From Phycisphaerales bacterium (lineage in GTDB: Bacteria; Planctomycetota; Phycisphaerae; Sedimentisphaerales; Anaerobacaceae), in assembly GCA_003141275.1 (NCBI GenBank), contig PLLM01000061.1, positions 7,131-71,130 of the forward strand: DNA of 64,000 nt, read 5' to 3'. A program made the position numbers and the translations under genes. Positions 1-64,000 of this stretch are shown here, piece by piece (the first letter of the stretch is position 1; the number at the start of each line of letters is the position of its first letter). Below the pieces are notes generated by a model that worked only from the letters and a program-made list of their open reading frames with translations, ran no database searches and had not been told where the DNA came from.

Positions 1-558
1 TTATTAGGATGGTTGCTCGGCAACATCGTTTACTGGGCCTGCCGAAAATCCTCACCTCAGAAGGTTGACCATTTTTTCCGAAAAGGTCAGCTTTTATCGG
101 CCGCACTCTACAGCATCGGCCACGGCGGCAACGATGCGCAAAAAACCATGGGCATTATCGCCAGTTTGCTTTTTAGCGCCGGCCTCCTGGGCAAGACATT
201 TCATATTCCTTTAGTCGTAGTGCTCGCCTGCTATGCCGCTATTGCTCTGGGCACGATGCTCGGCGGCTGGCGGATTGTCAAAACAATGGGGCAGAAAGTG
301 GCAAAACTTAAACCGGTAGATGGCTTTTGCGCCGAATCCAGCGCCGCCTCGGCATTGCTGATTTCAACCGCCTTCGGCATTCCGGTTAGCACCACCCACA
401 CTATCACCGGGGCGATTATGGGAGTGGGGTCGCTCCGGCGGCTAAGCGCCGTCCACTGGGGCGTGGTCGGCAAGATACTCTGGGCATGGGTATTAACCAT
501 TCCCGCCTCCGCTCTGATTGCAGCCGTAACTTACAAATTAGCGGCAACATTCTTTTGA
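1..558 (+). CDS. PiT-family inorganic phosphate transporter, C-terminal part (5' end outside the window)
   Basis: The frame is open from base 1; the ORF-track start at 13 is just an internal TTG. Polytopic hydrophobic protein with PiT/PHO4-type signature 'SIGHGGNDAQKTMGII' and 'STTHTITGAIMGVG'. TGA stop at 556-558. Confidence 0.85.
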   Translation, partial: LLGWLLGNIVYWACRKSSPQKVDHFFRKGQLLSAALYSIGHGGNDAQKTMGIIASLLFSAGLLGKTFHIPLVVVLACYAAIALGTMLGGWRIVKTMGQKVAKLKPVDGFCAESSAASALLISTAFGIPVSTTHTITGAIMGVGSLRRLSAVHWGVVGKILWAWVLTIPASALIAAVTYKLAATFF

Positions 559-671
559 ACCCTCATCATTGTTGCGGCGTGCAGGTGCAGGTAGTTTGCT
601 TTTTTACAAAACACCGGCTATGATAACAGTGATATTTTTACTTTTTACTTTTTGATATTTGCTTTAATGAT

Positions 672-1277
672 ATGACGATTGGCTATACTGAAACCGTTAA
701 TAAACTGATTGAGGAGCTGGCTCGCCTTCCGGGCATTGGCACCAAGACCGCCGAACGGCTGGCCTTTCATATCCTCAAATCCAAACCCGCCGATGCCCTT
801 GCCCTCGCCCAGGCCATTAGCGACGTCAAAACCAAAATCAAACAGTGCAAAACTTGTTTCAACTTCGCCGAAACCGATACCTGCCCCATCTGCGCCGATA
901 CCCGCCGCGATAAAAGCCTGATATGCGTCGTCGAACAGCCCAAAGACGTCATCGTCCTCGAAAAAACAGGCCAGTGCAGATGGGTCTACCACGTCCTCGG
1001 TGGCCACATCGCACCTCTCGACGGCATTGAGCCGGCTGACCTCACTATCGACAAACTCATCGAGCGCGTCAAAGCAGGGGGCATAGAAGAAATTATTATG
1101 GCGACCAATCCCAATATGGTCGGCGACGGCACATCGCTTTATATCAGTTCGCTCCTAAAAGGCACAGGCGTCAAAATCACCCGCCTCGCCCGTGGCATCG
1201 CCACCGGTTCTACCCTCGAATACGCCAACTCCCGTATGCTCTCCGACGCCATCACTGCCCGTCAGCCATTAGAATAA
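672..1277 (+). CDS. recR: Recombination protein RecR
   Basis: 201 aa with the canonical RecR layout: HhH 'LPGIGTKTAERLAFHIL', C4 zinc finger 'CKTCFNFAETDTCPICAD', Toprim-like 'ICVVEQPKDVIVLEKTG' and C-terminal 'ITRLARGIATGSTLEYAN'. Confidence 0.95.
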   Translation: MTIGYTETVNKLIEELARLPGIGTKTAERLAFHILKSKPADALALAQAISDVKTKIKQCKTCFNFAETDTCPICADTRRDKSLICVVEQPKDVIVLEKTGQCRWVYHVLGGHIAPLDGIEPADLTIDKLIERVKAGGIEEIIMATNPNMVGDGTSLYISSLLKGTGVKITRLARGIATGSTLEYANSRMLSDAITARQPLE

Positions 1278-1357
1278 AACCACAAATCTTGCCCTGAGCG
1301 ACCTGTGGTGAGCGAAGTCGAACCAAGTCGAAGGGCAGACAACCATTGGAATAGTAG

Positions 1358-1401
1358 CACGGCCATCCGCCGCAAGGCGTCCTGTGGACTGGCCGTGTTT
1401 T
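1358..1401 (+). terminator. Possible intrinsic terminator downstream of recR
   Basis: Stem 'cacggcca' (1359-1366) pairs with 'tggccgtg' (1390-1397) and encloses a smaller GC hairpin, followed by tttt. The loop is large, so this is a weak call. Confidence 0.35.
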
Positions 1402-1586
1402 AACAATAATTTTTGTAGGGCGGGGTTTACCCCGCCTCCCGAAAGGGATACTGCGTAGAATCGAAACTTAAACGGATTAAGCGGTCTTTTTCCTGCCGCA
1501 ATTCTCCTTGCCTTTCTCGACAATTCTGAGGATAATACCAGCGAGTGAAATGGTTCCTTTAAGGTATTAAATGGGAGATTCCTATT

Positions 1587-1862
1587 ATGGCCGGCAGACA
1601 ATTCTTTCTTTTCTCCTGCATATTACTGGCTTTTCCTTTTTCTGCAAAAGCAGATGAGAAACTTGTCGAACTCGTTAAAAAAACAAAGCCCGCAGTGGTT
1701 TTGATTCAAACCTTCGACAAGGACAACAAGCCATTGGGGCAGGGCAGCGGTTTTTTTGTAAACAATAAAGGCCATATCGTTACAAACCACCACGTTCTCG
1801 AAGGTGCTTATCGCGCCACAATTAAAACTTCGTCCGGTAAGGAATATCAAGATGACCGCTGA
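1587..1862 (+). pseudogene. Signal peptide plus N-terminal stub of a trypsin-like (S1/HtrA-type) serine protease
   Basis: Signal peptide 'MAGRQFFLFSCILLAFPFSAKA' is followed by 'KPAVVLIQTF..GQGSGFFVNNKGHIVTNHHVLEGA', the region around the catalytic His of chymotrypsin-fold proteases. The ORF stops after 91 aa, and the Asp/Ser parts of the triad are not encoded anywhere downstream. Confidence 0.5.
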
Positions 1863-3129
1863 TTCAAACGATGCTCAATTACTTTACCAGAATGGCTTAA
1901 AGGAACTGGGGCAGAAAAACTACGTTGCCGCACTTACCTTTTTTCAAAAGGCGAAAGAAAAGAATCCGCAAGATGCCGATGTATGGTTCCAGCTTGGTTA
2001 TTGTTACAGCAATCTTGGCCGCTATCAGGATGCGATAGAATCCTACACTCAGGCCCTCAGAATCAAGCCGGATGATGCCAAGGCACACTATAATCTTGGC
2101 GTTGAATACGGCGATCTTAGCCGCTGGCAGGATGCGATAGAATCCTATAAGCAGGCCATAAGAATCAAGCCGGATTATACCTCGGCACACTCTAATCTCG
2201 GCGTTGCCTACGACAAACTTGGCCGCTTTCAGGATGCGATAGAATCCGATAAGCAGGCCATTAGAATCAAGCCGGATGATGCCGAGGCTCACTATAATCT
2301 TGGCCTTGCCTACCACAAACTTGGCCGCTATCAGGAGGCGATAGAATCCAATAAGCAGGCCATCAGAATCAAACCGGATTTCGCCATGGCGCACTATAAT
2401 CTTGGCAATACCTACGGCAATCTTGGCCGCTACCAGGATAAGATACAATCCTATACGCAGGCCATAAGAATCAAGCCGGATTATGCCGAGGCACACTATG
2501 GTCTTGGCTTTACCTACGGCGAACTTGGTCGTTATCAGGATGCAATAGAATCCTATAAGCAGGCCATTAAAATCAAGCCGGATTACGCCGAGGCACACTC
2601 TAATCTTGGCAACGCCTATGGCGAACTTGGCCGCTCTCAGGATGCGATAGAATCGTATAAACAGGCCATCAGAATCAAACCGGATTTAGCGGAGGCACAC
2701 TGTAATCTTGGTGCTGCCTCCGTCAAACTTGGCCGCTATAAGGATGCAGCAGAATCCTTTAAGCAGGCCATCAGAATCAATCCAGATTATGCCGAGGCAC
2801 ACAATAATCTTGGCGTTGTCTACGGCCAACTTGGCCGCTCTCAGGATGCGATAGAATCGTATAAACAGGCCATAAGAATCAAGCCGAATGATGCCGAGGC
2901 GCACTATAATCTTGGCCTTGCCTACGGCAAACTTGGCCGCTATCAGGATGCGTTAGAATCCTATAAGCAGACCATAAGAATCAAGCCGAATGATGCCGAG
3001 GCGCACTATAATCTTGGCGTTACCTATTTTTTAGCTGGCGACAAGGGTTCGGCTCTCGAAGAATATAAAATCTTAAAAACCCTGGATACCAAACAGGCAA
3101 ATAAATTGTTTAACTTGATTTATAAGTAG
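1852..3129 (+). CDS. TPR-repeat protein (about 12 tandem TPR units)
   Basis: ATG at 1852; the ORF-track start at 1804 is a GTG extension overlapping the protease stub. Consecutive 34-aa units of the type 'YQDAIESYKQAIRIKPDYAEAHYNLG'. The C-terminal tail 'GDKGSALEEYKILKTLDTKQANKLFNLIYK' is shared with 3369..4292. Confidence 0.85.
   Translation: MTADSNDAQLLYQNGLKELGQKNYVAALTFFQKAKEKNPQDADVWFQLGYCYSNLGRYQDAIESYTQALRIKPDDAKAHYNLGVEYGDLSRWQDAIESYKQAIRIKPDYTSAHSNLGVAYDKLGRFQDAIESDKQAIRIKPDDAEAHYNLGLAYHKLGRYQEAIESNKQAIRIKPDFAMAHYNLGNTYGNLGRYQDKIQSYTQAIRIKPDYAEAHYGLGFTYGELGRYQDAIESYKQAIKIKPDYAEAHSNLGNAYGELGRSQDAIESYKQAIRIKPDLAEAHCNLGAASVKLGRYKDAAESFKQAIRINPDYAEAHNNLGVVYGQLGRSQDAIESYKQAIRIKPNDAEAHYNLGLAYGKLGRYQDALESYKQTIRIKPNDAEAHYNLGVTYFLAGDKGSALEEYKILKTLDTKQANKLFNLIYK
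1975..3010. repeat. 102-bp tandem DNA repeats (one TPR unit each)
   Basis: The string 'caggatgcgatagaatcc' recurs with an exact 102-bp period (for example at 2026 and 2128), and long near-identical stretches such as 'tataagcaggccataagaatcaagccggat' recur along the array. Confidence 0.85.
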
Positions 3130-3368
3130 GTATTTCCAATCAGCCACGCTTCTACTTCTCGGCCTCGGTGCGGGGGGCTGGGACGCTAACGACCTATGAT
3201 TAACTTTGGAATTACAGAACAAAAAAAAGAAGAGCTTGCACAACGTATGCAGAAATGCAGCTTGTTCGAAGGGCCCTTTCCGCTTTTACTACTCCCGGCA
3301 AAAGAGTATAATTAAAATCGCCTTTGCAGGGTGGGGCAAAAGGCAAAGAAAGAAGGAGAATAACGGCT

Positions 3369-4292
3369 ATGCAGATTATCGGTATCATCCTTTGGGCGAT
3401 TGGTGTACTATATGCTATTGCTTGGGGCTTCATCATACGTCAGAAGGCCAAGAATGAGCAGGCTACAGAACATACATTTGAACTCCATGCGTTACTTCTT
3501 GCGGTTTCAGTAATTATCATACCAGTTCTGTCTTTGTCGCCGTTCCATTTATTATGGATGTTACCCGCATCATTCGTGATTGGTTTAGCTAGCATGATGT
3601 TCCCACTCAATCTATTATGGTTCCCTGCTTCATTATACGGTTCTTTATGGTATGTCGGGGCTACGAATCCAGGCCGCGCCTTTTATTTAGCTGGCGATTA
3701 TGCTAAGGCAATAGAATGCTATAAAGAATCCGTCCGACTGAAACCTAATTGCGCCGAGGCGCATTTTAATCTTGGATTTAGCTATAGAGATTTAGGGGAT
3801 AACGAAAAGGCAATAGAATCATTCAAAGAAGCTATCCGTATCAGGCCTGATTACGCTAAAGCTCACTATAATCTTGGCACTGCCTACCGCGAACTTGGCC
3901 GCCATCAGGAAGCTATAGAAGCCTATAAGCAGGCCCTCAGAATTGAGCCGGATGTTGCCGATGTACACTGTGGTCTTGGCATTGCCTATGGCAAACTTGG
4001 CCGCTACCAGGAGGCTATAGAAGCCTATAAACAGGCCATAATAATCGAACCAGACCAATACCTTTACTATAGACTTGCTGCTGTCTACGACAAACTTGGT
4101 CATCACCAAGAATCGTTAGAAGCTTATAAGCAGGCCACCAGAATCAAGCCGGATGATGCCTCGGCACACTTTTGTCTTGGCGCTGCTTATTTAGCAATTG
4201 GCGACAAAGGTTCAGCCCTCGAAGAATACAAAATCTTAAAAACATTGGATACCAAATTGGCAAATGGATTGTTCAACGATATTTATCAATAA
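3369..4292 (+). CDS. Membrane-anchored TPR-repeat protein, paralogue of 1852..3129
   Basis: ATG at 3369, 10 nt after AAGGAG (3353-3358). Three or four N-terminal hydrophobic segments ('MQIIGIILWAIGVLYAIAWGFII', 'LLLAVSVIIIPVLSL', and so on) are followed by about 6 TPR units and the shared tail 'GDKGSALEEYKILKTLDTKLANGLFNDIYQ'. Confidence 0.8.
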   Translation: MQIIGIILWAIGVLYAIAWGFIIRQKAKNEQATEHTFELHALLLAVSVIIIPVLSLSPFHLLWMLPASFVIGLASMMFPLNLLWFPASLYGSLWYVGATNPGRAFYLAGDYAKAIECYKESVRLKPNCAEAHFNLGFSYRDLGDNEKAIESFKEAIRIRPDYAKAHYNLGTAYRELGRHQEAIEAYKQALRIEPDVADVHCGLGIAYGKLGRYQEAIEAYKQAIIIEPDQYLYYRLAAVYDKLGHHQESLEAYKQATRIKPDDASAHFCLGAAYLAIGDKGSALEEYKILKTLDTKLANGLFNDIYQ

Positions 4293-4361
4293 GCGCCTAT
4301 GAACCCGCTGAACTTTTATTGTTCGGACTCGGTGTGATGATTATAAGAAAAAGATGGAATA

Positions 4362-5438
4362 ATGATGGCAAAGAAAAATTCAGTAAAATTAAAATATGTA
4401 ATGACTATTCCTTCGGTGGACTTCCTAAATTATGTATCAATCAAGGACTTAATACTTCTTGGGAGTAGAGATAAACGATATCAAGATTTGAAAGCGCAAA
4501 ACCCTGTATTGAAGCAATATCTGGATTCATTTAAAACGATATTTGGTGAAAAATTGAATCCATCTATAGTTGCACGCGATGAAAGTTTACCGAAGGTGGA
4601 ACCATCTCAACTGTGTGCCTTTAGAAATGCCGTAGCAATTGCCGGAGTTATAGGTTCAAGAGTGTGTTCATGTCTTAATAACAACCAAACTACAGGATTT
4701 TATTGCACAGACCTATTTGATTTTAATCCGGTAAGCGTTTCAAGCGATGGAACAGACCTTATTGCACGGACACCATTCGAAAATTCCATTTGTTGCAAAG
4801 TTGATGATTTTATTGGCCAGTCCACACCTTCGGTAATCCATCCCGAACATATTATACCGGCGTTTGATGACAAACTTATGCTTGCCTTACTTGATGTAGT
4901 CGAAAATAATTATCGCACGCTTAACAAAAAAGAATTCAAGACCAAAGTGATCCGGTCTATGGAAATGGCATACTATGCATTGAGAAATCCATTTTTAATT
5001 TTAGGAGGTCAACCTGATTTTGGAGTTCAGATGAGTATGTGGGTTTCCGCGTTTGAGGTTTTAGCCAATCCGTATAACGATGCAGGTGTGCACTTTACTG
5101 ATGTCAGTGCGATGATTAAGGCAGTACCTTGGATGGATAAGAAACTACGTCTCAAGAAATACGCGGCAGTTGGCTCTCATAAGGGTCATAAGGCTACTCT
5201 TCCAGTCCAGATATATGACCGATTATATCGCACAAGAAATGCTTATATGCATGGAAATAAGATGCGCAAAGGGGAATATGAATTTCATAAAAGAAAAGGA
5301 TGGGGCAATCTATTTTTTCAAATACCAGCACTATATCGATGCGATCTAATGCAATTATTAAATTCCAATGGATTTGGTGAGTTTCTCGTCAATTCTCAAG
5401 AACAAAAACTTTATGAGAAAGTATTGTTGTCGAAATAA
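4362..5438 (+). CDS. Hypothetical protein with a C-terminal HEPN-like R-x4-H motif
   Basis: 358-aa ORF in a visibly AT-rich stretch. Near the C-terminus, 'IYDRLYRTRNAYMHGN' contains R-N-x3-H (Rx4H), the catalytic signature shared by HEPN RNase families. No other domain recognised by eye. Confidence 0.55.
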   Translation: MMAKKNSVKLKYVMTIPSVDFLNYVSIKDLILLGSRDKRYQDLKAQNPVLKQYLDSFKTIFGEKLNPSIVARDESLPKVEPSQLCAFRNAVAIAGVIGSRVCSCLNNNQTTGFYCTDLFDFNPVSVSSDGTDLIARTPFENSICCKVDDFIGQSTPSVIHPEHIIPAFDDKLMLALLDVVENNYRTLNKKEFKTKVIRSMEMAYYALRNPFLILGGQPDFGVQMSMWVSAFEVLANPYNDAGVHFTDVSAMIKAVPWMDKKLRLKKYAAVGSHKGHKATLPVQIYDRLYRTRNAYMHGNKMRKGEYEFHKRKGWGNLFFQIPALYRCDLMQLLNSNGFGEFLVNSQEQKLYEKVLLSK

Positions 5439-5585
5439 GGCAGCAATCCGCAGGGAAATCTGTGGTCACCATTCTCATTTCTCAAGGTAATAACCGGGGA
5501 CAGCCGTTTTCTCCCTTTTGATTTTTAACTTTTCACTTCCTCCCAATTCGCCGTAGGTGTGATTTACTTCATCATTCGATATTGG

Positions 5586-6560
5586 TTATTGGACATTGGA
5601 TATTGGACATTTATCCGTCTTTTCGTCTTTCGGCCTGTGTTTCCACCTTCTGTGCAGCCACCAGTATTGACTCGGGTCTTCACGGACAAACGTCTCAATC
5701 GCCTTTGTGTATTCGGCTGTAACCCAAAGCAACGGGTCTTTCTTATTCGCCCATTCCTCAGGCATTATTATCCGCGTAACTTCTATCTCAAAGAAAAATC
5801 GGTCGTCTATCCTCCTGGCATATCCGACGACTATCGGCAGATTTTCCGTCAGCGCAAGCAACCCTATGCTTTTATAGGTGCTCGCCTTTCTCCCGAAAAA
5901 GTCAACGAAGATTCCTTTATCGCCCGCGTCCTGGTCCGCGATAAAACCGATCGTCGCCCCCGATGACGCTACTTTGCCAAAAAGCTCCGCCGCGCCTTTC
6001 TTATCGATTATTTTTTGTCCCGCCCGTTCGCGCACCCCATACAGGTATTTGCTTATATACGGGTTATCCAGTGGCCTTGCGATGCTGTAAACATTGAATC
6101 CGAAAAGACCCATCATATACCCGAGGATTTCGAAGTTGCCGTAATGTGCCCCGACCAAAATCAGCCCCTTCCCCTCTTTGCTCAGCCACTTGGCACGCTC
6201 GGTGTTTTTGAATCGCGAATACTGCCGCCAGTTGTCTTTCTTCACAAGTCGTGGCGTAAAAATCACGTCCACCGCCAGCATTACTAATTGCTCACAACTC
6301 TTCCGTCCCGTCTCCTCATACCATTGCTCGCTCTTATCAGGATAGCTCGCGCGAAGATTCTCAAGTGCCCGTTGTCTTCCTCTGGCGTAGTGCTTCCACA
6401 ACTGCCGACCAAGGAATCGGGCGAATCTCAGGTTTGTTTCAACGCTGGATAGTTGCAGTATGCCGACTAATATTCGCAGACCCGCATACCCCAGCCAGTC
6501 GAGAATGGCATTGCGTTCCTTCTTGGTCTTCTTTCTCTTGACGAATAACGGACTTGCCAT
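5586..6560 (-). CDS. Lipid A biosynthesis / lysophospholipid acyltransferase (LpxL/HtrB family)
   Basis: N-terminal membrane anchor, 'LENLRASYPDKSE', the Hx4E acyltransferase motif in 'LVGAHYGNFEILG', 'ARPLDNPYISKYL' and 'IGFIADQDAG..GIFVDFFGRKASTYKSIGLLA'. This is the typical LpxL/LpxM family pattern. Confidence 0.8.
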   Translation of the reverse strand: MASPLFVKRKKTKKERNAILDWLGYAGLRILVGILQLSSVETNLRFARFLGRQLWKHYARGRQRALENLRASYPDKSEQWYEETGRKSCEQLVMLAVDVIFTPRLVKKDNWRQYSRFKNTERAKWLSKEGKGLILVGAHYGNFEILGYMMGLFGFNVYSIARPLDNPYISKYLYGVRERAGQKIIDKKGAAELFGKVASSGATIGFIADQDAGDKGIFVDFFGRKASTYKSIGLLALTENLPIVVGYARRIDDRFFFEIEVTRIIMPEEWANKKDPLLWVTAEYTKAIETFVREDPSQYWWLHRRWKHRPKDEKTDKCPISNVQ

Positions 6561-6600
6561 AAATCAAAAATTTAGCCCCCGAATTTATTCGGGGGTTATT

Positions 6601-7431
6601 TCACATTACGTCAAGCCGTCGCAGCGTCGCCTTGGCCCATCGCATACTTCGCATCTGCGCCGCCAGCAGCAGTAGCGCTACCAGCACCCAGTAAACGCTG
6701 AATCGCAAAATCATAGATACGTATGCAATGTTGGTTTTTTGTGCCTGGCACGCTGCTATCATCTCCGTTGGCGTGAACATCGCGCCCGCGAACACCGGCG
6801 CAAACAGTAATTGCCACGGCAGCAGCAATACGACGAACGATAGCGACAAAAAGAACGCTCTCGCGATGTGATTGATTCCGCCCAGCCGCCCAATCAGCGA
6901 CACCTTCATCGCGAATAGCATTGTCAGGCAATAAAGCAGCGAACAGGGTATGAGGATAAAGTCCAGGAACCTCACGACAGCCGCTATGTGTTTTACCCGC
7001 AACCGCAGCGCAATCGTCAGCTCCACCGGTGCTGGCTGGTTCGGCTCCGCACCCATCTGCAGTGATTGCCTGGTATTCGGCTCAGCAACGGCAGCAGCAG
7101 CATTGCTGTCCATCGTGATTTCTCTGGCGGCCTCTTTGATTTTATCCTCCGCCGTCGGTGCCTCTGCCGCCAAACTGCCAATAGCGGGGCCAAGCACCAC
7201 ATTGTCGCCCTTGACTAAGTGCAGATTCATAACCCAGAACGAACCCTGCACAAGAAGCAGACTCAGCAGAATGATTAAAAACAGAAAGTTCTTCCAGAAT
7301 TTTATCGCACTTACCGCTTCGAGACAATCTGTCGTGTCGACCAGATTGCCCATCCTTGACTGTTCCTGATCCATTTGGTTTCTCCTGTCTCTGGATTCCT
7401 GTTTGTCTTCAAATTCAAAATCCATACGCAC
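6601..7431 (-). CDS. Hypothetical integral membrane protein
   Basis: 276-aa ORF with a charged N-terminus and at least 4 long hydrophobic segments ('FLFLIILLSLLLVQGSFWV', 'FILIPCSLLYCLTMLFA', 'FFLSLSFVVLLLPWQLLF', 'VYWVLVALLLLAA'). No recognisable catalytic motif. Confidence 0.55.
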   Translation of the reverse strand: MRMDFEFEDKQESRDRRNQMDQEQSRMGNLVDTTDCLEAVSAIKFWKNFLFLIILLSLLLVQGSFWVMNLHLVKGDNVVLGPAIGSLAAEAPTAEDKIKEAAREITMDSNAAAAVAEPNTRQSLQMGAEPNQPAPVELTIALRLRVKHIAAVVRFLDFILIPCSLLYCLTMLFAMKVSLIGRLGGINHIARAFFLSLSFVVLLLPWQLLFAPVFAGAMFTPTEMIAACQAQKTNIAYVSMILRFSVYWVLVALLLLAAQMRSMRWAKATLRRLDVM

Positions 7432-7533
7432 ACTCGTTTAGACGGTTAATTATATTTTCACCTTTTTTATGTAGCCGCTATTATGCCCCTGTCTATTCAT
7501 CAGTTCAAGTATTTTATTGGATATGCCTTCTGC

Positions 7534-9216
7534 CTATTGCCTGTGGTCTTGTGTCTCAGGTCTGGTGTCTGCTTTCTGTTTTTCAATCGTTTCCAGTTGT
7601 CGGCGGATATCCTCCGCCAGATTTTTGGCACCCTTGGCCCTGGCTATCTTAAGGCCTTGCCGATAATGCACCGTTGCCTCTTCAACTTTGCCCTGTTTAA
7701 CAAGTATGTTGGCGAGCAGGTAATGCACCAGCGCGGAATTATCATCGACTTCAAGCGATTTGGTGTATTGTTCGGCCGCGTCCTGGGGCCTGTTCTTCGC
7801 CGTGAATATCAACCCTTTGCAGTAATAAGCGTCCGAATAAGCCCTCGGGTGAATCTTTTTTACATACTGCGCAAGTTCAAGCAGCCGGTCGAGGTGAGGT
7901 AACGCCTCATCGAATTTTCCCTGTCTGTACAACGAGCTTGATAATTCCCCGTGCGCAAGCCACGAATCAGGGTTTTTCTTCAGCGTATCAATCCACAGCG
8001 TGTCTCTGCTGGTGTATGCCTCGCATTGCCGCCAGGTCAATATTCCCAGCGTCAGCAGTAAAACGCCCGCCGCCGAGGCGATTACGAATCTGGCGTTTTT
8101 CCCGGAGCTGCCGAAAAGCGCCGCCCCGCCCGCCGCGACAAGCGCGATAGGCCCGATACACGCCATATATTGATAGTGGTCCGCGACAAACGTATAAACA
8201 AACGTGTAAAGGGGGAAAAACCCGAGCATCGGAAACAGCATCGCCGGGAAAAACAGTAAGGTAGTTGCAGGCCCCCGGCCAATACGGCTTCGCAGCAGCC
8301 ACGCGCATACAATCGCTATAACGAAACTTACAGGCCAGCCGTATTGCCATACCGAGTGTGCGTCAATGTTCCACCGCGGATAGCTGAACGCAAGATTCAC
8401 GGGCCAGAACAGTTTCCACAGGTAAAACCATAAGGCCCTGCCCGCGATAAGCGTTTTTTCCGTGCTGCTTAAACCAAGATTAACAACTCCCATACCTTGG
8501 TGATGCCTTTCCCACCACATTACCAAAAGCCCTATACCAATCGCCATAGCGATATAAGGCACAATTTGCAGCCAGCGTTTTACGGTAACGGGCGAGCGCT
8601 TTAGCCACAATATCAAAACAAGCGCAGCGGGCAGTGTGCACGCCGTCGCCTTGCTGAAAAGCGCCAAGGCACAAAACAGCAGCGACGCCGCATACAGCAA
8701 AATCGCCTTGCGCCCCGGTTTGCCGCCGAAGACAAATTCTACCCAGCACAAAACCGACAACAACGAAAAGAACAGCATCAAAGCATTTTTTCGCTCGGTT
8801 ATCCACGCCACCGATTCGACGTTCACCGGATGCAGCGCAAAGACCGCTGCGGCGAACCACGCCCATGGTATGGACAGGCGTCTCAAAACCAGCCACAGCA
8901 GCAGGGCGTTAATACAGTGAATTGCCACGTTTACCGTATGATAGCCCGCCGGGTTAAGCCCCCACAACTGATACTCAAGGCGAAACGTTGTGTAAGTAAG
9001 CGGAAAATACTGCGACGGGGAATCCGTTGAAAACCAGATGCGATAAAGCCCGTCGGGGGCAGACAAAAGGGGGTTGGCGGTAACGTAATCGTCGTCGTCC
9101 CAGACAAAGCCGCCCTGTATCGCCGGCATATACGCCGCGAAACAGCCGGCAACGATGGCTATCGCCCCTGCCAGCAGGACTAATTTTCTTCCCGTCTTGT
9201 CTTCTACCCGTCTCAT
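7534..9216 (-). CDS. Polytopic membrane protein with C-terminal TPR repeats (TMTC/PMT_2-like glycosyltransferase-fold family)
   Basis: N-terminal 'GGFVWDDDDYVTANPLL' motif, about 10 hydrophobic spans, then TPR units ('YYCKGLIFTAKNRPQDAAEQYTKSLEVDDN', 'HYLLANILVKQGKVEEATVHYRQGLKI'). Confidence 0.75.
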   Translation of the reverse strand: MRRVEDKTGRKLVLLAGAIAIVAGCFAAYMPAIQGGFVWDDDDYVTANPLLSAPDGLYRIWFSTDSPSQYFPLTYTTFRLEYQLWGLNPAGYHTVNVAIHCINALLLWLVLRRLSIPWAWFAAAVFALHPVNVESVAWITERKNALMLFFSLLSVLCWVEFVFGGKPGRKAILLYAASLLFCALALFSKATACTLPAALVLILWLKRSPVTVKRWLQIVPYIAMAIGIGLLVMWWERHHQGMGVVNLGLSSTEKTLIAGRALWFYLWKLFWPVNLAFSYPRWNIDAHSVWQYGWPVSFVIAIVCAWLLRSRIGRGPATTLLFFPAMLFPMLGFFPLYTFVYTFVADHYQYMACIGPIALVAAGGAALFGSSGKNARFVIASAAGVLLLTLGILTWRQCEAYTSRDTLWIDTLKKNPDSWLAHGELSSSLYRQGKFDEALPHLDRLLELAQYVKKIHPRAYSDAYYCKGLIFTAKNRPQDAAEQYTKSLEVDDNSALVHYLLANILVKQGKVEEATVHYRQGLKIARAKGAKNLAEDIRRQLETIEKQKADTRPETQDHRQ

Positions 9217-9376
9217 ACCGCCATACTATATCAAAACAGGCCGCCCCTGTTTAGCCCCTTCTCGTTTGCGCCGTCCGCATCCTGCTCAAATATCTGCTTT
9301 TTTATGCAAATAGCATCTTGACTTTTTTGGGACTTAGTGCTTAATTGTCCTCATGGTGTTCCTGCAAAGGGGCATC

Positions 9377-9419
9377 GAGGGGACCTGCTTAGGGTGTGGG
9401 CGGGGCCCCTCTTTTTTTT
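9377..9419 (+). terminator. Orphan intrinsic-terminator-like hairpin plus T8
   Basis: 'gaggggacc' (9377-9385) pairs with 'ggggcccctc' (9402-9411): 8 bp with one mismatch and a 17-nt loop. It is followed directly by eight T (9412-9419). No plus-strand gene lies upstream. Confidence 0.55.
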
Positions 9420-9468
9420 CAGTTGTTCTCCCTTCTTAATTTTTAATTCTAACTTCTCAGTTCTGCGT

Positions 9469-10050
9469 TCATGCAAGGTTCAATCTCGCGAACTCGCCGT
9501 GGTATTTAATAGCGGCCCGGTCATGTGCCTTCGCGGCGTCGATTTCGTTATCAAATTGTCCTAACCATATTCTTTTACCCTGGAACCTGAGATAGGCAGT
9601 CCACTTGCCGGTTTTCTTGCTGAAACATACGCCGATAAATCGCGAAGAGGTTTTCGTCCGCGTCTTTTTTTTGTTGTAGGCGTTCTGAGCGTATGTCGCC
9701 AGGCGGAGGTTGTCCCTGCGATTATCGAGGGCATCTCCATTTTTATGGTCAACTAACAGGCCCGCAGGGGGGGTCATAATTTCCCTGTGCAAATATATGA
9801 TTTTCGAGCCACTCCAGTAATTACCCATAAACCGGATGGCCGTAAAAGATTTGCCGTTCGGTTTTGCGATCCAATAAAAATTATTCAGCCGATAGTAATC
9901 CGCCTCGTCAACAAGCGTGTATTTCCCTTCCGTCAGCACTATCCTGCGATACGTGTACCCGTATTTCCATTTCCGGTACATCACCGCTGGCCACGCGAAA
10001 ACCCTGTCCATCCATTCCGGTATCCCAATTGTTAAATTAACCCTCATCAT
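9469..10050 (-). CDS. HNH endonuclease with C-terminal AP2 DNA-binding domain (homing-endonuclease-like)
   Basis: HNH_3-type motif 'LVDHKNGDALDNRRDNLRLATYAQNAYN' is followed by the AP2/ERF-type 'FIGVCFSKKTGKWTAYLRFQGKRIWLGQFDNEIDAAKAHDRAAIKYHGEFARLN'. Confidence 0.85.
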   Translation of the reverse strand: MMRVNLTIGIPEWMDRVFAWPAVMYRKWKYGYTYRRIVLTEGKYTLVDEADYYRLNNFYWIAKPNGKSFTAIRFMGNYWSGSKIIYLHREIMTPPAGLLVDHKNGDALDNRRDNLRLATYAQNAYNKKKTRTKTSSRFIGVCFSKKTGKWTAYLRFQGKRIWLGQFDNEIDAAKAHDRAAIKYHGEFARLNLA

Positions 10051-10123
10051 TTATCCTTCTTGTCCTCGGGATTAGCTCCTTTGGTCTTCTGCCGGGGATC
10101 CACAAAACGAAATACGATATACG

Positions 10124-10156
10124 ACACGGAGCGAAGCGACGGGCCCGCTTCGGAAA
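10124..10156. repeat. 33-nt hairpin repeat, copy 1 (second copy at 18276..18308)
   Basis: 'acacggagcgaagcgacgggcccgcttcggaaa' is identical at both sites. It contains the stem cgaagcg/cgcttcg with a 7-nt loop. Confidence 0.85.
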
Positions 10157-10820
10157 GACTATCAACTACAGAGGAAAACGCTTCCTCTATAATTGGCGCA
10201 AACCGACGCCTTGCGTCGTCCTGAGCAAGGCCGATGTCGTTTCGGCCGCGTCGAAGGATCTGGCCATCGACTACCTTTCCCGTCCGCCGGAGAGATTACA
10301 CGTCTCTCTATAATTGGCGCAAATATGCGCGCTTTTGACGAAAATTCCGATTTTGGGGGTGCCTCGAAATGCACTTAAGTTGTTATGGTATAAGGAGTAG
10401 AAAATTTTTTCAGAATTTCGGATTTGGCCAAAAAACACCTGCGCGAAATCGGCGAACAAATGTATCATACAACTGTTTTATACAAGTGTTTTATGCGACT
10501 TTTTTAGTCCTGTTTTAAGTCCCTATTTCACAAGCAGTTACATCAAGAGGTCTGCGTGAAAAACGAGCAAAAAACAGGCCCAAAAATGACCCAAAAAAGG
10601 GGCTTAGCCACAGATTTCACAGATGAACACTGATCTATAACCGCTTAATAATAATGAAGTTGCGTCGTTTTTTTAATGTACCCATCCCGCCTGTTTTTTC
10701 ATGCAAAAATTCGCGCCGCAGTGAACCCGCCTTTGGCAGATTTACGCTAAAAAATGGGGGCGGGAAAAAATGGTTGCTGTCCACATTATTACTGCATTCC
10801 AGTTTTCTGTCTATTTACGT

Positions 10821-11447
10821 CTATTTTCCAGGGATGGGCCATTCGAACACAGGATTGTCAATATCAAATTTCATTTTACCTCTATCCCATACCATTTCAT
10901 ATATCCGCACTGAAACCTTTTGCGTGCCTTCTTCTTCTTTTTCTTCTGTTTTGAAAGCTTTCGGTATTACCCCGCCTACAGCGCTTACAAGCCCCGCCGT
11001 AGCTGTAATGGTTTCCGGGACCTTAGTATCCGTAGTTGCAGCAAGAGAGGTAAGCTGCCAGCCGTTAGCAAGCGTAATCTTCGTGTCGGATGTGCCGTTT
11101 CCCGGCTTAATTGTAATGCCATATTTTGTCCGCAGATCCGGCAGATAGATAATCTTTACCGAGTAACCATCTTTGTTAGTATTGGCTGTAATTGGGACTT
11201 GCTGTGTGACTTTTTCATTAATTTTAGTGCCATCCGGTTTTTCCGTTTTGGTTTCTGTGACCTTATCTTGATATTCCGTTGTCGAAATCCCACTGGTGAT
11301 AAGAAGATATGGCCTCGGCAGGTAATAAGGAATACCCGTATTCTTATCACCTAATTTTTTTACTTCGACAGATGAACCGCAGCTTGTAAGAAAAAGGGCC
11401 GGCATAACATATAACACGAGCAGGAACTTTGTAATTTTACTACACAT
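10821..11447 (-). CDS. Putative lipoprotein
   Basis: An internal ATG at 11447 gives 'MCSKITKFLLVLYVMPALFLTSCGSS', a signal peptide with lipobox L-T-S-C. The remainder is Thr/Lys-rich and beta-strand-like. The longer ORF-track start (11525) lacks a signal peptide. Confidence 0.65.
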   Translation of the reverse strand: MCSKITKFLLVLYVMPALFLTSCGSSVEVKKLGDKNTGIPYYLPRPYLLITSGISTTEYQDKVTETKTEKPDGTKINEKVTQQVPITANTNKDGYSVKIIYLPDLRTKYGITIKPGNGTSDTKITLANGWQLTSLAATTDTKVPETITATAGLVSAVGGVIPKAFKTEEKEEEGTQKVSVRIYEMVWDRGKMKFDIDNPVFEWPIPGK

Positions 11448-11618
11448 AGAACACTTCCTTTCACAAGCGGCACCTGACAACGAGTCCAGGGCAGCCCAAC
11501 ACAATTTATATTTCGACTTAGACACTTATATATAGGCGTAGAAGGGGGATTAAATGTTGATTGAAAAACCTGACAAAAAAGGGTAAAAAAGGGTCTTAAC
11601 CACGGATTAACACGGCTG

Positions 11619-11641
11619 GGAATGTCATAGCTAACGGTAGA
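11619..11641 (+). repeat. Left terminal inverted repeat of the IS
   Basis: 'ggaatgtcatagctaacggtaga'. The exact reverse complement is present at 14581-14603. Confidence 0.9.
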
Positions 11642-11697
11642 AGGAAATAAGGCCTACACTTAATATATTATGGCGTAGTATTTTACAAAGATTTAAC

Positions 11698-11724
11698 TTG
11701 CTTCCAGCCGAAATGGTGTATAAT
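11698..11724 (+). promoter_or_regulatory. Candidate sigma70-type promoter for the Panacea operon
   Basis: TTGCTT (11698-11703), a 15-nt spacer, then a consensus TATAAT (11719-11724) preceded by tg. It lies about 30 nt upstream of ATG 11752, which has a GGAAGGAAAAA leader. Confidence 0.4.
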
Positions 11725-11751
11725 GACCCAAAAGAGAGTTGGAAGGAAAAA

Positions 11752-12189
11752 ATGGCAAAACTAACTGCACAAGATGTAGCTAATTATTTCCTATCTCTTG
11801 TGGAGGAGGATTGCGGAGACGGCATATCTAATCTTAAATTACAAAAGCTCCTGTATTATGCGCAGGGTTTTAATTTGGCGATTACGGGGAAACCTCTTTT
11901 TGATGAACCTATTTTGGCTTGGCAACACGGCCCTGTTGTCCGTATTGTATGGAGACATTATAGTCTCCACGGAGCAAACCCTCTGCCAAGACCAAAAAAA
12001 TTTGACTTGAGCAAGTTTGACGCTCCAACAAAAGAATTACTCGGTGATATTTGGGAAATTTATGGGCAATTTTCTGCTTGGAAACTTAGGAGTTTAACCC
12101 ACGGTGAAAAACCGTGGATTGAAACAGAAAAAAAACAAGCAATTTCGCCTAAGTTAATGACGGCTTACTTCAAAACGCTTTTGAGCTAA
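11752..12189 (+). CDS. Panacea/DUF4065 domain protein (SocA/GepA-like antitoxin type)
   Basis: 'MAKLTAQDVANYFLSL..ISNLKLQKLLYYAQGFNLAITGKPLFDEPILAWQHGPVV..VW' is the characteristic DUF4065/Panacea N-terminal pattern. ATG at 11752 within the longer ORF-track frame. Confidence 0.8.
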   Translation: MAKLTAQDVANYFLSLVEEDCGDGISNLKLQKLLYYAQGFNLAITGKPLFDEPILAWQHGPVVRIVWRHYSLHGANPLPRPKKFDLSKFDAPTKELLGDIWEIYGQFSAWKLRSLTHGEKPWIETEKKQAISPKLMTAYFKTLLS

Positions 12190-12193
12190 TGCT

Positions 12194-12610
12194 ATGGGCG
12201 AAAAGTTTCGAAACAGGGAAACACAACAAAGCAAAAATATTACATATCAAACACACGGCGAATCAACTAATAAACTGCACCCCGCCTTTTGTCTAAGATA
12301 TTTAGAAAACTCAAAATATGGTTTCCCTAAAGGCAACAAAGATAGACAGGTTATTATTATGGGGGACATATATCAAATGTGTCAAAAACCGTGGCAAGAA
12401 ATAGTTATGACGCCAAGAAATAAAGGGGGGAAAGAACTTATAGCCCAAAACGCCATTTTAAGAACACCCCGTATGAGTATTTCTCCTGATGAACGCTATT
12501 TATCTTTTTATATTGGCGGAGACAAAGGAAGAATGGTTGGATGTCGCCGCGACAAAGTGTTTTATGTCTTTTGGTTCGACTTCGATTTTGACCTTTACGA
12601 CCACGGATGA
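12194..12610 (+). CDS. Hypothetical 138-aa protein, candidate toxin partner of the Panacea protein
   Basis: Starts 4 nt after the Panacea stop on the same strand. No family recognised by eye. C-terminal 'GRMVGCRRDKVFYVFWFDFDFDLYDHG'. Confidence 0.5.
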   Translation: MGEKFRNRETQQSKNITYQTHGESTNKLHPAFCLRYLENSKYGFPKGNKDRQVIIMGDIYQMCQKPWQEIVMTPRNKGGKELIAQNAILRTPRMSISPDERYLSFYIGGDKGRMVGCRRDKVFYVFWFDFDFDLYDHG

Positions 12611-12613
12611 CAA

Positions 12614-13609
12614 TTAAACGTTAATATCATCGGGGCTTGCCGGTGGCAATTGCTTTTGTTCCTCTTGTGGCTCTTTCCCTTTTGATTGTTTTTCCTGAGC
12701 TAATTTTTCGCTATATTCGATTAACGGCAAATCTTTCCACGGCGGAAGTGCCCTTTGTATCATTCGCTTAAAATCAGCCCAAGTCGATGCTGCTTTCATT
12801 AAAGCTGTAACGGCAAATATATGCTCTCTAAGTTTAGGATTACCAATATCATCGGTTAACCATTGGAAAAATTTACTTTTTCTTCTTCCTTTTACGTCTT
12901 TGGGGTTTTTCTTTTTTAGCTCGTCAAGGACCCCCGGTGCAAGACGTTCATATACTATATCATTTGTTAATTTGCCGACAAGAATTGGCCGTTTTACGGA
13001 AATAGGATGATACCTCCAGCCCCTCAAACGAAACAAATTTGCGTAAAAATCGTCAGGGAAAGTTTTGGCCCATTTTAGTTTTTCATCCGAAATAAACATC
13101 TCCAGTATTTCTGCAAGGGCTTGCCGAGTGCGGATATATTGATAACCAGTAGCCTCATCAACTAATGCAATAATCCCAACTTTAGCAAAAGACCTTACAA
13201 GAATTTCACATTGAGCTGCAATATGTTTTTGTTGACTGTTCAGAGTGCCTTCTTTTCTTGCTTCTAATACAACTTCGCAAATATCAGCAAGTATTGTTGC
13301 TTCAAAACCAGCCGCTTCGCCCCCAGAAGGTATTTTGAATTTAATGGGATTTGTGGTCCTGTTGTATAAGTCCTTGCTAACATAGGATTTAAGCGCATTT
13401 GTTCCCAAAAATTTAGTAAGTCGGTCCTCCCCCTTTGTGGTAGTTGTTTTGCCAGACCCACCACTACTCATATTTAGCGCAGAATACAGACCGCTTTTGA
13501 CTAATACCCTTTTCCCGTCCTCAAGAACATAGCAAGGAATTTCTACGTTGCCTATTCTTAATGGGCTATCAGGTGAACCATAAACCGCTTTTACTATTTC
13601 ATTTGCCAT
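12614..13609 (-). CDS. P63C domain-containing protein
   Basis: N-terminus 'VYGSPDSPLRIGNVEIPCYVLEDGKRVLVKSGLYSALN' matches my memory of the P63C domain family. Its start codon lies 1 nt after the transposase stop, so the two are translationally coupled. Confidence 0.7.
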   Translation of the reverse strand: MANEIVKAVYGSPDSPLRIGNVEIPCYVLEDGKRVLVKSGLYSALNMSSGGSGKTTTTKGEDRLTKFLGTNALKSYVSKDLYNRTTNPIKFKIPSGGEAAGFEATILADICEVVLEARKEGTLNSQQKHIAAQCEILVRSFAKVGIIALVDEATGYQYIRTRQALAEILEMFISDEKLKWAKTFPDDFYANLFRLRGWRYHPISVKRPILVGKLTNDIVYERLAPGVLDELKKKNPKDVKGRRKSKFFQWLTDDIGNPKLREHIFAVTALMKAASTWADFKRMIQRALPPWKDLPLIEYSEKLAQEKQSKGKEPQEEQKQLPPASPDDINV

Positions 13610-13610
13610 T

Positions 13611-14498
13611 TTATGCCGCTCCTAAACTCCTTTGAATTGTTAAACTGAACACATCCTCTTGTTCTCTGTGGTTATAACGATAACAAAATTCATCTACGTA
13701 TTTAGGCAAGTGTCTCAAGCTGACTTTGTGATACTGCCCTACAATACCTCGTTTAAGCAAAGCCCAAAACGATTCTATTGTGTTGGTATGAATATCGCCC
13801 CGGACATACCATATAGAATGGTCGATTGATTTGTGTGGTAAAATTCTGGACATACCGAGATAACTCCGATATTGGTCTGTCATCAAAATAGTGTTTTGAA
13901 TATCAACCTTTTCCCGGACAAGAGCCGAAAACTTTTTTAAGGTAAGGCGAGATTTTCCAAACACCTTTGCATAAACCTGCCCTTTTCTTTCGACCATACC
14001 GACGACTGGTATTTTGCTTGTTCCCCTGCCACATTTATGTTTTATATGCACATCTTTACCGCTACCCCGTCTGGGCTTGCCCCCGACATACGTTTCATCC
14101 ATTTCAACGATACCGCAAAGCAGATTACGATGCTCTGGCTGATACATAGCATCTCTTACCTGCATACCTATACGCCAAGCGGTGTTCCGATTGACTTTTA
14201 AGTGTCTTGCTAACTGTCGGGCCGAAATACCTTTTTTGGCGTTTAAAATTAAGGACACAGCAAGCAACCATTTTTGAAGGGGTAAACGCGTTCTATGAAA
14301 TATGGTTTTGACGGTAACGCCATAGCTGGTGTTGCAACTGTTGCAATGATAACGATGCTCTTTGGGCAGGGGTGTTTGCTTGCTCGATTTGCAGTAAGGG
14401 CAACGCGGCGTTCCTTGCCACCTGACTTTTTCTAAGTAAGCAATGCAATCGTCCTGTTTCGGAAACCTTGCGAACACTTCAAAAATATCCATTGTCAT
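13611..14498 (-). CDS. IS1595-family (ISXO2-like) DDE transposase
   Basis: N-terminal zinc-ribbon 'CPYCKS..YHCNSCNTSY', an HTH-like 'GISARQLARHLKVNRNTAWR', then the ISXO2-like core 'VEMDETYVGGK..MTDQYRSY..H..GDIHTNTIESFWALLKRGI.GQYHKVS..HLPKYVDEF.YRYN'. Confidence 0.9.
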   Translation of the reverse strand: MTMDIFEVFARFPKQDDCIAYLEKVRWQGTPRCPYCKSSKQTPLPKEHRYHCNSCNTSYGVTVKTIFHRTRLPLQKWLLAVSLILNAKKGISARQLARHLKVNRNTAWRIGMQVRDAMYQPEHRNLLCGIVEMDETYVGGKPRRGSGKDVHIKHKCGRGTSKIPVVGMVERKGQVYAKVFGKSRLTLKKFSALVREKVDIQNTILMTDQYRSYLGMSRILPHKSIDHSIWYVRGDIHTNTIESFWALLKRGIVGQYHKVSLRHLPKYVDEFCYRYNHREQEDVFSLTIQRSLGAA

Positions 14499-14580
14499 AG
14501 CCCTTAAATTCTATCTACCAGTATCTATGTAGAATTATAACCTGTGTTCGGCCAAAGTCAACAAAAATCTAAAATATTTT

Positions 14581-14603
14581 TCTACCGTTAGCTATGACAT
14601 TCC
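14581..14603 (-). repeat. Right terminal inverted repeat of the IS
   Basis: 'tctaccgttagctatgacattcc' is the reverse complement of 11619-11641. Confidence 0.9.
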
Positions 14604-14854
14604 GACACGGCTTTATAACTGCTTGTATATAAAGCACTTATATTGTTTTTTTTAACACGAAGAACACAGAGAAACACGAAGAAAAAAAATACATAAAACC
14701 TTTATCCGGCGTAGGCGGAAAATGGCCGGAGTTAAATTTATCGCGAAGCGCAGGGCAGGAATTCAAATCAAAAAGCAAATGGCAAAAGGCAAAAATGTGG
14801 TATCCCGGAGGGATGATTTTTACCGCGGCGGGAAAAAAACGGTAGCTGTTCCCA

Positions 14855-15820
14855 TTATTCCCCAATTCCAACAATATTTAAATTGCCTGCCGAGATAGTT
14901 ACAACCCTTTCCTTTGTTTTTAATAAAAAGTGGGCGTAATGTATTATGGCTTGTATATGTAAGTTATAAATTTCTAACTCGGTTTCTTTTTCTTTAATCT
15001 TTCCTATTTTTTGTACATCAACAGATTTAATGCCCTCTTTATTAGCAAGGGTATTATTGGGAGGGATCAAAGCGTTATTTGCCTCTGTAATTTTAGCAGG
15101 ATTATATCCTGAAAATTCGTTGAAGTCCTTGATATCGTTTATTCCGAGAGACATCAAATTTTCTATTCCCTCCATTCTGGATAAATACCAATCATGTGTA
15201 TTTTTGTCGATTAGTAATCTATTGAGTTTGTCTTTACTCAAGATTCTTGCATTATTTATAATCGCTGCGCCGTAAAAGTTATCTCCATATTTGTATACAC
15301 CATCTAATGTGATAGCATATCTCAATTCAATATTTCCTATTTTTGCGTGTAATCTTCTCATAAATGAATCGGAGTTATAAAACCGAACTATAGTAGCAAA
15401 TGTAAGAACAAACAAAACAGCGTGAATAGGCGTTTCCAGTATTTGAAAACCTCCGTCACCTGTGCTAATAAAATGATTATTTCGATCGATACGGTTGGCG
15501 TTATCTATATCCCCAAATTTGCGATAATGCTGAAATATATAAGAGTAATTTTCCGTTATTAACTCCCAAGTATGATTGTATATTAACGCAAATAAAGGGG
15601 GAATGAATATTTGCTTGTCTGCTGGAAATAAGCTATATTGATATATATCAATACCAACTACGGTATGTTTTTGACTTGTTAGTTTCAGTATTTCGGCCTT
15701 TTCCTCTTCTGTATATTCTTTGGGGTACTCTTCTTGTTTTTTGAATCGTACTCTCGGGAGAACGTTAAATTCAAACATTTTATTTAAAAGCTCTTTTTTT
15801 AATTCAGCGATATTTATCAT
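14855..15820 (-). CDS. Class III nucleotidyl cyclase-like (adenylate/guanylate/pyrimidine cyclase fold) protein with an unknown C-terminal domain of about 120 aa
   Basis: The palm-domain motifs occur in the right order. 'HTVVGIDIYQYS' is the metal-Asp strand (compare F.DI.GFT). 'FISTGDGGFQILE' holds the second metal Asp (compare K.IGDa). 'LRYAITLDGVYKYGDNFYGAAIINNARILS' compares with hG.v..G....d.wG..VN.AaRl. The gene is conspicuously AT-rich relative to its neighbours. Confidence 0.6.
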   Translation of the reverse strand: MINIAELKKELLNKMFEFNVLPRVRFKKQEEYPKEYTEEEKAEILKLTSQKHTVVGIDIYQYSLFPADKQIFIPPLFALIYNHTWELITENYSYIFQHYRKFGDIDNANRIDRNNHFISTGDGGFQILETPIHAVLFVLTFATIVRFYNSDSFMRRLHAKIGNIELRYAITLDGVYKYGDNFYGAAIINNARILSKDKLNRLLIDKNTHDWYLSRMEGIENLMSLGINDIKDFNEFSGYNPAKITEANNALIPPNNTLANKEGIKSVDVQKIGKIKEKETELEIYNLHIQAIIHYAHFLLKTKERVVTISAGNLNIVGIGE

Positions 15821-16137
15821 CTCTCAACCCTTGGCTAAGCAAAGCTTACTATCTTTTCTTTACCCCTGGAATAACCGGGGACACCATACTTATTTCCTTA
15901 TTATTTATAAAGCATTTACCGGACGGCAAAGTTGGTAGGCAAAGGTGCGTTTCTCTTTTTGCAGTATATTGTTAAACTGGAAAGAAAACAAGCATTTTTG
16001 TTCGCCACCAAGGCACTAAGGCACTAAGTTTTTCGACTTAAGTAAAAGACAGGACAGTGTTAATCTGTGAAATCTGTGGCTTGATTAAATCGTCAATCGA
16101 CATTCGGCAATCGGCAATTGCTTAATCCGCCTTGCCT

Positions 16138-16196
16138 GCCCCCGCGTCTCGTTTTGCGAAGCCCCGCCTTGCGGGAAGAATCAAAACGGCGGGGGG
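16138..16196. repeat. GC-rich palindromic element, copy A
   Basis: Starts with 'gcccccgcgtctcgttttg' and ends with 'aaaacggcggggg', which can pair. It encloses the small hairpin ccgc-ctt-gcgg. The same ends are found at 17099..17183. Confidence 0.6.
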
Positions 16197-16293
16197 TTGC
16201 AATTATCTTAATGGCAGGATAAAATCATTGGAAACCTGCGCCGTAAGCAGGGTATATGTGGAACAAACGCAGGATTATTCAGGAAGCGGGAAA

Positions 16294-16686
16294 ATGCGGG
16301 TAAACTATAAGATAATTCAAGCCAAAGATTTCATAAAGGCCAAACCCACCGGCCAGATAGACCTTGATGAGAGCAAAAAAATGCTCAGTCAACTTGCGCA
16401 GATGGAGGAATTAATCGGAGATCATGAGCTGCTGTTAGATTTGCGGGAAGTCCACAGCAACATGGATCATGCCGACCTGTTTGAGCTGATTCTTGAACTT
16501 GGGCGGCACAAGGAGGCATTCCGAAGTAAGATCGCCGTCATTGCAAGAGATGATGAGCAATTCAACAAAGCTGTTTTTCTGGAGATGTGCGCGAATATCG
16601 ACAAATTTACCGTTATGGCGTTCACCGATTTTGAAAAGGCAGCAAACTGGCTCCAGTCCGATGAGGGTCTGGAAGACCTGTTATAG
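16294..16686 (+). CDS. Hypothetical 130-aa protein (possibly STAS/SpoIIAA-like fold)
   Basis: ATG at 16294 after GGAAG. The upstream part of the ORF-track frame (16132-16293) runs through the GC-rich repeat and is not credible coding sequence. The fold guess rests only on the alternating beta/alpha pattern 'IDLDESKKMLSQLAQ..ELLLDLREV..ADLFELILEL..KIAVIARDDEQFN..FTDFEKAANWL'. Confidence 0.45.
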   Translation: MRVNYKIIQAKDFIKAKPTGQIDLDESKKMLSQLAQMEELIGDHELLLDLREVHSNMDHADLFELILELGRHKEAFRSKIAVIARDDEQFNKAVFLEMCANIDKFTVMAFTDFEKAANWLQSDEGLEDLL

Positions 16687-17098
16687 GCCTGCTGCCGCAA
16701 TAAAGACGTAATGTAAGCGAAACTAAAAGAGTGTTTACCACAACAGGTAAGATGGAAATTTTGGTTAAAGGAGTGTTCGCCGTTCCCGTGTAATCCGTGT
16801 CGAATCAGTGGTTAAAATTCTTCGTGTTTCTTCGTGCCTTTGTGGTGAAAAGCAGTGTTAATCTGTGTCTAAAAAAAACGCTGTACTCTCTGCGGCTAAA
16901 AATAATCCGTGTTAATCCTTTTTAATTTATGTCAGCCAGTAAATACCTAAGGTATGCCCCTATGCCTTTGGCATCCCTTACGGGAAGGGGCAGCAGACGA
17001 GATAAAGGTCTTGCGCACAAACCACGTTTGGAGCACATACCTTATCGAGTATGCTCATCCGGCTGACTAAACCTGCGGAATCTGCGAAGCCCTGCGTA

Positions 17099-17183
17099 GC
17101 CCCCGCGTCTCGTTTTGTTGGGCCTTGCCCAACCCCCGTGTCCTGCTTTCACCAGAAAGCAACGGGGGCGAAAACGGCGGGGG
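17099..17183. repeat. GC-rich palindromic element, copy B
   Basis: Same 19-nt 5' end ('gcccccgcgtctcgttttg') and same 3' end 'aaaacggcggggg' as copy A. The larger interior holds two hairpins (ttggg/cccaa and cccccgt..acggggg with tgctttc/gaaagca inside). Confidence 0.6.
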
Positions 17184-17322
17184 CGCAATCAGCGTCTAAA
17201 ATAAATCAGTGCAATCCGTGTAATCTGTGGCTAATAAAAAAACAGCGTATAGCGGACAGAAAAGACACAAGACAGCGGGCAGCGTACGAAGAAAAAATTT
17301 ATTTATTTTGCCCGGATTTTGT

Positions 17323-17350
17323 TTGACAATCGCCGTCAAACTGATATAAT
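17323..17350 (+). promoter_or_regulatory. Near-consensus sigma70-type promoter upstream of PEP-CTERM gene 17678
   Basis: TTGACA (17323-17328), a 16-nt spacer, TATAAT (17345-17350). It would give a leader of about 320 nt before ATG 17678. Confidence 0.5.
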
Positions 17351-17677
17351 GCACGCTAAGTTCGGGAGAGCGGTAACAATAATAACAGCGAGAAGAGAGG
17401 AAAGGAGCATTCTACCATCAACAAGGCCTCTCCCGCTGCCTCTGTTTCTGCATTTCTTTTAACAACTCAAGCCCTGGGTGTAAGCTGTACAACAATCGAT
17501 TTGGCCCCCGGTGGATTCACCGGGTCAAGCGCTTATTGTATCAGCAGCACTCAACAGGTCGGCGGTGGTGAAGGTTCGTCTGCAATCGGCACTTATCATT
17601 TTCATGCCTTAGAAGCAGAAGATAATAACGCCCTATGCTGAACACACATTAACCGCTTTTTTTAAAGAGTAAAAAAA

Positions 17678-18256
17678 ATGAAAAAGTTAATTTTATTTGC
17701 CATAACGTATTTGATAGTATCGCCGGCTTTGGCTCTTCCGATGTTGCCGGATGGAGTGGACGCATATTGGGCCATCAACGATGATGAAGGCCAGACAGGC
17801 CAGGCGGACGCAAAAATTATTTTCGAGAATACCGGAACAGGTTACACTTTTGGATTGTTTGATAAGAACAACAATGCAAACAAACTCGAGATGTTTACCA
17901 GTTCAAGTATTACAGGCGACAAGGCCGTGGTAACCATCCTTGGCGATGCTCCAGGTGGTATATCTTTACAGTCGGGAAACACGATTCATTTTACGGGGTG
18001 GGAAACTGCAACTTTTGCCGGAAATAATTTCGGATTTTACCTGACTACACTACAAGACGTGACATTTTACAGCGACACACTTTTAAATTCCGGCCAGATT
18101 GACCGTATGACCGCCGGTATTGTGAGTCCAGGATGTGAGTATCAATTGAGCTGGGATGGTTTTACAGTTAATGTCGAATCCGTCGCGCCAACCCCTGAAC
18201 CCGCCACGTTATTCCTTCTCACCCTCGGCGGCCTCGCCTTGCGAAAAAAGCATTAA
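17678..18256 (+). CDS. PEP-CTERM sorting-domain protein (family A paralogue, canonical PEP tail)
   Basis: Signal peptide 'MKKLILFAITYLIVSPALA'. The C-terminus 'APTPEPATLFLLTLGGLALRKKH' is a P-E-P motif, a hydrophobic span and a basic cluster at the extreme C-terminus. Confidence 0.9.
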   Translation: MKKLILFAITYLIVSPALALPMLPDGVDAYWAINDDEGQTGQADAKIIFENTGTGYTFGLFDKNNNANKLEMFTSSSITGDKAVVTILGDAPGGISLQSGNTIHFTGWETATFAGNNFGFYLTTLQDVTFYSDTLLNSGQIDRMTAGIVSPGCEYQLSWDGFTVNVESVAPTPEPATLFLLTLGGLALRKKH

Positions 18257-18275
18257 ATCGAAAATCGGCAATCGC

Positions 18276-18308
18276 ACACGGAGCGAAGCGACGGGCCCGC
18301 TTCGGAAA
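18276..18308. repeat. 33-nt hairpin repeat, copy 2
   Basis: Identical to 10124..10156. It sits between the convergent PEP-CTERM gene and hemL, so it may act as a bidirectional terminator hairpin, although it has no T-tract. Confidence 0.85.
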
Positions 18309-18315
18309 TCGACAA

Positions 18316-19623
18316 TTAGTCAATTGCCTTGAAGGCGGCTTTGGCCGCTTCGATTGTCTTTTCGATGTCCTTTTTCGAATGAGCCAGCGAAACAAACATC
18401 GCCTCATAGGCGCTTGGGGCGATATATATGCCTTGGGCGAGCATCTCCGCGAAGAACTTCTTGAACTGATGGATATCGGTTGACTTGACGTCCTCGAAAT
18501 TCCTGACGGGCCTGTCGGTAAAAAAGCAGCTCAATATCGACCCGACGCGATTGATAACAACAGGGATACCCGCGATTTCGGCCGCATCCTTCAATCCCAC
18601 AGCCAGCATCCCGGCTTTCGCCTCAAGTTTGTCGTAGCAATCGCCCTTAGCCAGTATATCGAGCGTCGCGTTCGCGGCCGCGGTAGCAACTGGGTTTCCG
18701 CTAAGCGTCCCCGCCTGATAAACCGGCCCCGTCGGCGCGAGCATATCTAAAATAGCCGTCTGTCCGCCAACCGCCGCCAGGGGCAATCCGCCCCCTATGA
18801 TTTTACCGAGACAGGTAATGTCCGCCTTGACCCCGTAAAGCTCCTGTGCCCCTCCGCGTGCGACGCGAAAACCCGTGATTACTTCGTCAAAAATCAAAAC
18901 CGCCTCCTCCGCGTCGCACAAGTCGCGGAGCATTTGCAGATAACCATCAGCAGGCGGCACAACTCCCATATTCGCAGCCACCGGCTCAACCAGGACCGCC
19001 GCGATTTGCCCCCTGTGCATCAAAAAACAGTTCTTGACCGCCTCCATATCGTTATATGGTATGACTACGGTAAGGTTCGCTATGGCAGGGGGGATGCCCG
19101 TGCTGGATGGCGACGCGAGTTCAGCCGCACCGGACCCCGCCTCGACTAATAGCGAATCGCTGTGCCCGTGATAGCAGCCCGCCATTTTGATAATCAAATC
19201 TTTTCGCTTATAGCCCCTCGCGAGCCGAATCGCCGTCATCACCGCCTCGGTCCCGCTGCTGACCAAACGCAATTTTTCAATCGACCAGAAGGCGTCGCGT
19301 ATCTTTTGCGCTAATTCGGTCTCGGCCAGCGTGGGCGCGCCGTAACTGGTTCCTTTTCTCGCTGCTCTATTTATCGCCCTTACGACCGCAGGATGGGCGT
19401 GCCCCAGAATCATCGGTCCCCACGACCCGACGTAGTCAATATAGGCGTTTCCGTCGATATCGTAAATCTTCGCCCCTTTTGCCCTGTCGATAAACAATGG
19501 TTTGAGTCCTACGCCGCCGAATGCCCGGACAGGCGAGTTCACGCCTCCCGGCAGATACCTTCTCGCCTCCGAGAATGCCTCCGCCGACCTTGGATATTCC
19601 GGCTTGCCCTTTGTCTTTCTCAT
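18316..19623 (-). CDS. hemL: Glutamate-1-semialdehyde 2,1-aminomutase
   Basis: 'YLPGGVNSPVRAFGGVG', 'SGTEAVMTAIRLARGY', 'FDEVITGFRVA' and the PLP-lysine region 'DITCLGKIIGGGLPLAAVGG'. The start is taken at ATG 19623 ('MRKTKGKPEY..'), which gives the usual HemL length. Confidence 0.95.
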   Translation of the reverse strand: MRKTKGKPEYPRSAEAFSEARRYLPGGVNSPVRAFGGVGLKPLFIDRAKGAKIYDIDGNAYIDYVGSWGPMILGHAHPAVVRAINRAARKGTSYGAPTLAETELAQKIRDAFWSIEKLRLVSSGTEAVMTAIRLARGYKRKDLIIKMAGCYHGHSDSLLVEAGSGAAELASPSSTGIPPAIANLTVVIPYNDMEAVKNCFLMHRGQIAAVLVEPVAANMGVVPPADGYLQMLRDLCDAEEAVLIFDEVITGFRVARGGAQELYGVKADITCLGKIIGGGLPLAAVGGQTAILDMLAPTGPVYQAGTLSGNPVATAAANATLDILAKGDCYDKLEAKAGMLAVGLKDAAEIAGIPVVINRVGSILSCFFTDRPVRNFEDVKSTDIHQFKKFFAEMLAQGIYIAPSAYEAMFVSLAHSKKDIEKTIEAAKAAFKAID

Positions 19624-19931
19624 TCCTGAAATCCTAATCCGCCGACCGCATATCGTCAATCGTTAATCCCGTCTTTCTAACAGTCCTGTTGCCTTTTGTG
19701 TCTCTCTGCGCTGAAATTTTTATCCTCGGTCATCAGAGATAGTCAATTTTGCAGGCAAAGCCACCCCTGCAACTGCCCATAAATCGAACACTTTATTTCC
19801 CAAAAAACAGCATCAGAAAGATTTGACATAAAAGCCAACGATGGGTTATTATGATATGATTAACTCTGTTTCGTCAAATTAATCGCCGACGCCGGCATAA
19901 CAAAAACATTAAGCAAGAAAGGAGCTTACCA

Positions 19932-20723
19932 ATGAGATTTGCTCGTCTGATAACCAACTTAACGTATATAGCAACTTTACTGGTGATAGCCGCAGGGCTG
20001 ACGGGGTGTTTCTCGTCGCATCCCAAGGATATCGAGGCATTTTTGAAACCACACCAGGTCAATGTGGCTGAGGACAAGTATGTCCTTCAGCCCCCGGACG
20101 AAATCGAGATTCATTGCGCTAAAATTCCCGAACTGAACATGCAGAAGCAGCGAATACGTCCAGACGGCAAGGTAAGCTTTGAGAACCTCGGAGAGTTTAT
20201 GGCTGCGGGGAAGACACCAGTAGAGCTTGCCGAATCAATGCAAAAACAAATATCGGCAATGTACACGCTTGTAGGCGATAAGCCAATTGATGTGCGAATA
20301 ACGGCCTATCAGAGCAAGGTCTATTACATACTGGGGCAGGTTAACGCTCCAGGTCCAAAGGTATATTCAGGACGAGACACCGTATTAACCGCGATTGCTG
20401 CAGCCCAACCCAACCCGATGGCATGGCTCGATCGAATTCAGGTTATAAGACCGTCGGCGGACGCGAGCGTAAAGCCCAAAATTTTTGAAGTGGATTTCGA
20501 CCGGATGTCGGCACACGGAGACGCCACCAAAAACGTCGTTTTGCAGGAAGGCGACGTCATATACGTGCCGCCGACGGTTCTTGCTGCTATTGCTATGAAG
20601 ATAGAAGAATTCATCCGGCCAATCGCCAGGGCTTTCACGGGTGTTAATATCGTGGAGGGCGGCACCAGAAGCCCATATGTAGGCGGAAATGAATATGGAA
20701 ATGGCGGCAATAGCAGTTACTGA
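19932..20723 (+). CDS. Polysaccharide export protein (Wza/Poly_export + SLBB type outer-membrane lipoprotein)
   Basis: Lipobox 'AAGLTGC'. Poly_export-like 'YVLQPPDEIEIHC..IRPDGKVSFENLGEFMAAGKTPVELAESM', 'VYYILGQVNAPGPKVY' and SLBB-like 'VVLQEGDVIYVPPT'. Confidence 0.85.
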   Translation: MRFARLITNLTYIATLLVIAAGLTGCFSSHPKDIEAFLKPHQVNVAEDKYVLQPPDEIEIHCAKIPELNMQKQRIRPDGKVSFENLGEFMAAGKTPVELAESMQKQISAMYTLVGDKPIDVRITAYQSKVYYILGQVNAPGPKVYSGRDTVLTAIAAAQPNPMAWLDRIQVIRPSADASVKPKIFEVDFDRMSAHGDATKNVVLQEGDVIYVPPTVLAAIAMKIEEFIRPIARAFTGVNIVEGGTRSPYVGGNEYGNGGNSSY

Positions 20724-20782
20724 AAATAGAATCAGGAAAACCTGGCAAGAATTGAAAAGCAGGATGTTTTGGGTCTGACTCG

Positions 20783-21604
20783 ATGGGAACGAGAAAAGGC
20801 ATCAAAATAATACATTTAGCCAGCACAGTTTGGTTTATTCTGTGCACGGGCTATGTGTTCATTCTGGCGCTGTGGCAGGCAGGATTCAACTGGTTAGTCA
20901 TATTCTCCCTGTCCGGATATTGGGCATTGATTATTACCTTGCTGGTCAGTTTGTATCTGTTTGCCGTTTTCAGGGGCGCCAGCCCGGTTCTCAGTATGGA
21001 GAAAGAACATCCCCTGACCAGCACTGCATATTATATGGCATTTTATGTATCGACGCCTTTTCTCGGTGCTGTTGCCGGCCTGCTGAGCATGATAGGCGAT
21101 ACGGAAGTCAGCTCACCGTTAAGCAGGATAACTATGGGAACAATCATCGCGACTTTTTTGACGTGGGTCGCTGTTGACCCGATTACGGGCCTTCTGGAGT
21201 TGTTGGCACCACAGCCGAGAAGACATCGTGCCGAACGGCTGGCGCAGGCGCGGACACAAAAACAACTCGAGCAGGAAAATCGCAAAAAAATGCTGGCTCG
21301 TTTATCCGAGCAAGAACGCGAAAATGAACGGTTGTGGAAAGAAGCGTTTGCTACACAGGCCGAACGGCTTGCAAGGTTGCTGGCCTCAGACGAAAATAAT
21401 TTCTCAAAGACCGCCGAACAGGAAGCAATCAATATAGGCGTGGAGGCATGGACAAAAGGCGGGTTGATCTGTATGCAATATCTTCGCAATATGGCAGCGG
21501 AAATTTTCAAGCAGCAGTATGGCGAACGCCAGTTTGTTGACTACATTTCCGCATGGTGGGATGGCATAGGAAGGTGGCGAAATCCGTCACAGATATTGAG
21601 ATAA
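20783..21604 (+). CDS. Hypothetical membrane protein with a C-terminal coiled-coil-like region
   Basis: Five hydrophobic spans in the first ~150 aa, then the charged segment 'RRHRAERLAQARTQKQLEQENRKKMLARLSEQERENERLWKEAF'. Confidence 0.55.
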   Translation: MGTRKGIKIIHLASTVWFILCTGYVFILALWQAGFNWLVIFSLSGYWALIITLLVSLYLFAVFRGASPVLSMEKEHPLTSTAYYMAFYVSTPFLGAVAGLLSMIGDTEVSSPLSRITMGTIIATFLTWVAVDPITGLLELLAPQPRRHRAERLAQARTQKQLEQENRKKMLARLSEQERENERLWKEAFATQAERLARLLASDENNFSKTAEQEAINIGVEAWTKGGLICMQYLRNMAAEIFKQQYGERQFVDYISAWWDGIGRWRNPSQILR

Positions 21605-21741
21605 AAGGATGATAATCATTCGCAGGAGGCGAGACGTATAAGGATCGAGGGTGACCAAGCAGATTTGGGTAATAATACTGCTGTTGCCGGTAATCGTATC
21701 TCTGGCAGCGGCAAGAAAATATTCCTTAAAACCTGGATAAC

Positions 21742-21889
21742 AGTGGGTTAATCGACTGGGTGGACCTTGAATTATTCGCTCAATACTATCTGGCGAACAG
21801 GATGGATAATAGATTCATCAACAAGCCCCCGCATCGACGCAGGCGACCTCGATATTTTGGCAGAAAACGGACTCTGGGAAAAACAATAG
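21742..21889 (+). pseudogene. Frameshifted remnant of a dockerin-like C-terminus
   Basis: Two adjacent frames read 'GLIDWVDLELFAQYYLAN' and 'IDAGDLDILAENGLWEKQ*'. These resemble the repeated C-terminal modules of the GLUG protein 60630..62288 ('DQIINFLDFAAAAENYLKQ*'). No upstream body of a gene remains. Confidence 0.3.
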
Positions 21890-21925
21890 AAACCCTGAAT
21901 CTGCCTGCAGCGGATAAACGCACGC

Positions 21926-21960
21926 AAAAAAACGGGGCTGGGGTCATAATTCCCAGCCCC
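21926..21960 (-). terminator. Intrinsic terminator of the minus-strand PEP-CTERM genes
   Basis: Perfect 9-bp stem ggggctggg/cccagcccc (21934-21942 and 21952-21960) with a 9-nt loop. On the minus strand it is followed by g+T7 (A-run at 21926-21932). It lies about 60 nt after the stop of 22022..22729. Confidence 0.7.
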
Positions 21961-22021
21961 TTTGCTTTACATCACAATTCAGACCTACTGTTCCAAACTA
22001 AACAAGCAAGATGTCAAAACG

Positions 22022-22729
22022 TCACAACGTCCTGCGTCTTCGCAGCCAGCCAACAAGGGATACCCCTATTCCACCGAGCAGAATAGCACCCGGAGCGGGA
22101 ACCGTAACAGGAACGCAAACCAACTGGTCCTGGCGATAACCTCCCTGGTACCACAGGTTCATGACTTCTACGGAGTATTCCCCGTTATTGTCTAACTTAG
22201 CATTGGCCACGCTGCCGAACTTGCCTGTGAGCAAGTTTGTGTACGCCGTAGTAAGTGAACCGCCCTCTCCTTCAAGATACCAAATTGCATTCTGGAGAGC
22301 ACCGGCACTATTACTACGGCCAGTCCCTTGAGTATATTCATAACCCTGAAGCGTTCCGTTTTGAAACTCATGGTATAGCCAGGCCGTGCCTTTAGAAATG
22401 GGATCGCCTTGAGTCCCCGCCACACCACCCTGAAACGCTCTATCACTAAACGTCACATCGTACGTAGCACCTGGGGTGAAATACTCACCAGACTCCAAGC
22501 AGAATGTCTGGAAGGAAGGGTCGTAATTGCCAATGTTCTTGGTATTACCAGAGTAGCCTGCCAAAGGATCCCAACTCCAGTCAGAAAACTTTGCAGTGAA
22601 CTCGCCCCCCCCGTTGCTATAATAGGTATACCCCGTTTGATCGTATAGTATGACTGTAGGCGAAGCGAATGCCTGTACAGCCATCAAGGCGAAAACTGCT
22701 CCTATAAACATTAATTTTTTAACATTCAT
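22022..22729 (-). CDS. PEP-CTERM sorting-domain protein (VPAPGA variant tail)
   Basis: Signal peptide 'MNVKKLMFIGAVFALMAVQAFA'. C-terminus 'VPAPGAILLGGIGVSLVGWLRRRRTL'. Confidence 0.9.
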   Translation of the reverse strand: MNVKKLMFIGAVFALMAVQAFASPTVILYDQTGYTYYSNGGGEFTAKFSDWSWDPLAGYSGNTKNIGNYDPSFQTFCLESGEYFTPGATYDVTFSDRAFQGGVAGTQGDPISKGTAWLYHEFQNGTLQGYEYTQGTGRSNSAGALQNAIWYLEGEGGSLTTAYTNLLTGKFGSVANAKLDNNGEYSVEVMNLWYQGGYRQDQLVCVPVTVPAPGAILLGGIGVSLVGWLRRRRTL

Positions 22730-22806
22730 ACTGATATCTCCTAAAGTTGTCCCTAACTCAAAGTAAGCTTCTGTTTTCTGGGATTATCCCAGGTTATTCA
22801 AATCCA

Positions 22807-23412
22807 TTACAGTGTTCTTCTCCTTCGCAGCCAACCAACAATGCTCACGCCGATGCTGCCCAGCAGAATTGCACCGGGAGCCGGAACGATTGGGTGAACA
22901 GATTCGACATTAACAATAAAATCAGGAGCCGTGCTGGGGGGGTCCCAGACCAATTGATACTCAGACCCTACTAACAGAGTATCAGCGGTCAGATGGTCAA
23001 TCAGGCCAGGATTTAAAAGGGTGTCGCTGTAAAACGTCGCCCCATCTGGCGTCGTCAGGTAATATCCGAAAGCATTTGCGGCAAATGTAGCAGTGCCCAC
23101 AACAACTGGAATAGTAGTGTCTATTGACCGTAACTGAATACCGCCAACATTACCAGTGATGGATACTACGGCTTGCTCGCCTGCAACACTTGAACTAATA
23201 AACACTGGGAGTATGTTGTTTTTATTCGACTTATCAAACAACCCAAAAGTGTCACCTGTTCCAGCATTCACAAAAACAATTTGTGCATCAGCCTGGTGTG
23301 TCGCATCGTTGATGGCCCAATATGCGTCCGCCCCATCCGGTAACGTCGGCCCAGCAAGAACTGGTGTTACCATCAGACCGACTAAAACGCTTATCAAAAG
23401 TAACTTTTTCAT
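22807..23412 (-). CDS. PEP-CTERM sorting-domain protein (family A paralogue, VPAPGA tail)
   Basis: Shares 'PTLPDGADAYWAIND..TFGLFDK..FYSDTLLNPG.IDH..SEYQL.WD' with 17678 and 56986. C-terminus 'VPAPGAILLGSIGVSIVGWLRRRRTL'. Confidence 0.9.
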   Translation of the reverse strand: MKKLLLISVLVGLMVTPVLAGPTLPDGADAYWAINDATHQADAQIVFVNAGTGDTFGLFDKSNKNNILPVFISSSVAGEQAVVSITGNVGGIQLRSIDTTIPVVVGTATFAANAFGYYLTTPDGATFYSDTLLNPGLIDHLTADTLLVGSEYQLVWDPPSTAPDFIVNVESVHPIVPAPGAILLGSIGVSIVGWLRRRRTL

Positions 23413-23503
23413 TTTTTTCCCATCCTAAATTTTTGGAAAACACTAAGTTTTCTAACGTTATTCAAATCGTTTAAACCTTAAGAAGTGTTTCGCGATTACA
23501 CTC

Positions 23504-24232
23504 CTATATGGTTTTATAAAAAGGTCTCATTTGGGAAATAGGAGGGCCTCGCGGTTTCCTGCAGAAGATGAGTGCGGGTTGAAAACAATCACTTTGCCTG
23601 GTTCCGGAAACCAGACATAATGAACTCGAATCCGGACGCGACACCGAGTTCAGTATCGCGGAATAAGACCAATGGTAATCACTGCCAGCGGCAGTGCGAA
23701 ATGCTGTGTGAGTAAAATTGACGCGGGGAATGTCCTTTTGCGAAAAGGCAAATACGTCAGCGGTATTCCGCAGAGTCAGCCCTTTGGGATAACTACGAAA
23801 CAGGTTCCCCCTTCGCTGGCTATCATCGTCTCGAGATGAGGAGACAACTGCTTGTGTCCCCGTTTGGCCAGCCAGCGACAGTCCCGCAAATCCAGCCAGC
23901 CATATTCTCCTGTCCCGTATCAGGGAAATGCATATAAATCCCACAAGTGTCAATAGTCCGCTGGCGGGAGTGGCAGGCAGTACCATCGCGGAAACAGACG
24001 TCGTCTCGCTCGCAGAAACATCCATAGTCGCCGGGTAAAGTATGGCAAGTTGACTGATTTCAGGATTATCAGCCGATGAACGATAGTAAGCAGGCGAACA
24101 TTGCTCGTTGCCGACAGCAACCTCGATAGAGGAAGAATAGAACGACTCCTCATTCGACCATGTTGGTCGAGCATCCGCGGGCAAAGCCGCATAAAGAACA
24201 GCCAGCACAAGTATACTACAACGAACAACCAC
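23504..24232 (-). CDS. Hypothetical secreted/membrane protein with an internal PEP-CTERM-like segment
   Basis: Signal peptide 'MVVRCSILVLAVLYAALPADA'. In mid-protein, 'LPATPASGLLTLVGFICISLIRDRR' looks like a sorting signal but is followed by about 125 further Ser/Arg-rich residues. Coding status is uncertain. Confidence 0.45.
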   Translation of the reverse strand: MVVRCSILVLAVLYAALPADARPTWSNEESFYSSSIEVAVGNEQCSPAYYRSSADNPEISQLAILYPATMDVSASETTSVSAMVLPATPASGLLTLVGFICISLIRDRRIWLAGFAGLSLAGQTGTQAVVSSSRDDDSQRRGNLFRSYPKGLTLRNTADVFAFSQKDIPRVNFTHTAFRTAAGSDYHWSYSAILNSVSRPDSSSLCLVSGTRQSDCFQPALIFCRKPRGPPISQMRPFYKTI

Positions 24233-24537
24233 GTTTTTCCCTGCCTCCGTGCCGTTGCCTCCAGCATCAATACATTAGACAGCACAGTTTAGCAAAATTA
24301 AACTTTGAAGTTTTTTCTCGCTGCGCCTTTAACGTTTTCCAAGAGCTCAAGTCATGCATCTTGTGGACATAATGGCAGATATATAAAAAAAGTCAATAAG
24401 AATAATGCTTAATTTAGACATCACAAATGCTTATGTCGCAGTGGCAGTTACTGGCAGGGTGAATTGAGGTACCGAAGGGCGTTTAATCGGAGCTGTCCAG
24501 AATGGTGGTTCCTTAAGAGAGAAAAACCTTGTTTTTA

Positions 24538-24912
24538 GGGCAATAATAGGAATTCGATCCCCTTAAGGAACTGCCATTCGGAGCTGTCCAGGATGCTCAT
24601 AAAGGCGTCCTGGGGTATTTGCACGGAGCCGATGTTCTTCATTCGCTTGTGGCCTTACTTTTTAATCAGTTCGCATCGCCGGCTCTCGAACAATTGCATA
24701 ATCCCGCCGATTGTGTCGGTGGTGGTGATAATTTCAAGACGAACAAACGGTTCCCTCAACTCCTCTATAGTTGTTACGTCCGGCAGGTCGGCTGGCGAAT
24801 CTATTTTCAGTGTCCTGCCGTCGGTTGTAACGACTTCGTAGCTGACGGTCGGGGCGGTTTGAACGACGTCGATATCATTTTCTCGTTCGAGGCGTTCCTG
24901 GACGATTTCCAT
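24538..24912 (-). pseudogene. lepA: Remnant of elongation factor 4 (LepA) with an internal deletion
   Basis: 24655..24912 reads 'EIVQERLERENDIDVVQTAPTVSYEVV..REPFVRLEIITTTDTIGGIMQLFESRR', which is LepA domain II/III-like. After an in-frame stop the same frame continues 'GHKRMKNIGSVQIPQDAFMSIL', which is the extreme LepA C-terminus. The GTPase domain and about 300 internal residues are absent. Confidence 0.7.
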
Positions 24913-25044
24913 ATGCAGAAGACAGGGGGTTTACATTGTGTTGTTTGGCGGGGTGTTTAGGGGGTTGACAGAGAAGGCAACGGCAATCTAACTGGCGCGG
25001 TTGTCGTAAAGCCAAGTGTTAATTAGTAATGACGGCTCACAAAT

Positions 25045-25082
25045 AAAAAAGCCATTCCTTCGGTAAGATACTCCGAAGGAAT
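25045..25082 (-). terminator. Intrinsic terminator after 25110..25691
   Basis: Perfect 10-bp stem attccttcgg/ccgaaggaat (25054-25063 and 25073-25082) with a 9-nt loop. On the minus strand it is followed by ggc+T6. Confidence 0.7.
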
Positions 25083-25109
25083 AGCTTTCACTCTCAGTCA
25101 GGCAGATGT

Positions 25110-25691
25110 TTACTCAGGTATATAACCTTTCGTTTGTTCGAGTATCTGTCCGTAGTTTTCTATTAACTGAGTGACTGTTGTACTTTGAATATTTGAAAGC
25201 CGAGTCGCCTTAAGGTCCAGCGTCATTCTTATGCTGCCGGAGCCGGTCATATAGTCCTGTTGCTGCCAGACGTCATTTCCGCTAAGACCTATGGCGGTAA
25301 ATCGCGAGAGTCCGCCTATATCTTTCAGGGAAGCATTACCACTAAGCACCATATATGTTCCTGTGGTATCGTCGAAGAAACGCAAAACCATCTTTTTGCC
25401 CCTGCCGTAATCTACCAGGATAAGCTCTGCATCGCTGGGTAATGTCGTATATTGAATTTTTCTGCCTGTTTTGGTTTCGTAATGCAGAAACTGGGTTTCC
25501 GAAATAGTTATACTGTTCGGATTTGACAGGTTGGCGTCGATTGCAAGATAGCCGCTTTCTTTTTTCATTTCGACGACGTTGTTTGCGACATCGAACTGAT
25601 GGCCGCCTATATGCGTCTTGAATATCAGTATTTCAGCCCTGGCTGGAACACAAAAAGCAAAAGCAACCATTATTGAAATAAGGTATCTCAT
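25110..25691 (-). CDS. Hypothetical secreted protein
   Basis: ATG at 25691 gives the signal peptide 'MRYLISIMVAFAFCVPARA'. Same strand and immediately downstream of the giant beta-helix protein gene. No recognisable motif. Confidence 0.65.
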   Translation of the reverse strand: MRYLISIMVAFAFCVPARAEILIFKTHIGGHQFDVANNVVEMKKESGYLAIDANLSNPNSITISETQFLHYETKTGRKIQYTTLPSDAELILVDYGRGKKMVLRFFDDTTGTYMVLSGNASLKDIGGLSRFTAIGLSGNDVWQQQDYMTGSGSIRMTLDLKATRLSNIQSTTVTQLIENYGQILEQTKGYIPE

Positions 25692-25777
25692 ATTAAGAAC
25701 CCCCTCCTTTATATTTTTCCAGAACATTCACAGCAAAACAACGCTTTTAAGTCGCCTTGCGTTCTGGTTTCTATCGT

Positions 25778-28700
25778 TTAGTATCCAACGTATAATCGAA
25801 TTAGCTCATCAGCAGTTAGAACGCGATTATAAATATGCACATCGTCAATTTTGCCGTTAAGTCCCATGTCTCTGCCAAGGCCGTTGTTGCCAATATCAGC
25901 GTGGTCGGCAAATGCCGTCAGACCCGAGTATGCCCCGCTGGCTTTGAGCACGCCGTTGACATACACGTTATAGGTCGGTTTGTTCCATGTCAGTACGATG
26001 TGGTACCATTTTTTGTTTTGAAGCCGCTGAATATTAACACTCGTCTCTTGCGAGTCGCCAAGACCCAGGCATAAGTACCCGTATTTGTCATATAACTGTA
26101 TCCTGTTGGCCGTACCTGTAACGTGACCAAAGAAATAATGTCTGGACAAAGTTTGTCTCTGGACATATACCCACATTCCGATGGTTCCTTGCTGCAGATT
26201 GAAATTTGTTGTTTTAATCTGAACTGCGTCGTTTGGAACGCTGAAGACAACTGCTCCGTTGATTTTGCCTGTTCCCCAGGTCAGGCCGTTTTTAAGGTAT
26301 CCGGTGTCTCCGCTTTCTGAGGAGTCAGAGGCAATGTCGCCACTTGTTTCATCGAATTTCCAGTATCCGATTGGCGGAGAATTGCTATCGGGCAGGTTCG
26401 TGTCTGTGACTGTAATGGCTACCTTTTCGAAGTCCATAGATGAGCCGTGCGGCGCTGCGAACTCGACTTCATACGTTCCGGCATCTGTATAGCCGGGGGT
26501 CCAGCTGAAAGTATTTGACACCAAAGACGGCAAACTCGGCAAATTACTGTCAGCCAAAGTCATTGTTGCATCAGGCCTTGTTCTTATGGTGAAGCTTAGT
26601 TCATTACCTTCAGCCACAGTTTTATCGCCAATTGGGAGGAACATAAGGGCCAAATTGGAGATTTCCGTTGCCATCAGAGCCCGGTTGTATATGCGCACTT
26701 CATCAATAAGTCCTTGAAATCCTTCGGTGCGTGAGGTGGCATTGCCGGTGTTTCCAATGTCCGCCAGGTTGCTCAAAAGTGTCAGACCGGTATAGGTTCC
26801 GGTTGCGCTTAATGAACCATTCACATATACAGTGTAATTTGTGCCGTCCCAGCTAAGGGTGATGTGATACCATGTTTGAGGGGACAGAAGCTGTATGCCG
26901 GTTTTAAGCAGGTGATTATTACCCATACCAACGCAAAGGTACCCGTTGTCCGTGTATAATTGTATCAGGTTTGCCTCGCTTTCGTCGCTGTGCCCGAAAA
27001 TATACTGTGTGCCGAGCATGCTCGTTCCGTTAATCCATAGCGAGACAGTGCCCTGGACAGCGTTCCAGTCGGTCGTCGAGATTTGAACGGCATCGTCGCC
27101 GCCGCCAAGGTTTGCTTCCTGCTGGCCGGTGCGCTGAGCGCCATTTATGTAATATCCGGTGTTGTTATGTCCAGAACTGTCTACGACGTAGCTGCTGCCG
27201 GCGTCGCCGAATACGTAGTAGCTCACAAGCCCCGAATTGTATGTATATCTAACGCTTGTCTTCGGCATCGGGTTGCCCGCAACATCCTTGACATTAACCA
27301 CATTCAGGGTATAAGTTTTGCCGTCCGTGTGCATATCTGTGTATAATGTAACTCTATTATATCCTGTTTCGAGCCACAAGGAATTTATTTTAAGGCTATC
27401 ACTCAATCCGTAATTGCCGGCGCTGCCAGCCGACGCCCCGTCGAGGGGTTCGCTGAATTGTATTTCGACGGAACTTTCTGTAGCGGTTACCGAAATTATC
27501 GATGGCGGTGTTATATCGGCAGCTAGTTCCTCGACTGTAATGACAACCGTATCAGTATCGGTAAGTCCGCTATTGTCTGTGACCAGCAACGTGATTATAT
27601 GCCGACCGATTGACAGAGCTACGGTGGGATTGGCACCTACGGCAATCTGGCTGCCTCCTTCAGTCCATACATAACTCACAATGCTGCCGCTGGAGTGCGA
27701 ACCGTCAAGAGTTACGGATGCGGCGCCGCTAACTGAAGCGGTTAACGGCTGGTCCGGTCCAGCATCAGCGATTGGCGGATTATTACTGGGCTGTGAGCCC
27801 ACATACTCGTAGCATCCGGCATCCGGCGAGGAATCGCGGGAATTACCGAGAATATCAGTTGCCGGATAATTCGCAGGGTCGCCATGCCCAACTCCTAAAC
27901 TGGTTGCCGAAGCGTGGTGAAAATCTCCATTTTGATAATTGGCAAAAATGCCCGTAAATAACGGGACATTCCAGTCGTTCCAGTTATAGTCGGAATGCAG
28001 GACAATATCATTTGAGCCGCAAATAGAGGTGGTTCCATAATAGCCCCGGTTATAGATGTTATAGTTGCTGTATACCTGGTCTATATTTGTTCCAATGCTG
28101 ACCATACTTATTATATTGTTATATACCTTGATATTTTTTGAGGCCTGAATAGTGAGTTTGCCAATCAGGATGTTATTTCTGAAAACAAGTCCGTCTATTC
28201 CTAATATTCTTACTGTGCTATCGCTTTCGTCTTCCCCATCGATGTAATGGTTCCAGAACAAGTTGTTTTCGACGAGGAAATTATGGCCGCCAATGCCATT
28301 CGTATTACCCCAAGAAGAGCCATCCGGCCACAATTGCATAATCTGGTCGTCGCTTGTATCTCTGGTAGGATGAGAGCAATCGTATAGTTGATTGTTTCTG
28401 ATAGTTAGATTGGAGGTGTTCTGAGAATCTAAAACCTGGATAAGGTCGGTGTGAACAGAACTTCTCCATTCATAGACCACATTTGAGGGCTGGCCGCCAT
28501 TTGCTATGGATTTTTTAAGGGTTATTTGTGTCGGCGTTATAGAAGAAATTGTAACATCATGGTCTCCGGTATTGACATTTGTTCCCGATACTACATACAG
28601 CTCCATCTGGTCCCCTGTCCAGTCGATAGGTTCATTAACGCCCCAGGCGGCATTAGGGTTTGTCATTACGGTGCCGTTTGCATTCCAGGTTGTTTTAGTA

Positions 28701-29515
28701 GGCGTTTCTGAGAGAGTTGCGACATAAACTTGTGCATCGTGCAGGTTGTTATTTGTTACAAGTAAAGGCCCATTCCCGCCAGATATGCCTATTCCGGCGT
28801 CTGCGCTCGTGTAATTGACTTCATTATATGCGACTGTGCCCTTGACGCAGCCGACATAAATACCAACGTTCTGCACCTGATTGACGATGTTGTGCATAAC
28901 GTTAAAGTCATCAGCGCCGGTTCTGAAATTGATGCCATAAACGAACCCGTCATATCGACCAGAACCATTGCCATGCAACCTGCAATACTCAATAGATATA
29001 TCTGTTGTGCCGTAATCTCCCCATCCATAAATGCCATTAGTTGTATATTTTGCGCCTTGACCGACTATATTAAGATGCTGAAGTTTTACATGGGCGGAAT
29101 TTCTCATATCAACAGCAAATGTTATGTTCTGTGTGGGCTTTATAGCAAATCCATCGAAAATCAAATAAGTGTTGAATCTTTTGTTTTGGTTATTTAATGA
29201 TATATACGTGAGTTCAGGCGTATTCCCGCTTGCGGCACGATAAGTTACCCAGTCCGTTCTATCTGTGTTTGTTTCACTATAAGTTCCGTAAGAGCCATTC
29301 GCTACAATCACGGTATCTCCGCTGGTTACAGTCGCTTGAGCTTTAGAAAGTGTCCGCCATGCAGTTCCAACGGATAATCCGTCCGTATTATCACTCCCAT
29401 TTGTTGCGTCAAGATAATAGGTAGCCGCAGTTGCCGTGTTATTCGCCGCGAGCTGGCAGAAGGAAAAAGCAATCGTAAGACAGAGCGTGAATTGCTTCCA
29501 AGAATGCCTATGCAT
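25778..29515 (-). CDS. Giant secreted protein: right-handed beta-helix region + PKD-like + Ig-like + two LamG (concanavalin-A-like) domains
   Basis: Signal peptide from ATG 29515 ('MHRHSWKQFTLCLTIAFSFCQLAANNTATA'). The beta-helix-type repeats are rich in N/G/I ('NNILIGKLTIQASKNIKVYNNIISMVSIG'). The PKD-like segment is 'PPIADAGPDQPLTASVSGAASVTLDGSHS..ITLLVTDNSGLTDTDTVVITV'. Two LamG_3-type modules end in 'GLIDEVRIYNRAL' and 'GKIDDVHIYNRVLTADEL'. Upstream starts up to 29632 are possible. Confidence 0.85.
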   Translation of the reverse strand: MHRHSWKQFTLCLTIAFSFCQLAANNTATAATYYLDATNGSDNTDGLSVGTAWRTLSKAQATVTSGDTVIVANGSYGTYSETNTDRTDWVTYRAASGNTPELTYISLNNQNKRFNTYLIFDGFAIKPTQNITFAVDMRNSAHVKLQHLNIVGQGAKYTTNGIYGWGDYGTTDISIEYCRLHGNGSGRYDGFVYGINFRTGADDFNVMHNIVNQVQNVGIYVGCVKGTVAYNEVNYTSADAGIGISGGNGPLLVTNNNLHDAQVYVATLSETPTKTTWNANGTVMTNPNAAWGVNEPIDWTGDQMELYVVSGTNVNTGDHDVTISSITPTQITLKKSIANGGQPSNVVYEWRSSVHTDLIQVLDSQNTSNLTIRNNQLYDCSHPTRDTSDDQIMQLWPDGSSWGNTNGIGGHNFLVENNLFWNHYIDGEDESDSTVRILGIDGLVFRNNILIGKLTIQASKNIKVYNNIISMVSIGTNIDQVYSNYNIYNRGYYGTTSICGSNDIVLHSDYNWNDWNVPLFTGIFANYQNGDFHHASATSLGVGHGDPANYPATDILGNSRDSSPDAGCYEYVGSQPSNNPPIADAGPDQPLTASVSGAASVTLDGSHSSGSIVSYVWTEGGSQIAVGANPTVALSIGRHIITLLVTDNSGLTDTDTVVITVEELAADITPPSIISVTATESSVEIQFSEPLDGASAGSAGNYGLSDSLKINSLWLETGYNRVTLYTDMHTDGKTYTLNVVNVKDVAGNPMPKTSVRYTYNSGLVSYYVFGDAGSSYVVDSSGHNNTGYYINGAQRTGQQEANLGGGDDAVQISTTDWNAVQGTVSLWINGTSMLGTQYIFGHSDESEANLIQLYTDNGYLCVGMGNNHLLKTGIQLLSPQTWYHITLSWDGTNYTVYVNGSLSATGTYTGLTLLSNLADIGNTGNATSRTEGFQGLIDEVRIYNRALMATEISNLALMFLPIGDKTVAEGNELSFTIRTRPDATMTLADSNLPSLPSLVSNTFSWTPGYTDAGTYEVEFAAPHGSSMDFEKVAITVTDTNLPDSNSPPIGYWKFDETSGDIASDSSESGDTGYLKNGLTWGTGKINGAVVFSVPNDAVQIKTTNFNLQQGTIGMWVYVQRQTLSRHYFFGHVTGTANRIQLYDKYGYLCLGLGDSQETSVNIQRLQNKKWYHIVLTWNKPTYNVYVNGVLKASGAYSGLTAFADHADIGNNGLGRDMGLNGKIDDVHIYNRVLTADELIRLYVGY

Positions 29516-29994
29516 GAGCCGATCCCTCAACTGGACAGTTGTTCCTGTGGTTACCATATTAAGCACCTGTTTCGAGTAAGAGTAAATAAGCATAACAATG
29601 TAAAATCTAACAATAAATCGATAGAATGACAAATGCCGGGGGGGAATTCAGCGATAATTCGGGGCTCTTGGCCGAAAAATAAGTTTTTTGTTGAGCACAA
29701 GGAAGTATTATAATGTGTCGAATAGATAAAGTCAAGCATATTATCGGAACTTGCCGTGAATAACTGTTTTTTTACTTTTTGCCAAAATTTGCCTTGAAAA
29801 AGAGCTTGCCAACTAGAATATAACAAGTTATTCTGAGACCTCGAGAGTCGGCCCGTGTTTTTTTATGAATATCCGTGTTTTTTGGCTCAATAAAAGATTT
29901 TGTGGGTTTTTAGAGTGCTACTTTGGGGTTGCTCCGTTTGGCGTATTTATTTGAAAATAGGCAATCGAGGGAACCTGTGAGGGTTTTCAGGCAT

Positions 29995-30741
29995 ATGCGC
30001 GGTGCCGCGGGCAAAACGCCGGTATGGTTTGCCTGGATTCTGGCCGTTTTGCTGCTGATATCCGGGGGTGTCGCCTATCGTGTTTTGGGGCACAAATTAA
30101 AGCTTATTGGGGAAAAGCCGACTGCGCTTCCTGTTCCTCTGAGTGACTTCCCCATACAGTTTGGCAATTGGGTCGGCAGTGAAATGCCCATTCCCGCTAC
30201 TACGAAGGAGTATATGGAGAGGAATTTTGCGGATGATTTCTTCAGCCGGAGATACGTTAATTCTGTTGACAAGATATGGGTGGACATATACGTAGTATAT
30301 TGCTCAACCAAACCTGGCGGGATGCTCGGGCATCGTCCTAGCGTGTGTTATCCGGCGAACGGGTGGTTGCAAGAGACGACCGAAAAATCACAGTTTACTT
30401 CGCAAAAGGGCCGACAAATAGACTGTCTCGTACAGAGATTCCGCCAGCCGGCACCTGCGATTGGCGAGGTTGTTGTCTTGAACTTCTATGTTCGCAATGG
30501 CCAAATTACAATCAACGAAGGCGATTTCGAGGGTCTGTTGGGCCGCAAGTTCAATATTACCAGAGACCCGAGTCGATACGTGGCTCAGGTTCAGATAAGC
30601 TCTGTGCTGGAAAGTTCGGTAAGAAAGGCCGCTGGGGAGATAACCGACATCATACTTGACTTTCTACCCGACAAGAACAGTAAAGTCAGTGCGGCGGGAT
30701 TTATCCGGACTTCCGGCGGTAACGTCAAAAGCGACGAGTGA
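29995..30741 (+). CDS. Exosortase-associated EpsI-family protein
   Basis: ATG 29995 gives a TM anchor 'VWFAWILAVLLLISGGVAY', then 'LSDFPIQFGNWVGSEMPIP..ADDFFSRRYVN....IWVDIYVVYCSTKPGGMLGHRPSVCYPANGW'. This is the typical EpsI (DUF3485) pattern. Confidence 0.8.
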   Translation: MRGAAGKTPVWFAWILAVLLLISGGVAYRVLGHKLKLIGEKPTALPVPLSDFPIQFGNWVGSEMPIPATTKEYMERNFADDFFSRRYVNSVDKIWVDIYVVYCSTKPGGMLGHRPSVCYPANGWLQETTEKSQFTSQKGRQIDCLVQRFRQPAPAIGEVVVLNFYVRNGQITINEGDFEGLLGRKFNITRDPSRYVAQVQISSVLESSVRKAAGEITDIILDFLPDKNSKVSAAGFIRTSGGNVKSDE

Positions 30742-30837
30742 TACTAAGAAGAACTGAGGGCAGTCGGGTAAGCAGGAGGTTGCATTTGCCTTTTAATGTA
30801 ACCCACGGGGACGGAGTTTAAGCGAAGCGGAAAAACA

Positions 30838-32178
30838 TTGATTTTGTTCGATAAATTACGCAAAGCCGTTTCAGATAAAATCATTCTGACACAAGGCGAT
30901 GGCCTCAAGGCCCGGAGTGCTCGTAGTTCGTTAATACTGGCATCGGGCGTTTTTTTTGAAAGAGTCGTTGGTCTTGTTCGCAATATGATTCTTGCCAGAA
31001 TGCTGGCACCTGAGAATTTTGGCCTTATGGCCATTGTGCTGGCGGTAATGGCCGTATTGGAATCTTTTACTGATATTGGTATAAAGCAGTCGGTTATCTA
31101 TAATCAGGAAGGCAACAAGAAGGAGTATCTTAATGTTATATGGTGGATACAGATACTACGTGCTGCCGGCATATTTATTACAGCGTTTCTAATAGCTCCG
31201 GTCATCTGTCGTTTTTATGGTAAACCGGAACTACTCAATCTGCTCAGAATTTCATTTCTGGTCGTTGTGTTCAATGGATTGACTAGCCCGTGTTTATATC
31301 TGCTGGACAAAGAATTCCGATTTGTTAAGTCGTTATGCCTGATACAGGGCAGTTCAATAATCGGAACGATGGCATCAATAGGGCTGGCTTTATATATGCG
31401 AAATGTATGGGCTTTAGTAATAGGGCAGGTCGGACAGAGCGCCGTGCAATGCCTGTTATCCAATATTTATTGTCCATTTATACCAACTCTTAATTTTGAC
31501 CGAAAATACCTCAGGGAAGTTTTAAGTTTTGGGAGAGGAATGGCTGGATTGTCATTTTTAACAGTGATTGCAATGGAGACTGATATTTTTGTGATGGGAA
31601 AGCTTTTGCCTTCTGCTCAGGTGGGAATGTATGCCTTGGCTCTTACACTGGCACAGCAGCCGAGGTTTTTATTTTCTCAGACAATCGGCCGGGTTTTACT
31701 GCCTGCATTTGCGGAGAAACAGAACGACAAAACGGCATTGCGAAATGCTGTTGTAACAATACTTAAAAATATGTTGCTAATTGGCGTACCGCTGTCGATT
31801 CTGGTCGCATTTGGCTCAAAAATTATATTGTCTGTCGTTTACGGGGCTCAATTTAGTGCGGTTGCCGTTCCATTTACATTATTGTGTTTTGCCACGCTGT
31901 TTAATGCTCAGGCTATTGTATTAGCTCAGGTGTATATTGGGATGGGGCTGCCTTACCTGCACCGACGTTACGTCACTCTTATTGCCGGATTGATTGTCAT
32001 CCTGATGTATCCGGTGATAAAGTGGTTCGGCCTCAGCGGTGCGGCGGGCGTTCTGCTATTTTCACATATTATAGGGGTCTTTATGCAGATTGTTTGGATG
32101 AAAAATGTAATAGGCATTAGAATGAAGGATTATATCTATTGTTGGTTGCCTTTTCGCCTATCACCAATTAGGAATTAA
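30838..32178 (+). CDS. Wzx-type polysaccharide flippase (MOP/Polysacc_synt_3 family)
   Basis: TTG start. About 12-14 hydrophobic spans. N-terminal 'ERVVGLVRNMILARMLAPENFGLMAIVLAV' is typical of oligosaccharide flippases. Confidence 0.8.
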   Translation: MILFDKLRKAVSDKIILTQGDGLKARSARSSLILASGVFFERVVGLVRNMILARMLAPENFGLMAIVLAVMAVLESFTDIGIKQSVIYNQEGNKKEYLNVIWWIQILRAAGIFITAFLIAPVICRFYGKPELLNLLRISFLVVVFNGLTSPCLYLLDKEFRFVKSLCLIQGSSIIGTMASIGLALYMRNVWALVIGQVGQSAVQCLLSNIYCPFIPTLNFDRKYLREVLSFGRGMAGLSFLTVIAMETDIFVMGKLLPSAQVGMYALALTLAQQPRFLFSQTIGRVLLPAFAEKQNDKTALRNAVVTILKNMLLIGVPLSILVAFGSKIILSVVYGAQFSAVAVPFTLLCFATLFNAQAIVLAQVYIGMGLPYLHRRYVTLIAGLIVILMYPVIKWFGLSGAAGVLLFSHIIGVFMQIVWMKNVIGIRMKDYIYCWLPFRLSPIRN

Positions 32179-32355
32179 TGTGTTGGTGGATAAATTTGGC
32201 CGTAATATGATTTTTTGTGTTCCTGTGTGGTTGTGATATGCCGTTGCGTTTTAATTCCGATATAATGGCGAAACGCAACTTGTGCACATAAAGGGCTTGG
32301 TGACACTATCAATTCCGAAACATCACCTAAAGAGAATGATGCGATAGATGTATGT

Positions 32356-33633
32356 TTGCTTGGGGCTCAGTTAGACGTAGGCAATCAGGGTTGTCGCGCT
32401 CTTGCCGCTTCTCTTGTAAAACTTATTATAGATAACAGGCCGAACGCCAGAATCTATTTGCTTTATGGGAATCGAACCGGCGGAGCTCTAAAATTGCGCG
32501 TATCGGGGAAAATTGTTGAGGTGGAGATGGTTAATTTCCGTCTTTCTCCGAGGGGCGCATTACGCGAACATTTACTCTGGGTTCTATTTCTGGCGTGTAT
32601 TTGTCGCTTGATGCCGATTACAACTATTAGAAACTGGATTGTGCGTTCGAATCAACGGTTGAGAGTTTTGATGGCGGCTGATTTTGTGGGAGATATAAGG
32701 GCAGGCGACAGTTTTAGTGATATTTATGGGGTGCGAAGGTTCCTTTTTGGAATTATTCCCAGTATTATCGCAATTCTTATGCGAAAAAAACTTGTTTTGC
32801 TGCCCCAGACTTACGGGCCGTTTAAATCAAAAGTTTCAAAACAAGCTGCGCGGTTTGTAATGAGGAGGGCCGTGAAACTTTATTCTCGTGATCGGGATAG
32901 TATAGAGTTAGTGCACGAGATGCTGGGCGAACAGGATAAGCGCAAGAGCGTACAGTTTTGCCCGGATGTTGCATTTGTTTTGGAATCTGTTTTGCCGGAA
33001 AATCCGGATATACAACCAGAACTGAACAGGGAGTCCAATATTCCGCTGATCGGATTTAATATAAGCTCAATGTTATACAGGGAAGGGTATACCGGCAACA
33101 ATGAGTATGGACTCATGTTTAACTACAAAGAGTTTGTACATATACTACTCCGGGATTTGATGGAACGAACGAACGCGCATGTTTTGCTGGTTCCGCACGA
33201 GTACTTTCTGTATAAGATTGGCAGTCAGGAATGCAATGAAATTCATATATCCGAGAAAGAACGCGAGTCAACGGACAAGAAATATCATGACAGGATTCAT
33301 TTGGTAAAACGAGAGTATAATCAGAATGAGATTAAAGGGATTATTGGGCTTTGTGATTTCTTCGTTGGGTCTCGTATGCATGCGTGCATTGCAGCACTTT
33401 CGCAGTGTATCCCGGCAGTGGGAATTGCTTACAGCAAGAAGTTTCATGGGGTTTTCGAGAGTATCGGCTTGAGCGACTGTGTTGCCGATGCGAGGACCAG
33501 CACCAAAGATGAATTACTGGGGAAAATCATTTCGTCGTTTGAGAAAAGAGAATTCATTCGAAATCATCTGATGCGCACTATACCTTCCATTCAACGTGAA
33601 ATTCAGAATATCTTCAGAAATATATATTATTGA
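32356..33633 (+). CDS. Polysaccharide pyruvyl transferase family protein (N-terminus possibly clipped by a frameshift)
   Basis: '[24 protein letters not shown]' (N-terminal Rossmann strand and loop) and C-terminal '[33 protein letters not shown]' are typical of WcaK/CsaB-like pyruvyl transferases. The first canonical start, TTG 32356, lies inside the conserved first strand. Confidence 0.75.
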
Positions 33634-33641
33634 CTGGTCTA

Positions 33642-34301
33642 ATGCTGCTGTCTAAATTATTTTTCAAACTGTATGCCCTGAAAAGCGAGAGGATGAGGAA
33701 AGTTATTCTGACTTTGGTGTCAAGGTTTGAAGGCGGACAGATGCATTCGGAAACACTGCGGGCAATATTTTCAAAGTATCACAATATTGAAATTGGAATG
33801 TACAGTTATGGCGGGTGTTTTAATCTGGATCATATTCGACCTTTTACCAAAATAGGCAGATATTGTTCGTTTGCTGAAAATGTATATGTATATAACGCAA
33901 ACCACCCTTTTGACCGCAAATCGGCTCACCCATTTTTCTATGACCCTTCACTTGGTTACGTTGGAACCGAACAAATATTGCGAAGAGGTATTGAGATAGG
34001 AAATGACGTGTGGGTTGGCCAGAATGTTATAATTTTGCCGAGTGTCACGCAAATCGGTGATGGCGCCGTTATTGGGGCCGGCACGGTAGTAACCAAGAAT
34101 GTGCCGGATTTTGCGGTGGTTGTGGGCAATCCTGGCAGGGTGATTAAATACAGGTTTACCGAAGATACCATACAACAATTGAAGCAGGAACGATGGTGGG
34201 ATAAAGACATTGATGATTTGCGGGAAAATTTAGATGCTTTTACGCATCGTTATAATGTTCCGTTTGATAACGCAAAGGAGCCGAATACCACGGGCACATG
34301 A
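33642..34301 (+). CDS. Hexapeptide-repeat O-acetyltransferase (CatB/Vat-like xenobiotic acyltransferase family)
   Basis: '[25 protein letters not shown]' followed by LbH repeats '[54 protein letters not shown]'. Confidence 0.8.
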
Positions 34302-34435
34302 TCCGTTCGCAAGCGTTAAATAACTGCGGCAGTGACTCAATATTAACCAGTTTAACCCAAAAATAGTTCCTTGTGTACATCCTGTAATGCCGGCTATCAA
34401 GCAATTAACAGCGTGACGGCAAAAGCGGCGGTGGC

Positions 34436-35368
34436 ATGATATTTATGTTAGAAAATAAGGCCAAACTACTTCTTAAAAGGTTACGTTATCTGATTCAGCG
34501 TTGGGTTGTTGCTCCTTTGCAGCCAAAATCGTTCAGAGATGAATACCAATTTTTTACTCAAATAAAATCTATGGCGTATGATGATACTGCATATAAAGAG
34601 GCATTATTGCGGAGCAGAAGTCATCAGGTGGACAAAGTTCTGACATTTGAGAATTTTGTGGCCAGGAATGGGATGTTACCCGGTATCAAAGAATTACTGC
34701 AGGAGGTGTTAGAAAGTCAGGACCATGATGATGCTACGGTTAATTGGTGCAGGCAGGTTCTTGCCGAATATCAGGAACGGGCAACGGGCAGCCGACCAGT
34801 GGAAACGACGTTTGACCTGCTTTATGATGCCGAATCCAGGCGAATGTTGAAAAGTATAATAGAGAATCGCAGGAGCATACGCAGCTTTACACAACAACCT
34901 ATATTGAAAGAAGATATAAATGAAATTCTTGCTTCCGGCCTGTGGGCGCCAACCGGATGCAATAGGCAGATGATTAACTATCTTGTGCTCGACGATAAGG
35001 AAGATATGAAATTTTGCCAGAAGATGGCAGGAGAGACATATCCTTTTCCGTCTGAGGCCCCGATTTGCGTCGTAATTCTTGTGGACCCGAGAGTATATGC
35101 ATTGCCTGGACATAGGCACATGGCATATTTGGAAACAGGCGCTGCTGTTCAAAATATGCTGCTGACCGCGCGGGTGCTTGGTATTGGAGGATGTTGGCTG
35201 TTCTGGCAGGATGCAGCGCCTAAACATTCGGAATTTCTGTCGCGGTTCAAACTTCAGCCATGGTTGCTTCCGGTTGCGCTGGTATGCTTTGGATATCCGG
35301 CAGCGGTTCCAAAGTTCCCTCCGTATCGGAAGGCGCTTTCGAAATGTGTGTACTATCCCGGAAAATAG
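34436..35368 (+). CDS. Nitroreductase-family protein with an N-terminal extension of about 140 aa
   Basis: 'IENRRSIRSFTQQPILKEDINEILASGLWAPTGCNRQ' and 'GAAVQNMLLTARVLGIGGCW' are nitroreductase-fold signatures. Confidence 0.75.
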   Translation: MIFMLENKAKLLLKRLRYLIQRWVVAPLQPKSFRDEYQFFTQIKSMAYDDTAYKEALLRSRSHQVDKVLTFENFVARNGMLPGIKELLQEVLESQDHDDATVNWCRQVLAEYQERATGSRPVETTFDLLYDAESRRMLKSIIENRRSIRSFTQQPILKEDINEILASGLWAPTGCNRQMINYLVLDDKEDMKFCQKMAGETYPFPSEAPICVVILVDPRVYALPGHRHMAYLETGAAVQNMLLTARVLGIGGCWLFWQDAAPKHSEFLSRFKLQPWLLPVALVCFGYPAAVPKFPPYRKALSKCVYYPGK

Positions 35369-35543
35369 AAGCCATTTTATGACATGTTTTTTGCCTCGTG
35401 GGTAATGCTTGTCAATAAATTAAAAGGCCGCCAAATTTTCCTGGTATATGTAACAATGCTGGTTTTTAGTAAGCCGGATAATTATTGTTGGTTGTGATAT
35501 ATTTGTCAAAGCGGATGAACACGTCAGATGGTGGGAATTACCA

Positions 35544-36218
35544 GTGGTAACAAGTAGGGCGAAAGTATTGAACCTGACATTTCATGGTATTGGAGAACGC
35601 CCTAATGGTGAACACGAGGACGAAGCGAGTATATGGTTAAGTGTCGAGCAATTCAACTTTGTCCTGGATTTTATCAAGGGGCGCCAGGATATATTTATTA
35701 CGTTCGATGACGGGAACAAATCGGATGTTGAGATTGCCCTTCCCTTACTCTTGAAACGTGGAATTAAAGCGGCATTTTTTGTTTGCCCCGGAAATTTTGG
35801 TTCGTCTGGTTATTTGACAGGGGAAGATGTGCATAGCCTGTCGCGGGCCGGGATGATTATTGGTTCTCACGGGATGCATCATCGTGACTGGAGACAATTG
35901 AAAAACGAAGAATTGATGGGCGATTTGCGGGTATCCAGAGAGATTCTTGAAAAGGAAACAGAACAACCTATTTCGTACGTTGCGTGTCCCGGCGGTTCGT
36001 ATGACAGGCGGGTGCTGAATTATCTCAAGAAAGCCGGATATGAGAGGGTATATACCAGTGATACCGGCTATTCAAGACCGGATGCTTTTCTGCAGGCCAG
36101 AAATACAATCCATTCAAATATCAATCCGGATTTGCTGCGACGAATAATCGAGCAGCGTACATGGAATTCTGCGGGTTTTATTCGTGTGGTTAAAAAATGT
36201 ATTAAACGATGGTGTTAG
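35544..36218 (+). CDS. Polysaccharide deacetylase-family protein (divergent NodB-like)
   Basis: GTG start. 'LNLTFHGIG', 'ITFDDGNKSDVEIALPLLLKRGIKAAFFV' and 'GSHGMHH' are the NodB-homology motif positions. Confidence 0.7.
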   Translation: MVTSRAKVLNLTFHGIGERPNGEHEDEASIWLSVEQFNFVLDFIKGRQDIFITFDDGNKSDVEIALPLLLKRGIKAAFFVCPGNFGSSGYLTGEDVHSLSRAGMIIGSHGMHHRDWRQLKNEELMGDLRVSREILEKETEQPISYVACPGGSYDRRVLNYLKKAGYERVYTSDTGYSRPDAFLQARNTIHSNINPDLLRRIIEQRTWNSAGFIRVVKKCIKRWC

Positions 36219-36244
36219 CCCCGTAATCGGCAAAATATAAAAAT

Positions 36245-37597
36245 ATGCAGCCGTTAACATTAGTCATTTCGCTTATTGGTTCTGTCCTGGTGCTGTTTTT
36301 GCAGCCGGCCAAGGCATTTGCTGTTTACATAATCACGCTTTTATTTTACCCCACATTTCTGGTTCTCCCGCTTGGAACATTGAATTTTAAGGCGGGGAGG
36401 ATTGTTGTTTTAGTGTTATTACTGCGTTGTCTGGCAAATACCAGAATCAGAAGCTCTTTCAAGTTGTCTGTGATTGATAAGTGGTTTTTTGCCGGTACCG
36501 GCGTTGCAATGATAGTGCCCTTTTTTTCCTATCACATTCCATTCATGCAATTATTGGCGAGCAAGTGCGGCGAGTTAATGGATACGTTGCTTGCATATCT
36601 GGTTGCCAGATTTTGTATCAGGGACCGATTCTCATTTGTAACTGCCATGAAATGGATTGGTATGGCGATTATACCACTGGCTTTGTTGGGAGTAGTTGAA
36701 TCGTGCACTGCATGGATGCCTTTTGTTCCATTGAGACAATATTGTCCGTGGGACACAAAGGCGCTGGTAATTACGGACCGCTCAGGATTTTTCAGGGCAA
36801 CGGGACCGTCAGGCCATCCAATTACGTTTGGTGCATCTTTTGCAATGTTCGCCCCTCTAATTTACTGTTTAAGACATCATGGCGGGATTTCAAAAAACTT
36901 ATGCTATCTGATGACAGTAATGGCTGTTCTTGGGACACTGAGCAGTATGTCCAGCGGGCCATGGATGCTGCTTCTGGTTATTATTGTCTGTTTGGTACTC
37001 GAAAATTATAAGAAATGGATTAAACCGCTTATTATTTTCGGCGTTGTTTTCCTTATCGTTGTAGCTGTAATCAGCAACAGGCCATTCTATCACGTGGTTG
37101 CTACTTATGCCAATCCGCTTGGCGGCACTGGATGGCATCGTGCGAGGTTAATAGATTTGTCTATAGAGCATTTCAACGAGTGGTGGCTGATGGGTTATGG
37201 GGAGCAAGACCCGGGGTGGGGTGAGGAATTGGGAAATAGCTGGACGGATATAACAAATCAGTATATTGCAAACGGAGTTATGTATGGCATTGCAGGAGTT
37301 ATTACCTTTGTAGGCACTTTGGTGGCTTCTCTCATGATGATAATACGATGCTATAAAACGGAGAAAGAATATACGGCAAAATCCATCTTTTGGGCCTTAG
37401 GCTGCATGATTATAGGTTTTATGATAGCATTTAACTCGTTTACACTGTTTGCACAGTCAGGTACGCTTTTTATATGTATGTTGGGTATTACTGCGTCGTT
37501 GTCGAGTTTTACTTTGTTGCCTCATCTTGCGAATGGAAAGGTACTGGCACAGAGAATGCAGTTTGCAATCAATAATATTGAAAGCATGAGAAAATAA
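36245..37597 (+). CDS. O-antigen ligase/polymerase (Wzy-like) family membrane protein
   Basis: 450 aa, more than 10 hydrophobic spans. A large central loop has 'GFFRATGPSGHPITFGASFAM', resembling the Wzy_C/O-antigen ligase signature region. Confidence 0.7.
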   Translation: MQPLTLVISLIGSVLVLFLQPAKAFAVYIITLLFYPTFLVLPLGTLNFKAGRIVVLVLLLRCLANTRIRSSFKLSVIDKWFFAGTGVAMIVPFFSYHIPFMQLLASKCGELMDTLLAYLVARFCIRDRFSFVTAMKWIGMAIIPLALLGVVESCTAWMPFVPLRQYCPWDTKALVITDRSGFFRATGPSGHPITFGASFAMFAPLIYCLRHHGGISKNLCYLMTVMAVLGTLSSMSSGPWMLLLVIIVCLVLENYKKWIKPLIIFGVVFLIVVAVISNRPFYHVVATYANPLGGTGWHRARLIDLSIEHFNEWWLMGYGEQDPGWGEELGNSWTDITNQYIANGVMYGIAGVITFVGTLVASLMMIIRCYKTEKEYTAKSIFWALGCMIIGFMIAFNSFTLFAQSGTLFICMLGITASLSSFTLLPHLANGKVLAQRMQFAINNIESMRK

Positions 37598-37726
37598 TAT
37601 TTATGGCAAAGGTATTATTTTTTTTTTTCAAACGCGATATAGGGATGGCCAAAAGCATAATTTACAGAAAAAATATTACTTGATCAATGGTATGTTATCC
37701 ACAGTTTTTAAGATTATGGTATAGCA

Positions 37727-38506
37727 ATGTGTGATGTGAAGAAAGAGAAGGGTTTTTATGATAAAGAATACAGCCAAAGCCGATATGCTGTTGAATTGGG
37801 TGAACAGCATGCTGCTTATGTAGCGCTTAAAAACTTCATTGTTAAATATCGGTTATGCGACAAGAGATGTCTTGAAGTAGGGTGTGGGCGAGGTTTTTTT
37901 CAAGACTTAGTCGAAGACTATACCGGGGTTGATTTGTCAGATTCTGTTAGGCAAAACCTACATAAGCCTTTTTACCAGACCTCTGCAACTGAATTACCTT
38001 TTGGGAATGATGAGTTTGACGCCATATGGTCGGTATATACGCTCGAACACATTCCAGAGCCAGAGAAAGCTTTAACGGAAATGCGTCGAGTTTTGAAACC
38101 TGGGGGCTTAATTTTCTTGAAACCAGCTTGGCAATGCAGGCCCTGGGCTGCATCTGGATTCTCGGTTCGGCCTTACAAAGATTTTGATTTGAGGGGTAAA
38201 CTTGTAAAGGCTTCAATACCTATTAGAAATTCTATCTTATTTCGGTCTCTGTATGTTTTCCCCAGAAGAATAGTAAGAAGTTTTGTGTATGTTCGTGGCA
38301 AAGCCCATACGAAATTCGCATACAAGCAACTGAATCCTAACTATGACCATTATTGGCAGCCTGACTCAGATGCCGTAAATTCGATGGACCCTTATGAAGC
38401 CGTGTTATGGTTTATCTCTCGCGGTGACACCTGTCTATCTTATACGAACTTTCTATCAAGGTTTTTTGTTAAAACAGGTGCCGTAATATTCCGAATAATG
38501 AAGTGA
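37727..38506 (+). CDS. Class I SAM-dependent methyltransferase
   Basis: Motif I 'CLEVGCGRGFF', 'LPFGNDEFDAIWSVYTLEHI' and 'LKPGGLIFL' match the Methyltransf_11 pattern. Confidence 0.8.
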   Translation: MCDVKKEKGFYDKEYSQSRYAVELGEQHAAYVALKNFIVKYRLCDKRCLEVGCGRGFFQDLVEDYTGVDLSDSVRQNLHKPFYQTSATELPFGNDEFDAIWSVYTLEHIPEPEKALTEMRRVLKPGGLIFLKPAWQCRPWAASGFSVRPYKDFDLRGKLVKASIPIRNSILFRSLYVFPRRIVRSFVYVRGKAHTKFAYKQLNPNYDHYWQPDSDAVNSMDPYEAVLWFISRGDTCLSYTNFLSRFFVKTGAVIFRIMK

Positions 38507-38513
38507 TACTATA

Positions 38514-39557
38514 ATGAATTATGATGTTGTTATCGCCACACGCAACCGCCCCGAGGCACTAAAGGTTTCGATTCCCCTCATTCTCAACCAGAACCGTGCT
38601 CCTCGAAAGCTGGTTATTGTTGATTCAAGCGACGACTGCGAGCGAGTGAATAGAACTGTTACTAAAATTATGGCTGATTCTCCGGTAAAATTGGAAATCA
38701 CGAATTCTGAAGCCAATTCGGCGCAACAGCGCAATATTGGACTAAAGTATGTGGAATCACCGGTAGTGATGTTTCCTGATGATGATTCTTTGTGGTGGCC
38801 CGGTGTTGCTGAAGCAATAATGCGTATCTATGAGCGAGACGAAAACGGCGATATCGGCGGCGTGTCTGCCGACTTAATTAAATTATGTCCCCCGCAGGCG
38901 CATCTTGAGATAAATTCTGAAAACAAAATGCTGTTTAAAGATCGATTGCGTCAACGAATTTCGGGGCTAAGGCATATACTGAATTGCAGAATCGGCTCTG
39001 ACCCTATGTATATTCTGGGACAGTCATTTTGGAAAAACAGTGATGTTCCTGGTTGGATGGTCGATGAAAATGCTTCATTAACAGAATATATGGCTGGTTG
39101 TAGAATGTCATTTCGTACAGATGCAATCCGGTCGGTTGGTGGTTTTGATCAAGACCTTGGAGCATTTGTTGGCTGGGCAGCTTACGAGGACGCAGCAGCT
39201 AGTTTTGCTGTGATGTCAAGAAGAGCTTTGGTAACTGCTCATAACGCTAAAGTGTGCCATTACACATTTCCAAGTCAGCGTGGCGGAGGTTTTGAACTGG
39301 GTTTTATCAATCAGTTCAATCGTGCTTACGTAATATGTCGGTACTCACCACCATGTTCGACTGCTCGTCGAGCGCTCAAAAAGTTTGGACATTATAAGGC
39401 GCTGCAATATCTTTTAGGCATTAAAAACAGATTTGGGCGGGATAGAATAAGAGGGCACCTAAAAGCATTACGAGCTATGAAGGTGTTATTAGAGTCCCCT
39501 CCTGAATGCTTGCGAGACCGTTATTTAGAACAATGCCAAAAGAACTTAAAAGGTTAG
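38514..39557 (+). CDS. Family 2 glycosyltransferase
   Basis: 'YDVVIATRNRPEALKVSIPLILNQ', 'LVIVDSSDD' and 'VVMFPDDDSLW' (DxD region). Confidence 0.8.
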   Translation: MNYDVVIATRNRPEALKVSIPLILNQNRAPRKLVIVDSSDDCERVNRTVTKIMADSPVKLEITNSEANSAQQRNIGLKYVESPVVMFPDDDSLWWPGVAEAIMRIYERDENGDIGGVSADLIKLCPPQAHLEINSENKMLFKDRLRQRISGLRHILNCRIGSDPMYILGQSFWKNSDVPGWMVDENASLTEYMAGCRMSFRTDAIRSVGGFDQDLGAFVGWAAYEDAAASFAVMSRRALVTAHNAKVCHYTFPSQRGGGFELGFINQFNRAYVICRYSPPCSTARRALKKFGHYKALQYLLGIKNRFGRDRIRGHLKALRAMKVLLESPPECLRDRYLEQCQKNLKG

Positions 39558-39559
39558 TA

Positions 39560-39736
39560 TCAATGGTAACATCTTCAATGCTTGGAAAGCCGGTTATTTG
39601 CACAGATTGCACTGCCGTTAGGGATTATGTCACTGATGAGGTTAACGGCCTTCTTGTTAAAAATGGATTACGATGTAGTTATATTGATAAAGTTGTGACG
39701 GCACTTGTTACAAATAGTAAAGTATCGAGAGAATAG
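39560..39736 (+). pseudogene. C-terminal fragment of a GT1/GT4-type glycosyltransferase
   Basis: 'MLGKPVICTDCTAVRDYVTDEVNGLLVKNG' matches the conserved GT4 C-terminal block (G.PVI.T..GG..E.V.DG.NGLLV). The roughly 300 aa that should precede it are missing, and the frame overlaps the end of the GT2 gene. Confidence 0.55.
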
Positions 39737-39738
39737 TA

Positions 39739-40491
39739 ATGGGGATTTTATCGTTTGTTATCTGGGTGATGGCGATTATTGGATTTGGCTGTGCAGTTAT
39801 ATTCTGCTATTTTGTTTTACCATGGCTTTATGGCAGATGGCAAAGGGTATCGCTTAAGCTATTGGCCGTTAAAACTAAATCGGTTGTGTTTACCTTCGAT
39901 GACGGCCCGAGTGATGTTACTCCTGATGTTCTCGCTGTTTTGCGCCAATATAATGTCAAGGCCACTTTTTTTCTGGGCGGAGCAAGAATAGCGGGCCGGG
40001 AAAGTATTGTCAGACAAATAGTGGCTGAGGGACATGAAATTGGTTCGCACACGTATAGCCATTTACATCAATGGTATGTTTCGCCGATATCTGGAATCAG
40101 AGATATTAAACGCGGGTGGCAGGCTATAGATAATGCGATGGAAATCCAAAATGGTAAATACCCGTTCCGGCCGCCATACGGCAAACTTAATCTTCTGACC
40201 CTGTTGTATTTGTGGGCAAAGAGAGTCCCTGTGATTTTTTGGACAACAGATTCACGAGATATAGCAGGCATCGTGGATTTCGATAGTCAAAGGAATGCGA
40301 TGTTAATCAAAAAGGAAGGTGGTACAGTTATATTGGCCCATGACTATACGGTAAAGACAAAAGACAGGATTATTCCATCATTGTGTGCATCTATTATGGC
40401 CGCAAGAGAAATGGGAATGGCAGTAAGAACCATTTCAGAATTGCGTGCTATTCGCCGGGTTAATAATTTGTCAGATAAAAAGAACATCTGA
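39739..40491 (+). CDS. Polysaccharide deacetylase (NodB homology domain)
   Basis: TM anchor, then 'VVFTFDDGPSDVTPDVLAVLRQYNVKATFFL', 'GHEIGSHTYSH' and 'RPPYGK'. These are the canonical CE4 motifs. Confidence 0.85.
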   Translation: MGILSFVIWVMAIIGFGCAVIFCYFVLPWLYGRWQRVSLKLLAVKTKSVVFTFDDGPSDVTPDVLAVLRQYNVKATFFLGGARIAGRESIVRQIVAEGHEIGSHTYSHLHQWYVSPISGIRDIKRGWQAIDNAMEIQNGKYPFRPPYGKLNLLTLLYLWAKRVPVIFWTTDSRDIAGIVDFDSQRNAMLIKKEGGTVILAHDYTVKTKDRIIPSLCASIMAAREMGMAVRTISELRAIRRVNNLSDKKNI

Positions 40492-41672
40492 TGCGTCTGC
40501 CCAACGAATATAAGGTCAGTATCGCAAAGAGTATAGATGAAATCGAAGCAATTCGTTCGATATGGGAAGAGTTGCAGAGCAGTGAACCCCGTCCCGTAAT
40601 TAATGCCGATATTGACAGGTATCTTTCTGTTGTCCGGGCGATTGGAGATAAAGCACAACCTTATATTATGCTTATTAAAAAAGATGGTTGCCCGGCCGCA
40701 ATGGCAATCTGTCTTTTCCACAAAGAATGGCCGTTAAAGCTGACATTCGGATATAAAGCATTTTTTAGTCCGACGGTACGATGTTTGGAAGTTGTATATG
40801 GAGGCGCTATTGGATGTTTAAACGATGACATAAGCGAGACGCTTGTCAGGGAGTTGATGAAGGTCTTGCGTCGTAATGAAGCTGATGTAGTGCGATTTAA
40901 CCATTTAGAAACCGATTCCTGTGTTTTTAAGTCATCCCGGGAAATACCAGGCATTTTAACGAGAGGCCATTTTCAGAGGAAAGAATGTCACTGGTCGATG
41001 TTGATTCCGGAAAATATAGACCTGTTTTACAAAACGCTTTCAAAGAAACACAGAGGCAATATAAAGCGAACGGCGAATAAGCTGTACAATGAGTTTGCCG
41101 GGCAGATAAATATAGTTACTTACACTAAAGAAGACGAGCTGGATGATGCGATAAAAGCGGTTTCTCAGATTTCCCGTTCAACATATCAGTATGGATTGGG
41201 TAGCGGTTTTGTAGATAATTCCTGGACGCGGGAGCTTTTAACGACAGCGGCAAGATGTGGTTGGCTTCGCATGTCGGTGCTTTTTGTGAATCAGCAACCA
41301 TGTGCTTTTCAAATTGGTTTGCGATATGGTGAGCAGTATATGCTGGATCAAATTGGATTTGACCCTAAATGGGGCAGGTATGAAGTCGGAACGATATTGT
41401 TTGTCAAAGTGTTGGAGGATATTTGTGCCGATAAGTATATGAAGTGTATTGACTATGGTTTTGGTGATGCCGAATACAAACGCAGCTATGGCGACAAACA
41501 ATGGCAGGAGGTGTCTGTTCATATTTATGCGACAAAACCATACCCTGTATTTCTCAATATGTTACAGTCGGCAATCGCTGGGTTTAATATAGGTGTTCAT
41601 AATATCCTTGAGTCGATTGGGTTGGCGGGACGGATAAAACGCTACTGGAGGGGGCGTCTCAGTAAATCATGA
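40491..41672 (+). CDS. FemAB-like / GNAT (Acetyltransf_6, CelD-like) protein of the kind associated with PEP-CTERM EPS loci
   Basis: 393 aa. ATG overlaps the previous stop (ATGA-type junction at 40489-40493). C-terminal half 'GWLRMSVLFVNQQPCAFQIGLRYGEQYMLDQIGFDP.W..YEVGTILF' resembles the BioF2-like/CelD acetyltransferase fold. Assigned by pattern only. Confidence 0.65.
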   Translation: MRLPNEYKVSIAKSIDEIEAIRSIWEELQSSEPRPVINADIDRYLSVVRAIGDKAQPYIMLIKKDGCPAAMAICLFHKEWPLKLTFGYKAFFSPTVRCLEVVYGGAIGCLNDDISETLVRELMKVLRRNEADVVRFNHLETDSCVFKSSREIPGILTRGHFQRKECHWSMLIPENIDLFYKTLSKKHRGNIKRTANKLYNEFAGQINIVTYTKEDELDDAIKAVSQISRSTYQYGLGSGFVDNSWTRELLTTAARCGWLRMSVLFVNQQPCAFQIGLRYGEQYMLDQIGFDPKWGRYEVGTILFVKVLEDICADKYMKCIDYGFGDAEYKRSYGDKQWQEVSVHIYATKPYPVFLNMLQSAIAGFNIGVHNILESIGLAGRIKRYWRGRLSKS

Positions 41673-41769
41673 CGGCGATTCGGAAACAGATGAGCCGTTA
41701 TCTGAAATATGATATGTGTTGTAGTTAAACATTCGGGTTTGTAAAGGCGGCATCACAAACATAATTTTT

Positions 41770-42723
41770 GTGGGGAATGAACAACCATTGTTTGATGTCA
41801 GTGCTGTAATTGTCAGTTGGAATGCCAGAGGGCATCTCGTTAATTGCCTGAATTCTCTTTTGGCTAACAAAAGGGGTAGATGTGAGATTATCGTAGTTGA
41901 CAATAATTCAACGGATGGCAGTCCTGAGATGGTGGAAAGCCAGTTTCCCCAGGTTAAACTAATAAGAAACAAGGAGAATTTAGGTTTTGCCAAGGCTAAT
42001 AATATTGGAATTCGGGTATGCACTGGTCGGTATATCTGTCTAATAAATTCCGATGTGATTGTGCTGGATGGCTGCATTGATAAATTGATGGAATTTATGG
42101 ATAAGAACCAGTTGGCCGGGATGGCGGGGCCGAGGATTCTCAATCCCGATCACACTTTACAGTTTAGCTGTTTTCATTTTCCCGGTATAAGAAATAATCT
42201 TTCTCAAGCACTTGGGCTGAACAAGCTGTTTCCGAAATCGTCTTTTTTTTCGGAACAAACAATGAAGTATTGGCCGCATGACTGCGAGCGAAAAGTTGAT
42301 GTGCTAAACGGCTGTTTTTGGATGGTGCGTCGCAAAGCAATGGACCAAGTCGGTCTTCTTGATGAAAATTTCTTTTTCTATGGTGAAGATATCGACTGGT
42401 GCAAAAGATTTAACGACGCCGGCTGGGAAGTTAAGTTCTATCCCGGAGCCGAGGCCATTCATTTTGGCGGGGCAAGCTCAGGTAATGCGCCCATAAGATT
42501 TTACATCGAGATGCAAAAGGCCGACTTGCAATATTGGAGAAAGCATCACGGCAGGTTAGGCCGATCGGCTTATTGGATGATAATTCTGCTGCGTCAGCTG
42601 GTACGGTTGCCTGTATATGTCCTGGTTTACATTTTTCTACACGGTGCGCGAAGCAACGCGGTTTTTAAGATGAAACGAAGTATTGCCTGCATTCGCTGGC
42701 TTTTTGGGACACGCAAGATATGA
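41770..42723 (+). CDS. Family 2 glycosyltransferase
   Basis: GTG start. 'VSAVIVSWNARGHLVNCLNSLL', 'IIVVDNNSTDGS', 'GFAKANNIGI', 'LNSDV' and 'GCFWMVRRKA...VG.LDENFFFYGEDIDWC.R' (rhamnosyltransferase-like GT2). Confidence 0.85.
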   Translation: MGNEQPLFDVSAVIVSWNARGHLVNCLNSLLANKRGRCEIIVVDNNSTDGSPEMVESQFPQVKLIRNKENLGFAKANNIGIRVCTGRYICLINSDVIVLDGCIDKLMEFMDKNQLAGMAGPRILNPDHTLQFSCFHFPGIRNNLSQALGLNKLFPKSSFFSEQTMKYWPHDCERKVDVLNGCFWMVRRKAMDQVGLLDENFFFYGEDIDWCKRFNDAGWEVKFYPGAEAIHFGGASSGNAPIRFYIEMQKADLQYWRKHHGRLGRSAYWMIILLRQLVRLPVYVLVYIFLHGARSNAVFKMKRSIACIRWLFGTRKI

Positions 42724-42748
42724 CGTTTGTTTTCTTTCGAGATATAGC

Positions 42749-43621
42749 ATGAAAACGCGATATGTTTTGGTAACTCCCGTACACAATGAGCAGCAGTTGC
42801 TTGATCAGGTAATTGCATCCGTTGTTTCCCAAACGATTTTACCCGGGAAGTGGTTTATTGTGGATGATGGCTCTACAGACGACTCACCTAATATTATAAA
42901 ACGGTACGAAAATAAATATGCCTTTATTTCTTACCTTCGGTTTGATGAACATTGCCAGGAAAGTTACTATAGTCGCAGGGTTTCTGTGGTTCTGCATGGG
43001 ATTGAGGCTGCCAAGAATCTGGAATACGATTTTCTGGGGGTATTGGATGGTGATATTACTTTAGAGAAGACATATTATGAAGCGATTCTGCAGGAATTTG
43101 AACGAAATACAAAGCTCGGAATTGCTTCTGGGATTTATGTAAATAAATGCGGCGACAGCCTCCAATCCGTTTTAATAGATGCTAACCATACTCCCGGGGG
43201 CATTCAGATGTTCAGACGGCAATGTTATGAAAAAATTGGAGGATATATACCACAGAGGTACGGAGGTGATGATTCGTGTGCTGAAATCATGGCTCGGATG
43301 CGCGGATGGCAGACACGGTCATTTTCAAAGTATCGGGTGATTCATCATCGGCCTACGGGAACAATAGGTGGTGCAAGCATAATTCGTGCAAGATTTCGCC
43401 AGGGATTGGCAGAATACGGCGTTGCAACTCATCCACTGTTCATGGTGGCCAAATCTATACGCCGCGCGGTTCTGGAAAAACCATATTTCATAGGCAGCAT
43501 CTCCAGACTTTTCGGATTCCTGTATGGTTATTGCCTGCGAGAAGAAAGAAAATTTCCCCCCGAGGCTATACGTTTTGTTCGAAAAGAACAGATGAGAAGA
43601 TTGTTTGGCCGGGCTATATGA
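42749..43621 (+). CDS. Family 2 glycosyltransferase
   Basis: ATG 42749 ('MKTRYVLVTPVHNEQQLLDQVIASVVSQT'), then 'WFIVDDGSTDDS' and 'LDGDITL'. Confidence 0.8.
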   Translation: MKTRYVLVTPVHNEQQLLDQVIASVVSQTILPGKWFIVDDGSTDDSPNIIKRYENKYAFISYLRFDEHCQESYYSRRVSVVLHGIEAAKNLEYDFLGVLDGDITLEKTYYEAILQEFERNTKLGIASGIYVNKCGDSLQSVLIDANHTPGGIQMFRRQCYEKIGGYIPQRYGGDDSCAEIMARMRGWQTRSFSKYRVIHHRPTGTIGGASIIRARFRQGLAEYGVATHPLFMVAKSIRRAVLEKPYFIGSISRLFGFLYGYCLREERKFPPEAIRFVRKEQMRRLFGRAI

Positions 43622-44085
43622 ACAAAAAAAATAATATTAAAATCTGTGTGGCATGTTCGACGGGTGGGCACATGGTACAGGCGAAACAGCTTGCGCCGGT
43701 TTATGAGAAGTATGACCATTTCTTTTTTACGTTCTCCGGCGGCGTTGCGGATGAGATGAAGAAGACCGAGCGTGTTCGTTCTATTCCTAATATAGTCAGG
43801 CGTAACCCCATATCCTGGATTGTTGGAGCGGTGCTGTCAGGATATGCAGTCCTTGTGGAAAGGCCTGATGTGGTTATTTCGACGGGCGCCGGAATAGTAG
43901 TGTACTTTTGCGTATTTGCGAAATTACTCGGGGCAAAACTGATATTCATTGAAAGTATGGCACGTGTCGAACGGCCCACTTTAACGGGTCGACTTCTATA
44001 TCCATTTTCAGATTTGTTCATAGTGCAATGGCCGGATTTGCTGAAGTATTTTCCCGGAGCAAAATACATGGGGAGATTGTTTTGA
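43618..44085 (+). CDS. Alg14-like membrane-anchoring subunit of a split glycosyltransferase (PssD/Cps14F type)
   Basis: ATG 43618 overlaps the GT2 stop. 'KICVACSTGGHMVQAKQL', 'RPDVVISTGAGIVVYFC..AKLLGAKLIFIESMARVERPTLTGRLLYPFSDLFIVQWPDL'. The long ORF-track N-terminal extension (43306-43617) is just the overlap with the preceding gene. Confidence 0.8.
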   Translation: MNKKNNIKICVACSTGGHMVQAKQLAPVYEKYDHFFFTFSGGVADEMKKTERVRSIPNIVRRNPISWIVGAVLSGYAVLVERPDVVISTGAGIVVYFCVFAKLLGAKLIFIESMARVERPTLTGRLLYPFSDLFIVQWPDLLKYFPGAKYMGRLF

Positions 44086-44576
44086 TATTTCTAACCGTAG
44101 GTACATGGAGAAGCGGCTACAACCGGCTTGTCAGAGCGATAGATGAACTAATAATCGCAGGAGTTATTACCGAGGAAGTTATCGCCCAGACCGGCTACGG
44201 TTCATATAAGCCGGGGAATATGATGATGATAGAGTTTTGTTCGCCGAGTGAATTCGGGAAGCTGGTCTCTGAAGCCAGGTTTGTAATATCCCATGCCGGT
44301 ATGGGGACAATAATAGAAACCGTCCGGCTGCACAAACCGCTTATTGTTGTCCCTCGCCAAAGTTCGCTGGGAGAAGTTGACAACGACCATCAGTTCACCA
44401 CTGCGAAACGGCTGGAAGCAGAGGGCAAAATACTCGTAGCTTATGAGGTATCTGAATTACCTGTCAAACTTGAGCAAGCAAGGACTTTTGTTCCTGTGAA
44501 TAGCCGAGCATCTGAAGATATCCTTCGGGCGGTCGAGGAAGTAATCGAGGCCGTGGCCGCAAAAAGGGGCAGTTAA
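44082..44576 (+). CDS. Alg13-like catalytic subunit of a split glycosyltransferase (PssE/Cps14G, Glyco_tran_28_C type)
   Basis: TTG 44082 overlaps the previous stop (TTGA). 'IFLTVGT', 'FVISHAGMGTIIETVRLHKPLIVVPR...GEVDNDHQ'. Confidence 0.8.
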   Translation: MIFLTVGTWRSGYNRLVRAIDELIIAGVITEEVIAQTGYGSYKPGNMMMIEFCSPSEFGKLVSEARFVISHAGMGTIIETVRLHKPLIVVPRQSSLGEVDNDHQFTTAKRLEAEGKILVAYEVSELPVKLEQARTFVPVNSRASEDILRAVEEVIEAVAAKRGS

Positions 44577-44602
44577 TAGAAAGAGCTTTTTCTGGGTAGA
44601 TA

Positions 44603-45181
44603 GTGAAATTTTGGCCTTACAGGATTCTGAAAAGGGATGACGATGGCATCAGGGCTGACTTGGACAGCATAATGCAGCATTTTGCCGCGAAAGGATTTAC
44701 TTTTGACACGATTGTCTTTGTTCCCAACGCTGGACTCTATTTGAGCAAGCTCTTCGTCGGAATGTTTGACAATTCATTTGAAGTAAATTTCGTCACAGTC
44801 AGAAGAGCTTCAACTGTGACAAAGGGTAATCCAGCCAAGAAATTTATCTTCAAAAGAGAATGGCTTTCCAATCTTATGAGGCATATGGAGGTGCTGATAA
44901 GACTCGTGAAGTTTAAGCTCGGAATAAAACAGAAAATGGAGGCAAAACTTGAAATAGGATTCAATGTTACAGATAAAAGAGTTCTGGTCATAGACGACTC
45001 GGTGGATACCGGAACAACGCTGCGTCTGGTGAAATCCGCTCTTTTAAAGAAAGGTGCTGGTTCCGTAGATACAGCGTGTATTTCAAACCACTTGCTGCCT
45101 GATAAGGTTTGCGTCGACTATGCTGTTTACACCTATGCGTTATTGAGAACCAGGAATTCCAGAGATTATGATGCGGTCTGA
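44603..45181 (+). CDS. Phosphoribosyltransferase-fold protein
   Basis: GTG start. PRPP-binding loop 'KRVLVIDDSVDTGTTLRLV'. 192 aa, no other domain. Confidence 0.7.
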   Translation: MKFWPYRILKRDDDGIRADLDSIMQHFAAKGFTFDTIVFVPNAGLYLSKLFVGMFDNSFEVNFVTVRRASTVTKGNPAKKFIFKREWLSNLMRHMEVLIRLVKFKLGIKQKMEAKLEIGFNVTDKRVLVIDDSVDTGTTLRLVKSALLKKGAGSVDTACISNHLLPDKVCVDYAVYTYALLRTRNSRDYDAV

Positions 45182-45755
45182 TAACCTCAATGTTTTTGAC
45201 TTTGACGGAACACTGGTCAAGGTCAACAGTTTCAAAAAAATAAACAAGCGGTTTTTGGTAACGCTGATAGCGAAGTTTAAGATAATATTTTTTATTAGGA
45301 TGGCCGCTTTATATGTTATACGCAAATGTGGCTTTATTTCTCATCTTGCGTTTAAACGGCAAGTTGTGAATATCTTTGAGCAGACTCTGACTGAACAGGA
45401 GAAGAAACATATCTGTCAGGCGGTTTTTGACGAGCATGTTAATCCGTCTGTTTTTCAGAGGATGATTGATATGGATAATTGCATTATATGCACAACGGCG
45501 CCATTTGCATATATGTCCAGGCTGTCTTTCGGAAAGGATGTTGTCATAATAAGCTCTTTAGATTCAGCAAACAGTTTTCCGGACAAAGGTAATTTTGGGC
45601 CCGCCAAAGTTGTAAATCTAAAGGCGTACTTTAAAGATAAAAATATTCAGGTGGCCAATTTTTTTACCGACAACAGGGTCGATGACTATGCTCTAATAGA
45701 TTTGTGCCAAAACGCCTTCATTGTGGAAGGCGATACTATAAAAAAGATAAAGTGA
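45168..45755 (+). CDS. HAD-superfamily hydrolase/phosphatase-like protein
   Basis: Overlaps the PRTase gene by 14 nt. N-terminal HAD motif I 'NVFDFDGTLVKVNSF' and late acidic motif 'FFTDNRVDDYALID'. Confidence 0.65.
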   Translation: MMRSDNLNVFDFDGTLVKVNSFKKINKRFLVTLIAKFKIIFFIRMAALYVIRKCGFISHLAFKRQVVNIFEQTLTEQEKKHICQAVFDEHVNPSVFQRMIDMDNCIICTTAPFAYMSRLSFGKDVVIISSLDSANSFPDKGNFGPAKVVNLKAYFKDKNIQVANFFTDNRVDDYALIDLCQNAFIVEGDTIKKIK

Positions 45756-45758
45756 TGT

Positions 45759-47711
45759 ATGTTGCGCATGGAAAGTATTAAAGCCATAATTCTTGCAGGA
45801 AAACACGATTTTGGGCGTTGCCCCATAGCATCTCGTTTACCTGCGGCTTTGTGGCCGGTGATGGGCAAACCCTCGCTGGAACGTATTATTGTTGGTCTGG
45901 CAGAGCAGGGGATAAGGGATATTACGGTCTGTTGCAGCGGAGACCGCGTTCTGTTGCAGGAATCAATTGATGTGCCGCAAATTAACGGGAATATCAGGTT
46001 TCTTGATGAGCCGTTGCCGATGGGCACAGCTGGGTCTATTCGCGATGCTGCCAACGGCGAAAAAAATGATTTGCTCGTCATATTTCCCGCTGATATGGTG
46101 TGCCCGCCTGATATCAGCTTGTTAATAGCCGCCCATCGTGATCAGGCAGCAGACTTGACTGTAGTGCTCAATCCAGCATCAAGCGGTAATGATGAAAAAG
46201 GCGATGTGGCCAATATTTATATCTGCAATCCGGATGTGCCGGAATATATTCCGGCGGAAGGATATCATGATATCAAAGAAAGTTTAATACCGGAACTGGT
46301 TAGAGTCGGCAAACATGTGGGTTATACCGTATTACCACATTGTGCCGGCAATTTCCGCGATGGGCAGGGATACTTGCGTGCGGTGGCAAATTATCTTGGA
46401 AAAGGACCGTCATTGAATGACGAGATACCTTCTCTTCGTCGTAATAATGAGCGGTGCTTATGGCTTGATGATGAGGCTGAGGTGGACCCATCTGCGAGAT
46501 TTTTTGGTCCCGTGGTTTTGATGGCTGGTGCCAGAGTAGCCAAAGGCGCAGTTATTTTCGGGCCGAGCATCATAGGTCGAAAATGTAGCATCGGTAGCGA
46601 CAGTGTTGTTATGAATAGCGTGCTTTGGGATACCGCCGGCATAGATGAAAATTGTGAAGTTCGGAATTGTCTGCTTGATTACGGTGTTAATATTGCCAGC
46701 GATACGGTTGTTAGTAACAGAATCATTCCTTTTAAAAAAAACTCAGTTATCGCGCGAGGAGGAATTAGGGCATTGAAATTCGGCAGGAAGACAGCAAGTG
46801 ATTTGTGTGCCAGATTTTACGGCGATTCAGCTTTGCCGGGGCCGTTAATCGCCCTAAAAACCGTAGGGCTCGCTGGGACCGTCATAGTCGCTGCGTTTAT
46901 ATGGTCCTATTGGTCGGGGATAGTAGACCTTTGGAGTGTCTGGCAGCGCAGTGACGAATACTCCAGCGGATTACTTGTCCCTTTCCTTGCGGGTTATATT
47001 TTATGGTCAAGGCGGGAACAGTTCAAATCCATTCCGATAAGACCATCATTGTGGGGTGGTCTTGCGCTATTATTTGCCGGCATATTAAGGTTATTCGGCT
47101 TGTTTTTTCTATATGGGTCTGCGGAACGATTCTCTATAGTTCTCAGTATCGCAGCGATTGTTCTGTTTATCTTGGGCTGGCAGTTTTTCAAAAAAGCAAC
47201 CACCGTATTGCTGTTTCTTTGCTTAATGTTACCCTGGCCACATAGTGTTCAGTCGGCTGTTGCACTACCTTTACAACAGTGGTCAACTTCATCAGCGGCA
47301 TTTTGCCTTGAAATAATGGGCTACGATGTTATTAAGGAAGGCAATGTCATACATATCGGCCAAACAAGTGTGGCCGTAGCCGAGGCCTGTAACGGTCTGC
47401 GTATGGTCACGGCATTTTTTGTAATCAGCGCCCTGGTTGTAATGCTGGTAAGACGGAAATGGTGGGAGAAACAGGTCGTCATGACATCCAGTTTGCCTAT
47501 CGCACTGCTATGCAATACAATACGGTTGACGGTTACGGCGATGGCTTTCACTGTCCTTAAGGGTGATTACTGGGAAAAAATGTTCCACGATTTTGGCGGT
47601 TACGCTATGATGCCGCTGGCCCTGGCGGCGGTAATAGGGGAATTTTGGCTGTTGGGCCTGCTTACAGTGAGGCCAGACGAAAAAAGCTCAATAATTATCA
47701 CCCGAGGATAA
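45759..47711 (+). CDS. Fusion protein: NDP-sugar pyrophosphorylase-like domain + left-handed beta-helix + exosortase (EpsH/Xrt family)
   Basis: The first ~230 aa have a nucleotidyltransferase-fold pattern ('KAIILAGKHDFGRCPIASRLPAALWPVMGKP', 'PMGTAGSIRDA', 'LLVIFPADMV'). The LbH segment is 'GARVAKGAVIFGPSIIGRKCSIGSDSVVMNSVLWDTAGIDENCEVRNCLL'. The C-terminal ~300 aa are polytopic with exosortase catalytic motifs 'VAEACNGLRM' (Cys), 'LLCNTIRLT' (Arg) and 'FHDFGGY' (His). Confidence 0.85.
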   Translation: MLRMESIKAIILAGKHDFGRCPIASRLPAALWPVMGKPSLERIIVGLAEQGIRDITVCCSGDRVLLQESIDVPQINGNIRFLDEPLPMGTAGSIRDAANGEKNDLLVIFPADMVCPPDISLLIAAHRDQAADLTVVLNPASSGNDEKGDVANIYICNPDVPEYIPAEGYHDIKESLIPELVRVGKHVGYTVLPHCAGNFRDGQGYLRAVANYLGKGPSLNDEIPSLRRNNERCLWLDDEAEVDPSARFFGPVVLMAGARVAKGAVIFGPSIIGRKCSIGSDSVVMNSVLWDTAGIDENCEVRNCLLDYGVNIASDTVVSNRIIPFKKNSVIARGGIRALKFGRKTASDLCARFYGDSALPGPLIALKTVGLAGTVIVAAFIWSYWSGIVDLWSVWQRSDEYSSGLLVPFLAGYILWSRREQFKSIPIRPSLWGGLALLFAGILRLFGLFFLYGSAERFSIVLSIAAIVLFILGWQFFKKATTVLLFLCLMLPWPHSVQSAVALPLQQWSTSSAAFCLEIMGYDVIKEGNVIHIGQTSVAVAEACNGLRMVTAFFVISALVVMLVRRKWWEKQVVMTSSLPIALLCNTIRLTVTAMAFTVLKGDYWEKMFHDFGGYAMMPLALAAVIGEFWLLGLLTVRPDEKSSIIITRG

Positions 47712-47757
47712 AGAACCGATATAGTAAATAGAAATGTTTTCAATATGAGAGTGCTGA

Positions 47758-50028
47758 ATGGATGAATTGACGCGATATGAAGCTGGAATGCTAGGACCTG
47801 TTATCCAGGGAATGCCACCTTTTCCGGAGCCGGCTGGGCCGAATGTATTCGATATGCTTGCCACAGTTCTGCTCCGCCGGTGGCGAGCAGCTGTGATTGT
47901 ATTTGCCGTAATATGTTGCACTGGTTTGTCTGTAATATGGCTGATTCTAAAGCCTGTCTGTGAGGTGACTGGCGCGATAAAGGTAGCTCCCATTCTGTCG
48001 AACATTCTGACTGGTGAGGCGGACAGAGGTGATATATCGAATTACCAGAGTTTTATGAACACGCAGGTCGAGATGATAATCAGCGGTCCGGTAATCGAGA
48101 GGGCTGCGGATGATTTGGCTACCAAGAATCTGCCTTTTTTCAATGCTAAAGCTTCGACCTTAATCAAAAAGCTGCAAAGCGAATTCCGCGGTTATTCGAC
48201 ACGTTCGGATTACGCGGCAAAGTTGAAAGAAGCCATAAATGATGGTTTTATTACCATAACGAACAGTCGGAATACAGAGTTAATTAAGATAACAATGGCA
48301 GATGATCGGCCGGAGGATGCGCGTCAAATAGTTGACGCCTTCATTCGCGCCTATATGGCGATGGAAGGTATCAAGTCCACGCAGGACGAGGACCAGAAAT
48401 TGAATGTGTTGGAAGCTGAAAGAAGAACATTGGCAGAGAAATTAGAAACCCAGCGAGAATCGATTCGGAAGTTGGCTGAGGAATACGGCACTGTTACTTT
48501 GGATGGTCGGCAAAATATGATGTTGCAGCGCGTCGCAAGTTTGCTGGCGGAATTGACAAAGGTCGAAGCACAACGGATTAGCCTTGAGGCCAGAATTCAG
48601 GTGCTTGAGCAGGGTAAAGGGCAAGGTGTGCCGGAAGAGCGGCTCAACAAACGTAACGAACGCATTAATGCCGACCCTGCAGTTCAGGAACTTGTTCGCA
48701 GTATTGTTCGGTTGGAGGAAGACCTCATCGCTGCAAGACAATTTATGACACCAGAAAATCCTCTGTTGAAACAAAAAGAGGAGTTTGTAGAATCTTTCGG
48801 GAAACGCCTCGAGGAAAAACGCCGGGAGGAAGCGAACGATATTGGCAAGAACGAGCTTCAAAATTCTCGTGCGCAACTTGAAGAAACTGCTGCCTATGAA
48901 AAACTGCTGCGAGAGAAACTCGCTGCCGAGGACGATCAGACAATACAAATCGGGCGAAAGCAATTGTCGATTCAGGATATGCAATATCAGCTTGGACTGG
49001 AAAAAGAAATGTACGATACGGTCACGAAGCGTGTCCAGGAGCTTGAAATGGAGCGCAAGCGGCCAGCGAGAGTAAGTGTCGCTTATAACGCCGATATTGC
49101 GAATATTCGTGACAAACGTATCAAGTACTCAGCAGCGGTTGTCTTCGCCGCGATTGCTGGCGGAATAGGGCTGGCCTTGCTGAAGGACAAGATGGATCCG
49201 AGTTTGCGGTCACCGGAAGATATTACTAGGCTTCTCGGTGTCAGAATAATTGGGACAACTACAAACCAGGAGACCGTTGAAAAAGCCCTGCTCCCGAGAC
49301 AGTTGACCGAGGATTACCAGACAATCCGTGCCAACCTCGGATTGCTCGACGGCGGCGGAATGCCGAAAAAACTGGTCGTTACCAGCGCCGGAATGCGCGA
49401 CGGCAAAACCACTTTCTCCGTTAATCTCGCCACCAGTTTGAGCAGGTCAGGTCGCAAGGTGCTGCTGATAGATGGTGATTTGAGGAAGCCGGACATCGGA
49501 CGTTTACTGAACGTCCCAAGAGATATGAGACGTCTGTTAGACGTGCTTATGGGCAGCCCTGCCGATGACTCCGCCATTGCAATTGTTTCGCCGGGTCTGC
49601 ACGTCCTTGCATCGGATTCACAAAATACGGTTGACCCTTATGAGTTATTGGTATTGCCAAGTACAGTGTCGCTTATAGATAATCTTTCGGAAAGATATGA
49701 CCATGTGATTATCGATACACCTCCTGTTCTGGCGTTTCCCGATGCGCTTATATTGGCCAAAATCGCCGGCGCAGTAATACTCGCGAGCTTTGCCGGGCGT
49801 ACTTCAGGCCCGGACCTTAAGGAAACAAAAGACAGATTGGCTCAGATTAACGTCAGGATACTTGGAACGGTTATGGGCAATGTCCACCTTGGTCATACTT
49901 ATTATCGTTATGGATACCACTATTACGCACAGGGCGGCAGACCAGGAAGAGACAGCAGGAGAAACGGCATAAATCCGATGTTGTTGTCTGATAAACCACA
50001 GGATGACTCGGACAAACCGACGTCCTGA
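47758..50028 (+). CDS. Polysaccharide co-polymerase / tyrosine autokinase (Wzc/GumC-EpsG type)
   Basis: Wzz-type N-terminal TM plus a long coiled-coil periplasmic region plus a second TM. CpsD/CapB-like ATPase with Walker A 'TSAGMRDGKTTFSVNLA', 'LLIDGDLRKP' and 'VIIDTPP'. C-terminal Tyr cluster 'HTYYRYGYHYY'. Confidence 0.9.
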   Translation: MDELTRYEAGMLGPVIQGMPPFPEPAGPNVFDMLATVLLRRWRAAVIVFAVICCTGLSVIWLILKPVCEVTGAIKVAPILSNILTGEADRGDISNYQSFMNTQVEMIISGPVIERAADDLATKNLPFFNAKASTLIKKLQSEFRGYSTRSDYAAKLKEAINDGFITITNSRNTELIKITMADDRPEDARQIVDAFIRAYMAMEGIKSTQDEDQKLNVLEAERRTLAEKLETQRESIRKLAEEYGTVTLDGRQNMMLQRVASLLAELTKVEAQRISLEARIQVLEQGKGQGVPEERLNKRNERINADPAVQELVRSIVRLEEDLIAARQFMTPENPLLKQKEEFVESFGKRLEEKRREEANDIGKNELQNSRAQLEETAAYEKLLREKLAAEDDQTIQIGRKQLSIQDMQYQLGLEKEMYDTVTKRVQELEMERKRPARVSVAYNADIANIRDKRIKYSAAVVFAAIAGGIGLALLKDKMDPSLRSPEDITRLLGVRIIGTTTNQETVEKALLPRQLTEDYQTIRANLGLLDGGGMPKKLVVTSAGMRDGKTTFSVNLATSLSRSGRKVLLIDGDLRKPDIGRLLNVPRDMRRLLDVLMGSPADDSAIAIVSPGLHVLASDSQNTVDPYELLVLPSTVSLIDNLSERYDHVIIDTPPVLAFPDALILAKIAGAVILASFAGRTSGPDLKETKDRLAQINVRILGTVMGNVHLGHTYYRYGYHYYAQGGRPGRDSRRNGINPMLLSDKPQDDSDKPTS

Positions 50029-50085
50029 GATACGAAGGTTTGTTGCCGGCAGAACAATCCCACAAAGTTCTTACACGGATAATGT

Positions 50086-51750
50086 ATGCATTTGGTAGTC
50101 GTTCACAACTCCAATAGTTCAGGTGAAAACAGTTCAGATTCCCTGCTGCTATTGGCGTTCTCAGGCGGGTTGGTGACGGACGCCGTTGTCGGCAGAATAT
50201 CCGAATACTATGGTTTGCACAGGGATAATCTGACCTTTGCGATACCTGAAGAATGGAAACGGGCCGGTGGTGTTTCGAACCAGGGTGTCCTGTTTTACGA
50301 TGGCAAAGTACCTTTACTCCAGCATCGCTATGCACCCAGCAGCAAATCGTGGTATGTAATTTCGGATGGCAGATTTTTTGCTCAAACCGACCTGCAATTG
50401 TTATATGAGACGATAGCTCGAATTAATTCCGATGTTGTGGTTGTCGATGTTGAGCCGTGTCTGAAGGCCGGCTGTGAAAAAGTCCTTACCGACTCGCATA
50501 AAAATCTTGTCGGTATTCGTCTGTTGTATGCAGACGTTGTTCAGCCGGCGCCGATTCCTTCTGACTGGCCGCATCACCTTTTTATTCGCTCCAGTATTAT
50601 CAGCCGGCTTTTCAAAGATGGGACTCTGCCCGCAACCTTCAGTGAGTTTCTGAATGGATGCCGTTCAATCTCTGCGAATATTACAGGTATTGGCATAGGA
50701 GGCCTGACGCTGGATTTAAATACTGAACAGGGATTGCTTTCAATGTTGCCCGGCGGGTTGGGAAGAAAGGCGAATTCACAGAGCAATTATCCGGCGAACG
50801 AGAAGTGGATTCATAACAACGATATAAGTATATCGGCTGATGCCCGGCTGTTTGGTAAAATTGCCTTTGGTCGAAATGTTACTATCGGCGCAAATGCGAT
50901 TATCGCAGGTCCGGCAGTGATTGCCGATGGCGCCAATATAGCCGACAAGGCGGTCATACGGAATTGTATCATCGGTCCAGGTGTTTCTGTGCCTGCCGGC
51001 TGCGTCCTTCAGAACCGTGTCATTGTGGCTTCATCCCGGATAGCAAGTCAATTCTGTGACGCCGTGAGCAAAAATGTTAGCCGCAATCTGCAAGATGGCA
51101 GTTCCTTCCTGAGTCGCTATAGGATGTGGCCGATATTTTCCTATGCCAGATGCATAAAAAGAATCGCGGATATTATTATAGCGACAAGTGTGCTTGTTGT
51201 TTTCGTTCCCATCCTGCCGTTCGTCGCCCTGGCGGTTAAGCTTGGCTCGCAGGGGCCGGTCTTTTTCAAAGATATGCGACAGGGGCTGCATGGCAAACCT
51301 TTTGCCTGTCTAAAGTTCAGGACAATGCTTGTCGGCGCCGATGCAATGCAGGAAAAATTAAGGGCGCTCAATGAAGCGGACGGGCCTCAGTTTGTGATTT
51401 CTGATGACCCCAGGATGAGCAGGGTCGGGCGGTTTTTGCGAGAAACATACATAGATGAAATTCCTCAGTTCTTGTCAATTTTACTTGGTCATATGAGCGT
51501 TGTTGGCCCAAGACCATCCCCGGAATCAGAGAACGTCCTTTGCCCGTTCTGGCGGGACGCTCGATTGTCGGTCAGGCCTGGTCTGACGGGACTTTGGCAG
51601 GTTTGCAGAACGCGTCAGCCGATGAAGGATTTCCAGGAATGGATACACTACGACATCGAATACGTCAGGAATCTTTCGATAGGGCTTGACCTGTGGATAT
51701 GCTGGCAGACGGCCAAAAAAATGTTCGTTAATTTCGTTCGTCAATTCTAA
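50086..51750 (+). CDS. Fusion protein: degenerate nucleotidyltransferase-like region + left-handed beta-helix + bacterial sugar transferase (priming polyprenyl-phosphate glycosyl-1-phosphate transferase)
   Basis: The C-terminal ~200 aa are 'RIADIIIATSVLVVFVPILPFVALAVKLGSQGPVFFKDMRQGLHGKPFACLKFRTM', 'DPRMSRVGRFLRETYIDEIPQFLSILLGHMSVVGPRP' and 'RPGLTGLWQV', the classic WbaP/EpsB family core. They are preceded by LbH repeats 'FGRNVTIGANAIIAGPAVIADGANIADKAVIRNCIIGPGVSVPAGCVLQNRVIV' and a ~230-aa N-terminal region of unclear function. Confidence 0.85.
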   Translation: MHLVVVHNSNSSGENSSDSLLLLAFSGGLVTDAVVGRISEYYGLHRDNLTFAIPEEWKRAGGVSNQGVLFYDGKVPLLQHRYAPSSKSWYVISDGRFFAQTDLQLLYETIARINSDVVVVDVEPCLKAGCEKVLTDSHKNLVGIRLLYADVVQPAPIPSDWPHHLFIRSSIISRLFKDGTLPATFSEFLNGCRSISANITGIGIGGLTLDLNTEQGLLSMLPGGLGRKANSQSNYPANEKWIHNNDISISADARLFGKIAFGRNVTIGANAIIAGPAVIADGANIADKAVIRNCIIGPGVSVPAGCVLQNRVIVASSRIASQFCDAVSKNVSRNLQDGSSFLSRYRMWPIFSYARCIKRIADIIIATSVLVVFVPILPFVALAVKLGSQGPVFFKDMRQGLHGKPFACLKFRTMLVGADAMQEKLRALNEADGPQFVISDDPRMSRVGRFLRETYIDEIPQFLSILLGHMSVVGPRPSPESENVLCPFWRDARLSVRPGLTGLWQVCRTRQPMKDFQEWIHYDIEYVRNLSIGLDLWICWQTAKKMFVNFVRQF

Positions 51751-51780
51751 TGGACCGGCATTGGCCGGGAAGGTGTACCG

Positions 51781-54700
51781 ATGGGAAAAAGATACTTTAA
51801 CTGGAAATTGGCTGTTGTGCTTCTAATGGGGCTGGCGGTGCTTGCTGCCACTGCTTTCGGGCTGCGGCACTGGCAGCGGAGCAGGAGGGCCTCTCAGGGG
51901 CTTTTGCTTGGCAACAAGGCATACAGCGAAAGCAGATGGTATGAGTCGGCTAATCAGTTCGGACGGTATTTGGGCGTGTCACCGGACGATATTCCCATTT
52001 TGCTCAAGTATGCTGATTCACATCTAAAGATTAGGCCTTTGAAATCCGGTAATGTTCAACAGGCAATAGCAGCCTATCGAACCATCCTGCGGCTGGAACC
52101 GGGGTATATAGAAGCGGCTTTAAGATTGTCCGAGGTATATCTTGGTCTTAATCAGGCGGCGGAAGCTGAGCAGGTTGCAGCAAGGGCGCTTCAATCTGCT
52201 CAATCTGTTGAATTGCGGAGGAGGTTGGCATTTGCCCTGGCGGTGCAGCGGAAATTCACCGTTGCGGCAAATGAGCTTGAAAACATCATCAAAGATAATC
52301 CTAATGATGTTCAGTCATACGAGATTATAGGAAAGCTCGCTGAGCAGCGGCCCCAGGATTTCAACATACCTGCGCAGTTCTGGTTCGATGAGGCGGTTAA
52401 GAAAAATCCGTCTTCAGCACAGGCGTTCATTATTCGAGGCGCATATAACCTTCGCCGGGGAGAAAGGGCTCAGGCGGTGGCTGATTTTAACGATGCTGCC
52501 AAAAAAGATTTGAGTGACCCTAATATCAGGCTGCAACTTGCCAGCCAGCTCGTTATAGCGGGGGATTTAGAGCAGGCCCGCAGGCATCTCGATATTGTCG
52601 TTGGCCAAAATCCGTCCAGCCAGGACTTGTGGCGCATCTGGGTGCAGCTTGCTAAAAAGTCCGGCGATACATCATTGATGCTTGAAGTTGCTGATAATGG
52701 TCTAAAATCGCTTTCATTGCAGCCGTGGGATTTTATGCCACTGGCCGTAGAGATATATATACGGGGTGGCCGGCTCGATAAAGCGGCCGATTGTCTTTTA
52801 CGGTTGCACCAAAAAGATATTAATCCTCCTGCGACTGCATTCCTCGATGGGCTGCTGGCAGAAGCCAAAGGTCAAGGTTACGAAGCTGTCGGATACTGGC
52901 AAAAAGCAATGGACTTAGGTGCCGAGCCGGCCAATGTGCGAATTATGCTTGCACGCGAATTATCGAACCTTGGCGATACACTGTCGGCGATTAAACAGTT
53001 GCGTGCGCTGGTATCCGAACAGCCAAGTCATTTTAGGGCAAGGATCGAGTTGGCCAAATTGCTTGGCGATATCGGCAGATGGGGCGAGTCGTTGGAACAT
53101 GCCAAGACTGCTCTCCAGATTTCGCCGCAGGACGCCGATGCAATTTTTACTTACGCCCGTGCCGGGGTAAACTTGATGACTGGTAAAACCGCCGGTTACA
53201 ACTCAGTATCTGCCAAAGAGCTTGAGGAATATCTGCGCAAGCTTGACGATGTTACAGGTGGTCAGGTTGATGTGAAGCTTTTGGAAGTGCAGTTGGCGGT
53301 GAATATAGCTGATTTCAATCGAGCCGAGCTCTTGCTCGGTCAGCTCAAAAAGGAATATCCTTTGGATATTAGAGTTGTTTTTGCAAAGACGAAATTACTC
53401 GTCTCGCAGGGCAAGACCGGCGAAGCTATCGCCCTGTTGACCGAGGCGGTTGACAAGTCGCCGGATTCGGTCGTTTTAGTAAAAACTCTTGCTGGTCTGT
53501 TGTTGGCCCAGGACACGAAGCAGCAGTGCGAAGAGGTGGTTAGTCGGGCTATGGCTAACAGCCGGGAACCCTCCATAAAAAGGCAATTTGGTTTGTTATT
53601 GGCCAGCTTGTACGCGAACTGGAATGAAGAAACGAAGCGATGTGATTTGCTCGCGCAGCTTAGCGACAAGTTTCCCGATGATATCCCTGTATTGCGTACA
53701 ATGCTTACTTGTCAAACTGTTTTGAGGGATTTGACCAGAGCACAAAAATTTGTCGATAGAATCAAGAACATTGAAGGCGAAAAGGGCTGGCAATGGCGAT
53801 ACGAACAGGCAAGGGTCTGGTTTGCTCAAGAGGATTTCAATTCCACCTATCCTCAGCTCGTGTTACTGCTTAAGGAAAATCTTCTGGATAATCCAGACAA
53901 CCAGGTCAGCCGAATGTTGCTGGCAGCAGCCTATGAAAGGGCAGGGGATATGCGCCTGGCGGTTGCGACTTACGAGGAAGTACTGAACCATTCGCCTGAA
54001 GATGTCAGAGTTATGGTTATTACCGCCGGTGCTTTGTATAAGGCAAATGAATACGACCGTGCCGACCAGATACTCCGGAGGGCGGCTGAAAACAGAATTG
54101 AAAATCCCGAACTGAAACGGCTGCAACTTCGAAGTTTCATCAGGCGAGGAGAGATTGATTCAGCCGGTACGGTTCTTGAAGACCTTCTCACGGCTGATCC
54201 GAACAATCAGTCAATTGGTTTATCGCTTGTGTTTCTGCAAATGCGGCAGGGACGGCTTGATGAAGCAGAAAAGACACTTGACGCCTTGAACATTGGTGAT
54301 TCGAATTCATTATCAGCAGCTGCCGCTCGGGTGGAACTGAATATCCGTCAGGGCAAAACAGCTGATGCAATCAAGATATGCGATAACATGGTCGCAAAGC
54401 TAAATAACGCTTCGTCGCTCGTTTTGCGGGCGAGGACCTTTGCATTGCTCGGACAGAACGATAAGGCACAAACCGATTTAGAACAGGCCGTGTCCGCCGA
54501 ACCGAACAATGTCGAAGTGTGGCTGGCCAAAAGTGACTTCTATCGTTCTATAAATCATATCGATAAATCCATTGAGGATGTGCGACATGCTTTAATTATT
54601 AGCCCGACGGACCTCATGGCACAGAAACGTGCGATTCTGCTTTACCTGGTAAGCTCCAATTCGGCTATGCGTCGAGAAGGAATGTCGCTTCTTGAAAATG

Positions 54701-55956
54701 CCTTGAAGGCGAATCCGCAGGATATGGAATTGCGGCTGTATAAAGCTCGTCTGCTGATTTCGCAGGGTACGTTACCTTCCCTGGAAGGAGCTAAAAGTAT
54801 CCTTGAAACTGTAACTGAACAGCAGCCGTTAAGCAGCGAGGCATGGCAGCTTCTCGCTGAAGTCGCCACAAGACAGGGACAATCCGCCAGGGCGACGGAT
54901 ATCACTCTTAGAGGTCTTGCCTACCGCCCCAATGACAAGGGCTTATTGTTGCTGAGGGCAAAACTTTTGAAAGATCGGTCACCGATGCTTGCCGTTCCAA
55001 TTTTCCGCACCCTGCTGGAAATGGAACCAAATGATTCCGAGATGACGGCCTATCTTGCCGAGACGTATATCGACGCGGGAGAGTATGGACAGGCGATGAC
55101 TTTGCTCAAGTCGCGGCTGGGTATGCAAAATACACCTGCGGCCGAGCGACGGCTGAAGATTGCCCTTGCTACGGCGACGTACAAGCTCGGCAATACAGAT
55201 GATGCGGAAAAGACGCTGGATGCTCTGCAGCAATCGTTGCCTGATGACCCTTTGCCTTTACTCGCTAAGATCCGACTGCTTAAAAGCGATAAAATGTGGG
55301 ACCAAATAAACCAAGCGGTAATAAGCTGGTGCCAATCGCATCCTAACGATGTAAATGTACCTCTGGTTGTGGCTAATAACCTAGCCGGCAGCCAAGAATA
55401 TGAACTGAAAAAAATAGCGGAAGATTTGCTCGGGCGAATCTTGCGGCAAAATCCGGATTCTCGCGGGGCGATATACTCGCTTGCGACGCTGCTTCAGGCA
55501 ACGGGTCGTTCCGCCGAAGCCGCCAAGCTTTATCAGCGTTTCCTTTTGCTGGATCCCAATAACGTCACCGCTGTTAATAATCTCGCATGGATTCTTTGCG
55601 AGGACCAGAGCCAGTATCAACAAGCTCTGGAACTGGCTGAAAAAGGACTTGCAAAAGAGCCAAATTATGTTGACCTGCTCGATACTCGCGGTGTGGTCTA
55701 TTATCGGCTCGGCCGTTTTGAACGTGCAGTTGAAGACCTGTCTCGGTGTATTAATCTTTACCCCGAGCGTTCGCAATCGCTTGTAGCTTCATACTTTCAC
55801 CTGGCAAGAGCATTGGCGAAGCTTGGGCAAATCAGCCAGGCCGTTGACAATCTTAAAAAGGCCCTTGATTTGAATAATTCGGCAGGGGGGCTAACCGCCT
55901 CCGATTTGACTGAGGCTAGACAGCTTCTCCAAAAGCTGTCGGAAGGAGGCAGTTAA
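51781..55956 (+). CDS. 1391-aa membrane-anchored TPR-repeat protein (PrsT-like PEP-CTERM-system TPR protein, greatly extended)
   Basis: N-terminal anchor 'WKLAVVLLMGLAVLAATAFGL', then TPR-like helical repeats along the whole length ('AIAAYRTILRLEPGYIEAALRLSEVYL', 'ALELAEKGLAKEPNYVDLLDTRGVVYYRLGRFERAVEDLSRCINLYP'). Position and architecture match the TPR component described for PEP-CTERM/EpsH loci. Confidence 0.8.
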   Translation: MGKRYFNWKLAVVLLMGLAVLAATAFGLRHWQRSRRASQGLLLGNKAYSESRWYESANQFGRYLGVSPDDIPILLKYADSHLKIRPLKSGNVQQAIAAYRTILRLEPGYIEAALRLSEVYLGLNQAAEAEQVAARALQSAQSVELRRRLAFALAVQRKFTVAANELENIIKDNPNDVQSYEIIGKLAEQRPQDFNIPAQFWFDEAVKKNPSSAQAFIIRGAYNLRRGERAQAVADFNDAAKKDLSDPNIRLQLASQLVIAGDLEQARRHLDIVVGQNPSSQDLWRIWVQLAKKSGDTSLMLEVADNGLKSLSLQPWDFMPLAVEIYIRGGRLDKAADCLLRLHQKDINPPATAFLDGLLAEAKGQGYEAVGYWQKAMDLGAEPANVRIMLARELSNLGDTLSAIKQLRALVSEQPSHFRARIELAKLLGDIGRWGESLEHAKTALQISPQDADAIFTYARAGVNLMTGKTAGYNSVSAKELEEYLRKLDDVTGGQVDVKLLEVQLAVNIADFNRAELLLGQLKKEYPLDIRVVFAKTKLLVSQGKTGEAIALLTEAVDKSPDSVVLVKTLAGLLLAQDTKQQCEEVVSRAMANSREPSIKRQFGLLLASLYANWNEETKRCDLLAQLSDKFPDDIPVLRTMLTCQTVLRDLTRAQKFVDRIKNIEGEKGWQWRYEQARVWFAQEDFNSTYPQLVLLLKENLLDNPDNQVSRMLLAAAYERAGDMRLAVATYEEVLNHSPEDVRVMVITAGALYKANEYDRADQILRRAAENRIENPELKRLQLRSFIRRGEIDSAGTVLEDLLTADPNNQSIGLSLVFLQMRQGRLDEAEKTLDALNIGDSNSLSAAAARVELNIRQGKTADAIKICDNMVAKLNNASSLVLRARTFALLGQNDKAQTDLEQAVSAEPNNVEVWLAKSDFYRSINHIDKSIEDVRHALIISPTDLMAQKRAILLYLVSSNSAMRREGMSLLENALKANPQDMELRLYKARLLISQGTLPSLEGAKSILETVTEQQPLSSEAWQLLAEVATRQGQSARATDITLRGLAYRPNDKGLLLLRAKLLKDRSPMLAVPIFRTLLEMEPNDSEMTAYLAETYIDAGEYGQAMTLLKSRLGMQNTPAAERRLKIALATATYKLGNTDDAEKTLDALQQSLPDDPLPLLAKIRLLKSDKMWDQINQAVISWCQSHPNDVNVPLVVANNLAGSQEYELKKIAEDLLGRILRQNPDSRGAIYSLATLLQATGRSAEAAKLYQRFLLLDPNNVTAVNNLAWILCEDQSQYQQALELAEKGLAKEPNYVDLLDTRGVVYYRLGRFERAVEDLSRCINLYPERSQSLVASYFHLARALAKLGQISQAVDNLKKALDLNNSAGGLTASDLTEARQLLQKLSEGGS

Positions 55957-55957
55957 G

Positions 55958-56347
55958 ATGTCCCTATCCTCAAAGAAACCAGATAATGTAGAAAACAATC
56001 ACGGCTCATCATCTAACGTTCGATTGCCGGTTCGTATCCTGGATGATACTCAATGGCTTTTCATTCGCAAAAGCTTTCGTATGAGCCCGCGTGAGTTGAT
56101 TGTTGCAAAGTTTGTTTGTGGCGGACTGAGTAATGAAGAAATTGCAACCCGATTGGGCATTAAAACGGCAACTATAAAAACGCACTTGCGTAATATTTAT
56201 CGGCGAATACGCGTGCAGCGAAAACTTGATATGCTGCTTACGTTTCTTGACCAAAGTGCTAAATATTCAGGTACTCGTTCAGATGTACCCATAAACGCTG
56301 TTGATGCCCCGACTATACGCAAAATTGGCAATAAAACCGGCCGTTAG
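55958..56347 (+). CDS. LuxR/GerE-family helix-turn-helix transcriptional regulator (no receiver domain)
   Basis: 'MSPRELIVAKFVCGGLSNEEIATRLGIKTATIKTHLRNIYRRIRVQRKLDML' is the GerE HTH. The ATG lies 1 nt after the stop of the TPR gene. Confidence 0.85.
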   Translation: MSLSSKKPDNVENNHGSSSNVRLPVRILDDTQWLFIRKSFRMSPRELIVAKFVCGGLSNEEIATRLGIKTATIKTHLRNIYRRIRVQRKLDMLLTFLDQSAKYSGTRSDVPINAVDAPTIRKIGNKTGR

Positions 56348-56569
56348 TTCAATCGCACTTTTCATTTCCCTTTGTTCTTTCTTCATCAGGCATTCCCTAT
56401 ATTACCACATAGGCGTTTCTTTGTTATATGACATCCAAAATGTTAAAGCCCATCAATAATTCTTCTTGTAAAATACCACTAATAAGTTACTTCAAATAGG
56501 GTAGAATGTGCGTTTTTTATCAAATATTAAGGGATAACTCAGCAATAAAAAAAACGGACGGTTTCCCCC

Positions 56570-56599
56570 TTGACAAAGTAGGGTATTTTAAGCTAGAAT
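56570..56599 (+). promoter_or_regulatory. Candidate sigma70-type promoter upstream of PEP-CTERM genes 56986/57659
   Basis: TTGACA (56570-56575), an 18-nt spacer, TAGAAT (56594-56599). It would give a leader of about 380 nt. Confidence 0.45.
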
Positions 56600-56985
56600 C
56601 ATACGTAAGGTTTGGTAGCCAGGGAAGGGATCCCACTGATGTGCTGGCATTTAGCAATCTGGTGCGGATTTGCATTTGGGCTACCTATTAAAACGAGAAA
56701 CTGTTTTGCTTAGCTGTGCCGTCTAAAGTCTGGAGGCGACGGCACGGAGGCGGAGAAGAACGTGGTTAGTAGCTTTATAGTTGTTTGTATTGGCTGTGGC
56801 ATTATTCTTGCCTTTTTGCGCGATGAATTTCAATCCGCGCGGTCAGGTAAGACATTATTTGGCCGGTCATCTTCTGTGTATGTCTGTGAGATATCCCCAG
56901 AATATTCTGAGTGTGTTCGTGGAACACCTCTTGGCGTGTGAATTAATTAACAGTAAACTTTAAAATTTAGGAAGGGGTAAAAATT

Positions 56986-57624
56986 ATGAAAAAGTTGGTT
57001 TTAGTGGCCGTAATGGCTTTGATGGTATCACCGGTTTTGGCTTTTCCGACGTTGCCAGATGGAGCGGATGCCTATTGGGCCATCAACGATGCGACGGGCC
57101 AGGCTGATGCAAGAATTATTTTCGAGAATACTGGAACAGGTTACACTTTCGGGATATTTGATAAGAATAACATCGCAAACAAACTCGAGGTGTTTACTAG
57201 TTCAAGTGTTACAGGCGACGCAGCCGTGGTAACCATCCTTGGCGATGTTTCAGGTGGTATATCTTTACAGTCGGGAAACACGACTCATTTTGCGGGGTGG
57301 GAAACCGCAACTTTTGCCGGAAATGCTTTCGGATATTACCTGACTACACCACAAGACGTGACATTTTATAGCGACACACTTTTAAATCCTGGCGAGATTG
57401 ACCATATGACCGCCGGTATTGTGAATCCAGGGTCTGAGTATCAATTAACCTGGGACGCTGGCCTTGTAGGCGACGACTTTATAGGCATCACGGCTAATAC
57501 CTCTAACTCTTTTGTTGCCAATGTAGAATCCGTTCACCCGGTTGTTCCCGCTCCCGGTGCAGTTCTGCTGGGCAGTATTGGTGTCAGCCTTGTCGGCTGG
57601 TTAAGAAGAAAGAACACAATATAA
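56986..57624 (+). CDS. PEP-CTERM sorting-domain protein (family A paralogue, VPAPGA tail)
   Basis: Signal peptide 'MKKLVLVAVMALMVSPVLA'. The body is near-identical to 17678..18256. C-terminus 'VPAPGAVLLGSIGVSLVGWLRRKNTI'. Confidence 0.9.
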   Translation: MKKLVLVAVMALMVSPVLAFPTLPDGADAYWAINDATGQADARIIFENTGTGYTFGIFDKNNIANKLEVFTSSSVTGDAAVVTILGDVSGGISLQSGNTTHFAGWETATFAGNAFGYYLTTPQDVTFYSDTLLNPGEIDHMTAGIVNPGSEYQLTWDAGLVGDDFIGITANTSNSFVANVESVHPVVPAPGAVLLGSIGVSLVGWLRRKNTI

Positions 57625-57658
57625 AAAACTAACGAAATATTTTTTTAGGAGGTTTAAA

Positions 57659-58273
57659 ATGATGCAAAGGTTATTAATGGTTTTATTGGTTCTCGCGGCA
57701 ATTGGTACCGTGAACGCCAATGTAACAAAGGAGACAGGTGCAATCGCGGATATGACCGACGGTTCGGCATATGCATGGAACATCGCATGCGGCCCGCTTG
57801 CGTCAGGCGAAACCATCACTGGCGCCACCTTGACGTTCACCAACCTCAAGGATGTAGATTACGGTTCCCTCGACAAATTCTACACCAATCTGTTGGATAA
57901 CCATGTAACCGCAGCCAATGGTTGGGTTAGAGCTGGTGGCGATACAGACCCATATTATTGGTATGGGACGCCGACAGGCGTAGGTGACTACTTTACTGGT
58001 AATAACACCCCGAACGTACTGGTAGGCACATATACCCCAACGAACAACAATGCTATTAGTTTCAGTTATAACATAGACGCTACAACATTAGCAAACTACA
58101 TGGCTGATGGTCAAATCGCATTTGGGTTCGACCCGGACTGCGAATGGACCGTGGACAACATTAAATTTACGCTGTCCACCACGACTAACACCGTTCCGGC
58201 TCCTGGCGCTATGCTGCTGGGCGGCATTGGCGTGAGTATTGTCGGCTGGCTCAAACGTCGCAGAGCGCTATAA
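57659..58273 (+). CDS. PEP-CTERM sorting-domain protein (VPAPGA tail)
   Basis: RBS AGGAGG upstream. Signal peptide 'MMQRLLMVLLVLAAIGTVNA'. C-terminus 'VPAPGAMLLGGIGVSIVGWLKRRRAL'. Confidence 0.9.
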   Translation: MMQRLLMVLLVLAAIGTVNANVTKETGAIADMTDGSAYAWNIACGPLASGETITGATLTFTNLKDVDYGSLDKFYTNLLDNHVTAANGWVRAGGDTDPYYWYGTPTGVGDYFTGNNTPNVLVGTYTPTNNNAISFSYNIDATTLANYMADGQIAFGFDPDCEWTVDNIKFTLSTTTNTVPAPGAMLLGGIGVSIVGWLKRRRAL

Positions 58274-58306
58274 TATCGGCGAGTTTTTTAGTAACGAGTA
58301 AACCAT

Positions 58307-58354
58307 AAACTCCCTTTCTGCGGGATAAATCCGCAGCGAGGGAGTTTCTTTTTT
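58307..58354 (+). terminator. Intrinsic terminator after the PEP-CTERM gene pair
   Basis: Outer stem aaactccct/agggagttt (58307-58315 and 58339-58347), inner stem ctgcgg/ccgcag, then a T-rich run (tttcttttttt). Confidence 0.75.
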
Positions 58355-58545
58355 AGTTTTCACAGGCAAGAGTGTGCTCTGGGCTGGAGCCGTTTCAGGA
58401 AAAACTAAAAATGCCCCTGATTTTTGGAACATTTGTATTTACGCAAAGGGAAGTTTTGATATAATCCGGTTATTAATGAGGGAACGGATAATTCGGGACA
58501 GCGGATTTATAAAAGTAAGGATTATTATTTTTGGAAGGCACACTA

Positions 58546-60471
58546 ATGAAACGGTTAGTTTTGACAATTCTAATTGCCGCGGGTTTAACATCAATTGCCG
58601 CCGCCAAATACTCCGGCGGGACAGGTACTTCCAGTGACCCGTACCGAATTGCCACAGCCGGGGACCTGCTGGCGCTGGCGGCGGATACAGCCGACTATGA
58701 TGCAAATTTTGTTCTTACGGCGGATATTAACCTTGCCGGCTATACCTTTATAGCCGCTGTAATTGCGCCGGATTCGGATAGTTCGGATGTTTCTTTCAAC
58801 GGCACGAAATTTACCGGTATTTTTGACGGCGCGGGGAAACAAATAGCCAATATGACCATCGACTGCGATGGGGTCGATCACATCGGCCTGTTCGGAGATA
58901 CCGTCGTCGGCAGTGAGATAAAAAACCTGCGACTGAAAAATTTCAGCATCAACGCCGGAGACAATTCAATTTGTATAGGCGGGCTGGCCGGGGAAACCGC
59001 AGGCTATATCCGCAACTGCTTCTCGGAAGGCAATATTATCGGAGATAGTAATTCCTCATATATCGGCGGGCTTGTGGGGGTGGAAGTTAATGATGGCAAT
59101 ATCATCGATTCGTATTCCGTAGGCACCATCACTGGCGGTAATGATTCGAATTATATCGGCGGGCTTGTGGGAGGTATCTACTACAATGGCAATATCCGCA
59201 GGTGTTTTTCGACAAGCGATATTACCGGCGGAAATAATGGTTCATACATCGGTGGTCTGGTGGGAGACAACTATTTAGGCAGTATCGCAAATTGTTTCTC
59301 GACGGGGATCCTTACAAGCGAAACTAATTACTTTAGTGTCGGCGGTCTGGTAGGAAGAAACTTCTGGGGTTCTATCGAAAACTGCTACTCAACAGATGAG
59401 GTATCTGCTGGGGTTACTAAAGCCGACCTCGGCGGATTGGTTGGGACTGATTTAGGTTACATGGGCGTTATCTCTGACAGCTATTTCCTGGATATCGCGG
59501 GGCCTAACAACAATATTGGATTGCTGTTAACAGATATTCAAATGAAGCAGCAGGCGAGTTTCACAGGGTGGGACTTTGTCAATGTCTGGAAAATATCTGA
59601 AGGTACCGGATACCCCAAACTCTTATGGCAGCTAAGCCCTCAGGTGAAAAAATGCAGCATTACGGCGGGCAGCAAGAAAAATACCGACAAGATTTCATTT
59701 TCGGGCACGATGAGTGCAACAGCGGATGACTTCAATGACGCCAATAACTCCAGCGTCGCCAATTTTGTCGAGGTTACAATCAGCGATGAGAATTCTGAGG
59801 ATATGGACCCCTGTGTTTTTACCTTCCCCGTCAACAGCAAGACATTCAAGAAGGGCAAATTCAAAAGCACGATAACCAGTAAACCTTTGAAGATGTCTTT
59901 CGCTTTCGATACCAAGAAGAAGACGTTTTCCTTCTCAGCGACAAATGTTGACCTCACGGGGCTTTCCTGCCCGGTTGGTATTGAGATAAAAGTTGGAGAT
60001 TGGACAGGGACAGCCGAAGTGAATGAAGCGATAGTCAACGGCAAGAAACCGATACCGATTAATCTTTTGATGGACGTCAAAAACTCTCTGCGAGTCGATA
60101 AGTCAAAATTCACAAAGAAATTAAGCGTTATCACCCAGTTGTCCGTCAGCGGCGGGTTCTCGGTGGGAGACCTTGGCGATGCGAATATGGCCGACACTAA
60201 TTCTGTCGCCGAGTTGGCCGGGCAAACCTTTACGATACCGAAGGGAAATTTCAAGGCCAACAAAAAGGGTGACAAATTCACCTGCTCGAAGGTGAAATTA
60301 TATGATGATTCTTTCAACCTTATAGGGATTGCCTCTGCGACGTTTAATTTCAGCAAATGCACTTTTACGCTGACGATTAAGAATACCAATTTCCCAGCCG
60401 ATGCCGGCGACACGGATTTTGGAATTACTTTCGCGAGTTTCATCGGAAGCGACGAAGTTAAGCTGCCTTAG
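58546..60471 (+). CDS. Secreted GLUG-motif repeat protein
   Basis: ATG 58546 gives the signal peptide 'MKRLVLTILIAAGLTSIAAA'. 'KYSGGTGTSSDPYRIATAGDLLALA' is followed by about 8 repeats containing 'IGGLVG' (GLUG motif). The C-terminal half is Lys/Thr-rich and beta-like. Confidence 0.8.
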   Translation: MKRLVLTILIAAGLTSIAAAKYSGGTGTSSDPYRIATAGDLLALAADTADYDANFVLTADINLAGYTFIAAVIAPDSDSSDVSFNGTKFTGIFDGAGKQIANMTIDCDGVDHIGLFGDTVVGSEIKNLRLKNFSINAGDNSICIGGLAGETAGYIRNCFSEGNIIGDSNSSYIGGLVGVEVNDGNIIDSYSVGTITGGNDSNYIGGLVGGIYYNGNIRRCFSTSDITGGNNGSYIGGLVGDNYLGSIANCFSTGILTSETNYFSVGGLVGRNFWGSIENCYSTDEVSAGVTKADLGGLVGTDLGYMGVISDSYFLDIAGPNNNIGLLLTDIQMKQQASFTGWDFVNVWKISEGTGYPKLLWQLSPQVKKCSITAGSKKNTDKISFSGTMSATADDFNDANNSSVANFVEVTISDENSEDMDPCVFTFPVNSKTFKKGKFKSTITSKPLKMSFAFDTKKKTFSFSATNVDLTGLSCPVGIEIKVGDWTGTAEVNEAIVNGKKPIPINLLMDVKNSLRVDKSKFTKKLSVITQLSVSGGFSVGDLGDANMADTNSVAELAGQTFTIPKGNFKANKKGDKFTCSKVKLYDDSFNLIGIASATFNFSKCTFTLTIKNTNFPADAGDTDFGITFASFIGSDEVKLP

Positions 60472-60629
60472 TCGTCTGTTTTGTCGTCGGCGTATTTTCG
60501 GAAGTGGTTGACTTCTGAGTGGGTGAGGAGGCGGAATATTTTCATGATAATAAGTATATCTGCTCGGCCGGAGGCGGACAATGACAATAAACATCCGAAA
60601 CACGGGGGAGGATAAAATATGATTTACAG

Positions 60630-62288
60630 TTACTGCTTGAGATAATTTTCCGCAGCGGCCGCGAAGTCAAGGAAATTTATAATCTGGTCGCCTCGAAAAG
60701 CGGGAGCGATATCGCATTGACCTGCCCCGTTAGTGAGCCATCGGTTTATAAAAACAGATAAATCCATTTCATCGATAACGCCGTCGCCGCCTTCGGGCCA
60801 TATATCGCATCGCGGGTTCCAGCCGGTCATACCTCGTTTTGTTTTCCACGCCCTGCTAATAACAGCCCAATCCTGAAAATTAACTATCCCATTGCCTCTG
60901 TAGGGATATATATCCATGCTGGCTTGTTTTGTTAACCAATGGTCACAAAGCAGGGCAATGTCCAAAATATCCACTCCATCGGGGCATATCCAATCACCCT
61001 TATACAACTTTTCCCAGCTCAACCTGGGATAGTTCATTCCCTCGCAAATGGTCCAGGGGTTTATTTGGCTGCCCGGGGCCTCGCCTGCAAATTGCCATCC
61101 GGCCTTTGTGTATGTATTTTCCGTCATTAATTCGGCTTCGGAGGCATTGTCTTTTGAAAATGACGCTGTTACCGTTCCACTGTCTGCAAAACCGACAAGA
61201 TTGCCCATCTGGTCGGCATTCGGAGTCATATTAGCAACGGCGTAACACCTCGAAATAGTTCCTCCATCATATAGAAGTCCAACCAGTCCGCCGACGCAAT
61301 AACTTCCCGTGACCATTCCCTGCGAATAGCAGTCAAGAACATCGCCTGCGTTTCGTCCCACGAGTCCGCCTGTCTGCTGGTGCCCGGTTACGGTTGCTAT
61401 CGCGTAACTGCATTTCACCACGCCGCGAGAAGTTCCTACCAGGCCGGCCACCTTGTCTCCGCAGCCGGTAATACTTCCCTTCACGTAGCAATTCACAATC
61501 TGGCCGTCGTTATCGCCTGCTAGTCCGCCCATATCACAGCCCTGGCCATACACAATGCCGGAAAATGAGCAATTCTGCATGATGTTGCCGCTGTGGTAAC
61601 TGGTAATGCCGCCGATACCTGTAGCGCCATAAACAGTTGTTTCTACAGTACAATTTGTGATTGCCCCGCCTAAGTTGTATCCAACCAGACCGCCGACGTT
61701 GTTGCTGCCCCGTATTACGCCTCCTTCGACGCTGCATCCTGTAACGGTTCCGCTTCTTAATTTGCCTGCGATTGTCCCAGTGTACATTGATCCTAACCCG
61801 TTAATGTTCGGATTGACCAGAGTCAGGTCCTTTATCAATGCTCCTTTGCCGAGGACGTATCCGAATAGCCCGGTGAAATCATGTCCAACGTGTGAAACAT
61901 TCAGGTTAATGATTCTTTTTTTGTTGCCGTCGAAGACGCCCTTAAAGGGCTTTGAAGTATAGGGGTCCCACAGCAGATACCCGATAATCGGAAATGCGCC
62001 GGGGGTGTTTGAATCGCTCATATTGACATCAGACATCAATAAGAAGTGTTTGTCCCAGTCGTCGGGGTTGTTGCCTATCTGCACCAAATCTTCAGGGGTG
62101 AAAATAAGAAATGGATTATTGCTGTCGCCGTTTCCGCCGCCGTATTTTCCGCTTGCGGCGCCAGCGCAGACCAACACCGCCATCATCATCAGACAAATCA
62201 GGCAATTTCTTCGATTCTTGTTCGCAATGCCTACTGCTTCTCGCCTGATATGCCGCCAGCCGCAATTCCCGCGATTGCAAAACATCAC
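60630..62288 (-). CDS. Secreted GLUG-motif repeat protein with three dockerin-like C-terminal modules
   Basis: 'KYGGGNGDSNNPFLIFTPEDLVQIG' is followed by repeats with 'VGGLVG', 'GGLAG' and 'TGGLVG'. The C-terminus has 'DIYPYRGNGIVNFQDWAVISRAW', 'DIWPEGGDGVIDEMDLSVFINRWL' and 'DIAPAFRGDQIINFLDFAAAAENYL', which look like Ca-binding dockerin-type loops. The exact start is uncertain. Confidence 0.8.
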   Translation of the reverse strand: MMFCNRGNCGWRHIRREAVGIANKNRRNCLICLMMMAVLVCAGAASGKYGGGNGDSNNPFLIFTPEDLVQIGNNPDDWDKHFLLMSDVNMSDSNTPGAFPIIGYLLWDPYTSKPFKGVFDGNKKRIINLNVSHVGHDFTGLFGYVLGKGALIKDLTLVNPNINGLGSMYTGTIAGKLRSGTVTGCSVEGGVIRGSNNVGGLVGYNLGGAITNCTVETTVYGATGIGGITSYHSGNIMQNCSFSGIVYGQGCDMGGLAGDNDGQIVNCYVKGSITGCGDKVAGLVGTSRGVVKCSYAIATVTGHQQTGGLVGRNAGDVLDCYSQGMVTGSYCVGGLVGLLYDGGTISRCYAVANMTPNADQMGNLVGFADSGTVTASFSKDNASEAELMTENTYTKAGWQFAGEAPGSQINPWTICEGMNYPRLSWEKLYKGDWICPDGVDILDIALLCDHWLTKQASMDIYPYRGNGIVNFQDWAVISRAWKTKRGMTGWNPRCDIWPEGGDGVIDEMDLSVFINRWLTNGAGQCDIAPAFRGDQIINFLDFAAAAENYLKQ

Positions 62289-62773
62289 CCTTTACGGCTC
62301 CTTCCGGCAATACTATTGGTACCACTTACCCCCAACAATTTTTCCCCATTTTTTACCCCCCAACCATCATTATACGAAAGCCCTATAACATAATACGCTA
62401 ATGCAAGACCGTAAGTCAAATAAATCTCGCAAAATTCGTATAAAAACGGCTTTTGCAGACGAATTCCCTCAATATGGCAAGGTATAGCTTCTACGTCATC
62501 AGCCCAAATGAGACAGCAAAGATGCCCGTTTTGGTTGACGTTTTTGGCTTCCGATTTCGGTTACCTTTGAGTTAAACTCTTTTCTGTTTTCAATCGTTAA
62601 GTATTTAGGAAAGCTAATCTTACAAGCAGCTTATTTTGCTGAATTGGTCGGCTTCCTTATGGTTCCGCGGTATGATTACTACGCTGGGAGCGTCTTGTAT
62701 GGGCTTTTGAAGTTATACAGGAGGGCGGCTGGGGTGAATATTTTTACAGTACGGGTTCGAGTAGTTTCAAGAG

Positions 62774-62803
62774 TTGACAGTGGCTGTCGGAAGTTGTTAT
62801 ACT
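62774..62803 (+). promoter_or_regulatory. Sigma70-type promoter in front of the tRNA-Arg fragment
   Basis: TTGACA (62774-62779), an 18-nt spacer, TATACT (62798-62803), about 20 nt upstream of tRNA position 1 (62823). Confidence 0.55.
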
Positions 62804-62822
62804 CAAACGACTTAAGATTAAA

Positions 62823-62863
62823 GCGCCCGTAGCTCAGCTGGATAGAGCAACGGATTTCTAATC
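62823..62863 (+). tRNA. Truncated tRNA-Arg(UCU): 5' half only, ending in the 3' strand of the anticodon stem
   Basis: The sequence reads GCGCCCG (acceptor), TA, GCTC-AGCTGGATA-GAGC (D arm), A, ACGGA (anticodon stem), TTTCTAA (loop, anticodon TCT), TC. The expected continuation (C)CGT plus variable loop, T arm and acceptor 3' strand is absent; the sequence continues ttgatatgacc. Confidence 0.75.
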
Positions 62864-62923
62864 TTGATATGACCTATCGCCATTACCCCAAAAATGCGGT
62901 TTTCAAATCGCCATAGCGGTTTT

Positions 62924-62953
62924 TCTGTTCGTCTCTGTTCGTCTCTGTTCGTA
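62924..62953. repeat. Three tandem 10-bp repeats (tctgttcgtc x2 + tctgttcgta)
   Basis: Read directly at 62924-62933, 62934-62943 and 62944-62953. They lie between the tRNA fragment and the 3' end of the integrase gene, so they could be arm-type recombinase or accessory-factor binding sites. Confidence 0.8.
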
Positions 62954-62993
62954 AGTTTTCGCATAATATATGTAAGTGGGACTATAAGTTTTT

Positions 62994-63998
62994 TTATCCG
63001 GCTTTCACTAATGTTTGTTTACTTTCAGACGCGCCAAAATCCGGCAGGGATTCAACCGCCTGCGCTTCCTGTCCGACAAGCGTATGCGTGTAAATTCCCA
63101 TCGTTAGTTCGATTGTGCTGTGTCTCATTATGCTTTGGGCCGTCTTTGGGTGAACGCCAGCCGCTGCCAGTAATGTCCCGCAAGTATGCCTAAGGCAATG
63201 AAAGTCCGCATAGCGTCCCGCCGCGTCCTGATAATCAATCTTTGCGTCTTTCAAATCCTCTTTGAGCATATCGGCGGTTCTATACGGCGTATTGAACGCC
63301 TGCTCTGTCGGCAGCTTGCCCGCAAGATATTGTTTTAACTCTAATGCCGTATCGCGCCTAAGCGGCAAAGTGCTTTCCTTTTTGTTTTTGGAATACGCAG
63401 CCGATACCGTTACTGTTAAATTCTCAAAGTCAAACGACGACGTTTTCAAGCTGTGCAATTCACTCCGTCTAAGCCCGCTTTCGGCGGCAAGACGATACAA
63501 TAAAGCCCTTGTAGCTCCGGTCATACCGAATCTAAACGGCCCGGCCTTCGTCGTTACCAAAAGCCGCCTGATTTCGTCCGGCCCTAATCCCCGTCGCTGG
63601 TGTCGCTGGTCTAATTTTGCATTAAGCCCCTTCAAGTGTCTTATCGGTGATTCGCCTGACCGTCCCTGTTCTATCATCCAGTTAGCGAACATTTTTAACG
63701 CCGTCAGATATGCGTTAGACCTGCGATAACCAATCCCGCCTTCTTTTTTGTCCCTTAACTCTTTCAGGTATGCTTCGACTTTGACGGCTGATATATCCGT
63801 CCAGTAGCTAAACCCACAACCGGCAGCGATAATCTTTACCGCGCTCATCGTCTCTTTGATATACTGCCCGCTGCGATTCCGCGCTTCAAGGGACTTTCGG
63901 TAATCCTCGACGTTCTCTGATAACGCCTTGCCGATGTTCGCCCTGTCTGGCGCAAGTATCCCGACTTTTACAAGCCGGTTTCTCAAATCCGAATCCAT
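62994..63998 (-). CDS. Tyrosine-type site-specific recombinase (phage integrase family)
   Basis: Catalytic signature: 'ESGLRRSELHSLK' (Arg I), 'DFHCLRHTCGTLLAAAG' (H-x-x-R) and 'MRHSTIELTMGIYTH' (His and the Tyr nucleophile). The ATG lies at 63998, 2 nt from the window edge, so the true start could lie outside. Confidence 0.9.
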   Translation of the reverse strand: MDSDLRNRLVKVGILAPDRANIGKALSENVEDYRKSLEARNRSGQYIKETMSAVKIIAAGCGFSYWTDISAVKVEAYLKELRDKKEGGIGYRRSNAYLTALKMFANWMIEQGRSGESPIRHLKGLNAKLDQRHQRRGLGPDEIRRLLVTTKAGPFRFGMTGATRALLYRLAAESGLRRSELHSLKTSSFDFENLTVTVSAAYSKNKKESTLPLRRDTALELKQYLAGKLPTEQAFNTPYRTADMLKEDLKDAKIDYQDAAGRYADFHCLRHTCGTLLAAAGVHPKTAQSIMRHSTIELTMGIYTHTLVGQEAQAVESLPDFGASESKQTLVKAG

Positions 63999-64000
63999 TG

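Follow-up and report, generated by a model that had tools for sequence, protein, structure and literature searches.

Homologous pyrophosphorylase-like modules at the N-termini of an exosortase and a phosphoglycosyl transferase in a planctomycete EPS locus

Gene content of the locus

The window, a 64,000-nucleotide stretch of a Phycisphaerales contig, contains an EPS locus in which an exosortase and a monotopic phosphoglycosyl transferase (PGT) each follow an N-terminal module made up of a nucleotidyltransferase (NT)-like domain and a left-handed β-helix (LbH) (Table 1). Both fusion ORFs are uninterrupted, and all peptides quoted in a preliminary description of this DNA are present. That description placed the PGT two genes downstream of the exosortase, and a single gene indeed intervenes. 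Its Wzc-like product scores 121 bits with TIGR01007 (cutoff 108), has AAA_31/ParA matches in Pfam and NCBIfam, and ends in a Tyr cluster, 'TYYRYGYHYY'. The giant TPR gene, which lies 3′ of the PGT in nearly every related locus reaching that far, encodes a protein scoring 307.8 bits with TIGR02917 (PrsT), slightly below the cutoff of 312.2.

The operon is headed by an EpsI-like protein (PF11984, 54.1 bits, gathering threshold 26.1; TIGR02914, 37.9 bits, under the cutoff of 42.8). The genes that follow encode a flippase, a pyruvyl transferase, acetyltransferases, two deacetylases, a Wzy-like protein, a methyltransferase, three GT2 enzymes, an Alg14/Alg13 pair, and PRTase-like and HAD-like proteins. 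The 29.9-56 kb part of the window showed no other pyrophosphorylase gene. A scan of C-terminal tails identified candidate exosortase substrates on both sides of the block; the tail of one (57659..58273) recurs towards the right-hand end of L002, the locus most closely related to this one, and one gene of the tandem pair has a weak PepA-like match. The locus is best explained as an XrtA-like exosortase/EPS system, an assignment held with middling confidence as part of the whole reading developed below.

Table 1 Features of the locus, with positions in the window.
Feature	Position	Strand	Basis
Protein with classical PEP-CTERM tail 'PTPEPATLF...RKKH'	17678..18256	+	Tail scan; TIGR02595 18.9 bits (cutoff 16)
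Two tandem genes, tails 'VPAPGAILLG.IGVS.VGWLRRRRTL'	22022-22729, 22807-23412	-	Tail scan
Stand-alone EpsI-like (DUF3485) exosortase-associated protein	29923..30741	+	PF11984; TIGR02914
Wzx/Wzy-type EPS biosynthesis genes	30838..45755	+	Pfam, NCBIfam matches
Fusion of putative pseudo-pyrophosphorylase module and exosortase (650 aa)	45759..47711	+	Uninterrupted ORF; Pfam; NCBIfam
NT-fold domain, residues 1-215, remodelled P-loop 'GKHDFGRC'	45759..46403	+	PF00483; alignments; AF2
Short LbH, residues 226-323	46434..46727	+	PF25084; AF2; Foldseek
Lys/Arg-rich linker from LbH to first membrane helix, residues 324-361, predicted long helix	46728..46841	+	Sequence; AF2
Exosortase membrane core, residues 362-650, Cys544/Arg589/His610	46842..47711	+	PF09721; TIGR02602; AF2
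Wzc-like chain-length determinant/bacterial tyrosine autokinase (756 aa)	47758..50028	+	TIGR01007; AAA_31/ParA
Fusion of putative degenerate pseudo-pyrophosphorylase module and monotopic PGT (554 aa)	50086..51750	+	ORF; Pfam; NCBIfam
Degenerate NT-like α/β domain without catalytic motifs, residues 1-220	50086..50745	+	hhalign; AF2; Foldseek
LbH, residues 245-320	50818..51045	+	Hexapep, LbH_EIF2B; AF2
Membrane-associated helix-break-helix and PGT catalytic domain, residues 353-554	51142..51750	+	PF02397; structure matches; AF2
Giant PrsT-like TPR protein (1391 aa), gene 4 of conserved block	51781..55956	+	TIGR02917
Candidate exosortase substrate by C-terminal tail	56986..57624	+	Tail scan; weak sub-threshold PEP-CTERM family matches
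Candidate exosortase substrate by C-terminal tail	57659..58273	+	Tail scan; weak sub-threshold PEP-CTERM family matches

Architecture and homology of the two modules

The exosortase forms the C-terminal part of its 650-residue protein, behind the pyrophosphorylase-like and hexapeptide regions recognized earlier. Pfam assigns NTP_transferase (PF00483) to residues 8-139 (34 bits, gathering threshold 21.2), LbH to residues 237-323 (PF25084 LbH_EIF2B, E 2.8e-13) and Exosortase_EpsH (PF09721) to residues 378-632 (202.6 bits). The AF2 model has NT-domain strands and helices over residues 7-215, with loop 17-30 at a pLDDT below 50, and β-coils over residues 226-319 (pLDDT ~90). The linker, 'FKKNSVIARGGIRALKFGRKTASDLCARFYG', is modelled as a helix at residues 330-354 with low pLDDT, and helices of the membrane core span residues 362-636. 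The core scores 155.8 bits with TIGR02602 (cutoff 105.55). The Cys/Arg/His motifs first noted are present, Cys544, Arg589 and His610 are invariant among 71 sequences, and the catalytic domain is intact.

In the 554-residue protein, Pfam matches comprise Hexapep/LbH (including LbH_EIF2B) at residues 260-316 and Bac_transf (PF02397) at residues 358-547 (192 bits), with no assignment for residues 1-235. The preliminary description had correctly noted the hexapeptide repeats but regarded the region ahead of them as of unclear fold; hhalign, AF2 (pLDDT 80-93) and Foldseek instead identify it as a degenerate NT fold. The β-coils are modelled at residues 254-309 (pLDDT ~88) and the helix-break-helix, at low confidence, as helices 353-373 and 377-387. 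The PGT domain matches the structures of WbaP and PglC with E values of 1.7e-44 to 8.2e-32; Asp457-Glu458 and Pro475-Arg476-Pro477 are invariant among 70 sequences, and this catalytic domain, too, is intact.

The two N-terminal modules are homologous, as their common architecture had suggested, and the likeness extends beyond the hexapeptide repeats. They align in hhalign over 196 columns (98.9%, E 1e-17; exosortase residues 102-308 with PGT residues 86-315) and in BLASTP with an E value of 1e-8. Foldseek searches with both models return the same family set over ~360-375 columns spanning both domains, with PDB entry 8x7s as the best match. For the exosortase module this match has an E value of 1.8e-16 over 375 columns (7.1e-25 by profile hmmsearch), and VTC1, GMPPA/B, eIF2B epsilon/gamma and GlgC are also matched across both domains; for the PGT module it has an E value of 2.3e-10 over 373 columns and is followed by ST0452, GMPP and GlgC. 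The TM-scores are modest (0.33-0.56), because the models are multi-domain and differ in domain orientation. In HMM-to-sequence comparisons, the two families resemble each other in the LbH only (about 22-69 bits), and since this similarity is no stronger than the match of the PGT profile to the GlmU LbH (42.8 bits), it does not establish the families as each other's closest relatives. No third module paralogue is present within 10 kb on either side. The modules are best explained as paralogous copies of a two-domain sugar-1-phosphate nucleotidyltransferase (NT fold and short LbH), in a reading we hold about as firmly as we doubt it. Both probably lie on the cytoplasmic side, because of the absence of a signal peptide, the Lys/Arg-rich linker ahead of the first transmembrane helix and the monotopic topology of the PGT.

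The glycine-rich loop of the exosortase module had been called degenerate, and alignments to active enzymes bear this out: across the family, GGxGTRL is replaced by G-S/K-R/H-D-F-G-R-C. The PKP motif has lost its Lys, with Thr or Ala at this position in 53 of 71 sequences, and the GD motif has no conserved Asp (Ser in 31, Asn in 18, Gly in 12), while a new motif set is strongly conserved (D17 F18 G19 R20 C21, W32 and G89-T-A-G92..R95). The PGT module consensus keeps no NT motif, and no recognizable nucleotide-binding motif. The modules are thus likely to be pseudo-enzymes, and the degraded motifs argue for a regulatory or scaffolding role over an enzymatic one; G89-T-A-G92, R95, a 'GKP' motif and D201-like positions could serve ligand binding or residual catalysis.

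Distribution, synteny and co-variation

In all 80 species genomes retained from the genome scan (a lower bound; at least 80), the match covers practically the entire exosortase fusion. These genomes and the 120 listed protein clusters belong to the Planctomycetota (Sedimentisphaerales/Phycisphaerae) except for two differently labelled records. Homologues of the exosortase fusion number 891, the best 120 of which are almost all full-length with the same architecture; among the best 120 of the 2006 homologues of the PGT fusion, most share its architecture. The 120 protein clusters considered for each fusion derive from NCBI, JGI, ENA and Logan assemblies. Neither a frameshift nor a stop separates the domains at the junctions.

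The fused PGT lies 2.1-2.7 kb downstream of the exosortase fusion on the same strand in 63 of 64 loci, and the gene between the two module-bearing genes is always that of Wzc. In other Phycisphaerae (L083-L085, L087, L092-L094), a stand-alone first module is followed by Wzc and then by the module-PGT, in loci that have no exosortase within 9 kb. In L089 and L090, an exosortase is adjacent to the module, which is followed by Wzc before the contig ends. In L082, module and exosortase are encoded by separate ORFs that lie 8 nt from each other in different frames, and the module ends within the Lys/Arg-rich linker. Given the exosortase-free cassettes together with the split and adjacent forms, the exosortase fusion is best seen as a lineage-specific attachment, in a Sedimentisphaerales-type lineage, to a pre-existing module pair that is ancestral among the EPS loci of Phycisphaerae, again with the even confidence given to the reading as a whole. 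The stand-alone cassettes also indicate that the core relationship of the module is with the Wzc/PGT initiation machinery.

The two N-terminal modules co-vary when both catalytic domains and Wzc are controlled for (partial Mantel r 0.42, p <= 0.0005), a value as strong as that between domains of one protein (0.45-0.51), although such a mirror-tree signal can also come from two fast-evolving regions that follow shallow phylogeny more closely than slowly evolving controls do. No co-variation is seen between the exosortase and PGT catalytic domains (0.06) or between Wzc and either module (-0.07 and 0.02); Wzc served as the fast control and has a noisy coiled-coil alignment.

Possible role of the module pair and comparison with known systems

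On balance, though with no great certainty, we favour a role for the modules in docking or sensing, without catalysis: they would pair with each other and anchor the exosortase to the apparatus that initiates EPS synthesis. An ancestral cassette would have comprised a free-standing module, the Wzc tyrosine kinase and the module-PGT; in the Sedimentisphaerales-type lineage, the first module would later have gained the exosortase at its C-terminus. The modules would bind each other like the dead and active paralogues of eIF2B gamma/epsilon, GMPPA/GMPPB, VTC1/KONJAC and GlgC subunits, and may also bind nucleotide or NDP-sugar; we infer this hetero-pairing by analogy with PDB entries 7d72 (GMPPA/GMPPB), 8yre (VTC1-KJC2) and 5b04/6caj (eIF2B epsilon/gamma). 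With the Wzc kinase domain, the pair could form a cytoplasmic platform gating the first committed step of EPS synthesis. In the fused lineage, this platform would also hold the exosortase beside the initiation complex, tying the processing of 'VPAPGA...GWLRRRR' PEP-CTERM-type proteins to polysaccharide assembly in space or regulation.

A less probable reading is that each module is a cis-acting sensor that binds nucleotide or NDP-sugar and regulates only its own enzyme, without mutual contact, the common architecture reflecting common ancestry and a common ligand. The accessory domain (DUF) of WbaP, which binds uridine nucleotides and whose enzyme is inhibited by UMP (PMC10942596), is a precedent; GMPPA is an example of a dead paralogue that senses ligand (PDB 7d72, 'bound to GDP-Mannose'), and the nucleotide-contacting 'GTAG..R' and 'GKP' are kept in the exosortase module. 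However, the PGT module lacks such motifs, an exosortase working on the outer side of the membrane has no obvious need of cytoplasmic NDP-sugar sensing, and the modules co-vary; the free-standing module, which stays in the cassette with no enzyme attached, argues for action in trans. Somewhat less probable again is that the LbH modules merely dimerize or trimerize their own proteins, as in GlmU, GlgC and GMPP, without cross-talk, the PGT module substituting for the dimerizing 4-TM and DUF regions of large PGTs. LbH domains are classical oligomerization elements, WbaP dimerizes through its DUF (PMC10942596), and the N-terminal region of Lg-PGTs is missing from this PGT (TIGR03025 matches at model positions 220-440 only); this leaves unexplained both the strict retention of a free-standing soluble copy upstream of Wzc and PGT and the specific co-variation of the modules.

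That the exosortase module is an active, atypical NDP-sugar pyrophosphorylase supplying donor sugar to the adjacent PGT is improbable. PF00483 scores above its gathering threshold, relatives are automatically annotated 'NDP-sugar synthase' or 'mannose-1-phosphate guanylyltransferase', and the 29.9-56 kb region offers no alternative enzyme, but the motif losses described above, the poorly modelled loop 17-30 and a canonical NTP_transferase of 255 aa that is encoded separately in the L094 cluster speak against it. The chance that a frameshift, missed stop or misassembly joined separate genes is negligible: the split form in L082 would fit, but the exosortase fusion is uninterrupted and full-length in every kept genome, and both architectures predominate among their 120 clusters. 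The independent assemblies refute such an artefact.

The preliminary description proposed that a common domain couples EPS initiation to protein sorting. The common module is borne out, whereas specificity for the exosortase is not: cassettes in some loci have no exosortase, so coupling to sorting is not the module's general function. Within the fused lineage such coupling is plausible, with indirect support from synteny (63/64) and module co-variation, and the related module pair probably links or co-regulates protein sorting and polysaccharide initiation.

The exosortase shares with XrtA-type PEP-CTERM systems (PMC1569441) the EpsH-family membrane core with invariant Cys, Arg and His, and a Wzx/Wzy setting with a chain-length/Tyr-kinase gene, PF02397 sugar transferase, PrsT-like TPR protein, EpsI-like protein, deacetylases, FemAB-like GNAT and nearby small proteins with Pro-x-Pro, a transmembrane segment and an Arg-rich tail. 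It differs in scoring under curated cutoffs (XrtA 149 versus 208, XrtD 164 versus 400), in a sorting motif 'VPAPGA' rather than 'PEP' with 'GWLRRRR' conserved, and in its 345-aa N-terminal cytoplasmic module; the fusions of Haft et al. 2006 involve C-terminal EpsI and CAAX-protease-like domains (PMC1569441). Its placement outside the described exosortase types holds, as every named NCBIfam subtype scores below cutoff and no paper describing the exosortase/PGT module architecture was found in the literature.

Large and bifunctional monotopic PGTs (WbaP; Lg-PGT, BiPGT; PMC10942596, PMC11626204) have the same PF02397 core, Asp-Glu dyad and N-terminal placement of a cytoplasmic accessory domain. 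The WbaP DUF is non-catalytic, dimerizing and nucleotide-sensing, and the same region occurs on the unrelated pathway enzyme PglF (PMC10942596), a precedent for such a domain common to a PGT and another enzyme. In place of the 4-TM bundle and PF13727 DUF, the present PGT has the NT and LbH module, which, compared with BiPGT (PMC11626204), lacks catalytic motifs and has a short pyrophosphorylase-type LbH with no acetyltransferase domain assigned.

The two-domain fold is that of eIF2B gamma/epsilon, GMPPA-GMPPB, VTC1-KONJAC and GlgC/GlgD, which come next to 8x7s among the matches in sequence and structure. These likewise combine degenerate nucleotidyl-transfer motifs with retained fold-specific motifs, and form paralogous pairs within one functional unit, a pairing that is presumed here. 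They are soluble, whereas the present paralogues are tethered to membrane enzymes, or one is free, with no active pyrophosphorylase partner evident in the cassette. Of the solved structures, the one most closely related to both modules is tlr0611 (PDB 8x7s, which carries the labels 'UTP--glucose-1-phosphate uridylyltransferase' and 'Crystal structure of tlr0611'). Unlike the exosortase module, it has an intact 'AAGKGTRV' loop and 'PKP' motif and, unlike the fused modules, it is a free-standing soluble protein of 401 aa.

Two enzymes with accessory modules in one exopolysaccharide locus

The exosortase protein comprises a nucleotidyltransferase (NT)-like domain, a short left-handed β-helix (LbH) and a C-terminal exosortase core. 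The protein scores above the cutoffs of the general exosortase models TIGR02602 (155.8, cutoff 105.55) and TIGR04178 (signature, 54.1, cutoff 23), and residues C544 (EACNGLRM), R589 (CNTIRLT) and H610 (FHDFGG) are invariant in the exosortase alignment (n = 71). The core, residues 362–636, is predicted by AF2 to form consecutive long helices, which fits a polytopic protein with about eight transmembrane (TM) segments; no solved exosortase structure was found by sequence or fold search. As expected for the family, five candidates with PEP-CTERM-type tails and a full exopolysaccharide (EPS) operon lie inside the window. Among the NCBIfam models of the named subtypes (XrtA, XrtB, XrtC, XrtD, XrtN, XrtT, XrtV, XrtW, XrtX and CrtA–C), none reached its cutoff, the closest being XrtD (164.1 versus 400), XrtW (152.7 versus 425) and XrtA (149 versus 208), with the remainder lower. 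This rules out an already named subtype, which the preliminary description had listed among the outcomes that would count against its reading. The system is therefore XrtA-like in gene content, yet outside all curated exosortase subtypes.

The second fusion protein ends in a monotopic phosphoglycosyl transferase (PGT), which matches the structures of WbaP and PglC with E values of 1.7e-44 to 8.2e-32. Residues D457-E458 and P475-R476-P477 do not vary among about 70 PGT homologues, and the catalytic role of the Asp-Glu dyad in monotopic PGTs is known from PglC. Because the catalytic residues are invariant in about 70 homologues of each protein, both C-terminal enzymes are presumably functional. 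Ahead of the catalytic domain, where monotopic PGTs have a re-entrant membrane helix, a helix–break–helix (residues 353–373 and 377–387) around 'VPILP' is present in the AF2 model at a pLDDT of only about 50–67, and the part of the model covering the catalytic domain (pLDDT 30–50) was left unused. The protein falls outside the large-PGT class of WbaP/WcaJ type as modelled by TIGR03025, TIGR03022 and TIGR03023: it has no PF13727 match, and TIGR03025 scores 236 (cutoff 295.55) while covering only model positions 220–440 of 445. The gene between the two fusions, a Wzc-type chain-length determinant and tyrosine autokinase, fits the BY-kinases (TIGR01007 121, cutoff 108), with a P-loop 'GMRDGKTT' and a C-terminal Tyr cluster 'TYYRYGYHYY' in its translation. 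All peptides quoted in the preliminary description were found in the translations of these three reading frames.

Coordinates of the principal features of the locus
Feature	Position	Strand	Remarks
Exosortase fusion gene	45759–47711	+	650-aa reading frame
NTP_transferase (PF00483), exosortase protein	residues 8–139		Pfam, 34 bits (GA 21.2)
Short LbH, exosortase protein	residues 237–323		best model LbH_EIF2B
Exosortase_EpsH (PF09721), exosortase protein	residues 378–632		202.6 bits (GA 25.7)
Wzc-type chain-length determinant/tyrosine autokinase	47758–50028	+	756-aa reading frame
Fused PGT gene	50086–51750	+	554-aa reading frame
Hexapeptide/LbH, PGT protein	residues 260–316		Pfam
Bac_transf (PF02397), PGT protein	residues 358–547		192 bits
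EPS operon	29.9–56 kb	+	EpsI-like DUF3485 protein, flippase, pyruvyl transferase, hexapeptide acetyltransferase, nitroreductase-like protein; two deacetylases, Wzy-like protein, methyltransferase, three GT2 glycosyltransferases, FemAB-like GNAT; Alg14/Alg13 pair, PRTase-like, HAD-like, four-gene block (exosortase fusion to TPR)
Candidate substrates, VPAPGA tails	56986–57624, 57659–58273		downstream of EPS block; motif
Candidate substrates, VPAPGA tails	two small genes at 22.0–23.4 kb		motif
Classical PEP-CTERM tail protein	17678–18256		above TIGR02595 cutoff; only one of five

Both fusions recur in related genomes. A search of 5.8 billion proteins returned 891 relatives of the exosortase protein; the best 120 are almost all 640–690 aa long with the Pfam architecture of the query, and the named entries among them are 'exosortase' proteins of Sedimentisphaerales or Planctomycetota MAGs. 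Most of the best 120 relatives of the PGT protein are 540–620 aa long and carry LbH and Bac_transf. When one genome per species was scanned, 376 genomes contained a relative, and the best 80 all matched the exosortase fusion over essentially its full length. The fused PGT gene lies on the same strand 2.1–2.7 kb past the exosortase gene, with Wzc between them, in 63 of the 64 loci with enough downstream DNA, and a giant TPR gene comes next in almost all loci reaching far enough. The preliminary description had asked whether a frameshift or stop separates the domains; none does, and the possibility that the fusions are artefacts of frameshift or misassembly is rejected because full-length fusions (80 species genomes and almost all of the best 120 clusters) and their synteny recur in related genomes.

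The relatives found are MAGs or SAGs throughout, none from culture, and the window is 84–87% identical to peat-bog 'SPRUCE' Sedimentisphaerales MAGs. By NCBI title, the best 80 of the 376 genomes are all Planctomycetota (Phycisphaerae or Sedimentisphaerales) except L076, labelled Lentimicrobiaceae, and L049, an 'uncultured bacterium'. Around half of these 80 genomes bear the title 'uncultured Pirellulales bacterium' (co-assemblies of the 'binchicken' type such as L004, L008 and L011), which is probably a label problem; the Pirellulales and Lentimicrobiaceae titles look like inconsistent labels, not real phylogenetic spread. In L049 (CAJVYN010000211.1, 35–4153), the fused exosortase and Wzc share a single stop-free frame of 1384 codons, in which 'AKPVVSIINRNERSTK' joins the exosortase end '...AIIITQ' to 'MNGLEKY...' of Wzc; either the triple fusion is real, or a stop codon has been lost or misread. 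The sole locus of the 64 that lacks a full Wzc and fused PGT after the exosortase is in L069, a 6.2-Mb Phycisphaerales MAG (CP070675.1, 9983–13363), where the fused exosortase is followed by a 451-aa gene that resembles Wzc in part; the PGT of this genome may be encoded at another site.

The two fusions belong to a complete Wzx/Wzy-type EPS operon, whose last four-gene block is closed by a PrsT-like TPR protein scoring slightly below its cutoff. Four candidate substrates share the tail pattern 'VPAPGA(I/V/M)LLG.IGVS.VGWL[RK]R..'; these tails score under the curated PEP-CTERM thresholds and make the proteins candidates by motif, and comparable tails occur in the related loci L002, L022 and L059. 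Directly upstream of the exosortase fusion (44603–45755) are PRTase-like and HAD-like genes overlapping by 14 nt, a pair that recurs in only two of 80 related loci (L007 and L052) and is therefore an insertion, variable from locus to locus, that separates Alg13 from the fusion. The mechanical reading frame 43306–44085 overlaps the GT2 gene 42683–43621 (together 42683–44085), and an internal ATG at 43627 is the most likely start of the Alg14-like gene, whose 152-aa product then matches PF08660. Just past the VPAPGA-tailed genes, convergent genes encode large GLUG-motif proteins (58531–60471, +; 60630–62288, −), and at its right end the window has a gene for a tyrosine recombinase of the phage-integrase family (62994–63998, −), which suggests the edge of a mobile element close to the EPS locus. 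Divergent from the operon start at 29923, a gene at 25778–29632 (−) encodes a 1284-aa LamG/ConA-like, PKD and Ig-like protein. The G+C content of 12001–16000 is 0.37–0.39, markedly under the window average of about 0.46, and the GC skew changes sign at about 16–30 kb, where the genes turn to the + strand.

Fold and degeneration of the N-terminal modules

The N-terminal modules of the two proteins are homologues, each with a two-domain pyrophosphorylase fold. BLASTP aligned exosortase residues 144–323 with PGT residues 135–313 (E 1e-8, 23% identity), and profile–profile alignment of the two families (120 versus 115 sequences) gave 98.9% probability and an E value of 1e-17 over 196 columns (exosortase 102–308, PGT 86–315). 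The profile–profile match runs about 130 columns upstream of the LbH and so takes in the latter half of the NT fold. HMM-to-sequence similarity between the families is confined to the LbH, so homology beyond it rests on the profile–profile and structural evidence.

For PGT residues 1–320, AF2 predicts an α/β domain followed by a β-helix (pLDDT about 80–93). Foldseek aligned this model over about 350–370 columns with whole two-domain sugar-1-phosphate nucleotidyltransferases in the PDB, the matches being tlr0611/8x7s (E 2.3e-10), ST0452, VTC1, GMPPA/B, GlgC, GlmU and eIF2B. The exosortase model (pLDDT 71) again had 8x7s as its best match (E 1.8e-16, 375 columns) with the same list of families, in agreement with the sequence profiles. 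Both modules thus matched the two-domain NT + LbH fold with a Foldseek probability of 1.00 over about 360–375 columns; the TM-scores, obtained with full-length multi-domain models as queries, are modest. A likeness from hexapeptide repeats alone is ruled out by the reach of the profile–profile match into the NT fold and by the matches of the PGT model. The preliminary description had read the same N-terminal architecture, with hexapeptide repeats, on both enzymes, and this reading holds. It had called the first 230 or so residues of the PGT protein a region of unclear fold: residues 1–235 indeed have no Pfam assignment, and their fold is now predicted to be NT-like. In 81 sources, the flanking 10 kb to each side contained no third module paralogue.

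Both modules look non-catalytic from their conserved motifs. In alignment with active enzymes, the GGxGTRL loop is replaced throughout the exosortase-module family by a strongly conserved, family-specific 'G-S/K-R/H-D-F-G-R-C', which bears out the degenerate pyrophosphorylase-like region described at the outset. Among the 71 sequences, the Lys position of 'PKP' is Thr in 41, Ala in 12 and Val in 8, and the Asp position of 'GD' is Ser in 31, Asn in 18, Gly in 12 and Ala in 5; the window's own module has Asp there merely by chance. The motifs 'GKP' and 'PxGTAG..R' are retained. The family consensus of the PGT module contains no recognisable NT motif and no Gly-rich loop, and has its own conserved set, 'AIPxxW', 'DWPHHLF' and 'GGTxLDLxTEEGLL'. 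The modules evolve at two to three times the rate of the catalytic domains (mean distances 0.73 and 1.05 versus 0.31 and 0.30). We infer that both are cytoplasmic, because a signal peptide is lacking, the NT fold begins at residue 7, a Lys/Arg-rich linker precedes TM1 and the PGT is monotopic.

The module cassette with and without exosortase

When the exosortase module was compared exhaustively by phmmer with 1.84 billion cluster representatives, only 151 clusters matched at E ≤ 1e-30; among them were the fusion, fragments, and proteins complete at about 320–440 aa. In a split form (locus L082), GT2-GT2-Alg14-Alg13 is followed by a 361-aa module ending in the linker and, after a gap of 8 nt, by an exosortase core starting from TM1. 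A free-standing form (loci L083, L084 and L085) has the order Alg14-Alg13, module (346–356 aa), Wzc and module-PGT, with no exosortase domain in that slot or on the rest of the fragment. A distant free-standing family of at least 560 members from Phycisphaerae, about 30% identical to the query module and auto-named 'NDP-sugar synthase', has the degenerate loop 'LAGvHxWg...pRpLxP'. In four loci (L087, L092, L093 and L094) this distant module precedes Wzc (748–775 aa) and LbH-PGT (582–639 aa), usually with Poly_export, and no exosortase lies within 9 kb. In an adjacent form (L089/L090), an unfused exosortase gene lies directly upstream of a distant-family module. After the cassette of L094 (15985–16752), a canonical small NTP_transferase (255 aa) and two epimerase/dehydratase genes are found; genuine NDP-sugar synthesis is therefore encoded apart from the pseudo-enzyme module in that locus.

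Because split, free-standing and adjacent arrangements occur, the conserved unit is [pseudo-pyrophosphorylase]-[BY-kinase]-[pseudo-pyrophosphorylase-PGT], to which the exosortase is a Sedimentisphaerales-type add-on. The module pair predates exosortase attachment and is separable from the exosortase. In an approximate neighbour-joining tree rooted on the distant family, the 'DFGRC'-type split and free forms nest within the fused clade (bootstrap 83–100%), which points to a fused ancestor with later fission or loss. This Phycisphaerae cassette is now mis-annotated as 'NDP-sugar synthase' or 'mannose-1-phosphate guanylyltransferase'.

Co-variation, proposed mechanism and known systems

The distance matrices of the two modules (65 taxa) remain correlated after the catalytic domains and Wzc are regressed out (r = 0.42, p ≤ 0.0005), compared with 0.51 and 0.45 for domain pairs on the same polypeptide. 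The controls are flat (exosortase core versus PGT core, 0.06; modules versus Wzc, −0.07 and 0.02). This co-variation, from a Mantel analysis that like the tree is a simple distance method, fits a direct relationship between the modules, whether functional or physical, and falls short of proof, as fast-evolving regions may share more resolvable phylogenetic signal.

Exosortases have been tied to EPS loci since 2006. Through the fused, split, adjacent and free-standing forms, a paralogue of the PGT accessory module is placed on the exosortase, a 'Rosetta stone' pointing to a concrete candidate interaction partner. Dead paralogues of the NT + LbH fold recurrently pair with relatives, as in eIF2B γ/ε, GMPPA/GMPPB, VTC1/KJC2 and GlgC/GlgD, all of which rank high among the structural and sequence matches of the modules. 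By this analogy, the two modules may bind each other, and possibly also nucleotide or NDP-sugar. With the cytoplasmic Wzc kinase domain they would form a platform controlling the committed PGT step, which in the Sedimentisphaerales-type lineage would keep the exosortase where EPS synthesis is initiated. The modules would thereby be a membrane-tethered addition to the growing list of pseudo-enzymes that regulate pathways of their active relatives. A precedent is the accessory DUF of WbaP, which has no catalytic role, makes the enzyme dimeric and senses uridine nucleotides, and which also occurs on unrelated PglF dehydratases (PMC10942596).

The modules could instead be independent sensors acting in cis, or pure homo-oligomerisation scaffolds. 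The free-standing occurrence of the first module argues for action in trans, which favours pairing over either role purely in cis. A still-active pyrophosphorylase on the exosortase is judged unlikely from the loss of its catalytic motifs. Pairing of the modules can be extended to an eIF2B-γ/ε-like heterodimer that, with the Wzc kinase ring, would constitute a membrane-tethered EPS 'initiation checkpoint' across Phycisphaerae and physically recruit the exosortase in Sedimentisphaerales; 'VPAPGA' PEP-CTERM-type proteins would then be cleaved, and possibly moved onto the nascent lipid-linked glycan, where polysaccharide synthesis begins. As a joint proposition this picture is speculative and on balance improbable; if true, it would for the first time connect exosortase action with EPS assembly at the molecular level.

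The sequences are plentiful in public databases, where their annotation is generic only. The preliminary description knew of no exosortase fused to such a module, and literature searches combining exosortase with nucleotidyltransferase, fusion, hexapeptide or pyrophosphorylase returned nothing relevant in the searchable library; surveys of monotopic PGTs or exosortases might yet list an NT/LbH-PGT fusion. New here are the NT + LbH variants of the exosortase/PEP-CTERM EPS system and of the accessory-domain PGT, together with the conserved three-gene cassette. Exosortase fusions have been reported with EpsI and with CAAX-protease-like domains (Haft 2006, PMC1569441), an account that includes no NT + LbH pseudo-enzyme. 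PGT classes have been described as small, large (four TM segments and a nucleotide-binding DUF) and bifunctional with extra catalytic domains (PMC11626204), and this description likewise includes no NT + LbH pseudo-enzyme. The architecture is an undescribed accessory arrangement for monotopic PGTs, in which a pseudo-pyrophosphorylase replaces the four TM segments and DUF of the large class.
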